The notes under the pieces: generated by a model
What the model was told of the DNA's origin: nothing
Seen by the model: the letters and a program-made list of their open reading frames with translations, nothing else
Database searches by the model: none
Origin: Candidatus Sysuimicrobiota bacterium CSP1-3
GTDB lineage: Bacteria; Sysuimicrobiota; Sysuimicrobiia; Sysuimicrobiales; Humicultoraceae
Length of the DNA: 64,000 nucleotides
Direction: 5' to 3'
Assembly (NCBI GenBank): GCA_001443485.1
Contig: LDXQ01000003.1
Span: forward strand, 20,473 to 84,472
Program-made: the position numbers and the translations under genes
Shown here: piece by piece, positions 1 through 64,000 of the stretch
Position numbering within the stretch: the stretch's first letter is position 1
Layout of the letters: the number at the start of each line of letters is the position of its first letter

Positions 1-581
1 GTCGCGTCGACGGCAAACCCGCCGGCGGTGCCCACGCGGGCGATCAGGAACCCGGCCGCGGCCGGTGCGGCCACCAGCACGATCTGGTTGGCCATCTGGT
101 TCAGCGCATTCGCCGGGCGCAGCAGCCTGGCGTCCACGAGTTCCGGGGTGATCGCCGAGGCGGCGGGAAAGAAGAAAGCCTGGACGATCCCAAAGAGGAG
201 CGCCAGCGCGTAGACGGCCGGCAGGGTGATCCGGTCGGTCGCCGTGAGCGCGGCGATGGTCCCCACGACGACCGCGCGGAAGAGATCCGAGAAGAGCATG
301 ACCGTGCGCGGCCGCAGGCGGTCGCTGGCCACGCCGCCGAAGAGCATGAGGATGGACCGCGGGATCGCCTGCAGCATCAGGACCGTGCCGAGCGCCCCGC
401 TGCGTCCCGTCAGCGTAAGGACCAGCCAGGAGAGGGCCACGAACTTGAACTGGTCCCCGACGAGCGAGATCGTTTGCCCGATCCAGAGGTTCCGGTAGTT
501 GCGGACGCGGAGCGGCGCCAGCAGGGCGATGCCCGTGGTCGCCCGCGCGGCCTCCCCATCCCGATCCTGGACACTCTCCAC
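1..581 (-). CDS. MFS transporter, N-terminal part (gene continues past the window start)
   Basis: The reverse strand reads VESVQDRDGEAARATTGIALLAPLRVRNYRNLWIGQTISLVGDQFKFVALSWLVLTLTG...FGGVASDRLRPR...LLFGIVQAFFFPA, a typical MFS N-terminus. The GTG start is the complement of 579-581. It is absent from the ORF track because there is no stop inside the window. Confidence 0.7.
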   Translation of the reverse strand, partial: MESVQDRDGEAARATTGIALLAPLRVRNYRNLWIGQTISLVGDQFKFVALSWLVLTLTGRSGALGTVLMLQAIPRSILMLFGGVASDRLRPRTVMLFSDLFRAVVVGTIAALTATDRITLPAVYALALLFGIVQAFFFPAASAITPELVDARLLRPANALNQMANQIVLVAAPAAAGFLIARVGTAGGFAVDA

Positions 582-665
582 GGCTTCGGCCACAGTGCCT
601 CCTCACCCCAATCGACCCGTGGTCGCGTGCAGTGTAGCAAAGGCGGGCGGACGGTGGCGAGCCGT

Positions 666-674
666 TGCTACAAT
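666..674 (+). promoter_or_regulatory. Extended -10 promoter element (TGcTACAAT) upstream of the GTPase gene
   Basis: TGCTACAAT lies at 666-674 and the ATG at 687 is only 12 nt downstream of the hexamer. There is no clear -35 and no Shine-Dalgarno. Confidence 0.35.
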
Positions 675-686
675 AAGCGCGAGACG

Positions 687-1664
687 ATGCCCGCCAACCT
701 GACCCCCGACTACCGGGCCGCCGAGCGGAAGTGGAAGGAGGCCACCACTCCGCCGGACAAGCTGGCCGCCCTCGAGGAGATGCTGGCGACGATCCCCAAG
801 CACAAGGGGACGGAAAAGATGCAGGCGGACATCAAGCGCCGCATCGCCAAGACGCGCAGCGAGATGCAGCAGCGGCGCAAGGGGGCGGTCCGGCAGAAGC
901 CCTTCTACCACGTGGAGAAGGAGGGCGCCGGCCAAGTCGTCCTGGTGGGCGCGCCGAATGCCGGCAAGTCCTCGATCCTGCGCGCGCTTTCCCGCGCCGA
1001 GCCGGAGGTCGCCGACTACCCCTTCACCACGCGGGTCCCGCTGCCGGGCATGGTCTCCTTCGAGAACGTCCAGATCCAGCTGGTGGACCTGCCGCCGCTC
1101 ACAGTGGACCTCAGCGAGGGGTGGCTCTACGGTATCATCCGCTCCGCCGATGCCGTCCTGATTATCGTGGACCTGGGAGATGAGGACGTACTCAGCCAGA
1201 CGCAGACGGTCCTGGACCTGCTCGAGACGGCGAAGATCCCGCTGCGGTCGCCGGTTTCTCCGTCAAACTCCGCCAAGCCCGCGGTCTTCGTCGGGCTGAA
1301 GGTCGATGCGCCGGGGGCGCGAGAGCGGCTCGCCCTCTTCGAGGAGTCCTTCGGGTCGCGCCTCCCCGTGCTTCCCGTTTCCACCGTGACCGGCGAGAGC
1401 ATGGAGGCGCTGCGGCGGCGGTTGTTTGACCTGCTGGAAGTGATCCGCGTTTACAGCAAGCCGCCGGGGAGGAGGGCCGACCTGACCGCGCCGTTCGTGC
1501 TCAAGCGCGGCGCCACGGTGCTCGACGCCGCCGAGACGATCCACAAGGACTTCGTGGAACGCCTGAAGTACGCTCGTCTCTGGGGCCGGGACGAGTATTC
1601 CGGTCAGATGGTGAGTCGCGATCACGTCCTCGAAGACGGTGACGTGATCGAGATCCATGTATAG
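687..1664 (+). CDS. OBG-superfamily, DRG-like GTP-binding protein with C-terminal TGS domain
   Basis: Internal ATG 687 (MPANLTPDY) of ORF 474..1664. The N-terminal helix KHKGTEKMQADIKRRIAKTRSE is DRG-like. G1 is GAPNAGKSS and G2 is YPFTT. G3 reads DLPP and G4 reads LKVD. The C-terminus is TGS-like (VLKRGATVLDAAETIHKDF...GDVIEIHV). Confidence 0.85.
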   Translation: MPANLTPDYRAAERKWKEATTPPDKLAALEEMLATIPKHKGTEKMQADIKRRIAKTRSEMQQRRKGAVRQKPFYHVEKEGAGQVVLVGAPNAGKSSILRALSRAEPEVADYPFTTRVPLPGMVSFENVQIQLVDLPPLTVDLSEGWLYGIIRSADAVLIIVDLGDEDVLSQTQTVLDLLETAKIPLRSPVSPSNSAKPAVFVGLKVDAPGARERLALFEESFGSRLPVLPVSTVTGESMEALRRRLFDLLEVIRVYSKPPGRRADLTAPFVLKRGATVLDAAETIHKDFVERLKYARLWGRDEYSGQMVSRDHVLEDGDVIEIHV

Positions 1665-1665
1665 C

Positions 1666-1709
1666 GCCGAGGGGTGGTGGCCGAAGGGCCACCCCCCCTC
1701 GGCGTTTCA
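1666..1709. terminator. GC-rich hairpin between convergent genes (Rho-independent-like)
   Basis: GCCGAGGGGTGGTGGCC-GAAG-GGCCACCCCCCCTCGGC followed by GTTTC. It sits between the GTPase stop (1664) and the VOC stop (1721). Confidence 0.55.
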
Positions 1710-1720
1710 GGCCGTATTCG

Positions 1721-2092
1721 CTACATCGCCCTTTGGCCCGGCAAGCTCTGCCACAGAAAGAGCACCGTGCCCTGCGGATCGGAGAAGGCGGCCCACGAGC
1801 CGAACCCGGGGACTTCCTTCTTGGGTTTGACGACCTTGCCGCGGGCTTTCTTGACCTCCTTCAGTTTGGCATCGATGTCCGCGACCTCGATATAGGCCTG
1901 GACAACCGGGCGCTTCGGGACCTGCTTCACCCTGTTGATCCCTCCGCCAACCCCGCCGCCCGGCGGGGAGAAAAGAGTGTAATCCTTCCCGGCGTCCTGA
2001 AACTGCCAGCCGAAGACCTTGCCGTAGAAGTCCTTCGCCCGGCGCAGGTCGCGCGCGGGGATCTCCACGTGGACGAAGCCATGCATCGCCAT
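1721..2092 (-). CDS. VOC (glyoxalase/bleomycin-resistance) family protein
   Basis: GFVHVEIPARDLRRAKDFYGKVFGW...AFSDPQGTVLFLWQ is the classic VOC fold signature. Confidence 0.85.
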   Translation of the reverse strand: MAMHGFVHVEIPARDLRRAKDFYGKVFGWQFQDAGKDYTLFSPPGGGVGGGINRVKQVPKRPVVQAYIEVADIDAKLKEVKKARGKVVKPKKEVPGFGSWAAFSDPQGTVLFLWQSLPGQRAM

Positions 2093-2182
2093 TCCCTCCT
2101 GAACGGTGTGATTGTGCTGGGGCAGGCGACTAGTTCGCTGCCGCCGCGGTCTTTCCCTGGAGACGCCGCCGGCGGACTGTCG

Positions 2183-3979
2183 CTATCGAGCCAGATCCTG
2201 GCGAGGGATGAGGACCTGCTGCGCCTCCACGTCCCACAAGCCGCGGTAGGTCAGACGCAAGTCCGGCAGAGAGTCGAACGAAAGGAACAGCAGCGTGTAG
2301 CCGATGTCCCCGTGCCGGTGACCGCGTTCGCGGAGGAGCTGGGTGAGGCGGCGGAGGGAACCTGCCACGACCGGCAGCGGCTCGGGCGAGAAGAGGCCGA
2401 GGACAGGCAGGGCGAACTCGAAGCGCACCGCGCCGTCCTCCACCAGGACGATGCCGCCGCCCAGTTCCAGCACCTTGCGGGCCGCGCGGGCCATTGCCCG
2501 GGGATCCTGTCCGATCACCGTGACCCCGCCGGCGATACCGAAGGTCGAAGCGAGCGCACCGATGCGGTCGGCGAACCCGCTGATCAGGGCCCGGGAGATC
2601 CACTGCCCCGCGTGATCGACTAGCGCAATCGTCTGCACCCCCGCCGGGAGGCGCCCGCCGGTCACCGGGATGTCAACGCGGCGCGTGATTACCTCGTTCT
2701 CCAGGTGTATCGCCGGGACGACGCCGCCGGGCGGCAGGGCGAACAGGTCAGGGGTCGGCTCCCAGGACGGGAAGTAGCGGCGCGGGAGCAGCGCCGGCCA
2801 ATCCGGCTCCGGCAGGGTGATCGTGAGCGCGCCGCCCTCGGCGACGATTCGGCCGCCGGCGAGCACCATCTCCGGGCGGGGCGTCTCCAGGTTCCGGATG
2901 ACGTTGATGTCGGCGAACCGGCCGGGCGCGATCCCGCCCAGGTCTTCGTCGAGGCCGTAGTAAGTGGCCGGGTTAATGGTGGCCAGTTGATAGGCGGCGA
3001 CGGGATCGACCCCCGCCTCGATCGCGACGCGAATCAGGTAGTCCATATAGCCTTCGTCCGTGATGAAGGTGGCGCTGGGCCCGTCCGGCGTGAGCATCAG
3101 CCGCCCGGAGAAGGCCCGCGCCCCGGTCGCGACCGCCGCCAGCAGCGGCACGTCCCGCCGGATGGAGGAGTGCCGCAGCATCACGTACAGGCCGGCGCGA
3201 AGGCGGTCCAGCACCTGGTCGGGGGTGATCGCCTCATGGTCGCTGCTGATCCCGGCGGCGGCCAGCGCCTGCACGCGCTCGCCGGAGACACCGGGGGCGT
3301 GCCCCTCGACCCGCCGGCCCGCCGCGAGGGCCTCCGCGACCATGGCCGTGAGTCCCGGATCCCCGCCGTAGAGCAGGGGCCACCGGGTGATCTCGCCGAC
3401 CGTGCGCACGCTGTCCAAATGCATGAGAGCCCGGATCCGGTCGGGGCTGAAGAACTCCTCCTCCTGCGGGTGCGCCCCCTGCGCGTGCAGCCGGAGGAAC
3501 CAGTAGTAGCGCAGGGGGAGGGCGGAGAGTTGCTCCAGCACCTCGGTCGCCCGCGCGTGCCCACCGTGCGCCAGGATCCAGATGGTGTCGGCGACCACGG
3601 CGGTGGTGCCCAGCGGCAGCACAGCGGCGGCTAGGGCGGTCGGGCCGTAGAGCGCCACGGGATGGCAGTGCGGGTCGATATAGCCGGGCACCAGGGTCCG
3701 GCCCTCCAGGGGGCAGACCCGCGTTTGCGGTCCCACCATGCCGCGCCTCGTCCCGACGTACGCCACCCGGCCGCGGGCGATGGCGACGTTCGCCTCCAGC
3801 ACCTCGCCCGAGTAGACGTTCAGCACCCGCCCGCCCTCCAGGTAGAGATCGGCGGGCGCGTCGCCACGGGCCACCGCGGCCAGGGCGCGGAGGTCCTCAG
3901 CGGTCCGCGTGGTGCGGCGCATACCGGAGGACGAGGGTGCGGAGCCGGCAGCAGGGTCGCTCCGCGGGACGGCGTACAT
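2183..3979 (-). CDS. ade: Adenine deaminase (amidohydrolase superfamily)
   Basis: 598-aa ORF. It has the metal-binding motif PGYIDPHCHP, SSDHEA, and a C-terminal adenine-deaminase-type region (LVDHAGQWISRALISGF...VIGQD). An alternative start is at 3922. Confidence 0.85.
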   Translation of the reverse strand: MYAVPRSDPAAGSAPSSSGMRRTTRTAEDLRALAAVARGDAPADLYLEGGRVLNVYSGEVLEANVAIARGRVAYVGTRRGMVGPQTRVCPLEGRTLVPGYIDPHCHPVALYGPTALAAAVLPLGTTAVVADTIWILAHGGHARATEVLEQLSALPLRYYWFLRLHAQGAHPQEEEFFSPDRIRALMHLDSVRTVGEITRWPLLYGGDPGLTAMVAEALAAGRRVEGHAPGVSGERVQALAAAGISSDHEAITPDQVLDRLRAGLYVMLRHSSIRRDVPLLAAVATGARAFSGRLMLTPDGPSATFITDEGYMDYLIRVAIEAGVDPVAAYQLATINPATYYGLDEDLGGIAPGRFADINVIRNLETPRPEMVLAGGRIVAEGGALTITLPEPDWPALLPRRYFPSWEPTPDLFALPPGGVVPAIHLENEVITRRVDIPVTGGRLPAGVQTIALVDHAGQWISRALISGFADRIGALASTFGIAGGVTVIGQDPRAMARAARKVLELGGGIVLVEDGAVRFEFALPVLGLFSPEPLPVVAGSLRRLTQLLRERGHRHGDIGYTLLFLSFDSLPDLRLTYRGLWDVEAQQVLIPRQDLAR

Positions 3980-4079
3980 GAGACGGTGGAACCATCAGGG
4001 GAGACACGCATACATCTTCGTCGGGGATGATGGCGATTCCGCCATCCCCCTCGCTGCACAGAGGTCGGGAGGTGCGCGC

Positions 4080-4751
4080 ATGGAGCTGACCTATTTCGGC
4101 CACGCGAGTTTCCTGCTGCGGGCCGGTGATGGGACGACCATTCTCATCGATCCGTACGACACCAGCGTGGGTTATCCGCTGCCCGACGTCGCGCCCACGG
4201 CGGTGACGGTGTCGCACGAGCACTTCGACCACAACCACGTCCAGGCGGTGAAAGGGAACCCGAAGGTCATCCGCGGCCTGGCCCGGGAGGGAAAGGAGTG
4301 GGCGAAGGTTGACGAGTGGGTCGGCCGGGTGCGTCTCTCGACCGTGCCGACGTTCCACGATCCGAGCACCGGCGCCGAGCGCGGCCGCAACGCCATCTTC
4401 ATCTTCGAAGTGGACGGGATGCGGGTCGTTCATGCTGGCGACCTCGGCCACGCCCTCAATGCGGAGCAGGCCCGCGCCGTGGGCCGGCCCGACGTGTTGA
4501 TGATTCCCGTCGGCGGCTACTACACCATCGGCCCGGCGGAGGCTGAGGCCGTCATCGCCGCGCTGAACCCTCGCCTCGTCATCCCCATGCACTACAAGAC
4601 CGAGGTCAACGCGGGATGGCCGATCGGATCCATCGACGACTTCGTCCGCGACAAAGCGCAGGTCACCCGGCCGGGGCAGACGGTGAAACTGAGCCGGGAG
4701 ACGCTGCCTGCCGAACCGTCGATCTGGGTGCTGGCGCACCGGGGGGCGTGA
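4080..4751 (+). CDS. MBL-fold metallo-hydrolase
   Basis: Internal ATG 4080 (MELTYFGHASFLL) of ORF 3909..4751. It has the HEHFDH (HxHxDH) motif and a later HAGDLGH. Confidence 0.85.
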   Translation: MELTYFGHASFLLRAGDGTTILIDPYDTSVGYPLPDVAPTAVTVSHEHFDHNHVQAVKGNPKVIRGLAREGKEWAKVDEWVGRVRLSTVPTFHDPSTGAERGRNAIFIFEVDGMRVVHAGDLGHALNAEQARAVGRPDVLMIPVGGYYTIGPAEAEAVIAALNPRLVIPMHYKTEVNAGWPIGSIDDFVRDKAQVTRPGQTVKLSRETLPAEPSIWVLAHRGA

Positions 4752-4854
4752 CGATGGGCGGGAAGATCCTGACGAAACACCCCCAGCGCGGCAAGCAGGG
4801 CGACCACGGCGATAAGAGCGGCGGCGCCACTGGGTTCGGCAGGGCCCGGTCCCC

Positions 4855-6263
4855 TCATCCAGATCCATAAAGGCGACGGGCGCGATGTCCAGGTGCGCCC
4901 AGGGCTTGCCGCCGGTGAACTCTTTGAGAAAGGCCGCGCCCTTTTCCGGGGACCCCCAGCGCGAGGCGGAGTTCCGCAGGTCCGCGACCTTGCTCTTCAT
5001 CGCCTCGGTGAATTCCTCATAGAGCGGCAGCGGCCAGAGCCGCTCGCCGGCCTCCTCGCCCGCCTCGCGCAGCGCGTCCATGAGGCGCTGGTCGGTCCCC
5101 ATGATCGCTGCCGCGTGGGGGCCCAGGGCGATGCGCGCGCCGCCGGTGAGCGTGGCGACGTCGATGATCTCGTTGACGCGCTGCCCGGCCGCGTAGGCGA
5201 GGGCGTCGGCCAGCACCAGCCGCCCTTCGGCGTCCGTGTTGGTAATCTCGATGGTCTTGCCGTTCATCGCCTTGACGATGTCGCCGGGCTTCATCGCCGC
5301 CGGCCCGGGCATGTTCTCCACCGCGGCCGCGATTCCCAGCACGCGCACGTTCTTCACCGTCTGCGCCACCGCCGACATCACGCCCAGCACCGCGGCCGCG
5401 CCGGCCATGTCCTCCTTCATCGTGATCATGTCCTCGGGCTTCTTCAGATCCAGCCCGCCGCTGTCAAAGGTCAGCCCCTTCCCGACGATAGCCACGGTGC
5501 GGCGCGGGTTGGCCGGCGTATAGTCCATCACGATCAACCGCGGCTCTTCGGCGCTCCCTTTGGCCACCGCCAGCAGCGCATTCATCCCCAGGCGGGCGAG
5601 GCCGCCGGGCCCCAGCGTGGTCACGCGTAGCCCCGCCTGCTTCCCCACCTCGGTGGCCTTGTCGGCCAGCTTCGGTGGGGTCATCACGTTGGGCGGCTCG
5701 TTGGTCAGGTCGCGCGCCAGAACCGTCCCCTCAGCGAAGAGGCGGCCCTCCGCCAGCCCGCGCTCGGCAGCCCTTTGATGTGCGCGGTCTGCCAGCATCA
5801 GGTCGGCCCGAGTAATCGGGCGGCCGGGTTCGCTCTTGTAGCGCTCAAAGCGGTAGGCCCCGAGGATGATGCCTTCGACGCGCGCCTGCGTGAAGAGGCG
5901 CAGCCGGGCGTCGTGCTCCGGCAGGGGAGAGAAGGCCACGTGCGCCAGCCGCATTTCCACCGCGCGGCGGACCGCCGCGGCCGCGGCCGTGCGCACCGTC
6001 TCGGGGGACTGCGTCTTCTCCGGGCCCAGGCCGACGACGACGATGCGCTTGGGCTTCACCCGGCCGTGGGTGTGCACGACCACGGTGCGGCCCAATTTGC
6101 CGGTGAAGCCCTCCTCCTGCAGCGCCTGCTGCAGTCCCCGGCCCAGCGCTCGGTCCAGCGACGCTACCGGTCCATCCAGTTTGCCCAACGGTTCGTGCAG
6201 ACCCACCGCCAGCGCGTCGCAGGCATGGCTGGTGAGTGGCTTGACGACGATATGGAATTCCAT
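4855..6263 (-). CDS. pepA: Leucyl aminopeptidase, M17 family (3' end unresolved)
   Basis: M17 motifs are VGKGLTFDSGGLDLK, NTDAEGRLVLADAL and WAHLDIAP. The conserved sequence ends near 4880, but the computed ORF has no stop until 3897 (788 aa). The 4855 end is a placeholder; see the finding. Confidence 0.8.
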
Positions 6264-7222
6264 CAGTAACCGATCTCCTCTCCCCGGCCCGTCTGTTTGG
6301 CTTGCGTGTACACCCGGTGCATCGTGGCCACGTCCTCGAGCGCGATCCCCAGGGACTCGAAGAGGGTGACCTCTCCGTCGTCGTGCCGGCCCGGCACCGC
6401 GCCCGCCACCACCGCTCCCAGTTCCGCCACGCGGTCCCAGGAGAGGCGGCCTTCGTGGATCGGCGCCAGCAGATCCCCCGCTTCTGCCAGCGCCTGCTCT
6501 TTGGAGTCGACGACGATCCGATCCGCGCGGGCGACGGCCTCGCTGTCCAATTCACGGCGGTTGGCCGCGTTCGAGCCCACGGCGTTGACGTGGACCCCCG
6601 GGCGGAGCCAGGCCCCCAGCACTACCGGGTCCCGCGCGTTCGTGATGGTGACGACGATATCGACGTCCTGCACGGCCTCTTCCGCCGAATCGACCGCCAC
6701 GACCTCCGCGCCGAGCTCCCGTACCATCTCTGCGGCGAAGGTCTCCCGGCGCTGCGGGTTCCGGCTGTAGGCCTTCACCAGCGCCACCGGCCGCACCCGG
6801 GCGATCGCCGTCAGTTGGGTCTTGGCCTGCCACCCCGTCCCGATGATGCCCACCGCGCCGGCGTCGGCCCGGGCCAGGTACTTCGTCGCCACCGCGCTCG
6901 CCGCCCCGGTGCGCAGTCGCCCCAGGGTGTCGGCCTCCATCATCGCCAGGAGATCGCCCGTCTCGGCACTGTAGAGGAGGGAGATGAACCGCCGGCCTTC
7001 GGGGGTGACGGCGTAACTCTTGAGCCCGAGGACGCCCCAATCCGGAATGCCCGCGGCCATGACGTGGAGGGTTCCGCCTTCCACGACGATGCGCTGCCGC
7101 GGCCGGTTGACCGCGCGTCCGGTTCCGTATTCGCGAAAGCTGCGCTCGACGGTGTCGATAACGTCGTCGATTCCGACGAGAGCGGCCACATCCGCTTCGC
7201 GGAGGAAGAGGGCCACGGCCAA
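6263..7222 (-). CDS. Ornithine cyclodeaminase / mu-crystallin family protein
   Basis: 319 aa with a Rossmann motif GIIGTGWQAKTQ and OCD-family signatures (LGRLRTGAASAVATKYLA, NAVGSN). Its stop overlaps the pepA start by 1 nt. Confidence 0.85.
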   Translation of the reverse strand: MAVALFLREADVAALVGIDDVIDTVERSFREYGTGRAVNRPRQRIVVEGGTLHVMAAGIPDWGVLGLKSYAVTPEGRRFISLLYSAETGDLLAMMEADTLGRLRTGAASAVATKYLARADAGAVGIIGTGWQAKTQLTAIARVRPVALVKAYSRNPQRRETFAAEMVRELGAEVVAVDSAEEAVQDVDIVVTITNARDPVVLGAWLRPGVHVNAVGSNAANRRELDSEAVARADRIVVDSKEQALAEAGDLLAPIHEGRLSWDRVAELGAVVAGAVPGRHDDGEVTLFESLGIALEDVATMHRVYTQAKQTGRGEEIGY

Positions 7223-7239
7223 GAGTGTAGCACAGCGGT

Positions 7240-8130
7240 CTAGACGGTCAGCCCGGGAAGGACCACCCCCAGGAAGGCTTGGAGGGCGGCCGGGGCCGGC
7301 TGGGGGGCGTCCACATAACGCTGCCAGGTGTGGCGGAGGTGGGTGACCGCCTCGGGGTCGGCCGCCAGCCCCAGCGCCGGCTCCTCCCAGGGGGTGACCT
7401 CCACCCGCAGGGCCAGCTCGTCACAGTGGTCCAGGGCGGCGTCCAGGAAGGCATGCAGGGAACGGCCGTCCAGGTCCGGCCAGACCCGCCCGCTCCGATC
7501 CTCGTAGACGGCCACCAGCGTCTTGCTCAACGCGGCCAGGGCGGCCAGGGCGCGCACCGTCCCCCAGCGGACCTGAATGTTCTCCGGGTCGGCGGCGGCC
7601 GCCCACCCGCCGAGGTCCCGCGCCCAGGCCTCCACGCCCCCCAGGCAGCGGCCCACGACCTCGTGCAGGGTCTCCAACGCCGGCGGCTGCCGGTTGGCCA
7701 GGACCACCAGGGCCACGGCCGCCTCGCGCACCTTGTAGGCCTGCGGCGGGGTAGTGATGCGTGGCATCACCACCTGCTTCGCGAAGAGGTCCTCCACGAG
7801 GACCGCGGTCCCGGGGAGGCTGCCGTACCGGTCCAGCCGGCCCGCGAGATTGCGCGCCATCCGGACGCGCAGCGCCGGGCCGAGGGTTTCAAACGCCGCC
7901 GTCACCAGCCACAGGGGGATGAAGATGAGGGCCAGCCAGACCACCAGGATGAAGAACCAGCGGTCGGTTCCCCGCCCCGTGGCAGTCAGGAAAAGCATCG
8001 TGAGGCCGAACCCGCCGAGTGCCAGCGCCGCGAGCCAGCCGATCGCCCGCCGCCGCTCACGGGCGTCGCCCAGCCGGGACAGCCAGAAGGGAACCCGCAC
8101 GCCGCTCATCTTCTCCGATGGTGGGGCCAT
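7240..8130 (-). CDS. Hypothetical membrane protein
   Basis: 296-aa ORF with two N-terminal hydrophobic helices (IGWLAALALGGFGLTMLFL; WFFILVVWLALIFIPLWLV). It is co-directional with the OCD and pepA genes. No family was recognised. Confidence 0.5.
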   Translation of the reverse strand: MAPPSEKMSGVRVPFWLSRLGDARERRRAIGWLAALALGGFGLTMLFLTATGRGTDRWFFILVVWLALIFIPLWLVTAAFETLGPALRVRMARNLAGRLDRYGSLPGTAVLVEDLFAKQVVMPRITTPPQAYKVREAAVALVVLANRQPPALETLHEVVGRCLGGVEAWARDLGGWAAAADPENIQVRWGTVRALAALAALSKTLVAVYEDRSGRVWPDLDGRSLHAFLDAALDHCDELALRVEVTPWEEPALGLAADPEAVTHLRHTWQRYVDAPQPAPAALQAFLGVVLPGLTV

Positions 8131-8243
8131 CCCCTCGGCCGCGGCCCGAATGTGACAGAGTTCACGGCCCGACGTGACTCCGCCGTGACAGTCGGATGGG
8201 CACTCTCGGAGCAGCGAAGGGGGTTCGTCTCGAGGGAACTGTG

Positions 8244-8819
8244 ATGAAGATCCTGACGCTCGCCACCACCATGGTCCTGCTCGCCCCGGCGGCCCTGCCG
8301 GTCGGCGCCTTCGACCTGCGGCCGCCGGAGAGCCGGGTGGAGTTCGTCGTGAAGGACAACCGCGGCGGATTCACCGGCGAAACTCGGGAGGTCAGCGGGA
8401 CGGTGACCGTGCGGGAGCGCGACGGGGGCTACGCCGCCGACGTCGAGGTCAAGGTCGACGCCCGCACCATCCGCACCGGCGCGACCCTGCGCGACGCGCA
8501 GATGCGCAGCCCCGCCTTCCTCAACACCACCGCCTTTCCGTTCATCACCTTCAGCGGTACGGTCACCGTGGGGGGGCCCGCACCGCCGCAGTTCAAGGGC
8601 GCGACGCGCGGGCGGCTGAGCATCAAGAACGTGACCCGAGACGTGGAGGTGCCGATAGAGATCACAGTCGAAGGCAACACCTATACGGCGCGGGGCGAAG
8701 TGGTCGTCAAGTTCACCGACTTCGGCCTCCCCATCCCGCGCTTCCTCATCTTTGTCGCCGAGGATTCCATCCTCATCAGACTGCAGGTCCGGTTGCGCCC
8801 CAAGGGTCCGTCCTCTTAA
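8244..8819 (+). CDS. YceI family periplasmic protein
   Basis: Internal ATG 8244 (MKILTLATTMVLLAPAALPVGA signal peptide). It has YceI-like FVVKDNRGGFTG...AFLNTTAFPFITF. Confidence 0.75.
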   Translation: MKILTLATTMVLLAPAALPVGAFDLRPPESRVEFVVKDNRGGFTGETREVSGTVTVRERDGGYAADVEVKVDARTIRTGATLRDAQMRSPAFLNTTAFPFITFSGTVTVGGPAPPQFKGATRGRLSIKNVTRDVEVPIEITVEGNTYTARGEVVVKFTDFGLPIPRFLIFVAEDSILIRLQVRLRPKGPSS

Positions 8820-8886
8820 ACGCGCGGGCGCCGCGTCCAGAGCCACGCAAGGGAGAGCCCGCTCGCACCCCGAATCAAGAGGAGCC

Positions 8887-10260
8887 GTGGACCCGCGTAC
8901 CTATGCCCGCGAACAGCGCAGTCGATTCCTGGAAGACCTGAAGTCGCTCATCCGCATCCCCAGCGTCAGCACGCTGCCGGAGTATCATCCCGACCTGCGG
9001 CGGGCGGCGCAGTGGCTGGAGCAGCGGCTGCGGGCCCTGGACCTCCGGGCCTGGATCATTGAGAGCGACTCGCACCCTATCGTCTACGGCGAGTGGATGG
9101 GTGCGCCGGGCCGGCCGACCCTGCTCTGCTACGGGCACTACGACGTCCAGCCCCCCGATCCGCTGGACGAATGGGAATCGCCGCCGTTCGAACCCACCGT
9201 GCGCGGCGACAACCTCTACGCCCGGGGCGCCTCCGACGACAAAGGCCAGTTGATGATCCAGATCTGCGCGGTGGAGTCGTGGCTGCGCACCGCCGGCCGG
9301 CTGCCGGTCAACGTCAAGTTCTTTATCGAAGGCGAGGAAGAACTGGGCAGCCCGCGGGTGACGGGCTTCATCCCCAAGAACAAGCGGCTCCTGCGGGCCG
9401 ACGTCTCGCTGGTCTGCGACGGGTCGTTCTTTGCCTCGGAAGTGCCCGCGCTGGTCACAGGGCTGCGCGGGCTGGTCTATACGGAGGTCGAGGCGCGGGG
9501 CGCGTCGCACGACCTGCATTCCGGCATATACGGCGGCGCCGCGCCGAATCCGCTGGAGGCCCTCGCCCGCATCATCGCCGGCCTGAGGGACCGGCGGGGG
9601 CGCGTGACGATCCCGCGCTACTACGCCGCGGTGAGACCGCCGTCGCCGCTGGAGCGCGAGGCATGGGAGCGGCTGACCTTCGACGATAAGGCGTATTTCG
9701 CCGAACTGGACGTCGACGTCGCCCCCGGGGAGGAAGGGTACGGGATCCTGGAGCGGCGCTGGGCCCGCCCCACCCTGGAGGTACACGGGATCGTCGGCGG
9801 CTACACCGGGCCGGGCCCGAAGACGGTCATCCCGGCCCGGGCGACGGCGAAGATCAGCATGCGGCTGGTGCCGGATCAGAGGCCGAAGGCCGTGCTCCGG
9901 GCCTTCACGCGGAAGGTGGCGAAACTCACACCCGCCGGCGTGCGGACCGCGGTGCGCGTGCTCTCCCTGGCGGATCCGGCGGTCGTGGCCCCGGAGGAAC
10001 CCGCGATGCGCATGGCCGCCCGGGCGATCGAGGAGGTCTTCGGGAAGCCACCGGTCTACATGCGCGAGGGGGGGAGCGTGCCGGTGGCGGCGGAATTCAT
10101 CAACGCCCTGCGCGCGCCCGCCGTGCTCATGGGCTTCGGGCTGCCGGACGACCGGCTGCACGCGCCCAACGAGAAGTTCCACCTGCCCAACTTCTCCCGC
10201 GGGATCGACACGGTCATCCGCTTCGTGGAACTGCTAGGGGAACAGGCGCCGCAGGGTTGA
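8887..10260 (+). CDS. M20 family dipeptidase
   Basis: GTG 8887 is preceded by AAGAGGAG. The motifs are GHYDVQP and ARGASDDKGQ, followed by a dimerisation domain. Confidence 0.85.
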   Translation: MDPRTYAREQRSRFLEDLKSLIRIPSVSTLPEYHPDLRRAAQWLEQRLRALDLRAWIIESDSHPIVYGEWMGAPGRPTLLCYGHYDVQPPDPLDEWESPPFEPTVRGDNLYARGASDDKGQLMIQICAVESWLRTAGRLPVNVKFFIEGEEELGSPRVTGFIPKNKRLLRADVSLVCDGSFFASEVPALVTGLRGLVYTEVEARGASHDLHSGIYGGAAPNPLEALARIIAGLRDRRGRVTIPRYYAAVRPPSPLEREAWERLTFDDKAYFAELDVDVAPGEEGYGILERRWARPTLEVHGIVGGYTGPGPKTVIPARATAKISMRLVPDQRPKAVLRAFTRKVAKLTPAGVRTAVRVLSLADPAVVAPEEPAMRMAARAIEEVFGKPPVYMREGGSVPVAAEFINALRAPAVLMGFGLPDDRLHAPNEKFHLPNFSRGIDTVIRFVELLGEQAPQG

Positions 10261-10285
10261 GGTCGCCCGCGGTCTGGACGCGCTG

Positions 10286-10439
10286 ATGCCTTCGATCGCC
10301 GAAACCCGGCAGGAACTCGTCCACCTGGTCCTGCCCGAGCACGCCAACGTCCACGGCAACCTGTTCGGGGGCCGGATGATGCCAGGAGGCGGAGGCGCGC
10401 CGGGCGCTGCGCCAGGCCCGGCGGGCGGCCCTGGCATGA
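10286..10439 (+). pseudogene. Internally deleted acyl-CoA thioesterase (hotdog) relic
   Basis: ATG 10286 gives MPSIAETRQELVHLVLPEHANVHGNLFGGRMM, a typical acyl-CoA hydrolase N-terminus. The hotdog core is absent. The +1 frame then reads QEAEARRALRQARRAALA and stops at 10437-10439. Confidence 0.55.
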
Positions 10440-10446
10440 AGACGGT

Positions 10447-11097
10447 ATGATCGGCGAAGTCACCCGCTGGATACTCGAGGCCATCCGGGAGTCGGGCCCC
10501 CTGGCCGTCTTCCTGGGCGTGATCATCGAGTCCGTGATCGTGCCCCTCCCTTCGCCTCTGATCGTCATGGGCGCCGGGGCCATCCTGGTGCCGCCAACCG
10601 CACCGCCGATTCAGGTGTTCTCGGACATCCTGCGCATCATCGTGCTCCCCGGGGCCATTGCGTCAGCGCTGGGGGCCTATGTCGGGTACGGCCTGGGCTA
10701 CTGGGGAGGCAAACCCCTCATCACCCGGCTACAGCGGTTCCTCGGATTCGGCTGGCCGGAGGTGGAAGTCATGGAGGCCCGGCTGACCAGGAGCCGCGCC
10801 GGGCTGATGATCTTCACGCTGCGCGCGCTGCCGGTTGTGCCGCTCTCGCTGATCTCTGTGGGCGGGGGTCTGCTCCGCCTGCCGGTCATCCCGTTTACGG
10901 CGTGGACCTTCCTCGGGTCCGTTCCCCGGATCGTCTTCCTGGCGTATCTGGGATGGTTCACGCGTGATACTTACGAACGGTTGGCGCAGCGCTTGGATTC
11001 CGTGGAGACGGCGGTCTCGGCCGGCATCCTCGTCGGCGCAGTCGCTCTGATCGTCTGGCTGAGACGTCGCACGCGTCGGGAGCTGCGCCCGGGCTAG
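10447..11097 (+). CDS. DedA / SNARE-associated family membrane protein
   Basis: 216 aa and multi-pass, with AVFLGVIIESVIVPLPSPLIVMGAG. The start ATGA overlaps the end of the relic reading frame. Confidence 0.8.
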   Translation: MIGEVTRWILEAIRESGPLAVFLGVIIESVIVPLPSPLIVMGAGAILVPPTAPPIQVFSDILRIIVLPGAIASALGAYVGYGLGYWGGKPLITRLQRFLGFGWPEVEVMEARLTRSRAGLMIFTLRALPVVPLSLISVGGGLLRLPVIPFTAWTFLGSVPRIVFLAYLGWFTRDTYERLAQRLDSVETAVSAGILVGAVALIVWLRRRTRRELRPG

Positions 11098-11149
11098 GGA
11101 CGATGGCGCGCTGGCCGGCTCAGCAGCGCCCGCGCGTCTGGACAAAGCG

Positions 11150-11986
11150 ATGGAAGTCGATCGGGTCACCGAGCACAACCGCCGGATGTGGGAGCGTCTG
11201 GCCAGGGCGGGGATTCCCTACACTCGTCCCCAGGGCCGTCCACCCCGAACGCGCGCCGGGATGCGCCGCTTCCTCGATCCGCACGGTCGGCTACGTGGCG
11301 TGCGCTTGGCCGGCGCGCGCGTGCTGGCCCTCGCCGGCGGCGGCGGATGGGACGCGGTGCTCTTCGCGAAACTCGGCGCGGAGACGACCTTGCTGGACAT
11401 CTCGCGGCGGCAACTGGACACCGTGCGGGAACTCGCGCGAAAGGAGCGCGTGCGCGCCCGAATCGTGCAGGGCAACATGAAGGACCTGGCACGCTTCGCC
11501 GACGCTTCGTTTGATGTCGTGTGGCACAGTCATTCGCTCGTCTTCGTCGATGATGCCGCGCGGGTACTGCGGGAAGTGGGCCGCGTGCTGGCGCCGGGCG
11601 GCACCTATGTCCTGTCTACGGTGCACCCGACGACGATGCGCCTCTCCGGGACGTTCGCGGGCGGGGGCTGGCGGCCAAGCATTTCCTATTTCGCCGACGC
11701 CCCGATCCCCCAGAGGGGGAAGGACGCGGGCGTCTGGGAGTTCGGCCGCAAGCGGGTCTATGCGCCGACGATCGAGTATGCACACCGCCTCGAGACAATC
11801 ATCAACGGGATCGCCGCGGGTGGGATGTTGATCGACGGCCTGTGGGAGCTTCGGCCGCAGGAGTTCGAACCGCCGCGCCGACGGCCGCGCCACCCTCCAC
11901 CGGGGAGCGACGATCACCTGCATACGCTCTTCCCCGCGTACATTCAGGTCCGGGCGCGAAGACCGCGCGGCGCGTTGACACGGTAG
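11150..11986 (+). CDS. Class I SAM-dependent methyltransferase
   Basis: Motif I is VLALAGGGGWDA. It also has FDVVWHSHSLVFV and the post-I/II motif VLAPGGTYV. Confidence 0.8.
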   Translation: MEVDRVTEHNRRMWERLARAGIPYTRPQGRPPRTRAGMRRFLDPHGRLRGVRLAGARVLALAGGGGWDAVLFAKLGAETTLLDISRRQLDTVRELARKERVRARIVQGNMKDLARFADASFDVVWHSHSLVFVDDAARVLREVGRVLAPGGTYVLSTVHPTTMRLSGTFAGGGWRPSISYFADAPIPQRGKDAGVWEFGRKRVYAPTIEYAHRLETIINGIAAGGMLIDGLWELRPQEFEPPRRRPRHPPPGSDDHLHTLFPAYIQVRARRPRGALTR

Positions 11987-12003
11987 CAGAGCGCTCGTAT
12001 ACT
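11975..12003 (+). promoter_or_regulatory. Sigma-70/SigA-type promoter of speH
   Basis: TTGACA (11975-11980), a 17-nt spacer, then TATACT (11998-12003). The roughly 65-nt leader contains the perfect palindrome TCTCGGCGCGCGCCGAGA (12033-12050) and the RBS GGAGGAGGGGGAGG. Confidence 0.6.
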
Positions 12004-12073
12004 GCGAGCCGTCAAACGGACCAGACCGCACGTCTCGGCGCGCGCCGAGAGGCGGAGGAGGGGGAGGTGGGAG

Positions 12074-12538
12074 ATGGATGCCGTCGGGCACCACTACATT
12101 GTCGAAGCGTCCGGATGCGATCCGGAGATCATCGGCAAGGTGGAGCAGGTAGAGCAGATCCTGGTGCGGGCCGCCGAAGCGGCCAAGGTGCAGGTCTGGT
12201 CGATCTCCTTTCACCGTTTCAACCCCGGTGGCGTCTCCGGCGTCATCGTCATCTCCGAATCGCACCTCTCCGTGCACACCTGGCCGGAACTCCGCTACGT
12301 CGCGCTGGACATCTTCACCTGCGGCCAGGAGGCGCGTCCGGAGGCGGCGGTCACGTCCGCGTTGAAGGACTTCGGCGCGACCAACGTCCACATCACGGAA
12401 GTGACGCGCGGGCTGGAAGAAGGGGACAAGGTCTTCTTCCACAGCATCGTCACCTGGGAGGAGACGCTCCCGGGGAGCGTGGACGGCGCGAAGCGGCGCC
12501 GCCGCGGAGCCAAGGCTTCGTCCAAGGTCCGGGTCTGA
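12074..12538 (+). CDS. speH: S-adenosylmethionine decarboxylase proenzyme (pyruvoyl, SpeH type)
   Basis: HHYIVEASGC...VIVISESHLSVHTWPE contains the self-cleavage E-S site, followed by DIFTCG. The C-terminal tail is basic. Confidence 0.9.
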   Translation: MDAVGHHYIVEASGCDPEIIGKVEQVEQILVRAAEAAKVQVWSISFHRFNPGGVSGVIVISESHLSVHTWPELRYVALDIFTCGQEARPEAAVTSALKDFGATNVHITEVTRGLEEGDKVFFHSIVTWEETLPGSVDGAKRRRRGAKASSKVRV

Positions 12539-12606
12539 GCGAATCCGAAATCGCGGGCGCCGCCGGTGACGGTTGCCGGGCGGCGCGGCGTCCGTCTCTC
12601 AACCTC

Positions 12607-13566
12607 ATGCCTTTCCGGGCGGTTTCATCTGTGATGCACCGCTCCATCGTCAGCGCAACGTTGGCGCTGCTGCTCGTCGCCGGATCCGCCCTGGCGCAGG
12701 GCGTCGGGCGATGGGAGACCCGCGCGCCCATGCTCTCCCTGCGCACCGAGGTCGGCGGCGCCGTGCTGGCCGGAAAAATCTACATCACCGGGGGGCTGGT
12801 GCCCGATGGCGCTTCCGGCCGTGTGGAGGAGTACGACGTCGCGGCCAACACCTGGCTTGTCCGGGCGCCGCTGCCCGTGACCCTGCACCACACCGCCGCG
12901 GCCGTCTCCGGCGGCCGGCTCTTCGTCATCGGCGGGTTCGGGCTGGACGGGGTGGCGGTGCACTCCGTGTTTGAATACGATCCCGCGGCCGACACCTGGC
13001 GGCCCCGCGCTCCGCTGCCCACCGCGCGGGGCGCGCTCGCCGTCGCCGTCGTGGACGGGCGGATCTACGCCGTCGGCGGCATGGGGGCCGACCGGCGAGA
13101 TGCCGGCGCCAACGAAATGTATGATCCGGTGCAGGATCGGTGGATGCCGCACGCGCCGCTGCCGACGCCGCGGAACCACCTGGGTGCGGCGGTGGGGGAC
13201 GGCGTGATCTACGTCTTCGCTGGGCGCACCCGCGGGGCGAACATCGCGGTGACGGAGGTCTTCGATCCGCGCGCCAACGCGTGGCGCAACGCCCCGCCGA
13301 TGCCGACTCCGCGCAGCGGCTACGGCGTGGCCGCGGTGCGGGGACGCATCTTCGTCGTCGGCGGGGAGCTTGGCCGCCCGACCACCTATCCCGAAAACGA
13401 AGAGTTCAATCCCCGCACGAACACGTGGACCAGCCGGGCACCCCTGCCCACGCCGCGGCACGGCCTCGCCGCCGTCGCTGTGAACGATCGCATCTTCACG
13501 ATCGGCGGCGGTCCGCGGCCTGGCGGCACCTACGGCAACACCAACGAGGTCTACATCCCCGACTGA
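12607..13566 (+). CDS. Secreted Kelch-repeat protein
   Basis: Internal ATG 12607 of ORF 11842..13566 (alternative start 12634). It has a signal peptide (ATLALLLVAGSALAQG) and six Kelch-like repeats (KIYITGG, RLFVIGG, RIYAVGG, VIYVFAG, RIFVVGG, RIFTIGG). Confidence 0.8.
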   Translation: MPFRAVSSVMHRSIVSATLALLLVAGSALAQGVGRWETRAPMLSLRTEVGGAVLAGKIYITGGLVPDGASGRVEEYDVAANTWLVRAPLPVTLHHTAAAVSGGRLFVIGGFGLDGVAVHSVFEYDPAADTWRPRAPLPTARGALAVAVVDGRIYAVGGMGADRRDAGANEMYDPVQDRWMPHAPLPTPRNHLGAAVGDGVIYVFAGRTRGANIAVTEVFDPRANAWRNAPPMPTPRSGYGVAAVRGRIFVVGGELGRPTTYPENEEFNPRTNTWTSRAPLPTPRHGLAAVAVNDRIFTIGGGPRPGGTYGNTNEVYIPD

Positions 13567-13602
13567 CGGCGACCGGCGGTTAGCCCGCGTCGGGGCGGAG
13601 GG

Positions 13603-16509
13603 TCAAGACAGCGTCCCCGCGAGCACCTCAACGAGGTGCTTCGCCCGCCGCCCGGCGCCGTGGGCGATCTGCTGCCGGCAGGAGACGCCCATCGCCACGA
13701 TTTCGGCCTCCGGTGGCGCGCGGCGCACCGCCGGCAGGAGGCGCCGCTCGCCCATGGCCAGCGAGATGTCGTAGTGCTCCCGTTCAAAGCCAAACGCCCC
13801 CGCCATCCCGCAGCATCCGGAGTCCACCACTTCGACTTCGAAGCCCGCGGCCTCCAAGACGCCGGTCGCGGCGCCGGTGCCGACGATCGCTTTCTGGTGA
13901 CAGTGGCCGTGAAAGAGGACGCGACCGCCCATTCCGGGAGCCGGCCAGCCGTGCTGCTGCACGTGCCGGAAGAGGAACTCGTCGATCAGGAACGTCTGCG
14001 CGGCGAGTTGCCGCGTGTCTTCTCCGGGCATGAGGTCGGGGACCTCATCGCGGAAGGTGAGGATGCAGGAAGGTTCGCAGCCGATGATGGGTATCCCGGC
14101 GAGGGCGAAGGGGAGCAGGCGCCGGACGTTCTCTTCCGCGCGCCGTCTCGCGGTGGAAAGCAGCCCCTTGCTGATCAGGGGCCGGCCGCAGCAGGTCACG
14201 TCGGGGACGATCACCTCGTAACCCAACCCCTCGAGGAGTCGGACCGCCGCCTGCCCGATCTCTGGATAGTTGAAGCGGAGGAACGTATCGGCGAAGAGCA
14301 CGACGCGCGGCGCGGGGGGGCTTTCGACGGCTCGTGTCGTTCCGAAGCCGGAGGAAGCCCCCCCGCGCCGGACGCGCCACCATCTGTCGAAGGTCGGCCG
14401 GGCAAAGGAAGGCAGCGGCCGGCGCCGGTCCACGCCGGCGACCCGCTCCAGGCCCCACCGTGTCACGCGCGACTGCGCGATCCGGTTGGACAGCGGGGCC
14501 AGCGCGGCGCCGAAGCGATTGAGCCGGTGGATATGTCCGAAGAGCCGCGCCCGCAGCGGGTACCCGTTGGTTTCGTAGTAGCGGGCCAGGAACTCGTACT
14601 TGAGTTTGGCCATGTCGACGTTGGCCGGGCACTCCGCCTTGCAGCCTTTGCACTCGATGCACAGGTCCAGCGCCTCGTAGAGGCGGCGGCCGGTGAGTTC
14701 GGCGGGCGGGAGGACGCCGGAGAGCACCGCCCGCAGGAGGCTGGCGCGGCCGCGGGTGGAGTGCTCCTCTTCGCGCGTGACCATGTAGGAAGGGCACATC
14801 GTCCCTTCCGTGGTCTTGCGGCAGGCGCCCACGCCGCTGCACAGTTCCACCGCCGCGGCGAACCCGCCGTCCCGGCTCCAGTCGAAGTGGGTGGACACGT
14901 CGGCGGTCCGATAGCTCGCCCCATAGCGCAGGTCCTGGATCAGCGGCGGCGCGTCCACGATCTTGCCGGGGTTCATCAGCCCCTGCGGATCGAACGCCCG
15001 CTTGATCGCGTGGAACGCCTGGTAGATCATCGGCCCGAAGTAGCGCTCCAGGAACCAGCCGCGCACCAGACCGTCGCCGTGTTCGCCGCTCATTGCGCCG
15101 CCGAACTCCATGACGAGGTCGCCGACGGCCTCGGCGATGGTCCGCATCGTCTCGATCTGCGGCGCGTCCTTGAGGTTGATCAGCGGCCGGACGTGGAGGC
15201 AGCCGACGCTGGCGTGCGCGTAGAAGGCGGCGCGCACGCCGTGCTGGTCCAGGATGCCGCGGAAGCGCCGGATGAAGTCCGCCAGGCGGTCGGGCGGCAC
15301 CGCGGTGTCCTCGACGAACGTGATCGGCTTGGCGTCCCCCTTGACGCCCTGGAGCAATCCCTGCCCCGCCTTGCGCACCCGCCAGATGTTGTCCTGTTCC
15401 GCGACGTCCACCGCCCGCACGACGGCGTAGCCGCTCCGCGCTGCCGCCAGCGACCGCTCCAGCGCGGCCAGCCGGTCGAGGACTTCGTCATGGTGATCGC
15501 CGGCGAACTCGACCACGAGCAGCGCGTCGGGATCGCCCTGCACGAAGGTCATGCGCCGTGCGTACTCTAACTGCGCCCGCGTCATCTCCAGCACGAACCG
15601 GTCGAGGAGTTCGACCGCCGACGGTCTGTGGGTGAGGATGAGCGGGACGGCCTCCAGCGCCTCCTGCAGGTCGTGGAAGTGCAGGACGGCGACGACCGCG
15701 TGCGGCGGGCGGGGCACCAGGCGGACGGTCGCCTCGGTCGCCAGGGCCAGTGTTCCCTCCGACCCCACGATCAGCCGCGCCAGATTGAAGGGGCGGAGGA
15801 ACAACTCGGGCAGGTTGTAGCCGGCGACCCGGCGGAGAATCTTAGGGTAGCGGCGGTCGATCTCGTCGCGCTGGGCCTGTACGGTTTCCAGCACCGTGCG
15901 GTAGAGGCGTCCCTCCTGCGACGGTTCCCGCACCTTCGCCGCGAGCTCCGCGTCATCGAGCGGGTCGAGCGTCATCTCCTCCCCGCCGACACGCAGAATG
16001 CCCATCCGTTCCACGTGATCGACCATCTTGCCGTAGACGATGGAACGAGCGCCGCAGGAGTTGTTGCCGATCATCCCGCCCAGCGTCGCCCGGTTGCTGG
16101 TGGCGGTGTCGGGTCCCAGCCGCAGGCCGAAGCGCGCCGCCGCGGCGTTGAGCTCATCCTGCACGACACCGGGCTGCACCCGAGCCAGACGGCGGTCGGG
16201 ATCGATCTCCAGGATCCCGTTCATGTACTTGGAGCAGTCCAGCACGACGGCGCGGCCGATCGCCTGCCCGGCCAGGCTCGTCCCGCCACCGCGCGGCAGC
16301 ACCGGAACGCCCGCGTCCGCGCACAGTCGCAGCGTGGCGGCGACATCGTCAGTGTCGCGCGGCAGAACCACGCCGATGGGCAGGATCTGGTAGATGCTGG
16401 CGTCCGTGCTGTAGAGGACGCGGGAGAAGTGGTCGAACCGCACCGCGCCGCGCACGGCCGCGCGCAGGTGGGCGGCCAGGGTTTCGGTCGTCGGCGGCAT
16501 GCTCTTCAT
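13603..16509 (-). CDS. FAD-binding and (Fe-S)-binding oxidoreductase (GlcD-GlcF fusion, YdiJ-like)
   Basis: 968 aa with an FAD_binding_4 motif (PRGGGTSLAGQAIG), the ferredoxin-type cluster motif CIECKGCKAECP, and C-terminal Cys-rich CCG-type domains. Confidence 0.9.
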   Translation of the reverse strand: MKSMPPTTETLAAHLRAAVRGAVRFDHFSRVLYSTDASIYQILPIGVVLPRDTDDVAATLRLCADAGVPVLPRGGGTSLAGQAIGRAVVLDCSKYMNGILEIDPDRRLARVQPGVVQDELNAAAARFGLRLGPDTATSNRATLGGMIGNNSCGARSIVYGKMVDHVERMGILRVGGEEMTLDPLDDAELAAKVREPSQEGRLYRTVLETVQAQRDEIDRRYPKILRRVAGYNLPELFLRPFNLARLIVGSEGTLALATEATVRLVPRPPHAVVAVLHFHDLQEALEAVPLILTHRPSAVELLDRFVLEMTRAQLEYARRMTFVQGDPDALLVVEFAGDHHDEVLDRLAALERSLAAARSGYAVVRAVDVAEQDNIWRVRKAGQGLLQGVKGDAKPITFVEDTAVPPDRLADFIRRFRGILDQHGVRAAFYAHASVGCLHVRPLINLKDAPQIETMRTIAEAVGDLVMEFGGAMSGEHGDGLVRGWFLERYFGPMIYQAFHAIKRAFDPQGLMNPGKIVDAPPLIQDLRYGASYRTADVSTHFDWSRDGGFAAAVELCSGVGACRKTTEGTMCPSYMVTREEEHSTRGRASLLRAVLSGVLPPAELTGRRLYEALDLCIECKGCKAECPANVDMAKLKYEFLARYYETNGYPLRARLFGHIHRLNRFGAALAPLSNRIAQSRVTRWGLERVAGVDRRRPLPSFARPTFDRWWRVRRGGASSGFGTTRAVESPPAPRVVLFADTFLRFNYPEIGQAAVRLLEGLGYEVIVPDVTCCGRPLISKGLLSTARRRAEENVRRLLPFALAGIPIIGCEPSCILTFRDEVPDLMPGEDTRQLAAQTFLIDEFLFRHVQQHGWPAPGMGGRVLFHGHCHQKAIVGTGAATGVLEAAGFEVEVVDSGCCGMAGAFGFEREHYDISLAMGERRLLPAVRRAPPEAEIVAMGVSCRQQIAHGAGRRAKHLVEVLAGTLS

Positions 16510-16598
16510 GAGATCGTCGACTGCATTCCGTCCTCTACACCGTTCGCCACGTGATCGCCGGCCTCATCCCCGCGGGTCGCCGGCAGCGCTCTGCTATA

Positions 16599-17804
16599 AT
16601 GACGCTCGTGTCGCTCGCCCCCACCCGTGACGCCGCCCGCACGGTCGCTCCTCCTCCCCCGGCGATGGACCGGCGGCGGCTGCTCGGCGTCACGCTCGGC
16701 CACTTCCTCAATGACTTCCACATGTCGTGGCTCTCCCCGCTGCTGCCGCTGTTCGTGCCGCGATTCCACCTCAGCCTGGCGCTGGCCGGACTCCTGGGAA
16801 CCATCCTCAATACCTCGTCGGCGCTCTCACAGCCGCTGTTTGGTCTGGCGGCGGACCGTCTCAGCCGCAGCCACCTGGTCGCCCTGGGGCCCGTGCTCAC
16901 GGTGATCGCGATGAGCCTTACCGGCGTCCTGCCCACCTATCCCGCGTTGATCGCGGCGCTGCTCTGCGCCGGTATCGGCACCGCCATCTTCCACCCGCAG
17001 GGGGCGGCCGCCGCCGGGTTCCACGGTGGGGACCGGCGCGCCGCCGGGCTGGCCATCTTCGTGACGGGCGGCGAACTCGCCTACGCCCTCGGCCCGCTCT
17101 ACATCGCTGCGCTGGTGCAGTGGCGCGGACTCTCCTGGACGCTGCTCGCCGGCCTGCCCGGGATCGTCGCGGTCTTGATCTTCGCGGCACTGATCTGGCG
17201 CTGGCCCACGGCGCGGCCCGCGCGGGCGGGCACGATCCGCAGTGCGCTGGTCGCGCAGCGACGGATGCTCATCCTGTTGTGGATTTACGTCATGGTGCGC
17301 AGCATCATCTCCATCTCGTTCATCACCTTCCTGCCGCTCCTGCTGCGCGAGCGCGGACTCTCCCTGGTGATGGGCGGCACCGCCGTCTTCATGTTCGGCG
17401 GCATCGGCGCGGCTGGAGGATTCACGGGCGGCATCCTGGCGGAATGGCTGGGCCGCCGCGCCGTCCTCGTCCTCTCGCTGCTGTTGAGTGCGCCGCTGAT
17501 GGCGCTCTATCTCCTCACGCCGGTGGGATGGGGCCTCATCCTGCTGCCGGTCGCGGGCGTTCTCCTCTACACCTCCGCACCGGTGACGGTCACGATGGCG
17601 CAGGAGGGCCTACCCCAGCACGCCAGCCTGGCGTCGAGCATCGTAATGGGCCTGGCCTGGGGCATCGGTGGCCTCATGCTGACGGTGGTGGGCGCGGTGG
17701 CCGACGCCATCGGCCTGCAGGAGACGCTGCTCTTGATCCTGGGGCTGGGCGTCGTCGCGCTGCTGGCTGCGGCCGGGCTCTCCCCGGCTCGCGCGCCGGA
17801 GTGA
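16599..17804 (+). CDS. MFS transporter (Fsr-like)
   Basis: ORF 16551..17804 with 12 predicted hydrophobic segments and LGHFLNDFHMSW near the N-terminus. The start is uncertain (16551, 16599 or downstream). Confidence 0.8.
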   Translation: MTLVSLAPTRDAARTVAPPPPAMDRRRLLGVTLGHFLNDFHMSWLSPLLPLFVPRFHLSLALAGLLGTILNTSSALSQPLFGLAADRLSRSHLVALGPVLTVIAMSLTGVLPTYPALIAALLCAGIGTAIFHPQGAAAAGFHGGDRRAAGLAIFVTGGELAYALGPLYIAALVQWRGLSWTLLAGLPGIVAVLIFAALIWRWPTARPARAGTIRSALVAQRRMLILLWIYVMVRSIISISFITFLPLLLRERGLSLVMGGTAVFMFGGIGAAGGFTGGILAEWLGRRAVLVLSLLLSAPLMALYLLTPVGWGLILLPVAGVLLYTSAPVTVTMAQEGLPQHASLASSIVMGLAWGIGGLMLTVVGAVADAIGLQETLLLILGLGVVALLAAAGLSPARAPE

Positions 17805-17827
17805 CCGCCTCCTCGGAGACCGGCGGT

Positions 17828-18103
17828 TCAGAAGAGCAGGCCGATCAGGACCTCGCGGACGATCCGCTGGACGGCACCCAACAGGAGGAAGGCGACGAAC
17901 GGGGTGAGGTCCAGTCCGCCCACCAGAGGAATCAGGCGGCGCAGTGGGTTCAAGATCGGGTTCGTGATCCGGTAGATGGCGTAACCGGCGGAGCTGTCCA
18001 GCGCCCCGGGGACCCAGGAAAGGAAGACGCGTACCAGCAGCGCCAGATACAAGAAGAGGAACACGTAGTGGACGACGTTGATCAGGACCACGCCAGATGT
18101 CAT
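17828..18103 (-). CDS. YggT family membrane protein
   Basis: 91 aa with the YggT signature LLVRVFLSWVP...YRITNPILNPLRRLIP. Confidence 0.85.
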   Translation of the reverse strand: MTSGVVLINVVHYVFLFLYLALLVRVFLSWVPGALDSSAGYAIYRITNPILNPLRRLIPLVGGLDLTPFVAFLLLGAVQRIVREVLIGLLF

Positions 18104-18142
18104 TCGTGGCCGGCCCGGGTCTTACCTCGGCCGCCGGCGCGC

Positions 18143-18179
18143 CGAAAAGCCGCAGCCCGGGGCATGCCCCGGGCTGCGG
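18143..18179 (-). terminator. Rho-independent terminator of the cold-shock gene
   Basis: The perfect palindrome CCGCAGCCCGGGGCATGCCCCGGGCTGCGG (18150-18179) is followed on the minus strand by CTTTTC. Confidence 0.7.
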
Positions 18180-18200
18180 TGTTCCGCTGGTGAGCGTGGT

Positions 18201-18401
18201 TTAAAGGATCGTGACGTTTGCCGCCTGCGGACCCTTCTTGCCCTCCACGATGTCAAACTGCACGCTCTGCCCCTCCTGGAGGGTGCGGAAGCCGTCAGAC
18301 TGAATCGCGGTGTAGTGCACGAAGACGTCCTTGCCGCCTTCCACGGAGATGAAGCCGTAGCCCTTCTCCGCGCTGAACCACTTCACCGTGCCCGTGGCCA
18401 T
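18201..18401 (-). CDS. Cold-shock protein (CspA family)
   Basis: 66 aa, with RNP1 KGYGFI and RNP2 VFVHY. Confidence 0.95.
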
Positions 18402-18465
18402 TAATGACCTACTCCCTTCGTCGTAACGTACAGATACTGCGCGATGCGCCCTACCTGCCGCGGGG

Positions 18466-18494
18466 AGTTTATCATAGGCTTTTCGGGATGTAAA
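18466..18494 (-). promoter_or_regulatory. Sigma-70-type promoter of the cold-shock gene
   Basis: The minus strand reads TTTACA (18494-18489), a 17-nt spacer, then TAAACT (18471-18466). This leaves a leader of about 58 nt with the RBS GAAGGGAG. Confidence 0.55.
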
Positions 18495-18589
18495 TACTGG
18501 TCGCCGCGACCACGCGATCTTCCGGCGCTGTACCTCGGCGGCGGGATGCGGTACGCTTTTCTACAATCGTTGATCGGACCCGACGACCC

Positions 18590-19243
18590 ATGATGCCCGA
18601 GTTGCTCGACCCTCACGTCTTGCAGTATCTCGATGACCTCCTGCCGCCGCGCGACCCGCTGCTGGCCGAACTGGAGGCGCAGGCCCGGGCGGAGCGGATT
18701 CCGATCTGCGGCCCGCACGTCGGGAGCGTCCTGGCCTTGCTGATCCGTCTGGCCCGGCCCTCGCGCGTTCTCGAGGTGGGGACGGCCATCGGCTACTCTG
18801 CCATCTGGATGGGGCGGGCGCTACGCGAATACGGCGGTCAACTCCAGACCATTGAGCTCCGCCTCGAGCGCATCGAGCGAGCGCAGGCCAACCTTTCTCG
18901 CGCGGAACTCTCTGACGTGGTGGAGGTCCTGCCCGGCGCCGCGCTGGAAGTGCTCCCGGCGTTAAAAGGGACGACCTACGGCCTCACCTTCCTGGATGCG
19001 GTGAAGGCGGACTATCCGGCCTACTTCGAGCACGCGCTGTCGCTGCTGGCCGACGGCGGCCTCCTCGTCGCGGACAACGCGTTGCTCGGCGGGGAGGTCG
19101 CGCCCGGGGTTCCGGAGGGCTACTGGTCGGCCGGCGACCGCGAAGGGATCCGCCGCTACAACACGCTGGCCTTCAGCCACCCCGGCCTCGACTCGGTGGT
19201 TCTGCCCCTGCGCGACGGGCTGACCATCAGCCTGAAGCGCTAG
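18590..19243 (+). CDS. O-methyltransferase (family 3, caffeoyl-CoA OMT-like)
   Basis: VLEVGTAIGYSAIWM (motif I), plus FLDAVKADYPAYF and LLVADNALLGG. Confidence 0.85.
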   Translation: MMPELLDPHVLQYLDDLLPPRDPLLAELEAQARAERIPICGPHVGSVLALLIRLARPSRVLEVGTAIGYSAIWMGRALREYGGQLQTIELRLERIERAQANLSRAELSDVVEVLPGAALEVLPALKGTTYGLTFLDAVKADYPAYFEHALSLLADGGLLVADNALLGGEVAPGVPEGYWSAGDREGIRRYNTLAFSHPGLDSVVLPLRDGLTISLKR

Positions 19244-19269
19244 ACCGCCGCGATGGCGCGTGAACCCAG

Positions 19270-20481
19270 GTGACCGAGCGCCTCTATCTCCGCGATCCCT
19301 ACCTGCGGGAGTTTCAGGCGCGCGTGGTAGCCGCGCGGCGAGCCGAGGGGCGTCCCGGCGTCATCCTGGAGCTTGACCGGACCGCCTTTTACCCCACCTC
19401 CGGGGGCCAACTGCATGACACCGGCGTACTAGGCGACCTGCACGTGCTCGAGGTCGTGGAGGAGGACGACGCGCGGGTCGCGCACCGCGTCGACGGCGCC
19501 GGTCCGGTGGAGGCCCTCGTCGGCCGGGAGGTCAGCGGCCGCATTGACTGGGAGCGCCGCTTCGATCACATGCAGCAGCACACCGGACAGCACATCCTCT
19601 CGCAGGCCGCGCTGCGCGACCTGGGGGCGGCGACGCTGGCCGTGCACCTGGGCGCGGAGCGCTGCACCGTGGACCTCGACGTCGCGGCCTTCGGCGCCGC
19701 CGAAGCGGCGCGGGTGGAAGATGCGGCCAATGCCGTCGTCGTGGAAAACCGCCCGGTCAGCATCCACTTCGTCGATGAGGCGGAGATCGGGCGGTGGGGG
19801 CTGCGCCGGCCGCCGAAGAAGTCGGGCACCATCCGCGTCATCGACATCGAGGGCTTCGACCGCTCGGCCTGCGGCGGGACCCACGTGCGGGCCACCGGCG
19901 AGATCGGGGCGATCGCCATCATCGGGTGGGAGCGGTACAAGGACGGCACCCGCGGGGAATTCGTCTGCGGGTGGCGCGCGCTGCGGGATCACCGCTGGAA
20001 GACCAGGGCGTTCGCCGACATGAGGCGGGCGCTCTCCGTCAGCGGGCCGGAGGTCGTGGAAGTGGTAGACCGCCTGGCGGCGCGAGGGCGGGAGACTGCG
20101 CGCCGGGCGGAGGAGACCCTCCAGCGTCTCCTTGCGGCGGAAGCCGACCTGCGGCGCCGCGGCCTGACGCTGCCGGCCGTCCTCACGGAGGTCGTGACGG
20201 GACGCCAGCGGGATGAGGTACGCGGCCTGGCGCAGGCGCTGATTCGCGATGGCGGCATCGTCTCGCTGCTGGCGACCGACGACGGGCGCATCGTCTTCGC
20301 CCGCTCGGCGGACGTCCCCGTGGACGTCGCGGCGCTGCTGCGGCGGGCCGTGGAACAGTACGGCGGGCGCGGCGGGGGGAGATCCGAGTTCGCCCAGGGA
20401 ACGCTCGCTGACGGGGCGGCGGTGCAGCAGGTGCTCGAGACGGCCCGCCGCTGGGCCGAGGAGGCGCTGCGCGGTGCCTGA
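19270..20481 (+). CDS. alaX: Alanyl-tRNA editing protein (AlaX-L type)
   Basis: GTG start. It has the HTGQHIL and CGGTHV zinc/editing motifs of the AlaRS second additional domain, plus a C-terminal DHHA1-like region (GGRGGGRSEFAQG). Confidence 0.85.
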   Translation: MTERLYLRDPYLREFQARVVAARRAEGRPGVILELDRTAFYPTSGGQLHDTGVLGDLHVLEVVEEDDARVAHRVDGAGPVEALVGREVSGRIDWERRFDHMQQHTGQHILSQAALRDLGAATLAVHLGAERCTVDLDVAAFGAAEAARVEDAANAVVVENRPVSIHFVDEAEIGRWGLRRPPKKSGTIRVIDIEGFDRSACGGTHVRATGEIGAIAIIGWERYKDGTRGEFVCGWRALRDHRWKTRAFADMRRALSVSGPEVVEVVDRLAARGRETARRAEETLQRLLAAEADLRRRGLTLPAVLTEVVTGRQRDEVRGLAQALIRDGGIVSLLATDDGRIVFARSADVPVDVAALLRRAVEQYGGRGGGRSEFAQGTLADGAAVQQVLETARRWAEEALRGA

Positions 20482-21331
20482 GATTCCCTTCGTCGAGACC
20501 CTGGTGGCCAACCTGCGGCCGCGGGTCGTCGGGCGGACGATCCGCGCCGCGCACCTGCGCAGCGTCTCCCTGCTGAAGTCGGTCGACCCGCCGGTCACGG
20601 CCATCCAAGGGGCGACGATCCAGGACGTGCGGCGGCGGGGGAAACTCGCCCTCTTCGACCTCTCCGGCGCGCTGGTCATGATCATCCACCCCAAGCGCGA
20701 CGGGCGGCTGGCGATCGCCCCCTCGACGCAGCGCGCCACAAAGGACGTGGCGCTGATCCTCCAGCTCGACGGCGGTGAGGATCTCCGGCTGATGGAGTTG
20801 GGACCAAAGAAGCGTGCCGGTCTGTACGTCCGGCGGGCGGAGGAGGTTGAGCAGACCGAGCCGGTCGGCGGCCTGGGCGTAGAGCCGCTGGATGCGACGT
20901 TCACCCCGGAAGCCCTCGCCGCGATGCTCGATCAGGCCAGGATGCAGTTGAAGCGCTTCCTGGGGACGCAGCGGTATCTGGCCGGGATCGGCAACGCCTA
21001 CAGCGACGAGATCCTCTGGGAAGCGCGGCTGTCGCCCTTCGCGCCGACGCAGTCCTTGAAGGGAGAAGAGCGGTCGCGTCTCCACGCGGCGATCCGCGAG
21101 GTCCTGCAACGGTCAATCGCCGAGCATCGCGCCCACTTCGGCGACGATCTACCGATGCGCGAACCGGTGGACCTGCTGCGCGTGCACCGGCGGGCGGGCG
21201 AGGCGTGCCCCCGCTGCGGCACCCCCGTCGCCGCCGTCTACTTCAGCGAGAAGGTAACCTACTACTGTCCGGGCTGCCAGACTGGCGGCAAGGTGTATGC
21301 CGATCGCCGGCTGTCGCGTCTGCTGAAGTAG
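20474..21331 (+). CDS. Fpg/Nei family DNA glycosylase (paralog 1)
   Basis: GTG 20474 overlaps the alaX stop. The N-terminus is (M)PEIPFVE. It has the H2TH motif GIGNAYSDEILW and an intact zinc finger CPRCG...CPGCQ. Confidence 0.8.
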   Translation: MPEIPFVETLVANLRPRVVGRTIRAAHLRSVSLLKSVDPPVTAIQGATIQDVRRRGKLALFDLSGALVMIIHPKRDGRLAIAPSTQRATKDVALILQLDGGEDLRLMELGPKKRAGLYVRRAEEVEQTEPVGGLGVEPLDATFTPEALAAMLDQARMQLKRFLGTQRYLAGIGNAYSDEILWEARLSPFAPTQSLKGEERSRLHAAIREVLQRSIAEHRAHFGDDLPMREPVDLLRVHRRAGEACPRCGTPVAAVYFSEKVTYYCPGCQTGGKVYADRRLSRLLK

Positions 21332-21357
21332 GGAACCTCCGAGGGCCGGGAGGAACC

Positions 21358-22161
21358 ATGCCGGAACTGCCTGAGGTCGAGACCGCTCGGCGCACTCTCC
21401 GCCCCGTGATTGGGCGCCGCGTCGCCGGCGTCCTGGTGCTGCGGCCGCAGGCTGTGCGCACGCACTCCGCTCCGGCGCTGGCCCGTGCGCTGCGCGGCAA
21501 GAGGATACGCGGGCTGGAACGGCGGGGGAAGAACCTGCTGATTGCCCTCGACGGGCTCGTCCTGCGCTTCCACTTCAAACTTTGGGGGACCGTCCGGCTG
21601 CATCCCCATCCGCTCGTGGGGGACAAGGAGACCGCCGTCATCGTCTCGTTCACCGACGGCAGCGTCCTGGAGTTCCGCGAGCTGCAGTTAAGCGAGTTGG
21701 GGGTGCACCGCGCCGCGGAAGTGACCCGGATTCTGGCGGTGGCGGAGTTAGGTCCGGATCCGTTTGCGGCGTCATTCACGCGGACTCCCTTCGAACGGCA
21801 ACTCCGGAGGGCGCGGGGCGCCGTGAAGAACGTGCTGACCGATCAGCGCCGGTTCGCCGGCATCGGCAATCTCTGGGCCCATGAGATCCTGCACCGCGCC
21901 CGCATCGCCCCGTCCCGGCCGCTGGATTCGCTGCGCCCGGCGGAGCGGCGGGCCCTCTACAACGCGATGAGGGCGGTGCTGCGCGAGGCGGTGCGCCTGG
22001 GAGGAGAGCCCGAGTTCGTGGACGCGGACGGCCGGCAGGGCAGATTCCCCCTGGCCGTCTACGGGCGCGACGGGCAGCCCTGCCCCCGCGACGGCGCCCC
22101 CGTACGCAAGGGACGCCTGGGTGGCCGGCCGTCGTTCTGGTGCGCCACCTGTCAGCACTGA
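21358..22161 (+). CDS. Fpg/Nei family DNA glycosylase (paralog 2)
   Basis: ATG 21358 gives the canonical MPELPEVE. It has the H2TH motif GIGNLWAHEILH. The zinc finger reads CPRDG...CATCQ, with the second Cys replaced by Asp. Confidence 0.85.
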   Translation: MPELPEVETARRTLRPVIGRRVAGVLVLRPQAVRTHSAPALARALRGKRIRGLERRGKNLLIALDGLVLRFHFKLWGTVRLHPHPLVGDKETAVIVSFTDGSVLEFRELQLSELGVHRAAEVTRILAVAELGPDPFAASFTRTPFERQLRRARGAVKNVLTDQRRFAGIGNLWAHEILHRARIAPSRPLDSLRPAERRALYNAMRAVLREAVRLGGEPEFVDADGRQGRFPLAVYGRDGQPCPRDGAPVRKGRLGGRPSFWCATCQH

Positions 22162-22186
22162 TGATTCGTGCGTTCCTGCTGTGCAC

Positions 22187-23341
22187 ATGATCAACGCCGA
22201 CCGCCTCACCCGCCTCCTTGCCGATCTGGTGCGCCACAACTCCATCAACCCGGATCTGGTTTCGGGAGCGCCGGGCGAAGGCGCTATCGCGGCCTTCCTC
22301 TATGAGTACTGCCGCCGCGCCGGACTCGAGGCGGAGATCAGCGAGGTCGCGCCCGGTCGCGCCAATGTGATCGCGCGCCTGCGCGGGCGGGGCGAGAAGC
22401 CCGCCCTGCTGTTCGACGGCCACATCGACACGGTGGGCGTGGACGGGATGACCATCGACCCCTTCGATCCGGTCATCCGGGATGGGCGGCTCTACGGGCG
22501 CGGCGCCTTCGACATGAAGGGCGGGGTCGCGGCGATGGTGGAGGCCGCGGTGGCCGCCGCGGCCCAGGGACCACCGCCCGGTGACGTGGTGCTGGCGATG
22601 GTCGCGGACGAGGAGTACGCCAGTCTCGGGACGCAGGCGGTCGTCCGCGACGTGCCGGCGGGGGCGGCGATCGTCACCGAGCCCACGGCACTCAACGTCT
22701 GTGTCGCGCACAAGGGCTTCGCCTGGATCACGGTGGAGACCGCGGGCCGCGCGGCGCACGGCAGCCGGTATGAAGAGGGCGTGGACGCCATCACGCGGAT
22801 GGGTCGCGTCCTGGCGTCCCTGGAGCGTTTGGAGCGCGAGGTCTACCCGCGCCATCGTCATCCGTTGCTCGGGCGGCCGTCGGTGCACGCGTCGTTGATC
22901 GCTGGGGGCCAGGGTCTCAGCACCTACCCGGATCGCTGCCGGCTGCAGGTCGAACGGCGCACCCTCCCCACGGAGACCCCGGATGACATCGCCGCCGAGA
23001 TGGAGGCTTTGCTGGCGGGCCTCCGCCACGCGGATCCATCATTCGAGGCGTCCTGGTCGCTAACGCTCTTCCGTCCCGGCCTGGAGGTACCGCCGGAGGC
23101 GCCGGTGGTCCGCGCCGTGTGCCGGGCGGCGGCCGCGGTTCTCGGCCGGGAGCCGGCGCTGGTGGGAGAATACCCCTGGTTGGACTCGGCGCTGCTGGCC
23201 GCCGCGGGCATCCCCACAGTGATCTTCGGCCCCGCCGGTGCGGGCGCGCACGCGGCGGTCGAGTGGGTTGATCTGGCGTCGGTCGCGGCGACCGCGGAGG
23301 TGCTCGCCAGCGTGATCACGGCATGGGGGGCGGAGCGATGA
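22187..23341 (+). CDS. M20 family metallopeptidase (ArgE/DapE-like)
   Basis: Internal ATG 22187 (MINADRLTRLL). Motifs are FDGHIDTV, GRGAFDMKGG and VADEEY. Confidence 0.85.
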   Translation: MINADRLTRLLADLVRHNSINPDLVSGAPGEGAIAAFLYEYCRRAGLEAEISEVAPGRANVIARLRGRGEKPALLFDGHIDTVGVDGMTIDPFDPVIRDGRLYGRGAFDMKGGVAAMVEAAVAAAAQGPPPGDVVLAMVADEEYASLGTQAVVRDVPAGAAIVTEPTALNVCVAHKGFAWITVETAGRAAHGSRYEEGVDAITRMGRVLASLERLEREVYPRHRHPLLGRPSVHASLIAGGQGLSTYPDRCRLQVERRTLPTETPDDIAAEMEALLAGLRHADPSFEASWSLTLFRPGLEVPPEAPVVRAVCRAAAAVLGREPALVGEYPWLDSALLAAAGIPTVIFGPAGAGAHAAVEWVDLASVAATAEVLASVITAWGAER

Positions 23342-23368
23342 TTGTCGGGGTGCAGGAGTCCACTACTG

Positions 23369-23428
23369 GGTGTTGCGTTCGAAGATCCCGATGGCACCGT
23401 CCTGAAGCTGATGCGGCCGACTCCGTAA
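23369..23428 (+). pseudogene. C-terminal relic of a VOC/glyoxalase gene
   Basis: The intergenic frame reads GVAFEDPDGTVLKLMRPTP and then a stop. This matches the conserved C-terminal strand of VOC proteins (F-x-DPDG-x-x-x-E/K-L). No N-terminal part is present. Confidence 0.35.
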
Positions 23429-23431
23429 CCG

Positions 23432-24286
23432 ATGCGCATCCTGACTCTGCTCTCCGATTTCGGCGCCCGGTCACCGTACCCCGCGGCGATGAAGGCGGTC
23501 GTCGCCGCGCGCGTCGACGCACAATTCGTGGATATCAGCCATGACGTGCGGCGGCACGATGTCCGGGAGGGCGCGTTTCTCCTGGCGTCCGTCGCGCCCT
23601 TCTGCCCGACCGGCACGGTGCACCTGGCCGTGGTCGATCCGGGCGTGGGGACGGCGCGGCGGCCGCTGGTGGTGGTTGCCGGGGGACAGTGCTTCGTCGG
23701 ACCCGACAACGGCTTGCTCTTGCCGGCAGCGCACCGCCTGGGAACGCCGCAGGCCTACCACCTCCATTCCGCCGTCGGCCTCCGGTCCGCATCCACCACC
23801 TTTCACGGCCGCGACCTCTTCGCCCCCGCGGCGGCGCGACTGCTGCGGGGCGAACCAGCCGCCCGCCTCGGCCGTCCCATTGATGATCCGGTGGCTCTGA
23901 CGTGGCCCCGCGGTGAATGGCGGGGGAATGTCTTGAACGGCGAGGTGGTCTACGTCGATCCCTTCGGCAACCTGATCACGAGCATCTCGCAGGAGATCGT
24001 CCCGCGGGATACGGCCTTCACCCTGCGCACGGCACGGGGTGCACCGCGGGTACGTTTGCGTGCGACCTATGGTGGCGGGACGCCGGGCGAGCTCCTTCTG
24101 GTGTCGGGGAGTGAGGGGATGCTGGAGATCGCGGTCCGCGAAGGCGACGCGGCCGCCCGGACGGGACTGCGCGCCGGATCATCTGTGCACCTGCGGCTGA
24201 TCCCCGCGCGGCGGTCGGCCCCCGGGCGCACACGCACGGGCGCGCGACGTACGGCGGCCCGCCCGCGCCGCGGAAGAAAGGCGTAG
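23432..24286 (+). CDS. SAM hydroxide adenosyltransferase family protein (DUF62; chlorinase/fluorinase-like)
   Basis: LLSDFG, VVDPGVGT, GPDNGLL, FHGRDLFAP and DPFGNLIT are characteristic of the family. Confidence 0.85.
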   Translation: MRILTLLSDFGARSPYPAAMKAVVAARVDAQFVDISHDVRRHDVREGAFLLASVAPFCPTGTVHLAVVDPGVGTARRPLVVVAGGQCFVGPDNGLLLPAAHRLGTPQAYHLHSAVGLRSASTTFHGRDLFAPAAARLLRGEPAARLGRPIDDPVALTWPRGEWRGNVLNGEVVYVDPFGNLITSISQEIVPRDTAFTLRTARGAPRVRLRATYGGGTPGELLLVSGSEGMLEIAVREGDAAARTGLRAGSSVHLRLIPARRSAPGRTRTGARRTAARPRRGRKA

Positions 24287-24338
24287 GCGGGGTCGTTGGC
24301 GGGAATGTACAATAGGCCGGAAGCGAGGACGGCTGACG

Positions 24339-25058
24339 GTGCCTGATCTCAGTCTGACTATTGCGTTTGCCGCCGGATTGCTGGGGTTTCTCTCTCCCTG
24401 TATCGTGCCGCTGATCCCCGGGTACATCTCCTTCGTGTCCGGGCTCTCCCTGCAGGAGATGGAGGCGGCGGAGCGGCGCCAGCATGCGGGCCGCGTGCTC
24501 CTGGCGACCCTACTCTTCGTCATGGGTTTTGCCTTCATCTTTACCGCGCTGGGGGCGTCGGCCTCGCTGCTCGGCAACTTCATCCTGTCCAACCGCCTCT
24601 GGCTCAGCCGCATCGGCGGCGTCCTGGTAATCGCCCTGGGCCTGGCCGTCCTGCTGAAAGTGCCCGCGCTCTACCGGGAGCGCCGCTTCCACCTGACCCG
24701 CCGGCCGCTCGGCCTCGCCGGCGCGTTCCCCGTCGGCATGGCCTTCGGCTTTGCCTGGACGCCGTGCGTGGGCCCGGTGCTCACGGCGGTGCTGACGCTG
24801 GCGGCCCAGGAACAGAACACGCAGCGCGGGGCGCTCCTGCTGTTCACCTACGCGCTCGGGCTGGGCGTGCCCTTTCTCCTGGCGGCGCTGCTGCTCACCC
24901 TGGCCTTCGACCTGTCCTGGCTGCGCCGCTACAGCCGGCCGATCACGGCCGTCAGCGGCGTCTTCCTGGTCGTCATGGGCGTCGCCCTGGTGACCGACGC
25001 GCTGTTCACCCTGAACACCTGGATCCTGCGCCTGTTTCCCTTCCGGCCGGCGCTCTAG
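24339..25058 (+). CDS. ccdA: Cytochrome c biogenesis / thiol-disulfide transporter CcdA (DsbD family)
   Basis: GTG start. It has LSPCIVPLIPGY and a second conserved Cys (WTPCVGPVL), with six transmembrane helices. Confidence 0.9.
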   Translation: MPDLSLTIAFAAGLLGFLSPCIVPLIPGYISFVSGLSLQEMEAAERRQHAGRVLLATLLFVMGFAFIFTALGASASLLGNFILSNRLWLSRIGGVLVIALGLAVLLKVPALYRERRFHLTRRPLGLAGAFPVGMAFGFAWTPCVGPVLTAVLTLAAQEQNTQRGALLLFTYALGLGVPFLLAALLLTLAFDLSWLRRYSRPITAVSGVFLVVMGVALVTDALFTLNTWILRLFPFRPAL

Positions 25059-25113
25059 CCGCCGGATCGCTGACCTGCCGCCGGATCTCAGGTCTGCCGC
25101 TGGAGGAGTGGTG

Positions 25114-26484
25114 ATGACACTCGCCGGGAAATTGCGACACTTCCTGCTGCTGGCGATCCTGGTCACGGTCGCCACCCTGCCGGCGGCCACGCGTGCGGCC
25201 AACGCCGACGCCGGCCTGGTGCTGGAAGCGATCCAGGTGCTGGATGAGGAGTACGTCGATCAGGCGCTGGTGGAGCGCGTGCGGCTCCTCAACGTGGCGC
25301 TGGATGGAATCAAGGCGAGCCTGAGCGCCGCCGGCGTGCCGGCGAAGTTCGCGCCGCTCGCTTCCGGGACACCCCCGGTCGAGGCGGACAGGATCTTCCG
25401 TGCCGCGTTCGACGCGGCCCTCACCGCCGCCGCGGGCAAGGTCTCGCCGCGGGAGCTCGCCTATGGCGCGATCATCGCGCTCACCAATTCGCTCAACGAT
25501 TCCCACACCGGATTTCTCACCCCGGAGCAGTATCGTGAGCGGATCGCCCGGCAGCGCCAGCAAGCGGGCTTCGCCGGTGTGGGGATGGTCGTGCTGCCCA
25601 AGGACGGACGCTTCTTCGTCTGGCAGGTCATCCCCCGCAGCCCCGCGGAGCGCCTGGGGGTGCGACCGTTCGACCGCATCGTCCGCGTGAACGATACCCC
25701 CACCGGCGGCATGACCTCCGAGCAGGTGGTCTCCATGATCCGCGGCCCGGCGCGGACCGCGGTAACGGTCACCTTTGAGCGCATCGGCCGCAGTGGCCCC
25801 TTCGCCCTGACGATCACGCGGGCCCCGATCGTGGTGCCACCCATCTTCGCCGCCCGCATGGTCGAGCCGGGGATCGGCTACATCTACCTGTACGAATTCA
25901 CCCAGGGATCGGCGCGGGAACTTCGCGGCGCCATCCAGCAACTGCTGGGCCAGGGGATGCGCGCGCTGGTGCTCGATCTGCGCGGCGACATCGGCGGCTT
26001 TCTCCACGAACTGCGGGACGTCATGAACCTCCTGCTGCCCCGCGGGGCGGCGGTCTACCAGTTGGTCACCAGCCGGGGGACGGAGGTCGTACGCACCGAG
26101 CGCAACCCCAGCCTCCCGGCGTCGATGCCGCTCGTGGTGCTGGTGAATGAAGGAACGGCGTCGGCTTCAGAGCTGCTGGCGGCGGCCCTGGTCGAGCACC
26201 AGCGGGGGTCGCTGGTGGGGGTCAAGACCGCCGGCGCGGTGGAGGCCAGCACGCTGCTGGAACTCTCCGACGGCTCCGCGCTCAGCGTGACCATCCGCCG
26301 GCTGACCAGCGGGAAGGGGAAGCGGCTCGAGGGCACGGGGGTCACGCCGGCCATCGTCCTGGACCTCTCTTCGGAGGATTTCTTGCAGGGCCGCGATGCG
26401 CAACTGGCGCGAGGCGTGCAGATGGCGCGCCAGAAACTGTCGCGCCCCGCCGCCTCGCCCTCGCCCGTACCGACGACTCGTTAG
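25114..26484 (+). CDS. S41 family C-terminal processing peptidase with PDZ domain
   Basis: ATG 25114 follows GGAGGAG. It has a signal anchor, a PDZ domain (FAGVGMVV...VIPRSPAE) and the S41 core (LDLRGDIGG, NEGTASASELLA). Confidence 0.85.
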   Translation: MTLAGKLRHFLLLAILVTVATLPAATRAANADAGLVLEAIQVLDEEYVDQALVERVRLLNVALDGIKASLSAAGVPAKFAPLASGTPPVEADRIFRAAFDAALTAAAGKVSPRELAYGAIIALTNSLNDSHTGFLTPEQYRERIARQRQQAGFAGVGMVVLPKDGRFFVWQVIPRSPAERLGVRPFDRIVRVNDTPTGGMTSEQVVSMIRGPARTAVTVTFERIGRSGPFALTITRAPIVVPPIFAARMVEPGIGYIYLYEFTQGSARELRGAIQQLLGQGMRALVLDLRGDIGGFLHELRDVMNLLLPRGAAVYQLVTSRGTEVVRTERNPSLPASMPLVVLVNEGTASASELLAAALVEHQRGSLVGVKTAGAVEASTLLELSDGSALSVTIRRLTSGKGKRLEGTGVTPAIVLDLSSEDFLQGRDAQLARGVQMARQKLSRPAASPSPVPTTR

Positions 26485-26604
26485 CGTCGAGACCCGCGGC
26501 TGGCCCCCGCCTAATCCGGCCGGCTACGCAGGCGCCTCCCCGGTTCGCGGAGAACCCTTCTATAGAAATACGCCGTCCCCACTCCCGCACCGTTGGGGTT
26601 TCCC

Positions 26605-27798
26605 ATGCCGATCGACGCTCCGGCGCTCGCCGACGAAATCGAACGCCAGCGACCGTCGCTGGTGGGCCTTCTCGCCTCGCTGGTCCGCACCGACACGACG
26701 AATCCTCCGGGCGACACGCGGCGCGCCGTCGACCTGATCGGCGCGCGCTTCCGGAAACTCGGAGTAGACTTTCAGATCCTGGCCGACGATCCGAAGAAAC
26801 CGAACCTGCTTTTGCGGTTGGGGTCCGGCCGGCCAGAACTACTCTTCAACACCCACATGGACACGGTGCCGCCGGGCGACCGCACAACCTGGCGCCACGA
26901 TCCACTCGGCGCGCAGATCGAGGGGACCCGCCTCTTCGGCCGGGGCGCAGCCGACCCCAAAGGGTGCGTCGCGGCGATGGTGGTCGCCGTGGAGACGCTG
27001 GTCCGGCTGAGGGTTTCGCTCGGCGGTTCGCTCCTGCTCACCCTGGTGAGCGATGAGGAGGTCGGCGGGGCGAAGGGGACCGAGATGCTGGTGCAGCGCG
27101 GCCTGCTGCGTCCCGATCAGGTCATCATCGGTGAGGTTACGCACAACCGCATCGCCATCGCGGAGAAGGGCCTCCTCTGGGTCCGCCTGGTCACGCGCGG
27201 GCGTACCGCCCACGGGTCCACCCCGTGGAAAGGCGTGAACGCCGTCCGCTCCATGGTGAAAGTGCTGGCGGCGCTGGAGGCGGAGATTGGGGCTCGCCTG
27301 CGGCAGCAGACCCATCCCCTGACCCCGCCCCCCTCGCTCAGCATCGGTACGATCACGGGTGGCATCGCCACCAACGTCGTGCCGGACCACTGCGAGGCGA
27401 CGATCGACCGCCGCACACTGCCACATGAGCATCCGGCCGACGCGCTGGCGGAGATCGACCGCGTGGTGGCGCGGCTCCGCGACGAAGATCCCGATCTAGA
27501 CGTGACCGTGGAATCGGTCCAGCAGGGCCCGCCCATCGAAACTGCCGCCGACGCGCCGCTCGTGCGCGCCGCCCGCGAGGTGGCGGCGGCGCTGGGGCTG
27601 GACTCGGCGCCCGCCGGCTACCAGCAGGCCAGCGACGGCCGCTTCTTCGCCGCGCGCGGGATCGATACGATGCTCTTCGGCCCCGGGATCCCCGACCTGG
27701 CGCACTCGCCCGACGAGTACGTGGACCTCGACGAGGTCACGGTGGCGGCGAAGTTCTACGCGCAGGTCGCGGCCCGCCTGCTCCGGTCGGGTCCGTGA
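26605..27798 (+). CDS. M20 family metallopeptidase (ArgE/DapE-like), third M20 in the window
   Basis: ATG 26605. Motifs are FNTHMDTV, GRGAADPKG and VSDEEVGG. Confidence 0.85.
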   Translation: MPIDAPALADEIERQRPSLVGLLASLVRTDTTNPPGDTRRAVDLIGARFRKLGVDFQILADDPKKPNLLLRLGSGRPELLFNTHMDTVPPGDRTTWRHDPLGAQIEGTRLFGRGAADPKGCVAAMVVAVETLVRLRVSLGGSLLLTLVSDEEVGGAKGTEMLVQRGLLRPDQVIIGEVTHNRIAIAEKGLLWVRLVTRGRTAHGSTPWKGVNAVRSMVKVLAALEAEIGARLRQQTHPLTPPPSLSIGTITGGIATNVVPDHCEATIDRRTLPHEHPADALAEIDRVVARLRDEDPDLDVTVESVQQGPPIETAADAPLVRAAREVAAALGLDSAPAGYQQASDGRFFAARGIDTMLFGPGIPDLAHSPDEYVDLDEVTVAAKFYAQVAARLLRSGP

Positions 27799-27829
27799 GC
27801 CCCGCGCCGCGCGCGCGAGCGTCCTGATC

Positions 27830-29554
27830 ATGCTGCCGGCCGACCGCCTGCAGGACAAACTCATCACGCTGGAGGGCAAGGGGTACGCCGCCGGCAAGGC
27901 GATCGCCGGCGCCTACCGCTTTCCGCGGTTTGTCCTCTACATCGACCACGTCCAGCCCGACCCCTTCGCGCCCCCCTCGCTGTTGCGCGTGCAGGTGGAT
28001 GTGGCGGAGACGCAGTTCCCCCGCGACCTTTGGGACACGACCACGCGCCGGGTGGCGCTGGAGGATTTCATCGTTCGCCGCTTCCGCGAAGTGGTGCGCC
28101 GGCAGGGTCGCCGCGGGGGAGGATCGGGGCGCGGCGGTGTGCTCATGGTCGATGCCGGAGGCCAGGAGATCCTCCCGCGGACCGCCTGCCGTCTGCGCGA
28201 GGAGTACGTGGAACTGCGACTTTCCCTCGGCCTGCCGGCCGAGGGGCGGAAGATCCAGGCGAAACAGGCGCAGGCGATTCTCTTTGAGGATCTGCCTGCC
28301 GCCGTCGAGGGCTCGCTGCTGTGGGCGAACGTGGACGGACGGGCCGCGCGGCGTCACGTGGAGGTGCAGGAGGATCACACCGCCTTGCTGGATGGCCTGC
28401 GCGCCAAGGGACTGGTCGCGTTCATCGCCGACGGGTCCATCTTGCCCCGGGAGAGCGGCGGGTCCGACCTACCCCTGGGGACGCCCCGCGCCGTGCCTTT
28501 CCGGTCGCCCCCGGAACTGACCGTGACGCTGCCCACACCGCACCGCGGCGCGGTCACCGGCATGGGGATTCCCGAAGGGATTACCCTCATCGTCGGCGGC
28601 GGCTTCCACGGCAAGTCCACGCTGCTTGCCGCGCTGACGCGCGGCGTCTATCCGCACGTCCCCGACGACGGGCGCGAGCACGTGGCCGCGCGCCCCGACA
28701 CCGTGAAGATCCGCTCGGAGGACGGCCGCCGGATTGCCCGCGTGGACATCAGCCCATTCATCACTAACCTCCCCTTCGGCCAGGAGACGCAGGCCTTCTC
28801 CACGGAGAACGCCAGCGGCAGCACCTCCCAGGCGGCGAACATCATGGAGGCGCTGGAGGTAGGCGCCCGCGTCCTGTTGATCGACGAGGACACCAGCGCC
28901 ACCAACTTCATGATCCGTGACGAGGCGATGCAGCGCCTGGTGCCCAAAGCGCTGGAACCGATCACGCCGTTCCTCGACCAGGTGCGCCACCTGCGCGACG
29001 CCCATGGGGTGTCCACGATCCTCGTGATGGGCGGCTCGGGCGACTACTTCCCGGTCGCCGACACCGTGATCCTCATGGAGAACTACCTGCCGCGACTGGT
29101 CACGGAGGAGGCGCGCCGCATCGCCGCGGAACGCCGCGACGGCCGCGTCAGCGAAGGGCGGGCCTTCGAGCGCGCGCGCGCCCGGGTCCCTCTCCCGCAC
29201 GGCTTTAACCCCTACCGCGACCGGCGGATCCGAGTGGACGCGAAGGGGCTGCGCACGATCGTCTTCGGCCGGGAGACGATTGACCTGAGCGCGGTGGAGC
29301 AGGTCGTGGATCCCAGCCAGACCCGCGCCATCGGCGACGCCATCTTCTACGCGCTGGAGAAGAGCTATTTCGACGGTGAGCGCACGCTCAGCCAGGTGCT
29401 GGACGCCGTCACGGCGGACATGGAGCAGCACGGGCTAGAAGTGCTGTCCACCTACGAGGGACACCCCGGGGATTACGCCCTGCCCCGCCGCAACGAAATC
29501 GCCGCCGCGATCAACCGCCTGCGCACCCTGGCCGTCCGGCAGGCGGAATCCTAA
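27830..29554 (+). CDS. ABC-ATPase domain-containing protein (COG3044-type predicted ATPase)
   Basis: 574 aa. It has an N-terminal LEGKGYAAGKAIAGAY...PDPFAPPS, a Walker-A-like GGGFHGKST and LLIDEDTSATNFM. Confidence 0.75.
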   Translation: MLPADRLQDKLITLEGKGYAAGKAIAGAYRFPRFVLYIDHVQPDPFAPPSLLRVQVDVAETQFPRDLWDTTTRRVALEDFIVRRFREVVRRQGRRGGGSGRGGVLMVDAGGQEILPRTACRLREEYVELRLSLGLPAEGRKIQAKQAQAILFEDLPAAVEGSLLWANVDGRAARRHVEVQEDHTALLDGLRAKGLVAFIADGSILPRESGGSDLPLGTPRAVPFRSPPELTVTLPTPHRGAVTGMGIPEGITLIVGGGFHGKSTLLAALTRGVYPHVPDDGREHVAARPDTVKIRSEDGRRIARVDISPFITNLPFGQETQAFSTENASGSTSQAANIMEALEVGARVLLIDEDTSATNFMIRDEAMQRLVPKALEPITPFLDQVRHLRDAHGVSTILVMGGSGDYFPVADTVILMENYLPRLVTEEARRIAAERRDGRVSEGRAFERARARVPLPHGFNPYRDRRIRVDAKGLRTIVFGRETIDLSAVEQVVDPSQTRAIGDAIFYALEKSYFDGERTLSQVLDAVTADMEQHGLEVLSTYEGHPGDYALPRRNEIAAAINRLRTLAVRQAES

Positions 29555-29689
29555 GACCTCCCTCCGCCGGGCGACTCCGAGGGCCGGTGACCCCAGCCTG
29601 CGGACGGAGGATTCCGTTTGCGGAAAACGAACGTTTCGTTCCATCCAAAACCGCGCACTGTCGGCCATATTCAGCCAGGGAGGACGCGT

Positions 29690-31048
29690 ATGCCGCAGAC
29701 CAAGTTCGTCCTGGAGGAGCGGGATCTGCCGAAGGCCTGGTACAACATTCTGCCGGATTTGCCGCTGCCGTTGCCTCCGGTCATTCACCCCGCCACCAAG
29801 CAGCCCATCGGCCCGGACGACCTGGCACCACTCTTCCCGCTGGAGATCATCAAGCAGGAGGTCTCCACCGAGCGGGAGATCGAGATCCCCGAGCCCGTGC
29901 GGGACGTCTACCGGCTCTGGCGGCCCACACCGCTGCACCGGGCCCACCGCCTGGAGCGCGCCCTGGGGACCCCCGCGCACATCTACTACAAGTACGAGGG
30001 CACCAGTCCCGCCGGCAGCCACAAGCCGAACACCGCCTTGGCGCAGGCCTTCTACAACAAGCAGGCCGGGGCGCGGCGCCTGACTACCGAGACCGGCGCG
30101 GGGCAGTGGGGCAGCGCGCTCGCCATGGCCTGCCAGTTCTTCGGACTGGAGTGCACCGTCTACATGGTCCGCGTGTCCTATGAACAGAAACCCTACCGCC
30201 GCGTGATGATGGAGACCTGGGGCGCGGAGGTCCTGCCCAGCCCCAGCGAGCGGACGAACGCCGGCCGGGGGATCCGGGCGAAAGACCCCCAATCCCCGGG
30301 GAGCCTGGGCATCGCCATCAGCGAAGCCGTGGAAGATGCCGTCACTCACGACGACACCAAGTACTCCATCGGCAGCGTGGCTAACCACGTGCTCCTGCAC
30401 CAGACCGTCATCGGGCTGGAGGCGAAGAAGCAGATGGAACTGGCCGGCGAGTATCCGGACGTGGTCATCGGCTGCGTGGGCGGCGGCAGCAACTACTCCG
30501 GTCTGGCCTATCCCTTCCTGGCGGACAAGTTCAAGGGGCAGAAGACGCGCTTCGTCGCCGTCGAACCGGAGGCCTGCCCCTCGCTCACGCGCGGCGCCTA
30601 CCTCTACGACTTCGGCGACACCGCCGCAACCACGCCCCTCTTTAAGATGTACACGCTGGGCCACACGTTTGTCCCGCCGGGCATCCACGCCGGCGGGCTG
30701 CGCTACCATGGCGACGCCCCCTCGCTCTGCCTGCTCTACGATGCGGGCTACGTCGAGGCGGCGGCCTACGGGCAGCGGGCGGTCTTCGAGGCGGCCCTGC
30801 AGTTTGCCCGCAACGAGGGGATCATCCCCGCGCCGGAGTCGGCGCACGCGGTGCGCCGGGCGATCGACGAGGCGCTGGAGGCGCGGGAACGCGGCGAGCG
30901 ACGCGTCATCCTCTTCAACTTGAGCGGGCACGGGCACTTCGACCTGAAGGCCTACGAGGAGTACCTCAGCGGCCGGCTGGAAGACTTCGCCTATCCGGCG
31001 GAGGCGGTCGAGGCGGCGTCGCGCGAACTGGCGCTGCTGCAGCCCTAA
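29690..31048 (+). CDS. trpB2: TrpB-like PLP enzyme (tryptophan synthase beta, TrpB2 class)
   Basis: ATG 29690 follows GGGAGGA. It has the TrpB2-type N-terminus [13 protein letters not shown], the PLP lysine region [11 protein letters not shown] and GGGSNYSG. Confidence 0.85.
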
Positions 31049-31147
31049 ACGTCCACCGATCCTCCCGCTCCGCACGGTCGCGCGGAACGTGCTTGGGGAG
31101 TCGCGCGTCTAACGTGGCGACTTCACCTCGCGAAGGAAGGTGCGACG

Positions 31148-31852
31148 ATGCAGCGGATCTTGTGGGGAGGCGTTGTCCTGTTCGTGATGCTGGGTGTTGC
31201 GGGCGCGGTGCTGCCGCCGCTGGTGCCGGCGGCCAGCGCGCAGCCACCGCCGGAGGTGCAGTTCGACATCACGGGCGTGGGGCGGGTGGGTCTGGAACCC
31301 GACTACGGCATCGTCGTCTTCGCCGTGCGGTCGATCAGCCGGACGGCGCAGGGGGCGATCGGCGAGAACGCCCGCGCCATCGACGCCCTGACGAAAGCCC
31401 TGCGCACCTTTACCCGCCCGGGTGACCGGATCGAGACCGCGGGCTTCCAGCTGGGACCGGAGCGCGGGGGGTTCGTCGTGGTGAACCAGGTGCAGGTGCG
31501 CACCACGCAAGTGCAGGAGGTCGGACGGCTCATCGACCTGGCGGTGGGCGCGGGCGCGGACGACATCAGCGCGGTGGCCTTCGGGCGGGAGCACACCAAG
31601 GAGGCCGCGCAGCGCGCCGTCCGCGAGGCGATGCAGCGCGCCCGGGAGAACGCCGAGGCGGTGGCCGCGGGCCTGGGGATGCGGGTGCAGCGCATCACGC
31701 ACATCGAGCCCTCGCTGGAACAGATCGAGGGCCCGCTGGTGGCGCGGGACTATGCGCCGGCGTCCCGGCCGGCGATGGAGCCGACGCAGATCCAGCCCGG
31801 TCGCCTCACGCTGACGGCGCACGTGCGCGTGCGGTTCCTGCTCGGTCCGTAA
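31148..31852 (+). CDS. SIMPL (DUF541) domain protein, secreted
   Basis: It has a signal anchor and SIMPL-like segments (AIGENARAIDALTKAL...QPGRLTLTAHVRVRF). Confidence 0.7.
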   Translation: MQRILWGGVVLFVMLGVAGAVLPPLVPAASAQPPPEVQFDITGVGRVGLEPDYGIVVFAVRSISRTAQGAIGENARAIDALTKALRTFTRPGDRIETAGFQLGPERGGFVVVNQVQVRTTQVQEVGRLIDLAVGAGADDISAVAFGREHTKEAAQRAVREAMQRARENAEAVAAGLGMRVQRITHIEPSLEQIEGPLVARDYAPASRPAMEPTQIQPGRLTLTAHVRVRFLLGP

Positions 31853-31887
31853 CGCCAGGCTGACCAAGACGCGGAACGGAGGCAGGG

Positions 31888-32364
31888 ATGGGGATCGATC
31901 TGCCGGGTTGGCTAGCGGAGCGACTCGAGCGGACGTACGGCGAAGGGAACTGGGCGGGGAAGGGAATCCGCCCGGCGCTGGAGGGCCTCACCGCGGCCGA
32001 GGCGCACTGGCGGCCCGTCCCCGCCCAGCACACCATCGCCGAAATCGCCTGGCACATGGCGTACTGGTGTTGGAAGGTGGCGCACTGGCTCGATCCAGAC
32101 GCCGTCACCGACCCGGGGGAGGAGGGGTGGCAGCCCGTCGCGCCGACTCCTGAGGCCTGGCTCGAGGTGCAGCTGGAACTGGAGCGCGCACACGGGGCCG
32201 CCGCCGCCGTGATCCGGAAATTCGCCTCTGCCGCGCTCGCCGACAGAGCGGACGGTCCCTGGACGAAACTGGACGTGGTCGTCGATCTCGCCACGCACGA
32301 CTCCTATCACGCCGCCCAGATCTTCGCCCTGCGCCGCTGGTACGCGGCGGCGCAGGGCGCCTGA
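31888..32364 (+). CDS. DinB family protein
   Basis: AEIAWHMAYW and THDSYHAAQI form the DinB/DinB_2 His-triad pattern. Confidence 0.75.
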   Translation: MGIDLPGWLAERLERTYGEGNWAGKGIRPALEGLTAAEAHWRPVPAQHTIAEIAWHMAYWCWKVAHWLDPDAVTDPGEEGWQPVAPTPEAWLEVQLELERAHGAAAAVIRKFASAALADRADGPWTKLDVVVDLATHDSYHAAQIFALRRWYAAAQGA

Positions 32365-32413
32365 CGCACTAGCGCGCGCCGTCGCGGGAGCAGGAGTCCG
32401 GCGGCGGCAGGGC

Positions 32414-32452
32414 GAATCACCCGGCATCACACGAAAAGTTGAAGGGTGATTC
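32414..32452. promoter_or_regulatory. Inverted repeat at the TetR gene start (candidate operator or leader hairpin)
   Basis: GAATCACCC (32414-32422), 21 nt, then GGGTGATTC (32444-32452). The right arm overlaps the GTG at 32446. Confidence 0.35.
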
Positions 32453-33084
32453 ACCTGGCAACTTCCAGGCGGCGGCCGGTCACCCATCCCAAGGGGGCGC
32501 GGGGGCGGCGCACCCGGCAGCAGTTGCTGGATGCCGCGGAGGCCGCCTTCGGCCGCCGCGGCTACTTCGAAACCTCCATCACCGACATCACCCGCCGGGT
32601 GGGCGTGGCCCAGGGCACCTTCTACGTCTACTTCCCCAGCAAGCGCGCCATCTTCACAGAACTCGTGCGCGAGCGCAGCCGCGATCTGCGCCGCACCATC
32701 CAGGAGGCCGTGCGCGGCGCCGCCGACCGGCGGGAGGTGGAGCGCCTGGGCTTCCAGGCCTTCTTCCGCTTCATCCACCGTCACCGCTCGATGTACCGCA
32801 TCGTCCGCCAGGCGGAGTTCGTCGACCCCGCGCTGTTTCGCTGGTACTACCGGCGCTTCGCCCAGGGGTACGTGCGCGGGCTGAAGGAGGCCATGGGCGA
32901 CGGGCAGATCCGGTCGCTGCGTCCCGAGGTGCTGGCCTACTGCCTGATGGGGATCGGGGATTTCCTGGGCATGCGCTGGGTGCTCTGGGAGAAGAGCGGC
33001 CCGCGGCCGGCCGTGATCGAAACGATGATGGACTTCATCCTGCGGGGCATCGACGCAGCGGCGGGGGGCAGGCGGAGCCGATGA
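32446..33084 (+). CDS. TetR/AcrR family transcriptional regulator
   Basis: The HTH region is RTRQQLLDAAEAAFGRRGYFETSITDITRRVGVAQGTFYVYFPSK. Confidence 0.9.
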   Translation: MIHLATSRRRPVTHPKGARGRRTRQQLLDAAEAAFGRRGYFETSITDITRRVGVAQGTFYVYFPSKRAIFTELVRERSRDLRRTIQEAVRGAADRREVERLGFQAFFRFIHRHRSMYRIVRQAEFVDPALFRWYYRRFAQGYVRGLKEAMGDGQIRSLRPEVLAYCLMGIGDFLGMRWVLWEKSGPRPAVIETMMDFILRGIDAAAGGRRSR

Positions 33085-34082
33085 AGCCCGGCGTCTCGAT
33101 CGTGGGGATCGGCACCTACTTCCCCGCAGCCTACCAGACGAGCGCAGAGATCGCCGCGGCCACGGGCATTCCTCAAGCGGTCATCGAGCAGAAGTTCGGG
33201 CTGCGCGGCAAACACGTCGCCGCCCCGGACGAGCACGTCTCCACGATGGCCGTGCGGGCGGCGCAGTCCCTGCTGGAGATCGGCGCGGCCGCGGAGATCG
33301 ACGCGGTGATCTACTTCGCCAGCGCGCACAAGGACTATTACCTCTGGTCTGTGGCGCCAAAGATCCAACACGAACTCGGCTTGACCGGCGCCTTCACCTT
33401 CGAACTGATGGACACCAGCGCTTGCGGACCGATCGCCCTCAAAGTGGCCCGGGATATGCTGGTCGCCGACGAGTCGGTGCGGGCCATTCTCCTCGTGGGC
33501 GCGAGCCGCGAGTCCTCCGTGATCGACTACCGCAATCAGCGCTCGCGCTTTGCCTTCAGCTTCGCCGACGGCGCGGCGGCCGTGCTGCTGCGGCGGGGTG
33601 AGGACGGGCACCGCGTTCTGGAGTCGGCCATTCGCACCGACGGCTCGTTTGCCAACGACGTCCATATCCCCGCGGGCGGCTCGGTGCACCCCGCCTCGGC
33701 GGAGACCCTGGAGCGGCGGATGCACTACCTGGACGTGACCGACCCGGAGCGGATGAAGGCGCGGCTGGATCCGATCTCGTTGGACCACTTCGTCGACGTA
33801 GTGCGGCGCGCCGTGGAACGCAGCGGGTACGCGCTGGACGATCTGGCCTTCCTCGCCCCGCTGCACACGAAACGGTCGCTTTTCGAAGCGCTGCTGCGGG
33901 CACTGGGCCTGGGGGAGCAGCAGTCGTTCTATCTCGCGGAGTTCGGACACATGGCGGCGATCGACCCGTTTGTCGTCCTGGCCGAGGCCGACCGGCGAGG
34001 GCGGCTGCGGCCGGGCGATCTAGTGGTCACGCTGAGCGCGGGGACGGGATACACGTGGGCGGCGACGGCGATCCTGTGGTAG
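33081..34082 (+). CDS. 3-oxoacyl-ACP synthase III (FabH)-like condensing-enzyme family protein, divergent
   Basis: ATG 33081 overlaps the TetR stop (ATGA). The active-site Cys context is MDTSACGPIAL. The FabH HQAN region reads PLHTK and the GNTSAAS region reads FGHMAAID. Confidence 0.75.
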   Translation: MKPGVSIVGIGTYFPAAYQTSAEIAAATGIPQAVIEQKFGLRGKHVAAPDEHVSTMAVRAAQSLLEIGAAAEIDAVIYFASAHKDYYLWSVAPKIQHELGLTGAFTFELMDTSACGPIALKVARDMLVADESVRAILLVGASRESSVIDYRNQRSRFAFSFADGAAAVLLRRGEDGHRVLESAIRTDGSFANDVHIPAGGSVHPASAETLERRMHYLDVTDPERMKARLDPISLDHFVDVVRRAVERSGYALDDLAFLAPLHTKRSLFEALLRALGLGEQQSFYLAEFGHMAAIDPFVVLAEADRRGRLRPGDLVVTLSAGTGYTWAATAILW

Positions 34083-34108
34083 CGGCGCTGCATCCCGGCC
34101 GGCGGGTA

Positions 34109-35641
34109 ATGCGCGAGGCGACGGCCTGGGGCATCTGGCACTGGCTGGAGCGCCGGGCGGACCGCGATCCGGAGAAGATCGCGCTGATCGACGGCGGACG
34201 TCGCCTGACCTATCAGGCCCTGCGCGACCGCGTCGGCTCCCTCGCCGGGGGACTGCGGGCCCTCGGTGTGCGGCGGGGCGACCGCGTGGCGGTGCTCTCG
34301 ATGAACCGCGGCGAGTACATCGAGGTGCTGTTCGCCTCGGCACGGCTGGGCGCCGTGCTCGTCCCCCTGAACTGGCGGCTCACCGCGCGCGAACTCGCCT
34401 TCCAGCTTGGCGACAGCCGCCCCGCGGTCCTCGTTGCCGATCCGGCTCTGGGGCCGCTGGTAGAATCGCTGCGCGACGAAGCGGAGGCGCGCTCGCTGGA
34501 ACACACCGTGGCCCTCGCGGGCGAGGGCGCGATCGATCGGTCGCAGGCCTACGCCACATTGTTGGATCAGCCGGCGGCCGCCGCGGAGGGAACGTTCGAC
34601 GACCCGCTGCTGATCATGTACACCTCCGGCACGACAGGCCGACCGAAGGGCGCGGTGCTCACCCAGGGCACACAGTTCTGGAACAGCGTGAACATCTCGA
34701 CGGCGATCGGCCTGACCGAACGGGACGTCACCCTCAACGTGCTACCGATGTTTCACACCGGCGGCATCGGACTGTACACCCTGCCCACGCTGCACATGGG
34801 TGCCACCGCGGTCCTGCTGCGGCAGTTCGATCCTGAAGCGGCGGTGCGCTTGATCGAGGCGCACCAGGTCACCGCTATGTTCGGCGTGCCCTCGATCTAC
34901 CTGATGCTCCTGCAGTCCGAGTCGTTCCGGGGGGCCGACCTGCGGCGCGTCCGGTTTGCCTGCGGCGGTGCGCCCTGCCCGCTGGTGATCATCGAGGCCT
35001 TCCGCGACCGCGGCCTGCTCTTCCAGCAGGGCTACGGCCTGACGGAGACCGCGCCCACCTTCACGCTGATCCCCGCCGCCGACGCCTTTCGCAAGGCGGG
35101 CTCGGTGGGGAAGACGGCGCTGCACGTCGAGGGGCGCGTCGTAGACGAGGAGGGGCGGGACGTGCCACCGGGAGAGGTCGGCGAGGTGTGGGCGCGCGGG
35201 CCCAACCTCTTCTCGGGGTACTGGGAGCGGCCGGAGGCCGACGCTGAGGTCTTCACCCCCGACGGATGGTTCCGGACCGGGGATCTGGCCCGTATGGACG
35301 CGGAGGGATTCCTCTACATCGTGGACCGGAAGAAAGACATGCTGATCTCCGGCGGGGAGAACGTCTACCCGGCGGAGGTGGAGGAGGTCCTCTACCGCCA
35401 TCCGGCGGTGGCGGAGGCGGCGGTGATCGGTGTGCCCAACGAGCGGTGGGGGGAGGTGCCGATGGCCATCGTCGTCACCAGACCCGGGCAGAGCGTCGCC
35501 GCCGAGGAACTGATCCGCTTCTGCGAGGCCAAACTCGCCCGCTACAAGATCCCGAAAGCCGTGGCGTTCACAGACGTCCTGCCGCGCAACGCCGCGGGCA
35601 AGGTACTGAAGCGCGTGCTGCGCGAGCAGTTTGGGGCCTGA
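34109..35641 (+). CDS. Acyl-CoA synthetase / AMP-dependent ligase
   Basis: ATG 34109. Motifs are the AMP-binding YTSGTTGRPKG, GYGLTET, TGDLARMD and ISGGENVYPAEVE. Confidence 0.9.
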   Translation: MREATAWGIWHWLERRADRDPEKIALIDGGRRLTYQALRDRVGSLAGGLRALGVRRGDRVAVLSMNRGEYIEVLFASARLGAVLVPLNWRLTARELAFQLGDSRPAVLVADPALGPLVESLRDEAEARSLEHTVALAGEGAIDRSQAYATLLDQPAAAAEGTFDDPLLIMYTSGTTGRPKGAVLTQGTQFWNSVNISTAIGLTERDVTLNVLPMFHTGGIGLYTLPTLHMGATAVLLRQFDPEAAVRLIEAHQVTAMFGVPSIYLMLLQSESFRGADLRRVRFACGGAPCPLVIIEAFRDRGLLFQQGYGLTETAPTFTLIPAADAFRKAGSVGKTALHVEGRVVDEEGRDVPPGEVGEVWARGPNLFSGYWERPEADAEVFTPDGWFRTGDLARMDAEGFLYIVDRKKDMLISGGENVYPAEVEEVLYRHPAVAEAAVIGVPNERWGEVPMAIVVTRPGQSVAAEELIRFCEAKLARYKIPKAVAFTDVLPRNAAGKVLKRVLREQFGA

Positions 35642-35644
35642 GCG

Positions 35645-36442
35645 GTGCCGTCCGCGAAGGTGAACGGAATCACCCTCTACTACGAGGCGGCTGGCCGCGG
35701 CCCGGCCGTGGTGCTGATCGGCGGGCTGGGGGCGGACGGGCATTTCTGGTACAAGCAGGTCGCGGCGCTGGTCGAACGGTTCACGGTCGTCACCCCGGAC
35801 AACCGCGGCGCCGGGCGGAGCGACAAGCCCGACGGACCCTACACCACGTCGCTCGCGGCCGACGACATTCGTGGACTGCTCGACGCCCTGGAGATACCGG
35901 TGACACACGTGGTCGGCGCATCCCTCGGCGGGTTCATCGCGCAGGAGTTCGTTCTGGCGTACCCGGAGCGGGTGGGTCGTCTGGTACTGTGCTGCACGTC
36001 GTTCGGCGGACCCCACAGCATTCCCATCGCGCCGGAGACTGTGCAAGTGCTGCTCAACCGCACCGGTGATCCCGAGCGGGACCTGCGGGCGTTTCTCCCG
36101 ATGCAGGTGGCCACCGACTACCTGGAGACCCACGCCGCGGAAGTGGACGCCTACGTGGCCTGGCGCGTGGCGCACCCGCAGCCGATGGACGCGTATCAAC
36201 ACCAACTGGCGGCGGCGCTGTCGCACAACACCGAGGAGCGCCTGCCGGCACTGCGCTGTCCGGTGCTGATCATGCACGGCGCCCAGGACCGTGTTGTCCC
36301 CGCCGGCAACGCCGCACTCCTCGCGCAGCGTATTGCCGGCGCCCGGCTACACATCTTTCCGGACGCCGGCCACCTGTTTCTCTGGGAGCGCGCAGACGAG
36401 GCGAACCGGGTGATTACAGAGTTCCTGGCGGAAGAGGCGTAG
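35645..36442 (+). CDS. Alpha/beta hydrolase
   Basis: GTG start. It has LIGGLG, the nucleophile elbow GASLGG, and a C-terminal DAGHLF. Confidence 0.85.
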   Translation: MPSAKVNGITLYYEAAGRGPAVVLIGGLGADGHFWYKQVAALVERFTVVTPDNRGAGRSDKPDGPYTTSLAADDIRGLLDALEIPVTHVVGASLGGFIAQEFVLAYPERVGRLVLCCTSFGGPHSIPIAPETVQVLLNRTGDPERDLRAFLPMQVATDYLETHAAEVDAYVAWRVAHPQPMDAYQHQLAAALSHNTEERLPALRCPVLIMHGAQDRVVPAGNAALLAQRIAGARLHIFPDAGHLFLWERADEANRVITEFLAEEA

Positions 36443-36527
36443 GACGTTCGGCCTCTCAGGCAGGGGGGTGAAACGGGACAGAGACAGGGCGCGGGCACGG
36501 CATTCACATCGTTGAGGAGGGGTTGGG

Positions 36528-37724
36528 ATGAACAGAGTCTTGCGGGGGGTGCTTGGCCTGCTTCTGCTGGCGGCGCTGGCGTTTGCCGGGACGTCCCAGC
36601 AGGTCCTGGCACAGGCCGGGCCGATCAAGATCGGAGCGATCATCCCGCTGACTGGGCCGTCGGGCCCCAGCGGGCAGGCGATGCAGAAGGGCTACCAGCT
36701 GGCCCTGGACGAGATCAACCGGCAGGGCGTGCTCGGGCGAAAGGTGGAGTTGATCGTCGAGGATGACCGCGGCGATCCGCCCACCGGCGCGGCGGCGTTC
36801 CTCAAGTTGGTCACGCGCGACCGGATCGACGTGCTGGTCGGGGGGCTGCAGTCGAGCGTCTCCATCGCCGTGGCCAGCCAGGCCCGGCAGCGGCCGATCC
36901 TGATGGCCTGGACCGGCGCGGCCTCACCGCTGGTGGAGCAGTTGCTCGCCGAGGCCGACTGGTTCTTCCACTATCACCCCTGGCAGTACAACAACGCCGA
37001 CTCGACTTGGTCGTTCATCAGGAGCACCGGCGCGAAGACCGCCACCCTGGCCATCGAGGACGGTCCCTTCGGCAGCAGCGCGGCGGACGAGGCGCCGGCG
37101 TTCGCCAGAAACTACGGCATCGCCATCGCCTCGACAGAAACCTTCAAGACCGGGGCGCCGGACCTGACGCCGATGCTGACGAAAGCGAAGGCCACCAACG
37201 CCGACGTGCTCGTCTTCGTGGGTTTCGATCAGGACGTCATCCCCATGGCCACCCAGGCGCGCCAGGTGGGATTCTCGCCCAAGCTGATTCTGGCCGCACC
37301 GCCGGGATGGCCGGTGGGGTACGAGAAGCTGGCGGCGGGCAACTACGTAGCGGGGATGGCGCTGTGGACCGCGGAAAACGCCGCTCCCGCCTCGCGCCGC
37401 TTCGTGCAGCGCTACCGGGAGAAATTCAATGAAGACCCCACCTTCTACTGGGCGCCGCTCGCCTACACCAACCTGATCACCGTGGCCGACGCGATCCGCC
37501 GCGCCGGCAGCACCGACCTGAACGCGCTGGTGGCGGCGATGAAGGCCACCAGCTACGAGGGTCCGATCGGCGTACCCCTGACCTTCAAGCGCTCGATCTA
37601 CGGGAAGAACCAGGGCTTTACTAGACTAATCGCGTTCCAATGGCAAAACGGGAAGCAGGTGGTCGTCTGGCCATCTGAGATTGCTGGCGGAAAGCTGCTG
37701 TATCCGGCGCCCTACGGGCGCTAG
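36528..37724 (+). CDS. ABC transporter substrate-binding protein (LivJ/type I PBP family)
   Basis: It has a signal peptide followed by PIKIGAIIPLTGPSGPSGQAMQKGYQLALDEIN. Confidence 0.85.
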   Translation: MNRVLRGVLGLLLLAALAFAGTSQQVLAQAGPIKIGAIIPLTGPSGPSGQAMQKGYQLALDEINRQGVLGRKVELIVEDDRGDPPTGAAAFLKLVTRDRIDVLVGGLQSSVSIAVASQARQRPILMAWTGAASPLVEQLLAEADWFFHYHPWQYNNADSTWSFIRSTGAKTATLAIEDGPFGSSAADEAPAFARNYGIAIASTETFKTGAPDLTPMLTKAKATNADVLVFVGFDQDVIPMATQARQVGFSPKLILAAPPGWPVGYEKLAAGNYVAGMALWTAENAAPASRRFVQRYREKFNEDPTFYWAPLAYTNLITVADAIRRAGSTDLNALVAAMKATSYEGPIGVPLTFKRSIYGKNQGFTRLIAFQWQNGKQVVVWPSEIAGGKLLYPAPYGR

Positions 37725-37725
37725 T

Positions 37726-37798
37726 GGCGCGCCGGGAGGGCGGATGTGCGGGGGTCCCCGTGAGTAGTTCGGGGGACGCATCCGCCCTCCCGCGCGCC
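37726..37798 (+). promoter_or_regulatory. Long intercistronic stem-loop between the binding-protein and permease genes
   Basis: GGCGCGCCGGGAGGGCGGATGTGCG pairs with CGCATCCGCCCTCCCGCGCGCC over about 22 bp with two bulges. It encloses an inner hairpin TCCCCG/CGGGGA. There is no U-tract. Confidence 0.5.
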
Positions 37799-37842
37799 TG
37801 ACAGGGGTTCGCTAGGGGGCCGCCATCCAGACTTTCGTCCAG

Positions 37843-38685
37843 ATGCTGATTTTCGGAGTCCTCCGGTCGGGGTTATACTCGCTGACCTCGGTGGGGCTGG
37901 CTCTCTCTGTGGGCGTGATCGGCATCGTCAACTTCGCCCACGGTGAGTTCCTCATGCTAGGGGCGTTCCTGGGCTACTGGCTCTTCGTCTCTTACGGTGT
38001 GGATCCGCTCGCCGCGATCCCGATCGGCGCGGCCGCCATCTTCCTCCTCGGCGGCGCCGTCTACCAACTGAGCATCCGGCGGGTGCTGCGTGCGCCGGAG
38101 CTCAACCAGATGCTCCTCACCTTCGGCCTTTCCATCTTTCTGCAGAACCTGGCGATCATTCTCTGGACCGGCGACCCGCGCGTCGCCACCGTCTCGTACA
38201 AGGCGGAGGCACTCGCCGTGGGACCCTTCACGCTGGGAGTTCCGCAGCTGGTCGTCTTCGGTCTGGCCATGGCCCTGACGATCGGCCTCTACGCCGTCTT
38301 GGGCGGCACCCGTGTCGGCAAGGCGATGCGGGCGGTGGCGCAGAACCGGCTGGGCGCGAGCCTGCTGGGCATCGACGTGGATCGCATCTACCTCCTGGCC
38401 TTCGGCCTCTCCACCGCGCTGGCCGGTATCGCCGGAATGATGATCACGCTGCAGTTGTCGGTCTCCCCCTTTATCGGCCTGCTCTATACCCTGAAGGCCT
38501 TCGCCATCATGGTCATCGCCGGATTGGGCAACATCAACGGGGTCATCTACGCGAGCCTGGTGCTCGGTCTGTCCGAGGCCTTCGTCGAGTTCTACGTGCC
38601 GCAGGGCGGCGGATGGGCGGAGGGGGTCTTCTTCTTCCTTATCCTCGTCGTATTGCTGGTGCGGCCGCGGGGGTTGTTCCGGTGA
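37843..38685 (+). CDS. Branched-chain amino acid-type ABC permease (LivH family)
   Basis: 280 aa with IGIVNFAHGEFLMLGAF. There is no in-frame start upstream (TAG at 37813). Confidence 0.85.
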   Translation: MLIFGVLRSGLYSLTSVGLALSVGVIGIVNFAHGEFLMLGAFLGYWLFVSYGVDPLAAIPIGAAAIFLLGGAVYQLSIRRVLRAPELNQMLLTFGLSIFLQNLAIILWTGDPRVATVSYKAEALAVGPFTLGVPQLVVFGLAMALTIGLYAVLGGTRVGKAMRAVAQNRLGASLLGIDVDRIYLLAFGLSTALAGIAGMMITLQLSVSPFIGLLYTLKAFAIMVIAGLGNINGVIYASLVLGLSEAFVEFYVPQGGGWAEGVFFFLILVVLLVRPRGLFR

Positions 38686-39656
38686 CCGGTCGGGCCCTGG
38701 TGCGGGGCGGGCTGCTGCTGGCCGTGCTGGCGGCGGTGGTCGTCCTGCCGCTGTGGGTCAACCGCACGCAGCCGTACTACCTGCAGCTTTCCATTAACGT
38801 CCTGATCTTCGCCACATTGGCCCTCTCCTGGGACATCCTGGCACGCACTGGCCAGCTCAGCCTGGCCCACGCCGCCTTCTACGGCTTGGGGGCCTACACG
38901 TCGGTGTTGCTGACAACGCGCGCCGGGCTGCCCATCGTCGCCGGCATGGCCGCGGGCGCGGTCGTCGCGGTCGTCGCGGCAGTGCTGCTGGGGGTCCTCA
39001 CGCTGCGCCTGCGCGGCATCTACTTCGCCATCGCCACGTTGGCCTTCAGCGAGACGCTGCGCGTGATCACCAACCAGGTGCGGTTCACCGGGGCCGCGAC
39101 CGGCCTGGTCGCCCCGCCGCTGTTGGGTGGGCACCGGCCGTCCCAGTACCTGGTCATCCTGACGATCCTGCTGGCGCTGACGCTGGTCTCCTGGTGGGTG
39201 AATCGGTCCCGCTGGCACTTCGCCTTCACCGCCATCCGCGCCAACGAGGAGGTGGCGGCGGTGATGGGTGTGGACGTGGTGCGCTTCAAGGTGCTGGCCT
39301 TCGCCATCAGCGCCCTGTTTGCCGGGATCACCGGCGCGTTCTACGCGCACGTCTTCCTCTTCATCAGCCCCCTCGAGGCCTACAGCCTGGCCGTCTCGGT
39401 CGGCGCCCTCGTGGCGCCGATCTTCGGCGGCCTCTACACGACCGCCGGGCCGCTGGTCGGGGCGGTGGTTCTGCGGGCGGGGGAAGAGGTGCTGCGGTCG
39501 ACGGTGCAGCGGGGCTATCCGATCATCTACGGATTCCTGCTGGCGGCGGTCATCCTCTATATGCCGGGGGGCCTGGCCGGAGTGTGGGCATCACTGGCGG
39601 CCCGCATCCCGCGCCCCGCCCGGCGAGGAGCGCGCGGTGAGCCTGCTGGTTCTTGA
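38682..39656 (+). CDS. Branched-chain amino acid-type ABC permease (LivM family)
   Basis: GTG 38682 overlaps the LivH stop (GTGA). It has QLSLAHAAFYGLGAYT. Confidence 0.85.
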   Translation: MTGRALVRGGLLLAVLAAVVVLPLWVNRTQPYYLQLSINVLIFATLALSWDILARTGQLSLAHAAFYGLGAYTSVLLTTRAGLPIVAGMAAGAVVAVVAAVLLGVLTLRLRGIYFAIATLAFSETLRVITNQVRFTGAATGLVAPPLLGGHRPSQYLVILTILLALTLVSWWVNRSRWHFAFTAIRANEEVAAVMGVDVVRFKVLAFAISALFAGITGAFYAHVFLFISPLEAYSLAVSVGALVAPIFGGLYTTAGPLVGAVVLRAGEEVLRSTVQRGYPIIYGFLLAAVILYMPGGLAGVWASLAARIPRPARRGARGEPAGS

Positions 39657-40377
39657 CACGCTGACCAAGTCGTTCGGGGGTCTGTCGGCCGTCGACGACC
39701 TCTCGCTGGCAGTGCGGGCGGGTGAGATCTTCGCCCTGATCGGCCCCAACGGCGCGGGCAAGTCCACGACCTTCAACCTGATCTCCGGGCTGCTGGCGCC
39801 CGACCGCGGCCGCATCTTCTTCGACGGCGCAGACATCACGCGGACTCCGCCGCACTCCCGCGCCCACCTGGGGGTGGGGCGGACCTTCCAGTTGATGCAG
39901 CCCTTCCACGCCATGACGGTGCGGGAGAACGTGATGGTGGGGGAACTCTTCGGCCACACGGTTCTCAAGTCGCTGCCGGCGGCGCGCCGCGACGCCGAGG
40001 AGATCTGCGAGTCGGTCGGGCTGGGCCACCTGCTGGACCGCGGCGTAACCGCGCTGGGGCTGGCGGATCTGAAGCGTCTGGAGATCGCCCGGGCCCTGGC
40101 CACGCACCCGCGGCTGCTGCTCCTGGATGAGGTCATGGCCGGACTCACCCCCACCGAGGCCCGGCAGGCCGTCGCCAGCATCCAGGGCATCCGCGCGCGG
40201 GGCGTCACCATCCTGCTCATCGACCACGTGATGAGCAGCGTCCGCGACCTCGCCGAGCGGGTGGCCGTGCTGAACTTCGGCCGCAAGATCGCGGAAGGCA
40301 CCTTCGAGACAGTAGCGCACGATCCGGCGGTGATCGAAGCCTACCTGGGTCAGGATGAGGCCGATGGGTCCCACTGA
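39637..40377 (+). CDS. ABC transporter ATP-binding protein (LivG family)
   Basis: GTG 39637. It has Walker A GPNGAGKST, LLLLDEVMAGL and the C-terminal DPAVIEAYLG. Confidence 0.9.
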   Translation: MSLLVLDTLTKSFGGLSAVDDLSLAVRAGEIFALIGPNGAGKSTTFNLISGLLAPDRGRIFFDGADITRTPPHSRAHLGVGRTFQLMQPFHAMTVRENVMVGELFGHTVLKSLPAARRDAEEICESVGLGHLLDRGVTALGLADLKRLEIARALATHPRLLLLDEVMAGLTPTEARQAVASIQGIRARGVTILLIDHVMSSVRDLAERVAVLNFGRKIAEGTFETVAHDPAVIEAYLGQDEADGSH

Positions 40378-41089
40378 CCGCGTTCTGCTGCGCGTGGAGC
40401 GTCTGCGTGCCGGGTACGGCCGCGTCCAGGTGCTGTGGGACGTGGACCTGCACGTCGACCGTGGGGAGATCGTCTGTCTGGTGGGCGCCAACGGCGCGGG
40501 TAAGACCACGTTGCTGCGCGCCATCACCGGGGTGATCCCGCCCCGCGGCGCGGTCGCCTTCGAGGGGTCGCGGATCGACGCGCGGGGCACCGCGGCCATC
40601 GCCCGCCTGGGCATCGCCCACGTCCCGGAGGGGCGGCAGCTCTTCCCCGGGATGACGGTGCGCGAACACCTGGAACTGGGGGCGGCGTTCGTGCCCGGCG
40701 CGTGGGACCACCGCGGCGAGACGCTGGAACGCGTCTACACGCTCTTTCCCCGGCTGCGGGAACGGGAGCGTCAGGCGGCCGGGACGATGAGCGGCGGCGA
40801 GCAGCAGATGCTGGCCGTGGCGCGGTCGTTGATGGCGCGGCCGAAGATGCTGCTGGTGGACGAGCCGTCGCTGGGACTGGCTCCCGTGCTCGTGCAGGCA
40901 GTCTTCGCGGCCCTGCGTGAGATCAACCGCCAGGGGGTAACGATCCTCCTGGTCGAGCAGAACGTCCGGCAGACGCTCTTGATGGCCCAACGGGGCTACG
41001 TCCTGGAGAACGGCCGCATCGTGCTGGAGGGGCCGGGGCCGGCGCTGCTGGCGAACGACCACGTCAAGGCGGCGTACCTGGGCCTCTAG
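40355..41089 (+). CDS. ABC transporter ATP-binding protein (LivF family)
   Basis: Walker A GANGAGKTT, signature MSGGEQQML and Walker B LLLVDEPSLGL. An alternative start is at 40364. Confidence 0.9.
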   Translation: MRPMGPTDRVLLRVERLRAGYGRVQVLWDVDLHVDRGEIVCLVGANGAGKTTLLRAITGVIPPRGAVAFEGSRIDARGTAAIARLGIAHVPEGRQLFPGMTVREHLELGAAFVPGAWDHRGETLERVYTLFPRLRERERQAAGTMSGGEQQMLAVARSLMARPKMLLVDEPSLGLAPVLVQAVFAALREINRQGVTILLVEQNVRQTLLMAQRGYVLENGRIVLEGPGPALLANDHVKAAYLGL

Positions 41090-41116
41090 CCTACGCCCGG
41101 ACCAGGAGGGAAAACC

Positions 41117-41524
41117 GTGGAGTTCGTCCTCGGACAGCGCGCCACCGTCAGCAAGACCATCACCGCGGCGGACGTCGACACTTTCGCCGGACTGAGCGGG
41201 GACTTCAACCCGCTGCACGTCGACGCCGCGTTCGCGGCCCGCACCCGCTTCGGCGAACGGATCGCCCACGGGATGCTCACCGCCGGCCTGATCTCCGCAG
41301 TCCTGGGGATGCAGCTGCCCGGACCGGGCGGGATCTACCTCAGCCAGACGCTGCGCTTCCTGAAACCGGTGCGCATCGGGGAGGCGATTACCGCGGCGGC
41401 CGAGGTGACGGCGTACGACCCGCAGCGCCGCCGGCTGACCCTGCATACGACGTGCACGAACCAGCGGGGGGAGATGGTGCTCGACGGGGAGGCGGTGCTG
41501 CTGGTAGAACCGCCGGGCGGCTAG
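41117..41524 (+). CDS. MaoC-like (R)-specific enoyl-CoA hydratase / dehydratase
   Basis: GTG start. The hotdog hydratase motif is SGDFNPLHVD...IAHGML. Confidence 0.85.
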   Translation: MEFVLGQRATVSKTITAADVDTFAGLSGDFNPLHVDAAFAARTRFGERIAHGMLTAGLISAVLGMQLPGPGGIYLSQTLRFLKPVRIGEAITAAAEVTAYDPQRRRLTLHTTCTNQRGEMVLDGEAVLLVEPPGG

Positions 41525-41949
41525 GCCGGGGCGCCGCGGCAGTCCGCGCAGAGGCCGCGGAAGACGACGGCCTGCTCTTTGACGACGAACCCGCCGCGCT
41601 GCGCCGCGGGGATCTCTACCGGGGTCATCTCGACGAAGACGTCCTTCACTTTCCCGCAGCGCTCGCAGACCAGGTGATGGTGGTCGTTGATGTTGGTGCA
41701 GAAGCGCATGCTGCCCGTGCCCAGGTCGAGCGGCCGGACCGCCCGCACCTCTTCCAGTTCCGCCAGGACGGCGTAGACGGTGCGCAGCGACATGGACGGT
41801 ATCTCGCGCACGGCCCGCACGTAGAGTGCCTCCGCGGTGGGGTGGTCGGCCTGGGTCTCCTCCAAGAGGCGGAAGATCAGGTCCCGCTGCGGCGTGATGC
41901 GCCGGCCGGCCGCCTGGAAGCGCTCCCGCAAGTCACCGCTGGTGATCAT
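41521..41949 (-). CDS. Fur family transcriptional regulator
   Basis: ITPQRDLIFRLL, HHHLVCERCGKV and a C-terminal CADC give the Fur/PerR/Zur architecture. Confidence 0.9.
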   Translation of the reverse strand: MITSGDLRERFQAAGRRITPQRDLIFRLLEETQADHPTAEALYVRAVREIPSMSLRTVYAVLAELEEVRAVRPLDLGTGSMRFCTNINDHHHLVCERCGKVKDVFVEMTPVEIPAAQRGGFVVKEQAVVFRGLCADCRGAPA

Positions 41950-41959
41950 ACAGACGGGT

Positions 41960-42025
41960 TACACCTAACAACGATTGTTTCGCAATTCTATTGTTCGGTA
42001 GTCAAGAATTAGGATAGCCTAACCC
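41960..42025. promoter_or_regulatory. AT-rich divergent control region with three short palindromes (candidate Fur-family operators)
   Basis: AACAA-CGA-TTGTT (41967-41979), CAAT-TCT-ATTG (41983-41993) and TTAGG-ATAG-CCTAA (42009-42022). ATTGTT is repeated 16 nt apart. The region lies between fur and the FTR1 permease gene. Confidence 0.45.
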
Positions 42026-42100
42026 AGGAGCGGAAATCCAGTACCGGGCCGCCCCGGCGTCTGCCGGTCGGCCAACCCTGACGGGCCCGAGAGGAGTCAC

Positions 42101-42943
42101 ATGACCGAGATGGGACCCTCGCTGCTGATCACCCTGCGCGAAGGCCTCGAGGCGGCGCTCATCGTCGGCATCATCCTGGCCTATCTCGCCCGGACCGGCA
42201 ACCGCGACAAGTCGGGTGCTGTCTGGTTCGGCGCAGCAGTCAGCGTCCTGCTGAGCCTGCTGGTCGGCGCGGGGATCTTCCTCACCGCGGGCGGCATCGA
42301 GGGGCGGGCGGAGGAAATCTTTGAAGGCAGTGCGATGTTCGCCGCCGCCGGCGTCCTGACATACATGATCTTCTGGATGCGCCGCCAGGCCATCAACATC
42401 CGCGCGCACCTGCAGGCGCAGGTGCAGACAGCGCTGGAGACCGGATCGGTCTGGGCACTAGGCCTGCTGGCCTTCGTGGCGGTGGGGCGCGAGGGCGTGG
42501 AGACGGCGCTCTTCATGTTTGCCACGACGAAGACGGCGACGCCGCTGGCGGCGACAGTCGGCGGACTGTTGGGCCTGGGCGCGGCGATCATCCTCGGCTA
42601 CCTGCTCTACCGCGGGACCTACCGGCTGAACCTGCGCGCCTTCTTCAACGTGACCAGCGTCCTGCTGCTGCTCTTTGCCGCGGGGTTGCTGGCGCACGGC
42701 ATCCACGAATTCCACGAAGCCGGCGTAATCCCGCCTATCGTCGAGTCGCTGTGGGACACCAACGCGATCGTGGATGAGGCTTCCACGCTCGGCGGTTTCC
42801 TCAAGGCGCTCTGGGGGTACAATGGTAACCCCTCGCTCGTCGAAGTCCTCGCCTACACGGGATACCTCCTGCTGGTGGGGTGGATGTACTTCCGCCCGCC
42901 CACGGCGAAAGAACTGCGTCCCACCACGGAGCGCGCGCGCTGA
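42101..42943 (+). CDS. FTR1/EfeU family high-affinity iron permease
   Basis: It has two REXXE iron-binding motifs (REGLEAAL and REGVETAL) and seven hydrophobic segments. Confidence 0.9.
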   Translation: MTEMGPSLLITLREGLEAALIVGIILAYLARTGNRDKSGAVWFGAAVSVLLSLLVGAGIFLTAGGIEGRAEEIFEGSAMFAAAGVLTYMIFWMRRQAINIRAHLQAQVQTALETGSVWALGLLAFVAVGREGVETALFMFATTKTATPLAATVGGLLGLGAAIILGYLLYRGTYRLNLRAFFNVTSVLLLLFAAGLLAHGIHEFHEAGVIPPIVESLWDTNAIVDEASTLGGFLKALWGYNGNPSLVEVLAYTGYLLLVGWMYFRPPTAKELRPTTERAR

Positions 42944-42987
42944 TCCGCGGCCGGGACGAACGCGCAGCGGCCCAGTAGAATAGAGCC

Positions 42988-43701
42988 ATGATGCGGGAGG
43001 CCCTCCTGCTCGTGCTGGAGGGGTTGACCCCCTTCGCCGACGCCTGGGCGCTACAGCGGCGGCTGGTCGCCGCCCGCCAGCAAGGCATCATCTCCGACGT
43101 GGTCATCCTCCTGGAACATCAGCCTGTCCTCACCATCGGGCGGTCGGGCGGCCCCGGTCATCTGCTCGTGCCCCGCGACCTGCTGGCGGAGCGCGGCGTC
43201 GAGGTCCACGACATCGAGCGCGGCGGCGGCGCCACCTACCACGGACCGGGGCAGCTGGTGGCTTACCCCATCCTCGACCTCCGCGCCCTCGATGAGGATG
43301 TCGTGCGCTTCATGCGGGCGCTGGAGGAGTCGATCATCCGCACCGTCGCCGACTTTGGGATCACGGGGTCGCGGCGGCGCGGCTTCCCCGGGGTCTGGGT
43401 GGGAGAGGCGAAAATCGCCGCGGTGGGCGTGGCGGTGAAGCGACGCGTGACGATGCACGGCATGGCCCTCAACGTCACCACCGACCTGGAGCCCTTCACC
43501 TGGATCAATCCCTGCGGCCTGGGCCGCCCCGTCACGTCCATGGCGCAGACGCTGGGGCGGGAGGTCGCGCGGGCGGAGGTGGCGGACGCCTACGCGCGGC
43601 GCTTCGTCGAGGTGTACTCCCTGCACCTGACGCCGGTGGCGCGCGAGGACGTGGAGCAGCGGCTCACCGCACTCGCCGTAAGTGGAGCGGTGGTGTCCTG
43701 A
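42988..43701 (+). CDS. lipB: Octanoyltransferase (lipoyl(octanoyl) transferase)
   Basis: LEHQPVLTIGR, RGGGATYHGPGQLV, AAVGVAV and HGMALNV are LipB signatures. Confidence 0.9.
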   Translation: MMREALLLVLEGLTPFADAWALQRRLVAARQQGIISDVVILLEHQPVLTIGRSGGPGHLLVPRDLLAERGVEVHDIERGGGATYHGPGQLVAYPILDLRALDEDVVRFMRALEESIIRTVADFGITGSRRRGFPGVWVGEAKIAAVGVAVKRRVTMHGMALNVTTDLEPFTWINPCGLGRPVTSMAQTLGREVARAEVADAYARRFVEVYSLHLTPVAREDVEQRLTALAVSGAVVS

Positions 43702-44843
43702 TGCCGTCACGCCGCCGCTTCGAGACCCGGGCGATCCACGACGGCCAGGAGCCCGATCCGACGACGGGGGCGGTGATCACCCCGATCTACCAGACCTCCA
43801 CCTACGTGCAGCAGGCGCCGGGCGAGCACCGCGGCTACGACTACTCGCGCACCGCCAATCCGACGCGCACCGCGCTGGAACGGGCGCTGGCCTCACTGGA
43901 AGAGGCGGAGTACGGACTGGCCTTCGCCTCGGGCATGGCCGCCATCACGACCGCCGCGCTGCTGCTCTCCCCCGGCGACCACGTCGTCGCACCCGATGAC
44001 GTCTACGGGGGGACCTACCGCCTCTTCGTCCGCGTGCTGCAGCGCTACGGCATCGACACGACGTTCGTGGACATGACCGAGGTGGCCGCCGTGGAACGCG
44101 CGCGGCGGGAGCGCACGCGCCTGATCTTCATCGAGACGCCGACCAACCCGTACCTGAAGATCCTGGACATCGCCCGCCTCTCCGAGCTGGCGCACGCCCA
44201 CGGCGCGTTGGTGGCGGTCGACAACACCTTCGCCACGCCCTACGTGCAGCAGCCGCTGCGGTTTGGAGCGGATCTAGTGATTCACTCCACGACCAAGTAC
44301 CTCGGCGGTCACAGCGACGTCGTCGGCGGGGCGGTGGCCACCTCGCGCGCCGACCTGTACGAGTCGCTGAAGTTCCATCAGAATGCCGTCGGTGGGGTCC
44401 CCGGTCCCTTCGACTGCTGGCTGGTCCTGCGCGGGCTGCGCACGCTGGCCGTGCGCATGGATCGCCACGCCGAAAACGCCGCCCGGGTGGCGCGGGCGCT
44501 GGTCGAGCACCCGCGGGTGACCCGCGTGTTCTACCCCGGGCTCACCGACCATCCGGGGCGCGACCTGGCGGCGCGGCAGATGCGCAATTCCGGGGGCATG
44601 GTGTCGTTTGTCGTGAACGGGGGCGGCGCCGCGGCGCGACGCGTGGCTTCGCGGACAAGGCTCTTCCTGCTGGCGGAGAGCCTGGGTGGAGTGGAGTCGC
44701 TGATCGACCACCCCGCATCGATGACGCACGCCAGCCTGGTCGGATCACCGCTGGCCGTGGACGAGGGCCTGCTGCGCCTCTCGGTGGGCATAGAGCATGC
44801 AGACGATCTGATCGAGGATCTGCGGCAAGCCCTGGAAACCTGA
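43701..44843 (+). CDS. Cystathionine gamma-synthase/gamma-lyase family PLP enzyme
   Basis: YSRTANPT and the PLP lysine in STTKYLGGHSD place it in the Cys/Met-metabolism PLP family. The start overlaps the lipB stop by 1 nt. Confidence 0.9.
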   Translation: MPSRRRFETRAIHDGQEPDPTTGAVITPIYQTSTYVQQAPGEHRGYDYSRTANPTRTALERALASLEEAEYGLAFASGMAAITTAALLLSPGDHVVAPDDVYGGTYRLFVRVLQRYGIDTTFVDMTEVAAVERARRERTRLIFIETPTNPYLKILDIARLSELAHAHGALVAVDNTFATPYVQQPLRFGADLVIHSTTKYLGGHSDVVGGAVATSRADLYESLKFHQNAVGGVPGPFDCWLVLRGLRTLAVRMDRHAENAARVARALVEHPRVTRVFYPGLTDHPGRDLAARQMRNSGGMVSFVVNGGGAAARRVASRTRLFLLAESLGGVESLIDHPASMTHASLVGSPLAVDEGLLRLSVGIEHADDLIEDLRQALET

Positions 44844-44849
44844 AGTGAG

Positions 44850-45158
44850 GTGAGGGTAGTGGCAACGGTCTACGTCCCCGCTCCCCTCCGGCGCCAGACC
44901 GGGGGGCAGAGCCGCGTGCAGGTGCCGGGGACCACGGTGCGCGAGGTCCTGGCGAATCTCGGGACGGTCTATCCGGGGGTGGGCGCGCAGGTGCAAGACG
45001 AGGCCGGGCACGTCCGCGCCTACATCAACATCTTCGTCAACGGCAACGAGATGCGCACGCTGCGCGGCGAGGATACTCCGGTGGGGCCGCAGGACGAGGT
45101 CTCGATTATCCCGGCGATGGCCGGCGGGCTGGTCGCGTTGGGGACGGCCGGACGATGA
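44850..45158 (+). CDS. MoaD/ThiS/CysO-like sulfur-carrier protein with C-terminal extension after the GG motif
   Basis: 102 aa of beta-grasp type (YINIFVNGNE...DEVSIIPAMAGG) followed by LVALGTAGR. The stop overlaps the next start (ATGA). Confidence 0.8.
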   Translation: MRVVATVYVPAPLRRQTGGQSRVQVPGTTVREVLANLGTVYPGVGAQVQDEAGHVRAYINIFVNGNEMRTLRGEDTPVGPQDEVSIIPAMAGGLVALGTAGR

Positions 45159-46552
45159 GGGTGGAGACGCGCGCCGGCGAGCGCATCCACGGCAGCATCC
45201 TGGACGTCGTCGGCCACACGCCGCTGGTCCGCCTGCACAAGGTGGCGCGCGGCGTGCGCGCCGACGTGGTGGCCAAACTGGAGTTCATGAACCCCGGCGG
45301 CTCGGTGAAGGACCGGATCGGCGTGCGCATGATCGCCGACGTGGAGGCGCAGGGGAAGCTTCGACCCGGCGGGACGATCGTTGAAGCCACCTCGGGCAAC
45401 ACCGGCATGGGACTGGCCATCGTCGCCGCTGTGAGGGGCTATCGCTGCATCTTCGTCATGCCGGACAAGATGTCGGAGGAGAAGATCCGGCTGCTGCGGG
45501 CTTTCGGCGCAAGAGTCGTGATCACCCCGACGGCGGTGGCCCCGGAGGACCCGCGCTCCTACTACAGCGTCAGTCGGCGGCTGGCCGAGGAGACGCCCAA
45601 CGCCTGGTACGCCGACCAGTACCACAACCCGGACAACCCCGCCGCCCACTACGAAACCACCGGACCGGAGATCTGGGAAGACACCGCCGGCCGGATTGAC
45701 GTCTTCGTCTGCGGCATGGGGACGGGCGGGACCATCTCCGGCGTGGGCCGCTATCTGAAGGAGCGCAATCCCAACCTCAAGGTCGTCGGTGTGGACCCCA
45801 TCGGCTCCGTTTACACCGAGTATTTCCGCAGCGGCAAGATGATCGCGCCGCGCACCTATAAGGTGGAGGGGATCGGCGAGGACTTCCTCCCGGGGACGAT
45901 GGACTTCAGCGTGGTGGACGAGGTGGTGGCGGTCAATGACCGGGAGTCCTTCCTGGTGACCCGCCGCCTGGTGCGGGAGGAGGGGATCTTCTGCGGCGGC
46001 AGCAGCGGCACCGCGGTGGCCGGGGCGCTGCGCTACCTGCGCAGCCTGGCCAACCACGGCGAGGGGAAGCGGGCCGTGATCATCCTCCCCGACTCCGGGT
46101 TTCGGTATCTCTCCAAGGTCTTCTCCGACGACTGGATGCGGGAGAACGGCTTCCTGGAGGCCGAGATGGGCACGGTGGCCGATCTGCTGCGGGCCAAGGG
46201 TCTGCCGCTGATCACGGCCACACCGGACGAACCGGTGCGGGCGGTGATCGCCAAGATGAAGCAGTACGACGTCTCGCAGCTACCGGTCGTCGGCGACGGC
46301 GGCCTGGTCGGGATGGTCAGCGAGGTCGACCTGTTGTCCTACCTGCTGGAAGGCGGCCACGGCCTCGACGACCCGATCACGCCGATCGTCGATCCCGCGC
46401 CGCCCGTGGTCACCCCGGACACCCCCGTGGACAACCTCGCCGACGCCTTCCTCAACGCTAACGCGGCCATCGTCGTGGACGGCGGCCGTCTTGTCGGCAT
46501 CGTCACCAAGATCGACGTGATCGACCACCTCGCCCGGATCCTCGGTCGGTAG
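45155..46552 (+). CDS. Cystathionine beta-synthase-like PLP enzyme (cysteine synthase fold plus CBS-domain pair)
   Basis: NPGGSVKDR, SGNTGMGLA and GTGGTISG, plus a C-terminal tandem CBS pair (DVSQLPVV...IVTKIDVIDHL). Confidence 0.9.
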   Translation: MRVETRAGERIHGSILDVVGHTPLVRLHKVARGVRADVVAKLEFMNPGGSVKDRIGVRMIADVEAQGKLRPGGTIVEATSGNTGMGLAIVAAVRGYRCIFVMPDKMSEEKIRLLRAFGARVVITPTAVAPEDPRSYYSVSRRLAEETPNAWYADQYHNPDNPAAHYETTGPEIWEDTAGRIDVFVCGMGTGGTISGVGRYLKERNPNLKVVGVDPIGSVYTEYFRSGKMIAPRTYKVEGIGEDFLPGTMDFSVVDEVVAVNDRESFLVTRRLVREEGIFCGGSSGTAVAGALRYLRSLANHGEGKRAVIILPDSGFRYLSKVFSDDWMRENGFLEAEMGTVADLLRAKGLPLITATPDEPVRAVIAKMKQYDVSQLPVVGDGGLVGMVSEVDLLSYLLEGGHGLDDPITPIVDPAPPVVTPDTPVDNLADAFLNANAAIVVDGGRLVGIVTKIDVIDHLARILGR

Positions 46553-47391
46553 TGACCCGCCCCGCGCGTCTCCCCTCCGATCAGCCGCTCCCTACCCTGC
46601 GCATCGTGGCGGCAGAGGAGGTCCACCTGCACGAGGACGCCGACCCGCGGCGCGTGGCCGGCCTCGTCGAGCAACTGGCGACCGAAGGCGTGCTGCGCAA
46701 CCCGCCGCTGGCGGCGGCGCTGCCGGGGGGCGGCTACGTCATCCTCGACGGCGCGAACCGCACCAGCGCGCTGCGGCAGCTGGACCTACCGTATCACCTG
46801 CTGCAGATCGTGGAGTACGCGGCGCCGGAGGTGCGGTTGGAGGTCTGGCATCACCTCCTGCGGGAGGACGGGCACGCGCTGACGCGGTTCCTGCCGGAGA
46901 ACGCGCTGATCGACATCCCCAGCGCGGACCGGCTGCGCAAAGACCTGCAGGATGGGCGGCTGGCCTGCGGCTTGATCACGGAGAACGGCGTCCAGGGCGT
47001 TGGCTCCGAGCGGCCGTTCCCGGCGCGCGTCGCCGCGCTGCGCGCGGTCGTCGGCGCGTACAACGGGCGCGTGCCTATCTACCGGGTCCTGACCACGGAC
47101 CTCGCAGTGCTGCGGGCGGAATACGACCGCATCGGCGTGCTGGTGGTCTTCCCGCGCTTCTCTAAGGAAGAGATCCGGCACTTGGCCGCCCTGCCGGAGA
47201 AGCTGCCCACCGGGATCACCCGCCACGTCATCCCGAATCGGGCCCTCCGGGTGAACCTTCCGCTGGATGTCCTGCGCGGCCGGGGGTCGCGAGAGGAGAA
47301 GAATGCCGTCCTCCACGACCTGATCCACGCGCGACTGCTCGCCCACCGGGTGCGCGTCTACCCGGAACCCACCGTCCTGTTTGACGACTAA
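46552..47391 (+). CDS. ParB/Srx-fold protein resembling SbnI/SerK free-serine kinases
   Basis: GTG 46552 overlaps the CBS stop by 1 nt. It has VHLHEDADPRR...LRNPPL...YVILDGANRTSAL (a ParB/Srx DGxxR-type core) and the C-terminal LPTGITRHVIPNRALRVNLPLDVL. The family assignment rests on motif memory, not on a search. Confidence 0.6.
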   Translation: MTRPARLPSDQPLPTLRIVAAEEVHLHEDADPRRVAGLVEQLATEGVLRNPPLAAALPGGGYVILDGANRTSALRQLDLPYHLLQIVEYAAPEVRLEVWHHLLREDGHALTRFLPENALIDIPSADRLRKDLQDGRLACGLITENGVQGVGSERPFPARVAALRAVVGAYNGRVPIYRVLTTDLAVLRAEYDRIGVLVVFPRFSKEEIRHLAALPEKLPTGITRHVIPNRALRVNLPLDVLRGRGSREEKNAVLHDLIHARLLAHRVRVYPEPTVLFDD

Positions 47392-47392
47392 G

Positions 47393-48289
47393 GTGTCCAG
47401 CGGTCTCCTGGACCGGATCGGCAGTACCCCGCTGCTGCGGGTGAAGCGTCTGCGCGGGATTCCGCCGCGCGTGGAGATCCTGGCGAAGGCGGAGTGGTTC
47501 AATCCGGGGGGATCGGTGAAGGACCGGCCCGTCCTCCGCATGATCGAGGACGCGGAGCGTGAAGGCCGGCTCACAGCGGACAAGATCGTGCTCGATTCAT
47601 CCTCGGGGAATGCCGGCATCGCCTATGCGATGCTCGGCGCGGCGAAAGGCTACCGCGTCGAACTGGTCATCCCGGAGAACGTCAGCGCGGAGCGGAAGCG
47701 GATCATCCGCGCGTTCGGCGCGACGGTCATCTCCTCGGACCCGTTGGAGGGGTCCGACGGCGCCATCCGCCTGGCCCACGAGCGCTTCGCCGCGGCCCCG
47801 GACCGCTATTGTATGCCCGACCAGTACAACAACCCGAGCAACTGGCGCGCCCACTACGACACGACCGGACCGGAGATCATCGCCCAGAGTGAGGGGCGCA
47901 TCACGCACTTCGTCGCCGGATTGGGCACGTCCGGCACGCTCGTCGGCGTCGGCCGGCGCCTGCGCGAATGGAACCCCGACGTGCAGATCGTCGCGGTGGA
48001 GCCCGACGGGCCGCTGCACGGGCTGGAGGGGCTGAAGCACATGGCCACCTCCATCGTGCCGGGGATCTACGATCCGTCGGTGCACCATCGCGTCATCGGC
48101 GTGCAGACCGAGCCCGCCTACGCGATGACCCGCCGCCTGACGCAGGAAGAGGGGTGGTTGGTCGGGCCCTCCGCCGGGGCGGCGATGCTGGCGGCGGTGC
48201 AGGTGGCGCAGGAGGAAGGAGCCGGCGTGATCGTCGTCGTCCTGCCGGACGGCGGCGACCGCTACCTCTCCACAGAGGTGTTCGGATAG
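47393..48289 (+). CDS. cysM: CysM-like cysteine synthase (O-phosphoserine / carrier-thiocarboxylate type suspected)
   Basis: GSTPLL, NPGGSVKDRP, SSGNAGIAYA and ITHFVAGLGTSGTLVGVGRRLRE closely parallel mycobacterial CysM as I recall it. The start is GTG 47393 or TTG 47381. Confidence 0.85.
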   Translation: MSSGLLDRIGSTPLLRVKRLRGIPPRVEILAKAEWFNPGGSVKDRPVLRMIEDAEREGRLTADKIVLDSSSGNAGIAYAMLGAAKGYRVELVIPENVSAERKRIIRAFGATVISSDPLEGSDGAIRLAHERFAAAPDRYCMPDQYNNPSNWRAHYDTTGPEIIAQSEGRITHFVAGLGTSGTLVGVGRRLREWNPDVQIVAVEPDGPLHGLEGLKHMATSIVPGIYDPSVHHRVIGVQTEPAYAMTRRLTQEEGWLVGPSAGAAMLAAVQVAQEEGAGVIVVVLPDGGDRYLSTEVFG

Positions 48290-48313
48290 ATGGCGGCGCG
48301 GGTGGTCGCCTAG

Positions 48314-48715
48314 ATGGCGCTGCGGCTCTCGTCCGATCACCTGCAGGACGTGGTCGCCCACGCCCGGGAGACCTTTCCCCACGAGTGCTGCGGGCTGCTC
48401 GCCGGGCGCGACGGGCGGGTGGTCCGCGTGTGCCGCGGGCGCAACGTGGATGAGAGCCCGTACACCTACCGCCTGGACGACCGGCAGTTGCTGCAGTTCT
48501 TGCGGGAGATGGATCAGGACGGGCTGGACATTGTCGGCATCTACCACTCGCACACCGCGTCGGAGGCGACGCCTTCGCGCACGGACGTGGCCAGGGCATT
48601 CTATCCGGAGGCGGTGTATGTGATAATATCCCTACAGCATCCGGAGCATCCGGTGGTCCGCGGGTTCCGCATCGTCGATGGGACCGTCGCCGAAGAGGAC
48701 GTGATCGTCCAGTGA
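48314..48715 (+). CDS. JAMM/MPN+ (M67) metalloprotease, Mec+-like
   Basis: It has the conserved Glu (PHECCG) and the JAMM motif HSHTASEATPSRTD (HxHx7Sx2D). Confidence 0.9.
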   Translation: MALRLSSDHLQDVVAHARETFPHECCGLLAGRDGRVVRVCRGRNVDESPYTYRLDDRQLLQFLREMDQDGLDIVGIYHSHTASEATPSRTDVARAFYPEAVYVIISLQHPEHPVVRGFRIVDGTVAEEDVIVQ

Positions 48716-49173
48716 AGGTCAGCACCCGGCCCGAGCACGCGACCCGCGCGGTGAAGGTGAGTAGCCGCGCGGAGTACGGCATGCGTGCGCTTGTGGATCT
48801 GGCCCTCCACTACGGCGAGGGCTACGTGCAGAGCCACGACATCGCGGCCCGGCAGGGGCTCCCCGAATCCTACCTCAACCAGATCATGACCACGCTCCGC
48901 CGCGCGGGACTGGTCTCGAGCAAGCGCGGGCCAGCCGGCGGGCACACGCTCTCGCGTTCGCCCGACGCGATCACCCTGCGGGAAGCCTTCGAAGTGCTCG
49001 AAGAGGGCGCCTCCCCGTGGTGGTGCGTGGAAGTGGAAGATCCTGACTGCGCATACGCCCCCGGCTGTGGCGTCCGGCCCATCTGGATGGCCATGAAGAC
49101 CGCGGCCGAGGGCGTCCTGGACCGCCTCACCCTGCTGGACATTGCCAGCACCCGCACCCCTGTTAAGAAGTAA
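48712..49173 (+). CDS. Rrf2 family transcriptional regulator (three-Cys, Fe-S type)
   Basis: GTG 48712 overlaps the JAMM stop (GTGA). A second Rrf2-like start is at 48751 (VKVSSRAEYGMRAL). It has a wHTH and the Cys cluster CVEVEDPDCAYAPGC. Confidence 0.85.
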   Translation: MKVSTRPEHATRAVKVSSRAEYGMRALVDLALHYGEGYVQSHDIAARQGLPESYLNQIMTTLRRAGLVSSKRGPAGGHTLSRSPDAITLREAFEVLEEGASPWWCVEVEDPDCAYAPGCGVRPIWMAMKTAAEGVLDRLTLLDIASTRTPVKK

Positions 49174-49345
49174 CCCCCCGGCTGTTCGGCAGGACATCGG
49201 CCCCCCGTGGTCGAAGCCTCCAGGTACGGGGCAGGGCACCCCGGACACGCAGGTCTGGCCCGACCATCGAAGGGCGGGGGCGAGGGCCCCATCTGGGCGC
49301 GATTGTCAGGGATGCCCTGTCCTTCGCTTTCCGCGCGCCGCCGCC

Positions 49346-49371
49346 GAAATTTCCCCCCGCGCCTCCTCGTT
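49346..49371 (+). promoter_or_regulatory. SigR/SigH-type (ECF) promoter-like element upstream of the sigma gene
   Basis: GAAAT (49346-49350), an 18-nt spacer, then GTT (49369-49371). The remembered consensus is GGAAT-N18-GTT. Confidence 0.4.
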
Positions 49372-49380
49372 GAGACGATA

Positions 49381-50022
49381 GTGGAGGCGGCGGCACTGGA
49401 GTCCCGATCCTTGGCGTTGAATCAGCCCTCCGGAGATGCCTCGGCCGGCCAGGAGTTCGCGGCGCTGGTCGAGTCAAATCTGGACGGCCTCTACGGCGCG
49501 GCGCTGCGTCTGACCCGCACCCGCGACAGGGCGGAGGATCTGGTCCAGGAGACCTTCCTCAAGGCCTGGCGCTCCTTCCATTCCTTCCAACCGGGGACCA
49601 ACGCGCGGGCCTGGCTTTACCGCATCATGATGAACGCCTACATCGACTCCTACCGGAAGGCCGATCGGGAACCGGAAATCGTCGATCAAGAGGACGTGGA
49701 GGAGCAGTACCTGTACAGCCGGGTACAGGAGAGCGAGGAACTGCGTCGGCAGGGTAACCCGGAGGAGATCACGCTCCAGGCCGTCATGGACGCGGACGTA
49801 GAAGAGGCCCTGGCCTCGCTGCCCGAGTCCTTCCGCGCCGCCGTCATCCTGGCCGACCTCGAGGGCTTCGCGTACAAGGAGATCGCGCAGATCCTCGGCG
49901 TCCCCATCGGCACGGTGATGTCCCGGCTCTTCCGCGGTCGGCGCCTGCTGCAGAAGGCGCTGTGGGAGTATGCCCTGAAGACCCGCCGCATCACGCCGGA
50001 CCAGGAAGGAAGCGCCCGATGA
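49381..50022 (+). CDS. ECF-type RNA polymerase sigma factor (SigR/SigH-like)
   Basis: Region 2 is [19 protein letters not shown]...[15 protein letters not shown]. Region 4 is [29 protein letters not shown]. The start is uncertain (49381, 49411 or 49417 within ORF 49207..50022). Confidence 0.85.
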
Positions 50023-50252
50023 GCACGGTCCACTGCGAAGAGGTCGTCCGCCTGCTCTGGCGGTACATGGACCGGGAACTGGATCCGGACACCTACCGGC
50101 GGCTGCAGGAACACGTCCGGCAGTGCCGCAACTGCGGGCCGCGCCACGAGTTTGAGGCCCGGCTGCGGTCGATCATCCAGGAGAAGTGCGCGGGCCAGCC
50201 CGCGCCCGAAGCCCTGCGCCGTCGCGTCATGGCCCTGCTGCAAGAGCTCTAG
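50019..50252 (+). CDS. Zinc-binding anti-sigma factor (ZAS, RsrA/RshA-like)
   Basis: ATG 50019 overlaps the sigma stop (ATGA). HCEEV...HVRQCRNC gives the H-x3-C-x2-C ZAS motif. The protein is 77 aa and soluble. Confidence 0.8.
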
Positions 50253-50362
50253 GGTCCGACTCGCCCGCCGCTCGTCCACCCGCCCGTCCGCACCGCGCCG
50301 CAGCGCGTATAATCCAACCCGTGAGGTGGTTTCTTCGTCCGAAGCAACGCCAGGAGGCGCAC

Positions 50363-50752
50363 ATGTCGAGAGAGATCATCAGCACTGACGCTGCGCCCCG
50401 CGCCATTGGACCGTACTCGCAGGCGATGCGGGCGGGTGGATTCCTGTTTCTCTCCGGGCAGATCGCCCTGGATCCCCGCACAGAGCAGCTGGTGGGCGGC
50501 GATATCAAACAGCAGACGCGGCGGGTGCTGGAGAACGTGAAGGCCCTACTGCAAGCGGCGGGCTCCTCGCTCAACCGCGTGGTGAAGTGCACGGTTTTCC
50601 TGGCCGACATGAATGACTTCGGCGCGATGAACGAAGAGTACGGCTCCTTCTTCCAAGAGGAGCCGCCGGCGCGGACTACGGTAGCGGCTAGCCGGCTGCC
50701 TCGCGGTGCGCTCGTGGAGATTGATGTGATCGCGGTGGTAGGGGAGGGGTAA
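50363..50752 (+). CDS. ridA: RidA (YjgF/TdcF) family reactive-intermediate deaminase
   Basis: ATG 50363 follows AGGAGG. It has APRAIGPYSQA, FLSGQIALDP and ARTTVAASRLPRGALVEID. Confidence 0.9.
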   Translation: MSREIISTDAAPRAIGPYSQAMRAGGFLFLSGQIALDPRTEQLVGGDIKQQTRRVLENVKALLQAAGSSLNRVVKCTVFLADMNDFGAMNEEYGSFFQEEPPARTTVAASRLPRGALVEIDVIAVVGEG

Positions 50753-50806
50753 GGGCGGCGAGAGGGTTGACCGGCCCGCCTCGACTTCGGGACAATACAG
50801 TTACGC

Positions 50807-50881
50807 TGGGGGGTCGTCTAGTCGGGAGGACACCGGACTTTGACTCCGGCAACGCAGGATCGAAGCCTGCCCCCCCAGCCA
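50807..50881 (+). tRNA. tRNA-Gln (anticodon UUG), CCA encoded
   Basis: Manual fold: acceptor TGGGGGG/CCCCCCA with a U1:A72 pair, discriminator G73 and CCA. D arm is GTCT-AGTCGGGA-GGAC. Anticodon arm is CCGGA-CTTTGAC-TCCGG. T arm is GCAGG-ATCGAAG-CCTGC, and the A at position 54 is unusual. Confidence 0.85.
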
Positions 50882-50913
50882 GGTTCGAAGATCTCAGATG
50901 ATGCCCGGGCGAA
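50882..50913 (+). repeat. Direct repeat copy 1 (att-like), immediately 3' of tRNA-Gln
   Basis: GGTTCGAAGATCT (50882-50894) is identical to 54147-54159. Ten of the next 19 nt also match. Confidence 0.6.
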
Positions 50914-51161
50914 GGCTCGGGCTTCGAACTCTACTGGGATCCTTCGATCTCTGCCGGTGCTTACGCGAGTCCCTTGGCGCGGCCGGTCGCCCGAAGCAGC
51001 CCACTGACCTCTCATCAGATCGATCTGGACACTTGGGCAAGTTCCTAGATTCAAATGACCCCTCCCCCGCAGTCCCTTTTGTGGACTATCCAGGTCCTTG
51101 GTCGCTACCTACATTCGAGAAGGGAAGATGAACCCGGAAGTCCCGACGAGGAGGTGTCGCT

Positions 51162-51779
51162 GTGAAGAGGCGTCGCATTCTGCTCGCAGTTGTGTTAGCA
51201 GGGTCATTCCTTTTGCCATCGGCGGCGGTCGCGCAGCAGGATTTGCCGCCTGGATCCCTTGTAATCAAGGTACTGGTCGAAAAGAAAGTGGCGCGTTTGC
51301 CGGTAGGGAGGCCAGGGCTTTACTGGCGATTAGAGAACTTCCCCAGTCTTGCTCAAGCGCAGGCAGCCGCCGGCCCCACGGGATTGGCTGCTGAGTCCGC
51401 CGGGAGGGCCTGGCTCTTCACCCTGGGTCCCAAGGGTGGGTCCTCAGCGGGCGGCACCAAGGTAGCGGAGGTTGGACCCCTCCTGCCGGTAGTTGCACCG
51501 GAGTATCTCCTTCGGATCAACGAACCCAGTGGCCCTCTCGGCGGCACAACCATCGTGCACACTCATCCAGGGACCGAAGCGTTCTACGTGCTTACGGGCG
51601 AGCTTTGCGTGCGGACTTCCCAGGGGGTAATCCGTGTTTCGGCCGGCCGGGGCGAGGCGGGTCCGGATGCCTATGTTCCGACGCAGGTCTCCAGCTGCGG
51701 CTCGACGGACCTGCGTGGGCTAGTAATGTTTGTAGTGGACGCTACCAGGCCGTTCTCATCGCCGGCCAGCTTCCCCTAG
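51162..51779 (+). CDS. Secreted cupin-domain protein
   Basis: GTG follows GGAGG. It has a signal peptide (LLAVVLAGSFLLPSAAVAQQ) and the cupin motif HTHPGTEAFYVLTGEL. Confidence 0.7.
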   Translation: MKRRRILLAVVLAGSFLLPSAAVAQQDLPPGSLVIKVLVEKKVARLPVGRPGLYWRLENFPSLAQAQAAAGPTGLAAESAGRAWLFTLGPKGGSSAGGTKVAEVGPLLPVVAPEYLLRINEPSGPLGGTTIVHTHPGTEAFYVLTGELCVRTSQGVIRVSAGRGEAGPDAYVPTQVSSCGSTDLRGLVMFVVDATRPFSSPASFP

Positions 51780-51851
51780 ATCAGGGAAGACGCTGGAACG
51801 TGCTGAGGGCCCGCCTTCCAAGAAGGCGGGCCCTCGGTTTTGGGACTCGCG

Positions 51852-52553
51852 CTAGCGGGTTGGGTTGAGCTTGGCAGTGACACTTCCGCGGACCACATCG
51901 GCAAACTTGCTGAGCTGTAGCCAGCGCGGAAACGCGCGGATCAGTGCCGGCGGGCCGTCGATCTGGGCCAGTCCCTGGTCCATCGCCTCGGCCAGCGTGA
52001 TCCTGCCCAGCCAGACGTGGTAGAACGCCGCGATGTCGGCCGTCACGAGCAGGTCGACGTCGAATCCGGGATCATCGCGACATACCGAGGCATCCCCGGG
52101 CTCAAAGACGAGCCAGAGAGTCTTTCTGCGCCTGCCCTGGAAATTGAACTGTACGACGACCCGCTGCCTGGGTAGCAGATCGAGGTTGATCCGCCGGTGC
52201 ATCCACCACAGCAACAGTGCTGGGTCGAGCTCCTCGGGCCTCGGTTCGGTCAGCGCCCAACGGGCTCCCCACTGCCCCAGATCCCAGACGGCCCTCTGCA
52301 GCTCTTCCCCCGGCGGGGTCAAATGATATTCGCTCCGACCCTCACCATAGGCGCGCCGCTCGAGCAGGCCAAGTCTCCGGAGTCGTTCGAGGCGCCGCTG
52401 GAGCAAGGTCCGCGAGATCCCGGGGAGGCCTCGGGCCAGCTCATTGAAGTGACGGCTGCCGTTCAAGAACTCGCGGACGATCAGGATTGTCCAACGGTCA
52501 CCCAGGATCTCCGCAGCCCGCGCGATTGGACAGTACTGGTTGTATGCTCTCAC
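51852..52553 (-). CDS. HxlR-type winged-helix regulator with C-terminal SCP2-like domain
   Basis: [23 protein letters not shown]...[24 protein letters not shown] chose the internal GTG at 52553. The ORF track start is 52667. Confidence 0.8.
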
Positions 52554-52638
52554 GCCTCGATCATTGCAGGGAGCCGGGAATGTTGTCCAGTCGCATTTTT
52601 GTACTGGATGGCGGGGGAGGCTATCCGCTAGGGTGGTT

Positions 52639-54054
52639 ATGGGAATCATGGGAGCGCTCAGGGCCACAGTGGATCAGGCAGCCTTTGAGGCATTTAGGCG
52701 GTCATTCCGTGGCGAGATCCTCCGACCGGGCGATGCCGGGTATGACGAGGCGCGGAGGATCTGGAACGGAGGCATCGACCGACGGCCGGCGCTGATTGCC
52801 CGATGTGCAGGAACAGCCGACGTCTTGACGGCCGTGCGCTTTGCCCGCGAGCGCGACCTGCCCGCCTCGGTGCGCGGCGGCGGCCATGCGGTGGCCGGTC
52901 ACGCGGTAGTCGACGGGGGGCTCCTCATCGACTTGTCAGCGATGGCCGGCGTGCGCGTCGACCCGGAGACGCGGACCGCGCGAGCCCAAGGCGGATGCCT
53001 GCAGCATCAGCTCGACCGGGAGACTCAGGTCTTCGGCTTGGCCGTCACCGGCGGAATTGTGAGTCACACGGGTATTGGTGGGCTCACCCTGGGGGGCGGC
53101 ATCGGCTGGCTCATGCGCCAGCTGGGGCTCACGGTGGACAACCTGAGGTCCTGCGACGTGGTCACGGCCGACGGTGAGTTCCTCGTGGCCAGCGAGCACG
53201 AGAATCCCGACCTCTTCTGGGGGCTCCGGGGAGGCGGGGGGAACTTCGGGATCGTGACGTCGTTCGAGTACACTCTCCAGCCCGTCGGGCCCATCGTGCT
53301 CGCGGGCCTGATCCTCTACGCCATCGACGATGCTCCTGGTGTGATGCGCTTCTTCCGCGACTTTGTCGGGGAGGCTCCTGACGAAGTTGGCGTCATTGCC
53401 ACCCTGCGCTTGGCCCCGGCGCTTCCGGTGATCCCCGAGCACATGCACGGCATGCCCATTGTGGGGCTCGTGGTCTGCTATGCGGGGCCTGTCAAGGAGG
53501 GGGAAAGGCTGCTCCGTCCCCTCCGGGCGCTCGGCAAGCCGGTTCTCGACGCGATTACCCCGAAGCCGTACCTTGAGCACCAGCAGATGCTTGATCCCGC
53601 CTTTCCCCATGGGCGGCATTACTATTGGAAATCCCGACAACTGCCGCCGCTCACCGACGAAGCGATCGAGGTCATCGTGGAGCACGGGCTCAGGATCACT
53701 TCAGGCTTCTCCTCGGCTCGGATCTTTACACTCGGAGGAGCTGTGGCGCGCGTGGACCAGGACGAGACCGCCTATCCGAACCGTGCCGCCCTTCACGACA
53801 TCAACATCGTCGGCGCTTGGCCGTCGAACGACCCCGACCCCGCGCGGCACGTTGAGTGGGTGCGGGGGTTCTGGTCGGCGCTGGCGCCCTACGCGGGCGG
53901 CGTCTATGTGAACTTCATGTCCGACGAGCCGCAGGCTGCTGTCCAGGCAGCGTACGGGACACACACGTACGCCCGGCTTGTCGCGCTCAAGAAGAAATAT
54001 GATCCCACGAACTTCTTCCGCTTCAACCAGAATATCAGTCCGGTGGGCCCCTGA
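52639..54054 (+). CDS. FAD-linked oxidase (VAO/BBE-like)
   Basis: Internal ATG 52639. It has FAD_binding_4 ([12 protein letters not shown]...GGIGW) and a C-terminal BBE-type NFFRFNQNI. Confidence 0.85.
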
Positions 54055-54146
54055 AGAACCGAATCGCCGGCAGGAACCCGATTCCAGGTGCCATTCGTCA
54101 GGAGTTCCCTGAGTACCTCAATGGGGAGAAGATTGCTCTTGAGGGT

Positions 54147-54178
54147 GGTTCGAAGATCTGTAATGATCTCCAGCCAGA
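54147..54178 (+). repeat. Direct repeat copy 2 (att-like; decayed tRNA 3'-end mimic)
   Basis: The sequence is GGTTCGAAGATCTGTAATGATCTCCAGCCAG. It starts with the T-loop-like GGTTCGAA and ends with CCAGCCAG, identical to tRNA-Gln positions 50875-50882. Confidence 0.55.
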
Positions 54179-54288
54179 TTTCGCGCCAGTCCCCGCGAGC
54201 CTGCAATCCCAGGTCATTTCTTTGGTCGCAGAGAAATCCCCAGCCGCAGCAGGAATCCAGCAACCCTGGTCGTGAGGAGGCGTGCATC

Positions 54289-54438
54289 ATGCCGCGGTGG
54301 TCGTGTGCCATGGGTCATCAGGCGGAGGCCGATTCGGAGGAGGGGCTCGTCAGCAAAGTACCGGAGCACATGCGCCAAGAGTACGGGACGGAGATATCCA
54401 GAGAGCGCATCCTCCGGAAACTCCGCGAGGGGGAGTGA
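54289..54438 (+). CDS. Small DUF1059-like protein (49 aa)
   Basis: ATG 54289 lies 8 nt after GAGGAGG. SEEGLVSKVPEHMRQEYGTEISRERILRKL resembles the DUF1059 helical pattern. The stop overlaps the next start. Confidence 0.4.
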   Translation: MPRWSCAMGHQAEADSEEGLVSKVPEHMRQEYGTEISRERILRKLREGE

Positions 54439-54848
54439 TGCGCGATGGCGTTGCCGGACGCTGTCGCGTCTTCATCTTCTATGACGGCTGGTGCACTCTT
54501 TGCCGGCGGTCTACCGTTGCGCTGAAGCGGTTGGACCTGCTGGGACTCCTTGAGCCGGTCTCCTTCCGCGACCCCGGCGTGGTGGAACGGTACGGCCTCG
54601 ATCCCGTCCGGGCCGCCGCCCGGCTGCATGCCTGGGCCGCGGGCGCGCCCGCGCCGGTCGAAGGCATCGACGCAGTGATGCTCATCGCCACCCGCCTGCC
54701 GCCGCTCTGGCCGTTTCTCCCCGTCTTCTGGCTCGCCGGACGCCTCGGGTTTGGGCAGCGCCTCTACGACTGGCTGGCCGTCCGCCGCACCATCATCCCC
54801 GCCGGTCACGGCGGCGGGCAAAGCGGGCAGAATACTGCTGGACGGTAG
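54438..54848 (+). CDS. DCC-family thiol-disulfide oxidoreductase (DUF393)
   Basis: The IFYDGWCTLCRRS motif (DGxCxLC). Internal ATG 54438 of ORF 54282..54848. Confidence 0.8.
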   Translation: MRDGVAGRCRVFIFYDGWCTLCRRSTVALKRLDLLGLLEPVSFRDPGVVERYGLDPVRAAARLHAWAAGAPAPVEGIDAVMLIATRLPPLWPFLPVFWLAGRLGFGQRLYDWLAVRRTIIPAGHGGGQSGQNTAGR

Positions 54849-54948
54849 CCCGCCGCATTTGCGGCCACCGCAACTTTTGTAAGGAAGGATTGCCCCAGGG
54901 CGGCCAGAAAATGAGCACAGGTGACTCCCCCATGATGGTTCGCACCGC

Positions 54949-56307
54949 ATGACGGTCCGCCCCATCATCCTCGCCGCCGGCGTCGGAAAGCGGATGCGCT
55001 CCAGCCTGCCCAAAGTGCTGCACCGCATCTGCGGGCGGCCGATGATCCGGTACGTCCTGGCGGCGGTAGACGAGGCCGGTTTGGGGCGGCCGGTGGTCGT
55101 CGTCGGGCGAGGAGCGGAAGCGGTGCAGGTGGAGGTGGGCGACGGCGCCACCTTCGTCGTGCAAGCGGAGCAGAAGGGGACGGCGCACGCGCTGCTGGTC
55201 GGCCTGGAAGCCGCCCCGGACGGGGAGGCCGTGCTGGTCCTTTACGGCGACGTGCCGCTGCTGACCGGCCAGACTCTCGAGCGTCTGGTGGCACATTACC
55301 GCGACGCGCGCCCCGGGGTCACCCTGCTCACCGCGTCCTTGCCCGATCCCGCCGGATACGGGCGCATCGTCCGCGGCACCGGCGGGACCGTGACCCGCAT
55401 CGTGGAGGAGGCCGACGCCTCGCCGGACGAGCGGGCAATCCGCGAGATCAATGCCGGCACCTACGTCTTCGACGGCGCGCTGCTGCGCGAGGGGCTGCGC
55501 CACGTCCAGCCGACCAACGCGCAGGGAGAGTACTACCTCACCGACGTCATCGCCTGGACACTGAGCCGGGGCGCCCGCGTGGACGCGCTCCCGGTGGACG
55601 ACCCGGTGGAGGTCCTCGGCGTCAACTCTCGCCGCGACCTGGCCCGGGCGGAAGCCGCGATGCGGGAGCGGCTGCTCGACCGGCTGATGGACGGCGGCGT
55701 CACCGTGGTGGATCCACAGACGACCTATCTGCACGCGGACGTGGCCGTGGGCGAGGACACGATCATCCAGCCCGGCAGTTCACTGGAGGGCACGACGCGC
55801 ATCGGGCGCGGCTGCGTCATCGGCCCGAACGCCCGCCTGGTGGATGCCACGATCGGTGACGGCGCGGCTGTCGTGGCGTCTACGGTGGTGCAGTCCGTGC
55901 TGGGCGAGGGGAGCCGCATCGGTCCCTACAGCCACCTCCGGCCGGGATCGCGCATCGGCCGGCGCGTGGAGATCGGCAACTTCGCCGAGGTGAAGAACAG
56001 CACCATCGGCGACGGCAGCAAGGTGCACCACAAGTCCTATCTGGGCGACGCCACCATCGGCGAGCGAGTGAACATCGGCGCGGGGACGATCACCTGCAAC
56101 CTGCGCGACCGCTCCGGCAAGAAGTGGCCCACGATCATCGAAGACGAGGCGTTCATCGGCAGCGACACGATGCTCGTGGCCCCGCTGCGGATCGGCAAGG
56201 GCGCCACCACCGGCGCGGGGTCGGTGGTGACGAAGGACGTGCCCGCCGGCGCCGTCGTCGTCGGCGTGCCCGCGCGCGTGATCCGGCCTAGCGAGGTCGG
56301 CGGGTGA
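54949..56307 (+). CDS. glmU: Bifunctional UDP-N-acetylglucosamine diphosphorylase / glucosamine-1-phosphate N-acetyltransferase
   Basis: ILAAGVGKRMRSSLPKVLH, plus C-terminal left-handed beta-helix hexapeptide repeats. Confidence 0.95.
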   Translation: MTVRPIILAAGVGKRMRSSLPKVLHRICGRPMIRYVLAAVDEAGLGRPVVVVGRGAEAVQVEVGDGATFVVQAEQKGTAHALLVGLEAAPDGEAVLVLYGDVPLLTGQTLERLVAHYRDARPGVTLLTASLPDPAGYGRIVRGTGGTVTRIVEEADASPDERAIREINAGTYVFDGALLREGLRHVQPTNAQGEYYLTDVIAWTLSRGARVDALPVDDPVEVLGVNSRRDLARAEAAMRERLLDRLMDGGVTVVDPQTTYLHADVAVGEDTIIQPGSSLEGTTRIGRGCVIGPNARLVDATIGDGAAVVASTVVQSVLGEGSRIGPYSHLRPGSRIGRRVEIGNFAEVKNSTIGDGSKVHHKSYLGDATIGERVNIGAGTITCNLRDRSGKKWPTIIEDEAFIGSDTMLVAPLRIGKGATTGAGSVVTKDVPAGAVVVGVPARVIRPSEVGG

Positions 56308-56314
56308 GGGGACG

Positions 56315-57283
56315 GTGAGCGGCCGGACGTTGAAGGTGTTCACCGGGGCGGGCAACCCGGCGCTGGCCCAGGAAGTCTGCGACTCCCTGGACGTCCCCCT
56401 GGGCGAGATGACCCTCTCCCGCTTCGCCGACGGCGAGGTGCGCATCAGCATCGACGAGAGCGTCCGCGGCGAGGACGTCTTCGTCCTCCAGCCCACCTCG
56501 CCCCCGGTGAACGAGCACCTGGTGGAACTCCTGGTGATCATCGATGCCATGCGCCGCGCCTCGGCGGCGCGCATCACCGCAGTCATCCCATACTTCGGCT
56601 ACGGTCGGCAGGACCGCAAGACCCGGCCGCGCGAGCCGATCAGCAGCAAACTTGTGGCCAACCTGCTCACCACCGCGGGGACGAACCGCATCCTCACCAT
56701 GGACCTGCACGCCGGCCAGATCTGGGGCTTCTTCGACATCCCGCTGGACCATCTACCCTCGCGCATGCTATTAGTGGAGGACCTGCGGCGGCAGAATCCG
56801 GAGAACCTGATCGTCGTCTCTCCGGACATCGGCGGGACGCAGCGGGCGCGGGAGTTCGCCGCGCTGCTGGGTGCGCCCATCGCCATCATCGACAAGCGGC
56901 GGGACAAACCCAACCAGGTGAAGGAGGTCGTGCACGTCATCGGCAAGGTCTACCGCCGCCGCGCCGTGATTGTGGACGACATCGCGGACACGGCGGGGAC
57001 CCTGACCATGGCCGCGCAGGCCCTGCTGAAGCGCGGCGTGGTGGAGGTCTCGGCCTACGTCACCCACGCCGTCCTCTCCGGGCCGGCGCTCTCCCGCCTC
57101 ACGCAGAGCCCGCTGCGCGAACTGGTGGTGACGAACACCGTGGCCCTGCCGCCGGAGAAGCGCATCGCGAAGATCCGCGTGATCTCGGTGGCTCCACTCC
57201 TGGGGGAGGCCATCCGCCGCATCCACGAGGACCGTTCGGTCAGCGATCTCTTCGAGGTCCAGACGCAACCGCAGCCGGTGTGA
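56315..57283 (+). CDS. prs: Ribose-phosphate pyrophosphokinase
   Basis: GTG start. It has PYFGYGRQDRK and the PRPP-binding loop VIVDDIADTAGT. Confidence 0.95.
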   Translation: MSGRTLKVFTGAGNPALAQEVCDSLDVPLGEMTLSRFADGEVRISIDESVRGEDVFVLQPTSPPVNEHLVELLVIIDAMRRASAARITAVIPYFGYGRQDRKTRPREPISSKLVANLLTTAGTNRILTMDLHAGQIWGFFDIPLDHLPSRMLLVEDLRRQNPENLIVVSPDIGGTQRAREFAALLGAPIAIIDKRRDKPNQVKEVVHVIGKVYRRRAVIVDDIADTAGTLTMAAQALLKRGVVEVSAYVTHAVLSGPALSRLTQSPLRELVVTNTVALPPEKRIAKIRVISVAPLLGEAIRRIHEDRSVSDLFEVQTQPQPV

Positions 57284-57350
57284 TCGGGTGCGGCCAGACG
57301 CCGCGCGCCCGCTGGCAGCGCTGCCGGAGAGTCAGTAGAATGGTCAAGCG

Positions 57351-58481
57351 ATGACGGTTCCCTCCTGGCTCGTGGCCGCCCTGATCGCCCTGGTGGTCAC
57401 CAACACGCTGACGCCCGGGTTGCGCCGCTTCGCCCGGCGCATCGGGGTGATCGACTACCCGGGCGGCCGCCGCATCAACGTCCGCCCGATGCCGCGCCTG
57501 GGCGGGATCGCCATCTACATTGGCTTCCTCGCCGCCCTCCTGGTGGCAATGGTGATCACCCGAGACATTGTCCTGGCGCACCGAGGCGATGTGCTCACCA
57601 TCCGCATCCCGCTATCCCCGCGCACCGACCAGGCCGTCCTGGGAATCCTGCTGGGCTCGACCCTCCTCTTCCTCGTTGGTATTTGGGATGACGCCCGGGG
57701 CCTGAACCCCGCCCTGAAGTTCGTCCTGCAGCTCGCCGGCGCGGCGATCCTGATCCCGTTCGGACTGACCACGCAGTTCATTACCCACCCGCTGACCGGC
57801 CAGATCGTGGCCCTGGGGCCGCTGGGCCCGCTCTTCACCATCCTCTGGGTCGTCGGGGTGGTGAACGCGATGAACTTCATCGACGGCGTGGACGGGCTCG
57901 CCTCCGGCATCGCGGCGATCGCCGGCACGACCCTCCTCCTCACGGCGCTGGTGAAGGGCGACGAGGCGTCGGTGCTGCTGGCCGCCTGCCTGATCGGCAG
58001 CATGCTCGGCTTCCTGCGGCACAACTTCAACCCGGCGCGGATCATCATGGGGGATTCCGGCTCGATGTTCGTGGGCTACGTGCTGGGCGGCATGTCGGTG
58101 ATGGGTCTCTACAAGTCCTACACCGCGCTCTCCCTGATTGTGCCCCTCCTGGCCCTGGCGGTGCCCATCGTGGACACCGCCTTTGCCATCGTCCGCCGCT
58201 TCCGCAGCCGGCAGCCGATCTATCTGCCAGACCGCGGGCACCTGCACCACCGCCTGCTCGACCGGGGCTTGAGCCAGCGCCAGACGGTCCTCATCCTTTA
58301 CCTCGTCAGCGCCTTCTTCGGCGTGGGCGCGCTGGCGGTGGTCGGCGTCAACCGCACGGCCTCGGTGATCACCCTGGCGGTGATCGCCGCCGCGCTCTAC
58401 ATCGGCGCACGCCGCATGGGGCTGCTCGACCGGAAGTCTCCGGTGCAGGACACCGAGGCGACGACCGGCCGCCCCGCCTAA
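57351..58481 (+). CDS. Undecaprenyl-phosphate GlcNAc-1-phosphate transferase (MraY/WecA/TagO family, GT4)
   Basis: MPRLGGIAI, WDDARGL, NAMNFIDGVDGLASG and MGDSGS. TAGAAT lies 9 nt upstream of the ATG and there is no Shine-Dalgarno. Confidence 0.9.
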   Translation: MTVPSWLVAALIALVVTNTLTPGLRRFARRIGVIDYPGGRRINVRPMPRLGGIAIYIGFLAALLVAMVITRDIVLAHRGDVLTIRIPLSPRTDQAVLGILLGSTLLFLVGIWDDARGLNPALKFVLQLAGAAILIPFGLTTQFITHPLTGQIVALGPLGPLFTILWVVGVVNAMNFIDGVDGLASGIAAIAGTTLLLTALVKGDEASVLLAACLIGSMLGFLRHNFNPARIIMGDSGSMFVGYVLGGMSVMGLYKSYTALSLIVPLLALAVPIVDTAFAIVRRFRSRQPIYLPDRGHLHHRLLDRGLSQRQTVLILYLVSAFFGVGALAVVGVNRTASVITLAVIAAALYIGARRMGLLDRKSPVQDTEATTGRPA

Positions 58482-58493
58482 CCAGTCCCCGCA

Positions 58494-59663
58494 ATGACTC
58501 CGCCAAGCAGGCTCGGTGGGACCGAACGTCTCTCCGTCGTCACCATCTTTGGCACGCGCCCGGAGGCGGTGAAGATGGCGCCGGTGGTGGCGGCGCTGCG
58601 CGCCCGCCGCGACTTCCAGCCGATCGTCGTCGTCACGGCGCAGCACCGCGAGATGCTCGACCAGGTGCTCTCCGTCTTCCGCATCACGCCCGACCGCGAC
58701 CTGGACATCATGCTGCCCGAGCAGAGCCTCACCGACATCGTCACCCGGGCGCTGCGCGGGCTGTGGCAGGTGTTGGACGAGCTGCGCCCCGCCATGGTCC
58801 TGGTGCAGGGAGACGCGCACACCTGCTTCGTCGGCGCGCTGGCCGCCTACTACCACCGCATCCCCATCGGCCACGTCGAGGCCGGGCTGCGCACCGACGA
58901 CAAATACCAGCCGTTCCCGGAGGAGATGAACCGGCGCATGACCTCGGTGCTGGCCGACCTGCACTTCGCGCCCACCGCCCAGGCGCGCCAGAACCTGCTG
59001 CGCGAGGGCGTGGCCGCGGAGGGCATCGTCGTCACGGGGAACACGGTGATCGACGCGCTGCAGGCGATCGTGGAGCGCGCCCCCGCCGCGCTGCCGCCCG
59101 GGGTCCCGCCACTGGACGGCCGCCGCCTCGTCCTGGTGACCACGCATCGGCGGGAGAACTGGGGCGACCCGCTGCGCCAGATCTACCTGGCCCTGCTCGA
59201 CCTGCTGGAGCGTTATCCTGACGTGGAACTCGTCTTCTCCGTGCACCTCAACCCGGCGGTGCGCCGGGTCGTGCACGAGGTCCTGCGCGGCCACCCGCGG
59301 GCCCATTTGATCGAACCGCCGGACTACGCGCCGTGGGTGCACCTGATGCGCCGGGCCTACCTCATCCTCACCGATTCCGGCGGCATTCAAGAGGAAGCCC
59401 CGGCACTGGGCAAGCCGGTCCTGGTCCTGCGCCGGGTGACGGAGCGACCGGAGGGGATCGAGGCGGGGACGGCCCGTCTGGTGGGGACCGACCGCGCGCG
59501 CATCGTCGCCGAGGCCGGCCGCCTGCTCTCCGATCCGGCGGCGTACGAGGCCATGGCGCGCACGCGCAACCCTTACGGCGACGGTCATGCGGCCGAACGA
59601 ATCGCGGAGGCGCTGCGTTACTACTTCGGGCGGCGGGCCGACCCGCCGGAGGAGTTCAGGTAG
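58494..59663 (+). CDS. wecB: UDP-N-acetylglucosamine 2-epimerase (non-hydrolysing)
   Basis: IFGTRPEAVKMAPV, VTAQHREMLDQVL, HVEAGLRT and TDSGGIQEEAPALGKPVLVLR. Confidence 0.95.
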   Translation: MTPPSRLGGTERLSVVTIFGTRPEAVKMAPVVAALRARRDFQPIVVVTAQHREMLDQVLSVFRITPDRDLDIMLPEQSLTDIVTRALRGLWQVLDELRPAMVLVQGDAHTCFVGALAAYYHRIPIGHVEAGLRTDDKYQPFPEEMNRRMTSVLADLHFAPTAQARQNLLREGVAAEGIVVTGNTVIDALQAIVERAPAALPPGVPPLDGRRLVLVTTHRRENWGDPLRQIYLALLDLLERYPDVELVFSVHLNPAVRRVVHEVLRGHPRAHLIEPPDYAPWVHLMRRAYLILTDSGGIQEEAPALGKPVLVLRRVTERPEGIEAGTARLVGTDRARIVAEAGRLLSDPAAYEAMARTRNPYGDGHAAERIAEALRYYFGRRADPPEEFR

Positions 59664-59730
59664 ACGCCCGGCCGGATCGGCGATGGTGGCGCCGCCCCGG
59701 GCGGGGCATAATAAAGGTGGAGATCCGCTG

Positions 59731-60027
59731 ATGGGCCGGCTCGTGCTCACCGTCCTGCTGCTCGCCGTCGTGGTTGTAGCGACCGCGGCCGCGCCGCGCC
59801 TGCTGGAGGTGCGGGCCACGCTTACGGGCGAGGTGATGGAGGAGGGCTTGATCCGCCCGGGCCAGGTCGTGCGGGACGGCGACCCGCTGGTCTACGTGCG
59901 CACGCTGGTCGGCCGCGCCGTGGCGGCGCGCGCGCCCACCGACGGCACCGTCGTGGAGGTTCTGGTGCGGCCCGGCCAGGTGATCCGCGAAAAGGGCGCG
60001 GTCGTCGCGCGCCTCCTTCCCCGATAG
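59731..60027 (+). CDS. Membrane-anchored barrel-sandwich-hybrid (biotin/lipoyl-like) domain protein
   Basis: ATG 59731 follows AAAGGTGGAG. It has an N-terminal TM (LVLTVLLLAVVVVATAAA), then GQVVRDGDPLVYV...APTDGTVVEVLVRPGQVIREKGAVVARL. Confidence 0.6.
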   Translation: MGRLVLTVLLLAVVVVATAAAPRLLEVRATLTGEVMEEGLIRPGQVVRDGDPLVYVRTLVGRAVAARAPTDGTVVEVLVRPGQVIREKGAVVARLLPR

Positions 60028-60090
60028 CGTCGCGCCTTCCCCCAGAGGTAACAATTCTGTGACATCCCAAAGAGGATTCCCCGCGGTGTA

Positions 60091-60123
60091 GGGGGGAGGC
60101 CGCCTCCCCCCGAATGTCTTTTC
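60091..60123 (+). terminator. Rho-independent terminator
   Basis: GGGGGGAGG-CCG-CCTCCCCCC followed by GAATGTCTTTT. Confidence 0.65.
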
Positions 60124-60170
60124 CCAATCCCGTCGTGTGGGAGTGTGGGCATCAGAGAGGAGAGATCGGC

Positions 60171-61976
60171 GTGGCACGGGTGTGGCGAGGGTTGATGGTG
60201 GTCGGGTTGGCCCTGGCGGTGATCCTGCCGCAGCAGGTGGTCGGCAGCGCCCAGGAGGGCGTACCGCCGACGATGACGGTGGCGGAGATCAAACCGGGGA
60301 TGCGCGGCGTCGGCCGCACGACGGTGAAGAGCCCGGCGATTGCGGAGTTCAACTTCGAGGTCATGGCCCTGCTGGCGGGCGGCGGCGGCGTGATCCCGGT
60401 CAAGCATCTGATTCTGTACCGCACCTTCGGGCCGCTGATGGAGCAGACCGGCGGGACCGCCGCCGGGATGAGCGGCAGCCCGCTGTACATCAACGGCAAG
60501 CTGGTGGGCGCGCACAGCGCCAGCTACCTCTTCCAGACGCGGAAGGACCTGGGGCTGGGCACACCCATTGAATACATGCTGCCGCTGCTGGAGCAGCCGC
60601 AGGGCGCGACGGCCCCCTGGCCGACGGCCTTCTACCCGACTTCGCCGCTGGTCATCGACGGCCAGCCGGTGCGCCAGGTGCTGGTCGTCCGGTCGGAAGC
60701 GGAGGCCCGGCGGCTGGCGGCGCAGCCCGGCACGCTGGCGTTCGTCCCGACGCAGACCGTGACGCTGGCCGGTGGGCTGACCCCGCGGGCCTTCGCTCTG
60801 CTGGAGAAGGTGATGGGGCAGCGGCTGGGGCAGCGCCCGCTGCTGCAGTACGGCGGCGCGCAGGGCGCGGCCCCGGCGGGACAGATGCGCGGCGGATCTC
60901 CCGCGGGCATCCTTCAGGTGATGGGGGATGTCGAGTACGGTGGTATCTGCACCGTGACGCTGCGCGTCGGGAACAAGCTGCTCATCTGCGGCCACCCCTG
61001 GGACAACCTGGGTTCGGTCTCTTATGCGCTGACCAGCGCCCAGATCGTCACCGTGGTGCAGACCCTGGAGCGACCGTTCCTGGAGGGCAACCTGGGGCAG
61101 TTGATCGGCCAGATCGATGAGGACCGGGGCCCGGGTATCCGCGGTCTCGTCGGGAAGTTCCCCCGCATGTTCACCGTGCGCGTCTCCGTGACCGACACCG
61201 ACACCGGGAAAACGGTCAGCCGGTCGGCGCAGGTGGTGCGGCGCGCCGACCTGGTGCGCCTCTTCGCCCCGCTGGTGGCCCTCGTCGCCGCGGAGCGCGG
61301 CCGCGACCAGATCCAGGGGGAGGGAACGGCCCGCGTGAAGATGACGCTGCGGGCGGGCGGCCTGAACGGGACGATCAGCCGGGAGAACGTCTTCTACAGC
61401 CAGCAGGACGTGGCGCTGGCCTCCATCCTGGACATCTCCACGGCGATGCAGTTCCTCTTCTTCAACCCCTTCGGGGAGATCGACCCCTTCGACCTGAAGG
61501 TGGACATGTCCATCACCCGCAAGCGGGAGACCGCCGAGATCCAGAACGTCGTGGCGGAGACGCGGGAGGTCGACCCCGGCGGGTTCGTCCGCGTGCGGAT
61601 CAGCATCCGCCCCTACCAGCAGGACCTGGTGGTCTCGCGGGTGATCGAGATTCCCGTGCCGCGCAATTACCCGCGCGGCCCGGCCGTCCTCATCGTGGGC
61701 TCGGCGGGCATCGACCTCACCGGCGGGCGCGCCGAGGACGTCATCGTGCGGGACCTGCTTACCGAGCAGCCGCCCTTCCCGGGCGACGACCTGGAGGAGG
61801 CCGTGGAGATCTTTGAGAACCTGGGCACCAACGATCAAATGCTCATCCAGCTAGTGCCGTTCGGGCTGCCCGCCAGTGGAGCCGAGTTCACGAAATTCGA
61901 CGTCTTCGCCGGCCGCCTGATTCAGACGGACTGGGTGATTCAGGGGGAATTCCGCATCCCCATTCTGGTGCGGTGA
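60171..61976 (+). CDS. Secreted protein with SpoIVB-type (S55) peptidase motifs
   Basis: GTG 60171 follows GAGAGGAGAG. It has a signal anchor, then TGGTAAGMSGSPLYINGKLVGA (S55 Ser motif) near residue 100 and GGICTVTLRVGNKLLICGHPW (S55 His-region-like) near residue 270. The C-terminal 300 aa are unassigned. Confidence 0.7.
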   Translation: MARVWRGLMVVGLALAVILPQQVVGSAQEGVPPTMTVAEIKPGMRGVGRTTVKSPAIAEFNFEVMALLAGGGGVIPVKHLILYRTFGPLMEQTGGTAAGMSGSPLYINGKLVGAHSASYLFQTRKDLGLGTPIEYMLPLLEQPQGATAPWPTAFYPTSPLVIDGQPVRQVLVVRSEAEARRLAAQPGTLAFVPTQTVTLAGGLTPRAFALLEKVMGQRLGQRPLLQYGGAQGAAPAGQMRGGSPAGILQVMGDVEYGGICTVTLRVGNKLLICGHPWDNLGSVSYALTSAQIVTVVQTLERPFLEGNLGQLIGQIDEDRGPGIRGLVGKFPRMFTVRVSVTDTDTGKTVSRSAQVVRRADLVRLFAPLVALVAAERGRDQIQGEGTARVKMTLRAGGLNGTISRENVFYSQQDVALASILDISTAMQFLFFNPFGEIDPFDLKVDMSITRKRETAEIQNVVAETREVDPGGFVRVRISIRPYQQDLVVSRVIEIPVPRNYPRGPAVLIVGSAGIDLTGGRAEDVIVRDLLTEQPPFPGDDLEEAVEIFENLGTNDQMLIQLVPFGLPASGAEFTKFDVFAGRLIQTDWVIQGEFRIPILVR

Positions 61977-62020
61977 GCGCGCGGCTCACAGAGAACGCGG
62001 CACACCGCACAATGGACAAT

Positions 62021-62055
62021 AGGGACGGGGGCGGTCTTCTCCGTCCCTTTGTCTT
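62021..62055 (+). terminator. Rho-independent terminator
   Basis: AGGGACGG-(12 nt)-CCGTCCCT followed by TTGTCTT. Confidence 0.6.
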
Positions 62056-62135
62056 CGCGCCTGAGGAGAAACCTTTGCCTGTGGGCGGCCGTTTCCCTGG
62101 AAGCAGGGCATACATCCTGTAAGGGTTTCTGACGC

Positions 62136-64000
62136 ATGCGCCGCCGACTGCTCATCCTGACAGCCGTCCTCTTCCTGATCGCGGGCGCGGCCTACCTCTA
62201 CGTGGCCTCGGGCCGGCTGCACCAGCGCGTCCGCCTGGCGCTGGAGGCCGCGGCGGGACGGCAGTTCCACCGCCAGACGCGCATCGCCGCCCTCCGCGGG
62301 GATCCGCTGCAGGGCCTCGTCCTGGAGGGTGTGGCTGTCGCCCGCGGGGAGCGGCTGGCTGAAGGGACGATCGTCACCGCCGATCAGATTGCCGTCCGCT
62401 TCCGCCCCGTCGCCCTACTGGGCGACCTGCTCCGGCGGCGCGGCGCGCTGCGCAGCATCGCCGAGATCACGCTGGTCCGTCCGGAGATCAGCCTCGAGAT
62501 CTCGTCCGCCGGACACTGGAACGTGTTCGATCTCTTCGCTCGGCCGGGCGAACCCTCCGCCGCCCCCGCCGCGTTCACGCCGGTGGTGACGCTGGTGGAT
62601 GGGCGCGTGACCGTTACCGATTTCTCCGGGCCGCCCCATCCCTTCCGCGCGCGCTTGGTCGAAGTAAACGGACGGGCGGACCTCCGCCGGGCTCCCGCGG
62701 TGCGGCTGGCGTTCGACCTGGTCAGCGGGCATGACGACCGGCGCACGCCCATCACCGTTCGGGGGAAGTACCTCCTGGACCGGGCGACGCTCGACGTCGA
62801 CTTGGCCGCGGCGGGCGCGCCGCTGCAGCAGTGGGGACCGTATCTGGTGCGCACGGAGGGGCTGGTCTTCGAAGATGGAACCGCGGACGCGGACGTGCAC
62901 CTGCTGAGCGCCCCCTGGGGCGCCCACCGGGCGCTGGACTTCCAGGGTACGGTGCGGCTGGCCGGCGGCGCGGCGACACTGCTGCCGCAGCGGGCCCACC
63001 TGCGGGACGTGCGGGGGCTGCTCCGCGTGGACAACCTGCGCCTCCAGACCGACGACCTGCGCCTGAGCGTCGACGGGTCTCCGCTGCGCGTGCGCGGGGA
63101 GATGACGCTGCAGTTCGGTCGCCTGCTGGACCTGGCGGTGACCTCGCCGCAGCTGGATCTGGCCACGGTGCAGCGCCTGCTCTTCCCCGGGTCCGGGATC
63201 CGGCTGGAGGGGACGACGGGCGCGGACATCCGCGTGTCCGGTCCCTGGTCCGCGCTGGCGGTGGACGGGACCATCTCCCATGCCCGCGGCATGATCAACC
63301 AGCAACCACTCAACGTCGAGTCGTCGGGGTTGACCCTGGTGGGTGACCTCCTGATCTTCGACGACTTCAGGGCGGCGGCGGAAGGCGCCCGCATGCGCGG
63401 CGATCTCCGGCTGACCCTGGGGCGGGGGGACATCCTCCTGGCGGCGGAGGGCGAAAACGTGCTCCCGGAGATGCTGCGCCGGGGCGGGCTGCCGCTGCAA
63501 CTGCCGGTGCGCGGCCGGCTCAATGGGAGCGTCGCGCTCGCCCGCACCGCGGATGCGCTCAGCGCGGAAACCACGGCCGCGATGGGCGCGGGGCGCGCCG
63601 GGATCTTTCAGGTGGACCACCTGCGCACCGGCGGATGGTACGAAAACGGGGAGATCGTGTTCCCCTATCTCGTTGCCGGCCGGAAGGCGACGACCGTGCA
63701 CGCCTCAGGCACCGTCTCCCGCCGCGGACGGCTGGACATCGATGCCGCGGGCACCGCGCTGGATCTGCGCGCGGTGGCGCGGGAGGTCGGGCTGACACCG
63801 CGCGTCCAGGGCACGGTGGACGCCGAGGGACGGATCAGCGGCACGCTGGCGCAGCCGGTCTTCGACGGCACCACGGCTTCCGGGCCGGGGCGTCTGGAGT
63901 CGCTGGAGTTCGACAGTGCGGAGGGACCGCTGCAGTTATCGCGGCAATCGCTGACCACCCCCGGCGTGCTGCTGCGAGAGGGCCAGGGCACGTACCTCGT
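62136..64000 (+). CDS. TamB/AsmA-like translocation-and-assembly-module protein (partial, continues past the window end)
   Basis: ATG 62136 gives MRRRLLILTAVLFLIAGAAYLYV (a TM anchor). More than 600 aa follow of repetitive beta-rich sequence (LxLxGxV, DLRLSVDGSPLRVRGEM) typical of AsmA/TamB. It is not in the ORF track because there is no stop in the window. Confidence 0.65.
   Translation, partial: MRRRLLILTAVLFLIAGAAYLYVASGRLHQRVRLALEAAAGRQFHRQTRIAALRGDPLQGLVLEGVAVARGERLAEGTIVTADQIAVRFRPVALLGDLLRRRGALRSIAEITLVRPEISLEISSAGHWNVFDLFARPGEPSAAPAAFTPVVTLVDGRVTVTDFSGPPHPFRARLVEVNGRADLRRAPAVRLAFDLVSGHDDRRTPITVRGKYLLDRATLDVDLAAAGAPLQQWGPYLVRTEGLVFEDGTADADVHLLSAPWGAHRALDFQGTVRLAGGAATLLPQRAHLRDVRGLLRVDNLRLQTDDLRLSVDGSPLRVRGEMTLQFGRLLDLAVTSPQLDLATVQRLLFPGSGIRLEGTTGADIRVSGPWSALAVDGTISHARGMINQQPLNVESSGLTLVGDLLIFDDFRAAAEGARMRGDLRLTLGRGDILLAAEGENVLPEMLRRGGLPLQLPVRGRLNGSVALARTADALSAETTAAMGAGRAGIFQVDHLRTGGWYENGEIVFPYLVAGRKATTVHASGTVSRRGRLDIDAAGTALDLRAVAREVGLTPRVQGTVDAEGRISGTLAQPVFDGTTASGPGRLESLEFDSAEGPLQLSRQSLTTPGVLLREGQGTYL

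Follow-up and report, generated by a model that had tools for sequence, protein, structure and literature searches.

The window analysed here is a 64,000-nucleotide stretch of DNA from an uncultured member of CSP1-3 (Sysuimicrobiota), a candidate phylum of bacteria, and between positions 42988 and 49173 it carries eight tightly packed + strand genes in the order lipB, CGL, carrier, CBS, ParB-like, CysM, JAMM and Rrf2. Start and stop codons meet at TGATG between lipB and CGL (a 1-nt overlap), ATGA between carrier and CBS, TAGTG between CBS and the ParB-like gene and GTGA between JAMM and Rrf2, while gaps of 6 and 24 nt separate CGL from the carrier gene and CysM from JAMM. Two starts may lie further downstream. 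A GTG at 47393, 1 nt past the ParB-like stop, may be the true CysM start instead of 47381, and the Rrf2 start is uncertain because family models align from residue 15 onward only; if it is the GTG at 48751, the GTGA overlap with JAMM becomes a 35-nt gap. No intrinsic-terminator-like site was found on the + strand from 42988 to 50252, and because the gene order also recurs in dozens of related loci, the arrangement is not a product of chance. An earlier, sequence-only reading of this DNA had listed these eight genes with their junctions and motifs, followed by sigma, anti-sigma and RidA genes, and the open reading frames, translations and family models confirm all of it.

The first gene, lipB (42988-43701, + strand), encodes a lipoyl(octanoyl) transferase (183 bits with NF010925, cut-off 155; PF21948 match). 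It leads every variant of the operon, and 35 of 80 related loci have it immediately upstream. A -10-like hexamer, TAGAAT, lies at 42976-42981 (+), 6 nt before the lipB ATG, and a TAGAAT or TAAGAT box 6-10 nt before the lipB start is also present in five related loci (L004, L006, L037, L038 and L048); judged by its sequence, it is probably the promoter from which the operon, lipB to Rrf2, would be read as a leaderless mRNA. The second gene (43701-44843, +) encodes a Cys/Met PLP enzyme of the CGL/cystathionine gamma-synthase, M. tuberculosis MetB (Rv1079) type, with the motif STTKYLGGHSD in its translation (PF01053, E = 8.7e-149; NF005871, 567 bits against 513; top PDB match 8sf4, a CGL/CGS, E = 1.5e-144). 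The CBS protein (45155-46552, +) consists of a PALP domain and two CBS domains without the heme domain (TIGR01137, 543 bits against 510), and its top PDB match is M. tuberculosis Rv1077 over the full length (E = 1.9e-123). Both enzymes thus score above the curated thresholds for reverse transsulfuration families of the M. tuberculosis type, which upholds their earlier assignment as a transsulfuration pair.

Between these two genes lies that of a CysO-like ThiS/MoaD sulfur carrier precursor (44850-45158, +; PF02597, E = 6.6e-13). Among PDB entries it is closest to M. tuberculosis CysO (3dwg_C, E = 6.6e-13), and its C-terminus reads PAMAGG followed by the nine-residue tail LVALGTAGR. All 34 related carriers have either a tail of 1-25 residues or an in-frame fusion to the downstream gene, and none ends in Gly-Gly, a precursor or fusion state that the earlier reading had missed. 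The partner is always whichever gene follows, CBS or ParB-like, so the fusions may simply reflect tolerated read-through. Since every carrier is tailed or fused, the JAMM/Mec+-type zinc metalloprotease (48314-48715, +; PF14464 (Prok-JAB), E = 8.8e-27; top PDB match 2kks, E = 5.3e-25), in which the Glu motif (HECCG) and HSHx7Sx2D are intact, would be expected to cleave past Gly-Gly. By analogy with characterized systems, we propose that it serves both in carrier maturation and in the release of cysteine from carrier-Cys. No ThiF/MoeZ-type E1 was detected in the window by tblastn with the E1 of a related locus (best E-value 0.35), nor was there a ThiF match in a Pfam scan of 40 of the other window ORFs, in agreement with the earlier reading; in nine related loci the E1 is located 6-10 kb downstream. 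With the E1 encoded elsewhere, the proposed pathway from serine through O-phosphoserine to cysteine is not self-contained, contrary to the earlier suggestion.

The CysM-type cysteine synthase (PALP; 47381-48289, +) scores below the family cut-offs (TIGR01138 cysM, 352 bits against 394; cysKM, 340 against 344). Its identity is 43% with E. coli CysM (228 bits), 44% with the M. tuberculosis enzyme (202 bits) and 56% with the CysM that adjoins carrier and E1 genes in an Anaerolineae locus (L047). The position of M. tuberculosis CysM Arg220 is occupied by Lys in the window protein, but it does not tell O-phosphoserine from O-acetylserine users, because the O-acetylserine-using E. coli CysM also has Arg there. 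The C-terminal extension seen in M. tuberculosis CysM is missing, and the Pfam scan of 40 other window ORFs revealed no serine acetyltransferase.

The last operon gene encodes an Rrf2-family regulator with a Cx7Cx5C motif (48712-49173, +; TIGR00738, 111 bits against 73) that falls below the CymR (85 against 195 bits) and IscR (70 against 208) subfamily cut-offs; this three-Cys protein most likely controls the operon that contains it. Beyond it, a SigR/SigH-type promoter, GAAAT-N18-CGTT (49346-49371, +), precedes an ECF sigma gene of the SigH/SigR type (49381-50022, +, start probably GTG 49381; Sigma70_r2 and Sigma70_r4_2 matches; TIGR02947, 196 bits, under the cut-off of 252). An RsrA-type zinc-binding anti-sigma gene with the motif Hx3Cx2C (50019-50252, +; TIGR03988, 69.5 bits against 62.5; zf-HC2 match) overlaps it at ATGA, and RidA, a reactive enamine/imine deaminase (50363-50752, +; PF01042, E = 6.3e-43), comes next; 19 related loci likewise have RidA behind the anti-sigma gene. 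Of 37 related loci, 35 have the element GGAAT-N16-19-CGTT between Rrf2 and sigma, whereas it occurs upstream of lipB in 2 of 42 and upstream of the carrier gene in 1 of 42. As the promoter is kept only before the sigma gene, it provides no evidence for thiol-redox (SigR) control of the sulfur genes, and this part of the earlier proposal was not supported; sigma, anti-sigma and RidA would instead form a separate, self-regulated unit.

The ParB-like protein and its relationship to SerK and SbnI

The product of the fifth gene (46552-47391, +), a two-domain ParB/Srx-fold protein, had no match in a Pfam search. Among NCBIfam models it is recognized by SbnI (1.1e-16, 61 bits against an ortholog cut-off of 350) and SerK (4.3e-8, 33 bits against 380), and profile matches extend over the full length of both (SbnI 1.3e-25, SerK 1e-11). 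When its AF2 model (pLDDT 92) was searched with Foldseek, the top nine matches were all SerK or SbnI (E about 1e-17, TM 0.63-0.82, 235-269 columns), at about 19-20% identity, and the next matches (6e-4) were confined to the 80-residue ParB/Srx N-terminal domain, leaving SerK and SbnI as the sole full-length structural neighbours. E28 aligns with SerK E30 and SbnI E20, and D66 with SbnI D58; a role for both SbnI residues has reportedly been described, and SerK E30 is the residue mutated in PDB 5x0e and 5x0j. Across 45 family members the catalytic Glu never varies, and neither do the DGxxR Asp and the TRH motif. Profile, structure search and alignment therefore agree with the earlier assignment of a SerK/SbnI-type protein, with catalytic residues intact. 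Since the scores fall far below both ortholog cut-offs, we place it in a third subfamily beside SerK and SbnI, comprising about 1,100-1,800 sequence clusters, none with an assigned name. For the same reason its substrate could differ, although sequence and model suggest that it is most likely a free L-serine kinase, whose O-phosphoserine would feed the cysteine routes encoded around it.

Neighbourhoods and fusions of the ParB-like family

Of the 80 related genome loci, 41 have CysM, 45 have JAMM and 34 have the carrier gene no more than 6 kb away from the ParB-like gene, so that the co-occurrence of a SbnI/SerK-type gene with this set, which the earlier reading had left to be checked, was found. 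Dozens of CSP1-3 MAGs keep the window gene order. In nine CSP1-3 loci, carrier, ParB-like, CysM and JAMM genes occur without any CBS, and five loci have lipB, ParB-like, JAMM and Rrf2 without carrier or CysM nearby. The association arises independently in a second phylum, the Chloroflexota, where the ParB-like gene adjoins carrier, E1 and CysM, CBS or Suf genes: in L047 and L160 it lies beside a carrier, a rhodanese-ThiF E1 and CysM, and in L112, L116 and L145 beside JAMM and E1. CBS immediately precedes the ParB-like gene in 17 of 113 Chloroflexota-type loci, which usually lack CysM, and most Chloroflexota copies adjoin no sulfur genes.

Members of the family are also fused to JAMM, to the carrier and to a SerA (phosphoglycerate dehydrogenase) core. 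Three of the four cluster representatives of the SerA fusions score 357-382 bits against TIGR01327 over model positions 1-307, the fourth (P0201) scores 163 bits, and one such fusion adjoins a class V aminotransferase and gluconeogenic genes. At the level of sequence, the SerA fusions support a link between the ParB-like family and the phosphoserine pathway.

A proposed cysteine-supply route and its alternatives

We suggest that the region is a cysteine-supply operon that works as follows, an explanation that we hold, as a whole, at slightly better than even confidence. The ParB-like protein would use a nucleotide to convert free L-serine to O-phosphoserine, the carrier precursor would be trimmed by JAMM to Gly-Gly, and a MoeZ/ThiF-type E1 encoded elsewhere would adenylate and then thiocarboxylate it. 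By analogy with CysO/CysM/Mec+ of M. tuberculosis, we propose that CysM condenses O-phosphoserine with the carrier: CysM would form aminoacrylate, which the carrier thiocarboxylate would attack, and after an S-to-N shift JAMM would free cysteine. In parallel, CBS and CGL would convert homocysteine and serine (or O-phosphoserine) through cystathionine to cysteine. The kinase would not be strictly required, because SerA/SerC also supply O-phosphoserine. The CysM sequence, which is no nearer to the M. tuberculosis enzyme, specific for O-phosphoserine, than to the E. coli enzyme, which uses O-acetylserine, counts against a serine-kinase/CysM scheme, as do the five loci without carrier or CysM and the many Chloroflexota copies that adjoin no sulfur genes.

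The ParB-like protein might instead interconvert serine and O-phosphoserine mainly for the adjoining CBS, with the CysM adjacency in CSP1-3 secondary, either providing O-phosphoserine for an O-phosphoserine-dependent CBS/cysteine synthase or running in reverse as a SerB substitute that yields serine. CBS and ParB-like form the most widely conserved adjacency, in the window the stop codon of the one overlaps the start codon of the other, the pair persists in Chloroflexota-type loci that usually lack CysM, and the SerA fusions stand in an apparent serine-pathway context. We know, however, of no characterized O-phosphoserine-dependent CBS, and both the nine CSP1-3 loci without CBS and the pairing with carrier, E1 and CysM in L047 and L160 argue against a CBS-centred role. 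A 2026 preprint proposes that SerB can be replaced by SbnI-like kinases of DUF1015, but it also describes the kinase reaction as thermodynamically unfavourable in the reverse direction. We regard both forms of this explanation as unlikely.

Nor do we think it likely that CysM is a sulfhydrylase of the ordinary kind, using O-acetylserine or thiosulfate/sulfide, with carrier and JAMM engaged in other sulfur transfer or protein modification and the ParB-like protein uncoupled from them. By bit score CysM is marginally closer to the E. coli enzyme and it lacks the M. tuberculosis extension, while the carrier also resembles SAMP1 (57 bits, cut-off 60) and JAMM a desampylase (92 bits, cut-off 130). 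Against this, CysO is the best solved relative of the carrier, the Pfam scan of window ORFs gave no serine acetyltransferase, the carrier/ParB-like/CysM/JAMM core stays together as a block in the different operon variants and is found again in a second phylum, and neighbourhoods of ThiS, JAB and cysteine synthase are a recognized class (Iyer 2006).

The low identity and sub-threshold scores of the ParB-like protein would also fit a kinase of another hydroxy compound (homoserine or threonine), a SbnI-like DNA-binding regulator or an NTP-dependent switch, and indeed SbnI is annotated as both regulator and kinase and a SerK-like archaeal protein is reported to bind CTP rather than ATP (PMC12704722). 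The invariant catalytic Glu and Asp, the SerK/SbnI-specific C-terminal domain, the fusion to a phosphoglycerate dehydrogenase core, which points specifically to the serine pathway, and the recurrent partnership with beta-replacement PALP enzymes that use activated serine make this quite improbable. The protein could also be imagined to activate the carrier C-terminus in place of the E1: nucleotides are bound by the ParB/Srx fold, sulfiredoxin, which has this fold, forms a phosphoryl ester on a protein, Srx is among the Foldseek matches, carrier::ParB-like fusions exist and the window has no E1. This is very improbable, however, given the canonical ThiF E1 downstream in nine related loci, the E1 adjoining the ParB-like gene in L047, L112, L116, L145 and L160, and fusion partners that look positional because the carrier is also fused to CBS.

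Comparison with known systems

The operon shares with M. tuberculosis mec-cysO-cysM (Rv1334-1336) a ThiS/MoaD carrier, a CysM-type PALP enzyme, a JAMM protease and an unlinked E1 (MoeZ there), and the CSP1-3 genome also has a sigma/anti-sigma pair that resembles SigH/RshA. It differs in containing a SerK/SbnI-family gene, in gene order, with CBS and CGL interleaved with the carrier, in a carrier that is tailed or fused where CysO ends in Gly-Gly, in a CysM without the C-terminal extension and with Lys for Arg220, and in having no conserved SigH-type promoter upstream. The mycobacterial Rv1077 (CBS) and Rv1079 (MetB/CGL) are the best solved relatives of both transsulfuration enzymes, but the window genes lie on either side of the carrier gene within a CysM operon, and carrier and CBS are fused in frame in 10 related MAGs.

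A carrier made with extra C-terminal residue(s) is also a feature of the Wolinella succinogenes HcyS/HcyD/HcyF/MetY system, in which the JAMM protease reportedly removes these before activation and is also said to free the amino acid from the carrier. That system makes homocysteine via a MetY-type enzyme, whereas the adjacent PLP enzymes here are CysM and CBS, and the carrier tails comprise 1-25 residues or whole fused enzymes. The operon belongs to the same predicted class as types 4c and 4d (ThiS/MoaD, JAB, E1 and cysteine synthase) of Iyer, Burroughs and Aravind 2006, although that survey mentions no ParB-like or kinase gene and the term "ParB" occurs in it zero times.

By sequence, the closest relative of the ParB-like protein is SbnI of the staphylococcal SbnI-SbnA pair (profile E = 1.3e-25), and the pairing of a candidate kinase with a CysK/CysM-fold enzyme consuming O-phosphoserine would be analogous. 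The score nevertheless stays at 61 bits against 350, SbnI is also a heme-responsive regulator, and its product serves siderophore (staphyloferrin B) synthesis, not cysteine, with no carrier protein or JAMM. Thermococcus kodakarensis SerK (TK0378) shares the two-domain fold (Foldseek E = 9e-18, TM 0.71/0.81), the catalytic Glu (E30, corresponding to E28) and the DGxxR and TRH motifs, but it is archaeal, about 19% identical to the bacterial window protein, which reaches 33 bits against 380, and T. kodakarensis takes its sulfur from free sulfide, not from a carrier protein. SerK is an ADP-dependent free serine kinase that feeds O-phosphoserine sulfhydrylase (PMC5120207), a logic from serine through O-phosphoserine to cysteine that we propose for the CSP1-3 operon by analogy; Makino et al. 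reported no clear bacterial homologs. Our literature search, in agreement with the earlier reading, found no description of a serine kinase in a CysO/CysM/JAMM operon. Each part of the operon has a known relative, and what appears to be new is the wiring of two known cysteine routes with an unannotated candidate serine kinase, which would most likely feed both with O-phosphoserine from free serine.

The ParB-like protein and the free serine kinases

The ParB-like protein encoded at 46552-47391 of the plus strand gives no match in a Pfam scan. When NCBIfam models are used, it matches over nearly its full length both SbnI (NF033589; 1.1e-16, 60.9 bits vs an ortholog cut-off of 350), the Staphylococcus siderophore-pathway serine kinase, and SerK (NF053625; 4.3e-8, 32.6 bits vs an ortholog cut-off of 380), the free serine kinase of Thermococcus kodakarensis. 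Because it falls far under both cut-offs, we have filed it as a separate subfamily, an ortholog of neither. SbnI and SerK are also the only matches in a PDB sequence search, and a profile of 45 ParB-like sequences recovers them with E = 1.3e-25 and 1e-11, respectively. An AlphaFold2 model built on the same 45-sequence alignment (pLDDT 92, pTM 0.89) was compared with the PDB using Foldseek, and the best nine matches were all SerK or SbnI (E ~1e-17, TM 0.63-0.82, 235-269 columns); the next best (Noc, ParB and sulfiredoxin) had E values of at least 6e-4 and covered only the ~80-residue N-terminal domain. The model has a two-domain architecture in which a ParB/Srx-like N-terminal domain is joined to a C-terminal domain specific to SerK and SbnI.

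Across the 45 family members, Glu28, within an invariant LHE motif, is aligned to SerK Glu30 and SbnI Glu20, and Asp66, within an invariant LDGANR motif (DGxxR), is aligned to SbnI Asp58; a TRH motif is common to the ParB-like protein and SerK. In SbnI, E20 and D58 are the catalytic residues. SerK Glu30 is the position mutated in PDB entries 5x0e and 5x0j (E30A/E30Q in their titles), and a catalytic role of the Glu is taken from these titles. Profile matches, the Foldseek result and these aligned residues together bear out the sequence-only reading, which had taken the protein for a SerK/SbnI relative: it shares its fold and the catalytic Glu and Asp with the free serine kinases, and is orthologous to neither known one. 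The family is large. Searching 1.84 billion representative proteins with the ParB-like profile gave 1,766 clusters at E <=1e-3 and 1,102 at E <=1e-10, and the source names of relatives go no further than 'hypothetical' or 'ParB N-terminal domain-containing'.

Operon layout, variants and regulation

The ParB-like gene is the fifth of eight plus-strand genes spanning 42988-49173 in the ORF list of the window, and their layout and junctions are exactly those described from the sequence by eye. lipB and CGL meet at TGATG, CGL is followed after a 6-nt gap by the carrier, and the carrier and CBS share ATGA; CBS and the ParB-like gene share TAGTG, and the latter overlaps CysM by 11 nt, or lies 1 nt from it if CysM starts at GTG 47393. 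A 24-nt gap separates CysM from JAMM, and JAMM and Rrf2 share GTGA, with an alternative Rrf2 start at 48751 suggested by the family models, which align only from residue 15. The motif-based family calls were each confirmed by Pfam and NCBIfam: LipB (183 bits vs a cut-off of 155), a gamma-family Cys/Met PLP enzyme (CGL; NF005871, 567 vs 513), a ThiS-family carrier, CBS (TIGR01137, 543 vs 510), a CysM-like PALP enzyme, a Prok-JAB protease (JAMM) and Rrf2 (superfamily model, 111 vs 73), then an ECF sigma factor (196 bits, below the SigH_actino cut-off of 252), an RsrA-type anti-sigma factor (TIGR03988, 69.5 vs 62.5, with Hx3Cx2C in its sequence) and RidA (PF01042). No plus-strand terminator-like site was detected inside the gene cluster by a scan that is weak in DNA of 69% G+C (window, 69-70%).

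The MAGs closest to the window go under the labels Armatimonadota, 'Bacillati bacterium ANGP1' or Sysuimicrobiota and represent candidate phylum CSP1-3. A genome scan found at least 538 relatives, and among the best 80 loci JAMM (45/80), CysM (41/80), Rrf2 (41/80) and the carrier (34/80) lie within 6 kb of the ParB-like gene. Four gene orders are apparent. That of the window, lipB - CGL - carrier - CBS - ParB-like - CysM - JAMM - Rrf2 - sigma - anti-sigma - (RidA), which we call variant A, has CGL upstream in this order at 22 loci; variant B (lipB - carrier - ParB-like - CysM - JAMM - Rrf2 and onward) is found at nine, variant C (lipB - ParB-like - JAMM - Rrf2 and onward, with neither carrier nor CysM nearby; L007-L010 and L033) at five, and variant D (lipB - ParB-like - CysM - JAMM and onward) at three. 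Carrier, ParB-like, CysM and JAMM thus make up the stable core, and CGL and CBS are an optional pair placed around the carrier. lipB heads every variant, the shortest included. L009 and L032 share one MAG, so that both a complete and a shortened version may be present in this genome, or strains may be mixed in the bin.

A TAGAAT box lies 6 nt 5' of the lipB ATG (42976-42990). The box recurs ahead of lipB at five related loci, an arrangement pointing to an operon that begins at lipB and has no leader. The lipB operon and the sigma gene (49346-49383) both seem leaderless, the -10 element ending 6-10 nt before the start codon. Thiol-redox control of the sulfur operon, proposed in the sequence-only reading, was not borne out. 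A SigR/SigH-type promoter, GAAAT-N18-CGTT, is present at 49346, between Rrf2 and the sigma gene, and GGAAT-N16-19-CGTT occurs in the equivalent gap in 35 of 37 related loci. Such an autoregulatory promoter and a zinc-binding anti-sigma factor of the Hx3Cx2C kind mark the sigma and anti-sigma genes as a SigR-RsrA / SigH-RshA thiol-stress module. The gap upstream of lipB in the window holds no GGAAT-N17-19-GTT with one mismatch allowed, and across 42 loci the SigR-type motif is rare before the sulfur genes (two upstream of lipB, one upstream of the carrier). No SigR-type promoter is thus conserved before the sulfur genes; with the motif conserved only before the sigma gene, the sigma, anti-sigma and RidA genes thus form a self-regulated unit adjoining the sulfur operon, and the evidence does not show control of the operon by that unit. 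The more likely local regulator is the Rrf2 protein inside the operon, which has three Cys as Cx7Cx5C and falls outside the named equivalogs (CymR, 85 bits vs 195; IscR, 70 vs 208). RidA would fit beside four PLP enzymes releasing enamines.

The stretch directly upstream of lipB (41521-42943) encodes a Fur-family regulator, in divergent orientation, and an iron permease of the FTR1 type, and Fur with FTR1, or Fur with an ABC transporter, is conserved upstream of lipB in related loci; genes for iron uptake, cysteine supply and the redox sigma factor thus share one neighbourhood. RidA is followed by a tRNA-Gln (50807-50881) with a promoter-like site before it. Past this tRNA (50767-54054) the G+C content drops to 0.64-0.65 and the genes, for a 205-residue protein with no Pfam match, an HxlR protein and a BBE-type FAD oxidase, are non-syntenic with relatives, some of which have an E1 gene in the corresponding region; an insertion or rearrangement may have occurred at the tRNA. 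Elsewhere in the window are another PALP-fold enzyme of 476 residues (29618-31281) beside a tRNA-Thr (31185-31281), probably threonine synthase-like, and genes for S-adenosylmethionine decarboxylase (12074-12538) and a DUF62 SAM hydroxide adenosyltransferase (23432-24286), which share the window with the methionine-to-cysteine genes.

Chloroflexota loci, fusion proteins and probable carrier processing

As conservation in CSP1-3 could largely reflect inheritance inside one phylum, we examined loci outside it. The 113 Chloroflexota-type loci comprise genome loci L042-L080 and those recovered from metagenomes with an Anaerolineae copy as the query. The neighbours of most of these ParB-like copies are unrelated, and the recurrent genuine ones belong to sulfur, cysteine or Fe-S metabolism: a DUF59 (FeS_assembly_P) gene directly downstream (18/113), CBS directly upstream (17/113), Rieske (7/113), SufU (6/113), ThiF E1 (5/113) and ThiS carrier (5/113) genes, together with SufS, which recurs in tblastn screens and has no cluster of its own in the neighbour tally. 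A DDAH/ADI-like gene (10/113) and a P-type ATPase presumed by eye (7/113) also recur with no evident sulfur link. The small DUF59 gene is often found in the order CBS - ParB-like - DUF59 (L049, L055, L059, L060, L106, L113, L138, L152 and others). The order at locus L047 is SufS - SufU - Rieske - ParB-like - carrier - (rhodanese + ThiF E1) - CysM, that at L160 is ParB-like - carrier - DUF59 - CysM - E1, and at L112, L116 and L145 JAMM and E1 are immediately 5' of the ParB-like gene. Neighbourhood searches, as suggested in the sequence-only reading, place the ParB-like gene with carrier, CysM and JAMM in CSP1-3, and at these five Chloroflexota loci with carrier, E1 and CysM or with JAMM and E1.

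Some of the longer representatives are fusion proteins. A D-2-hydroxyacid dehydrogenase carries a C-terminal ParB-like domain in four clusters from the profile search (P0189, P0201, P0242 and P0250) and four partial ones. In NCBIfam the dehydrogenase part is matched best by phosphoglycerate dehydrogenase SerA, at 163 bits in P0201 and at 357-382 bits in the other three; the match takes in the catalytic core (positions 1-307 of the 525 in the model), and the ParB-like domain stands where the usual regulatory domains would be. One such fusion (L161:6001-7764) comes after genes for PGK, FBPase, aldolase and a class V aminotransferase, the last with an AGT/BhcA-like top NCBIfam match and a serC_3 score of 91 bits vs a cut-off of 402. 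This kind of fusion links the ParB-like family specifically to the serine/phosphoserine node, and agrees with the function demonstrated for archaeal SerK, by which serine is channelled to 3-phosphoglycerate (PMC5120207). Together with the pairing of ParB-like genes with PALP beta-replacement enzymes, these fusions give indirect support to a predicted L-serine to O-phosphoserine activity. A JAMM::ParB-like fusion also exists (P0144, L162:6001-7317); its gene comes straight after a Fer4_11 - NrfD - molybdopterin oxidoreductase set that resembles a polysulfide or thiosulfate reductase.

Among solved structures, M. tuberculosis CysO is the closest match to the carrier in sequence (E = 6.6e-13). 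CysO ends in Gly-Gly, whereas in the window carrier PAMAGG is followed by nine residues, LVALGTAGR. None of 34 related carriers ends in Gly-Gly either: 24 have tails of 1-25 residues and 10 are fused in frame to CBS. In-frame fusions of the carrier to the next gene are found at L019, L029, L030, L037-L040, L043, L052 and L069 and in proteins P0047, P0061 and P0067, and include carrier::ParB-like proteins of 371 residues in variant B genomes. Both the carrier::ParB-like and the carrier::CBS fusions are weak evidence of partnership, because the partner is always the next gene downstream, and the former loses value as a Rosetta stone with carrier::CBS fusions just as frequent; the JAMM and SerA core fusions to the ParB-like domain are free of this weakness. 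Given the tail or fusion after Gly-Gly, the carrier would have to be cleaved there before any E1 acts, and the adjacent JAMM protease, whose metal-site motifs (Glu and HSHx7Sx2D) are intact, is the obvious candidate. HcyD and QbsD offer parallels for JAMM-type carrier processing. The CysM-type PALP enzyme and this protease are encoded side by side in the operon of the carrier, and the block is conserved across related loci.

The lack of an E1-like adenylase in the 64-kb window was confirmed by tblastn with a related E1 and by Pfam scans of 40 other ORFs, and the suggestion that the pathway is self-contained does not hold at this scale. At nine related loci of variant A, the ParB-like gene is followed 6-10 kb downstream by a ThiF gene, and at L047 and L160 an E1 gene is adjacent. 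We reject the idea that the ParB-like protein itself substitutes for E1, given the canonical E1 genes that accompany its family in related loci.

The window CysM shares 43% identity with its E. coli counterpart and 44% with the M. tuberculosis enzyme (for the latter, the reference sequence is identical to PDB 3dwg chain A). The position of M. tuberculosis Arg220 is Lys in the window enzyme and Arg in E. coli CysM. E. coli CysM uses O-acetylserine, and this position is therefore uninformative as to substrate preference. The window enzyme is 56% identical to the CysM at L047, a neighbour of carrier and E1, which supports, and does not prove, its placement in a carrier-dependent subgroup. CBS is closest to M. 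tuberculosis Rv1077 and CGL to mycobacterial MetB/CGL (PDB relatives: Rv1077 and a CGL/CGS). We read the two as a putative reverse transsulfuration pair; NF005871, the model passed by CGL, is named gamma-synthase, and sequence does not settle the direction of its reaction. Given the conserved overlap of the CBS and ParB-like genes, CBS may also use O-phosphoserine.

Proposed role and relation to known systems

Every computational test available supports the view that a serine-kinase-like enzyme is integrated into a CysO/CysM/JAMM operon in which CBS and CGL are also found. Such an arrangement had been thought new, and in full-text literature searches (subscription journals being outside their coverage) we found it nowhere described, nor anything linking SerK or SbnI to CysO, CysM or thiocarboxylate chemistry; two CSP1-3 genome papers make no mention of such a system. 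ParB is absent from a 2006 survey of neighbourhoods with ThiS, JAB and cysteine synthase genes, a 2025 survey of the ParB-CTPase fold gives SerK and SbnI only as isolated examples, and the GapMind 2026 preprint treats SbnI-like DUF1015 proteins, a family different from the ParB-like proteins. Makino et al. did not find clear bacterial SerK homologs (PMC5120207).

A more speculative scheme, which we consider rather unlikely to hold in full, is that O-phosphoserine serves as the common activated serine for a carrier-dependent CysM and an O-phosphoserine-dependent CBS-type enzyme, with a polyprotein-like carrier and the ParB-like family acting as a general serine/phosphoserine gate. Synthesised as a precursor or as a fusion with its client enzymes (CBS or kinase), the carrier would be set free by one JAMM protease, which would afterwards also liberate the finished cysteine. 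In other lineages the ParB-like kinase domain would have replaced the SerA regulatory domain. If true, the bacterial family would gate serine and phosphoserine between central carbon, cysteine and Fe-S metabolism.

If confirmed, serine activation by the ParB-like family would provide a source of O-phosphoserine for carrier-dependent cysteine synthesis outside the SerA/SerC route and an extra step for automated pathway reconstruction of amino acid biosynthesis in phyla without cultured members; the locus would also offer a natural case of a sulfur carrier that is made fused to its client enzymes and that a JAMM protease then releases. With parts that are all small, soluble proteins, in vitro reconstitution is practical. 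To our knowledge, free serine kinases have so far been known from a few hyperthermophilic archaea and one staphylococcal siderophore pathway. The locus points to a third subfamily of ~1,100-1,800 sequence clusters, in CSP1-3, Chloroflexota and Latescibacterota, whose members are at present all annotated as hypothetical or ParB-like, and the operon context suggests for it a testable function, the activation of serine for cysteine synthesis.

Follow-up and report, generated by a model that had tools for sequence, protein, structure and literature searches.

The ORF at 46552-47391 on the forward strand of the analysed DNA (a stretch of 64,000 nt from Candidatus Sysuimicrobiota bacterium CSP1-3, hereafter the window) is likely to encode a free L-serine kinase of the SerK/SbnI type, which would feed O-phosphoserine to CysM in a CysO-carrier route to cysteine. 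The evidence comes from homology, fold, catalytic residues, synteny and gene fusions; from these we infer L-serine as the substrate, ATP, ADP or another NTP as the phosphate donor, and use of the O-phosphoserine by CysM. The original prediction of a serine kinase is supported, as neither ParB-type top matches nor missing catalytic residues were encountered.

The 279-aa ORF is real, coding and conserved across many relatives. As described before, and as coordinates and translation bear out, its GTG start overlaps the TAG stop of the cystathionine beta-synthase (CBS) gene by a single shared base (...GGTCGGTAGTGACC...). The peptides quoted at the time were all located: VHLHED at residues 24-29, LRNPPL at 48-53 and YVILDGANRTSAL at 62-74 in the N-terminal half, and FPRFSKEEIRHLAALPEKLPTGITRHVIPNRALRVNLPLDVL at 200-241 and RVRVYPEPTVLF at 266-277 in the C-terminal half. 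Codon-position GC (GC3 0.91, GC2 0.43) is what a genuine gene would show at the window's 69% GC; an overlapping minus-strand ORF (46786-47619; GC3 0.78, GC1 0.79) looks like a shadow ORF. The family comprises 1173 proteins at E<=1e-3 in a 90%-identity collection, or 1037 cluster representatives at 50% identity, and 519 stretches from GTDB species genomes encode a relative, a size far beyond chance. Most of its members belong to Ca. Sysuimicrobiota (CSP1-3, previously labelled Armatimonadota) and to Chloroflexota.

Homology, predicted fold and conserved residues

A Pfam scan of the ORF gave no family at E<=0.01. Among the NCBIfam models, SbnI matches query residues 15-272 (1.1e-16, 60.9 bits) and SerK residues 22-240 (4.3e-8, 32.6 bits), in both cases with nearly the whole model spanned. 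A phmmer search of the PDB with the single query retrieved SbnI (2.4e-11) and SerK (1.1e-8). With a profile of 40 family sequences, SbnI (1.3e-25), PF0380 (1e-12) and SerK (1.7e-11) came out on top over both domains, ahead of ParB nucleases and DNA binders, of which the best ParB reached E 0.087. By these comparisons the protein is a remote but clear two-domain homologue of SbnI and SerK, the two free L-serine kinases known, with an identity of 19-22% to the characterised enzymes (21-22% for SbnI, 19-20% for SerK/PF0380). The proposed resemblance of the C-terminal half to SbnI is confirmed by the alignment, including the segment PAGVTRFNI.GRCLNLQVPL. Nevertheless, the scores are far under the curated equivalog cut-offs (60.9 against 350 bits for NF033589, SbnI; 32.6 against 380 bits for NF053625, SerK), so that the same function as SbnI or SerK is not guaranteed; at the sequence level the query is placed in a separate, uncurated clade, as an orthologue of neither.

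The AlphaFold (AF2) model of the 279-aa protein (pLDDT 92, pTM 0.88) contains an N-terminal ParB/Srx-fold domain and a SerK-type C-terminal alpha/beta domain, and over its full length is closest to the SerK and SbnI structures. SerK, SbnI and PF0380 account for each of the top nine Foldseek matches (E 8e-18 to 1e-16, TMq 0.63-0.72, 235-270 aligned columns); full-length matches include 5x0b, 6nr6, 5uje and 1vk1 (TMt 0.76-0.82), the best being the SerK structure 5x0b (E 7.7e-18, rmsd 2.8 A, 235 columns). The matches that follow, to ParB, Noc, Srx and Atu1540, have E >= 7e-4 and a TMq of ~0.24 over ~80 columns of the N-domain.

With the ParB/Noc CTPase clamps and Srx the query shares the fold of its N-terminal ~80 residues, as well as a GxxRxxA box. 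It had been suggested that the DGxxR position is unlike both the ParB box and the Srx motif; this does not hold for ParB, as G67-A-N-R70-T-S-A73 is an exact GxxRxxA, but it does for Srx, as LDGANR has no Cys equivalent to that of FGGCHR. In contrast to these proteins, the query carries the SerK-type second domain and has no HTH, dimerisation domain or ParA-binding motif; the arginine-rich GERRxR stretch seen in CTP-binding ParBs and the catalytic Cys of Srx are missing as well. The central HTH and C-terminal dimerisation domain of canonical ParBs were found neither by Pfam nor by Foldseek nor by the profile search, in agreement with the earlier statement that an HTH is absent. A sulfiredoxin was rejected, as the fold match covers the N-domain only and the FGGCHR Cys is absent; Srx has one domain of ~100 aa, compared to two domains and 279 aa in the query.

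Three conserved motifs stand out in the alignments:
46630-46635, + strand: codons of H27-E28, predicted catalytic base (SbnI H19-E20, SerK H29-E30), invariant in 40 family members and in the joint alignment
46747-46770, + strand: codons of D66-G-A-N-R70-T-S-A73, ParB-type GxxRxxA nucleotide/phosphate box with the preceding Asp (SbnI Asp58), from the family alignment
47212-47226, + strand: codons of G221-I-T-R224-H225, C-domain motif common to SbnI (GVTRF) and SerK (TTRH), from the alignments

The 40 family members show no variation at D66, G67, A68, N69, R70, G221, R224 and H225, and almost none at A73. When SbnI, SerK and PF0380 are aligned jointly with the family, H27, E28, P51, D66, G67, R70 and W99 are invariant, and R224 nearly so. 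E28 aligns with SbnI Glu20 and SerK Glu30, and D66 with SbnI Asp58; the acidic residues implicated in serine phosphorylation are present and invariant. PMC9641203 (citing Verstraete 2018) describes Glu20 and Asp58 of SbnI as needed for kinase activity, and according to PDB entry titles the SerK mutants E30A and E30Q are the forms crystallised with phosphoserine; our assignment of residue roles follows this citing paper and the entry titles. Further invariants are specific to the family, with no SerK/SbnI counterpart (D31, R34, R49, N69, H101, K205, R230, R233, R268, Y270 and E272). An extra C-terminal segment, R268-x-Y270-x-E272, aligns with MRCYTE of SbnI and is absent from archaeal SerK.

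Taken as a kinase, the protein would bind the nucleotide in its N-terminal ParB/Srx-fold domain, and the C-terminal alpha/beta domain would shut over the substrate. D66, G67 and R70 of the GxxRxxA box, together with T223-R224-H225, may hold nucleotide, phosphate and substrate, while E28 would act as the base taking the proton from the serine hydroxyl, to yield O-phospho-L-serine.

The cysteine gene cluster and its conservation

The gene is part of a tightly packed cluster in the order CGS/CGL, CysO, CBS, kinase-like gene, CysM, JAB and Rrf2, downstream of lipB:
42988-43701, + strand: LipB octanoyltransferase, conserved upstream neighbour (Pfam LplA-B_cat 1.7e-49)
43701-44843, + strand: Cys/Met-metabolism PLP enzyme, cystathionine gamma-synthase/lyase (CGS/CGL) of the M. 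tuberculosis MetB type (PRK07811, 567 bits, above the cut-off of 513)
44850-45158, + strand: ThiS/MoaD-fold sulfur-carrier protein, CysO-like (Pfam ThiS 6.6e-13, NCBIfam SAMP1 2.6e-15)
45155-46552, + strand: cystathionine beta-synthase with PALP and CBS domains (TIGR01137, 542.9 bits, above the cut-off of 510; Pfam PALP, CBS)
46552-47391, + strand: SerK/SbnI-like two-domain protein of 279 aa, predicted free L-serine kinase (ORF, NCBIfam, PDB profile, AF2, Foldseek)
47381-48289, + strand: CysM-type cysteine synthase, predicted O-phosphoserine consumer (TIGR01138 cysM 2.9e-105, under the equivalog cut-off)
48314-48715, + strand: JAB/JAMM metalloprotease, Mec+/desampylase-like (Pfam Prok-JAB 8.8e-27, NCBIfam desampylase 2e-26)
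48712-49173, + strand: Rrf2-family regulator, CymR-like (Pfam Rrf2 5.7e-34; NCBIfam CymR 4.3e-24, under the cut-off)

The true start of CysO is probably the GTG at 44859, and that of CysM probably the GTG at 47393, two bases past the kinase stop codon. LipB is found upstream of the kinase-like gene in 37 of 80 loci and probably stands functionally outside the cysteine pathway. A redox-type ECF sigma/zf-HC2 anti-sigma pair follows the Rrf2 gene, and neither serA nor serC adjoins the kinase-like gene. In a promoter and terminator scan of 41.5-51.2 kb the counts did not exceed the shuffled expectation and no signal was found inside the operon; Rfam returned a single tRNA and no riboswitch over the whole window.

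The original prediction derived O-phosphoserine supply from the position of the gene, and this argument is strengthened by the relatives, in which the order SerK-like, CysM, JAB, Rrf2 is kept in dozens of genomes and fusions with CysO, JAB and SerA-like proteins occur. For 47 related genome loci that share the gene order and are complete downstream, CysM lies directly downstream of the kinase-like gene in 42; in the wider set of 80 loci, JAB is present in 49 and Rrf2 in 43. The synteny with cysteine genes persists over phylum-level distances. Most Chloroflexota homologues are without informative neighbours, and the neighbourhoods of seven Chloroflexota loci showed no conserved partners. Five loci (L006-L009, L036) have the kinase with JAB and Rrf2 but no adjacent CysM or CysO. 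In two loci a two-domain rhodanese, in keeping with sulfur mobilisation, sits between CysM and JAB. The kinase is fused to CysO in P0047, P0061 and P0067, to JAB in P0147, and to SerA-like 2-hydroxyacid dehydrogenases in P0184, P0187, P0232 and P0244. The CysO fusions are weak evidence for a specific partnership, as CysO forms in-frame fusions with any gene that comes next, CBS being the partner in 12 loci. Among the relatives CysO never terminates at Gly-Gly, and has either a tail or a fusion to the following enzyme; in the window the Gly-Gly ends at 45128, with the 9-aa tail LVALGTAGR behind it.

A ThiS-fold Gly-Gly carrier, a CysM-type PLP enzyme and a JAB/JAMM hydrolase are thus encoded together, as in the CysO-CysM-Mec+ pathway of M. 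tuberculosis (Rv1335, Rv1336 and Rv1334), an organism that also has CBS (Rv1077) and MetB (Rv1079). Similarly, the window has CBS and a PRK07811-type CGS/CGL, with the sigma/anti-sigma pair beside the operon. We know of no serine kinase in the mycobacterial system, where O-phosphoserine comes from the SerA/SerC pathway. In contrast to M. tuberculosis, CysO of the window and its relatives extends beyond Gly-Gly, and the window CysM, although 42% identical to the O-phosphoserine-dependent M. tuberculosis CysM, lacks its C-terminal extension and has Lys (K219) for Arg220. All 44 sequences have K or R here, but the position does not discriminate between O-phosphoserine and O-acetylserine, since E. 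coli CysM is also basic here (R210). A scan of 38 window genes gave no E1-like adenylyltransferase/sulfurtransferase of the ThiF/MoeZ type, which would load the carrier; in M. tuberculosis the E1 for CysO is encoded away from the CysO genes. The CysK of T. kodakarensis, which uses O-phosphoserine, has Lys at a position occupied by Arg in the A. pernix enzyme (PMC5120207).

We propose that O-phosphoserine would pass to the CysM encoded directly downstream, which would condense it with the CysO thiocarboxylate. The JAB protease may act twice, trimming the CysO precursor after Gly-Gly and later freeing cysteine. Such a route from serine through O-phosphoserine to cysteine would combine the archaeal SerK step with mycobacterial CysO/CysM/Mec+ chemistry.

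Comparison with the known serine kinases

SbnI (Staphylococcus aureus/S. pseudintermedius) is an ATP-dependent free L-serine kinase that provides O-phosphoserine to SbnA for staphyloferrin B. At the sequence level it is the query's best match, in an alignment that takes in the two domains and some of the C-terminal tail, and its structures (PDB 5UJE, 5UJD, 6NR6) match the model with Foldseek E ~1e-17 and TM 0.70-0.82; the equivalents of Glu20 and Asp58 are kept, and the query gene too lies beside a CysK/CysM-fold PLP enzyme predicted to use O-phosphoserine. Apart from the low identity and score, the two differ in context, which for the query is the primary synthesis of cysteine by means of a sulfur-carrier protein and for SbnI a siderophore cluster, and in phylum (Ca. 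Sysuimicrobiota and Chloroflexota as opposed to Staphylococcus). The query gives no indication of haem or DNA binding.

SerK (T. kodakarensis TK0378; PDB 5X0B and others), with its orthologue PF0380 (1VK1), is an ADP-dependent free serine kinase that serves both cysteine synthesis and the assimilation of serine. It has the same two-domain fold, the Glu30 equivalent and the DGxxR and T-R-H motifs, and the proposed physiology, from serine through O-phosphoserine to cysteine (PMC5120207), is the same. In contrast to the archaeal SerK, the query is bacterial, is ~35 residues longer at the C terminus, lies in an operon (T. kodakarensis serK is outside any operon; PMC5120207), and belongs to a pathway predicted to take its sulfur from a protein thiocarboxylate and not from free sulfide. 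No clear-cut bacterial SerK homologues were reported by Makino et al. 2016. We found no literature that ties a serine kinase or ParB to CysO, JAMM or sulfur-carrier cysteine synthesis, and no discussion of such a kinase in the CSP1-3 genomics literature consulted.

To our knowledge, the free-serine kinases described so far come from a handful of hyperthermophilic archaea and from a single siderophore pathway of staphylococci. If our reading is correct, such enzymes also work in bacterial primary metabolism, within the core metabolism of an uncultured phylum, and a function would be given to a large family of 'hypothetical' and 'ParB N-terminal domain' proteins (about 1000 clusters at 50% identity). 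The cysteine route would be a hybrid, in which a serine kinase supplies an O-phosphoserine-dependent CysM that works with a ubiquitin-like thiocarboxylate carrier, and this could aid pathway-prediction tools, by which cysE or a source of O-phosphoserine is at present scored as missing from such genomes. A reductive glycine pathway, with serine made from glycine, has been proposed in some lineages (PMC11604079); a serine kinase might suit lineages that make serine in this way and not via phosphoserine.

Alternative functions

Some homologues carry the database names 'ParB N-terminal domain-containing protein', 'Spo0J' or 'hypothetical'. Together with the N-terminal ParB/Srx fold, the GxxRxxA box and an earlier report of the structural relative PF0380 as a nuclease (PMC5120207), the ParB-type names could suggest a ParB-type nuclease or a partition/defence protein that is in the operon by chance. 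We regard this as effectively refuted by the family profile, the synteny and the Foldseek coverage: for ParB, Noc and Srx the match extends over ~80 residues with E ~1e-3, compared to 1e-17 over the full length for the serine kinases, and HTH, ParA and parS context are all absent amid conserved cysteine genes, as the original prediction had held in calling such a role unlikely. The N-terminal fold would also allow for an Srx-like protein-acid kinase that turns the Gly-Gly carboxylate of CysO, once newly exposed, into an acyl phosphate open to attack by sulfide, giving thiocarboxylate without an E1. The lack of a ThiF/MoeZ-type E1 in the operon and among the 38 window genes scanned, the five loci in which CysM is not adjacent, and the CysO-kinase and JAB-kinase fusions would all fit; still, we consider it highly improbable, given a SerK-like fold over the full length, conserved catalytic residues that fit a hydroxyl substrate, the SerA-like fusions and the stand-alone Chloroflexota homologues. 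It is very unlikely, too, that the protein is mainly a regulator of the operon, binding DNA or sensing a ligand in the manner of SbnI or ParB, with or without kinase activity. SbnI is described as having two functions, those of a transcriptional regulator and of a kinase (name of NCBIfam NF033589; PMC9641203), and shares with the query the C-terminal segment that archaeal SerK lacks, but neither Pfam nor Foldseek found an HTH or other DNA-binding domain, the operon already has its Rrf2 regulator followed by the sigma/anti-sigma pair, and the catalytic residues are strictly conserved over >40 diverse sequences.

Among kinase functions, a different substrate is conceivable: L-homoserine (giving O-phosphohomoserine for the CGS-type neighbour), threonine or another hydroxy amino acid. 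The ~20% identity to SerK and SbnI at scores far under the equivalog cut-offs, the family-specific invariant residues and the CGS-family Cys/Met PLP enzyme in the operon are consistent with this. However, loci without CGS and CBS (e.g. L011, L013, L014, L016, L023 and L026) still have the kinase-like gene beside CysO and CysM, which makes the serine-derived branch the conserved partner; a CGS beside a bona fide CBS is in keeping with reverse transsulfuration, for which homoserine need not be activated, and the SerA-like fusions indicate serine/phosphoserine chemistry, so we think another substrate quite unlikely. The same fusions, found in many family members, could instead place a serine/O-phosphoserine kinase mainly in carbon/serine metabolism, towards 3-phosphohydroxypyruvate and 3-phosphoglycerate or in reverse as a substitute for SerB. 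They echo the Desulfurococcales, where serK lies in a cluster with serA and an aminotransferase gene, and SerK is described as supporting the assimilation of serine (PMC5120207); DUF1015 'SerBK' proteins with an SbnI-like structure have been proposed as SerB replacements (GapMind 2026 preprint), and the Chloroflexota homologues are unlinked to cysteine genes. Against this, the window and 42 of the 47 loci place the gene amid cysteine-synthesis genes, here with a CymR-like regulator, and serA and serC are not adjacent; a main role in carbon/serine metabolism is unlikely in our view, and kinase activity in the service of cysteine synthesis is preferred. The two roles can coexist in one kinase.

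Relationship of the ORF to SbnI and SerK

The 279-aa ORF at 46552-47391 (+) stands as first read, with a GTG start that overlaps by a single base the TAG stop codon of the cystathionine beta-synthase (CBS) gene before it, and the peptide strings quoted in the original prediction are all found in its translation. The GC content by codon position (GC3 0.91, GC2 0.43, in a window of 69% GC) carries the signature of a real gene; the 277-aa ORF running antisense to it (46786-47619) has the look of a shadow ORF. Conservation of the protein clearly exceeds chance: 1173 matching proteins were found at E<=1e-3 in a 90%-identity collection (top match 95% identity) and 1037 among 50%-identity representatives, including 147 below 1e-30, and relatives are encoded in 519 stretches of GTDB species genomes. 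The nearest relatives with a name come from Candidatus Sysuimicrobiota (CSP1-3), a phylum labelled Armatimonadota in older records; the searchable literature yielded no discussion of the family in CSP1-3.

A Pfam scan of the ORF found no family. The NCBIfam SbnI equivalog model matches residues 15-272 (1.1e-16) and the archaeal SerK model residues 22-240 (4.3e-8). As the curated cut-offs are missed by far (60.9 vs 350 bits for SbnI, 32.6 vs 380 bits for SerK), the protein represents a separate clade and not an orthologue of either kinase. Compared with PDB sequences, it significantly matches nothing but SbnI, SerK and PF0380, an orthologue of SerK, and a 40-member family profile recovers the same three (1.3e-25, 1.7e-11 and 1e-12, respectively), with the best canonical ParB at 0.087. 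An AlphaFold2 model made from the 40-member alignment is confident (mean pLDDT 92, pTM 0.88), and the nine PDB entries that Foldseek ranks highest for it are without exception structures of SerK, SbnI or PF0380 (E 8e-18 to 1e-16, TM 0.63-0.82, 235-270 aligned columns). The runners-up (Atu1540, Noc, ParB, sulfiredoxin (Srx) and PadC) align over no more than about 80 residues at the N-terminus, with E-values of at least 7e-4. About 35 extra C-terminal residues form a helix followed by RxRxYPEPTxLFDE; the tail of SbnI aligns with part of this segment, whereas SerK lacks it.

In a joint alignment with SbnI of two species, SerK and PF0380, H27, E28, P51, D66, G67, R70 and W99 are invariant and R224 nearly so, and the C-domain G-I-T-R-H aligns with GVTRF of SbnI and TTRH of SerK. 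The catalytic acidic residues sought on the basis of the original prediction are thus present: by positions counted off the alignments, E28 corresponds to Glu20 of SbnI and Glu30 of SerK, and D66 to Asp58 of SbnI. SbnI kinase activity reportedly needs Glu20 and Asp58 (PMC9641203, citing Verstraete et al., 2018). According to PDB titles, the SerK mutants crystallised with phosphoserine are E30A and E30Q. Nagata et al. (2017) reportedly assigned Glu30 as the catalytic base of SerK. By fold, similarity over both domains and catalytic residues, the protein is a member of the SbnI/SerK superfamily, and the serine-kinase annotation of 46552-47391 is solid and testable. Makino et al. (2016) stated that they had found no clear-cut homologues of SerK in bacteria. 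A survey of the ParB fold from 2025 mentions SerK, SbnI and Srx; term searches of it turned up neither JAB nor dehydrogenase nor ubiquitin.

Gene cluster and its conservation

The kinase gene lies within a compact same-strand cluster, in which the junctions overlap or nearly abut.

Genes of the cluster (window coordinates, all + strand)
42988-43701, LipB
43701-44843, CGS/CGL, a Cys/Met-metabolism PLP enzyme (PRK07811, 567 bits, over cut-off)
44850-45158, ThiS-fold CysO-like carrier
45155-46552, CBS (TIGR01137, 543 bits, over cut-off)
46552-47391, SerK-like kinase
47381-48289, CysM (start probably GTG at 47393)
48314-48715, JAB protease
48712-49173, Rrf2/CymR-like regulator

The mechanical ORF calls probably start CysM and CysO too early. 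Alignments to homologues open at CysM residues 4-6, so that the start is probably the GTG at 47393, two bases past the kinase stop; for CysO, homologue N-termini (MATV...) favour a GTG at 44859 over 44850. The lipB stop overlaps the CGS start (GTCCTGATGCCG), and this octanoyltransferase gene is conserved on the upstream side of the cysteine cluster (37/80 loci), with no obvious functional link.

In a survey of 80 fetched genome loci by tblastn with the window's proteins, the same gene order was found in 48. CysM directly follows the kinase in 42 of the 47 same-order loci that are complete downstream, and is followed by JAB and Rrf2. Some loci keep CysO-kinase-CysM-JAB-Rrf2 without CGS and CBS, and the stable partners are therefore those of the carrier-protein branch. 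Five loci (L006-L009, L036) have only LipB-kinase-JAB-Rrf2-sigma, the fetched stretches of 8-13 kb containing neither CysO nor CysM, so that in this subclade the kinase-JAB pairing is steadier than that of kinase and CysM. Homologues from Chloroflexota (37-44% identity) for the most part stand alone or adjoin CBS only.

In two loci, an insert of about 3.3 kb separates CysM from JAB (L012 7850-11090, L015 8339-11247) and holds the gene of a two-domain rhodanese (active-site loop CRIGERS) together with three others. It also codes for one protein of 170-180 aa and for another of 323 aa, which has paired E..H / EDEARH motifs and resembles a di-iron protein; a cupin-like protein is additionally present in L015.

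Directly 3' of the Rrf2 gene (49207-50752, 50807-50881) lie an ECF sigma factor, a zf-HC2 (RsrA-like) anti-sigma factor, RidA and tRNA-Gln. Such a sigma switch of the thiol-redox kind next to a cysteine operon is reminiscent of the SigH/SigR control of cysO-cysM in actinobacteria, and the sigma/anti-sigma/RidA order is found again in L006 and L009.

Fusions and the CysO precursor

The kinase is fused to a ThiS/CysO domain ending in AMAGG in three family members (P0047, P0061, P0067) and to a JAB domain in one (P0147). In 37 loci (L001-L071) where the CysO Gly-Gly could be located, none has a stop codon straight after it: a tail of 1-25 aa follows in 25 and an in-frame CBS in 12. In the window, the Gly-Gly ends at 45128 and precedes a 9-aa tail, LVALGTAGR. 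Because CysO never stops at Gly-Gly, its fusions reflect a general precursor design and no special tie to the kinase. These tails and fusions resemble ubiquitin precursors and ubiquitin-fusion proteins. The CysO precursor is presumably processed by the JAB protease; that it is always tailed or fused implies that processing by this adjoining protease is obligatory.

Many other members (P0184, P0187, P0232, P0244; 560-600 aa) carry a SerA-like D-2-hydroxyacid dehydrogenase N-terminal to the SerK-like domain, as do P0243, P0250 and P0190; fragments of this type occur too. These fusions parallel the serK-serA clustering in Desulfurococcales and, quite apart from the cysteine genes, link the family to serine/phosphoserine chemistry; they suggest a serine -> O-phosphoserine -> 3-phosphoglycerate module.

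Proposed pathway and alternatives

We consider it probable that the protein is a free-serine kinase feeding a CysO/CysM/JAB cysteine route; the homology, fold, residues, gene order and fusions are established, and the serine substrate and phosphate donor, like the specificity of CysM, are predictions. By analogy with SbnI and SerK, the kinase would use E28 as the base in phosphorylating free L-serine, while the GxxRxxA box, D66 and the T-R-H motif would hold nucleotide, phosphate and substrate in place. O-phosphoserine would pass to CysM, which would make aminoacrylate for attack by the CysO thiocarboxylate, and JAB would mature CysO and later free the cysteine. CBS and CGL may provide a parallel route from homocysteine. 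The PLP lysine is retained in 44/44 CysM sequences. Where M. tuberculosis CysM has Arg220, each of the 44 carries K or R, which is compatible with O-phosphoserine use and is not diagnostic, since E. coli CysM likewise has Arg there; the O-phosphoserine-using Tk-CysK has Lys at the equivalent site (PMC5120207).

Apart from the added kinase and a carrier that is always a precursor, the operon corresponds to the CysO/CysM/Mec+ system of mycobacteria. No description of a serine kinase tied to a CysO-type pathway was found in the searchable literature. The protein is of a known kind, and the novelty lies in the pathway combination; the system does not amount to a new category.

Among the alternatives, a serine/phosphoserine kinase whose role lies in carbon or serine metabolism, to which the SerA-like fusions would be congenial and the conserved carrier-protein neighbourhood less so, is unlikely. 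Somewhat less probable is a kinase for another hydroxy-amino-acid, e.g. homoserine, and less probable again an SbnI-like regulator, against which the strictly conserved catalytic residues speak. Srx-like phosphorylation of the CysO carboxylate in place of an E1 is about as unlikely as the last. Contrary to the original prediction, which held the DGxxR position to be unlike ParB, D66-G-A-N-R70-T-S-A73 does match the ParB GxxRxxA box; the arginine-rich GERRxR of CTP-binding ParBs is absent, as is the Cys of the Srx FGGCHR motif. Nuclease or DNA-binding ParBs as top hits would have spoken against the original prediction; SerK, SbnI and PF0380 lead both the profile and the Foldseek searches instead, and a role as ParB nuclease or partition protein is highly improbable.

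Immediately upstream of the cluster (41521-42943), the window has genes for an FTR1 iron permease and, on the minus strand, a Fur-family regulator; a branched-chain amino-acid ABC transporter lies at about 36.5-41.1 kb. Two adjoining, partly overlapping ORFs at 20249-22161, each with Fpg/Nei (formamidopyrimidine-DNA glycosylase) domains, are either tandem paralogues or have mis-set starts. A 97-nt tRNA-Thr called by ARAGORN at 31185-31281, within a SIMPL/DUF541 ORF, is probably a false positive, as Rfam does not report it at the gathering threshold.
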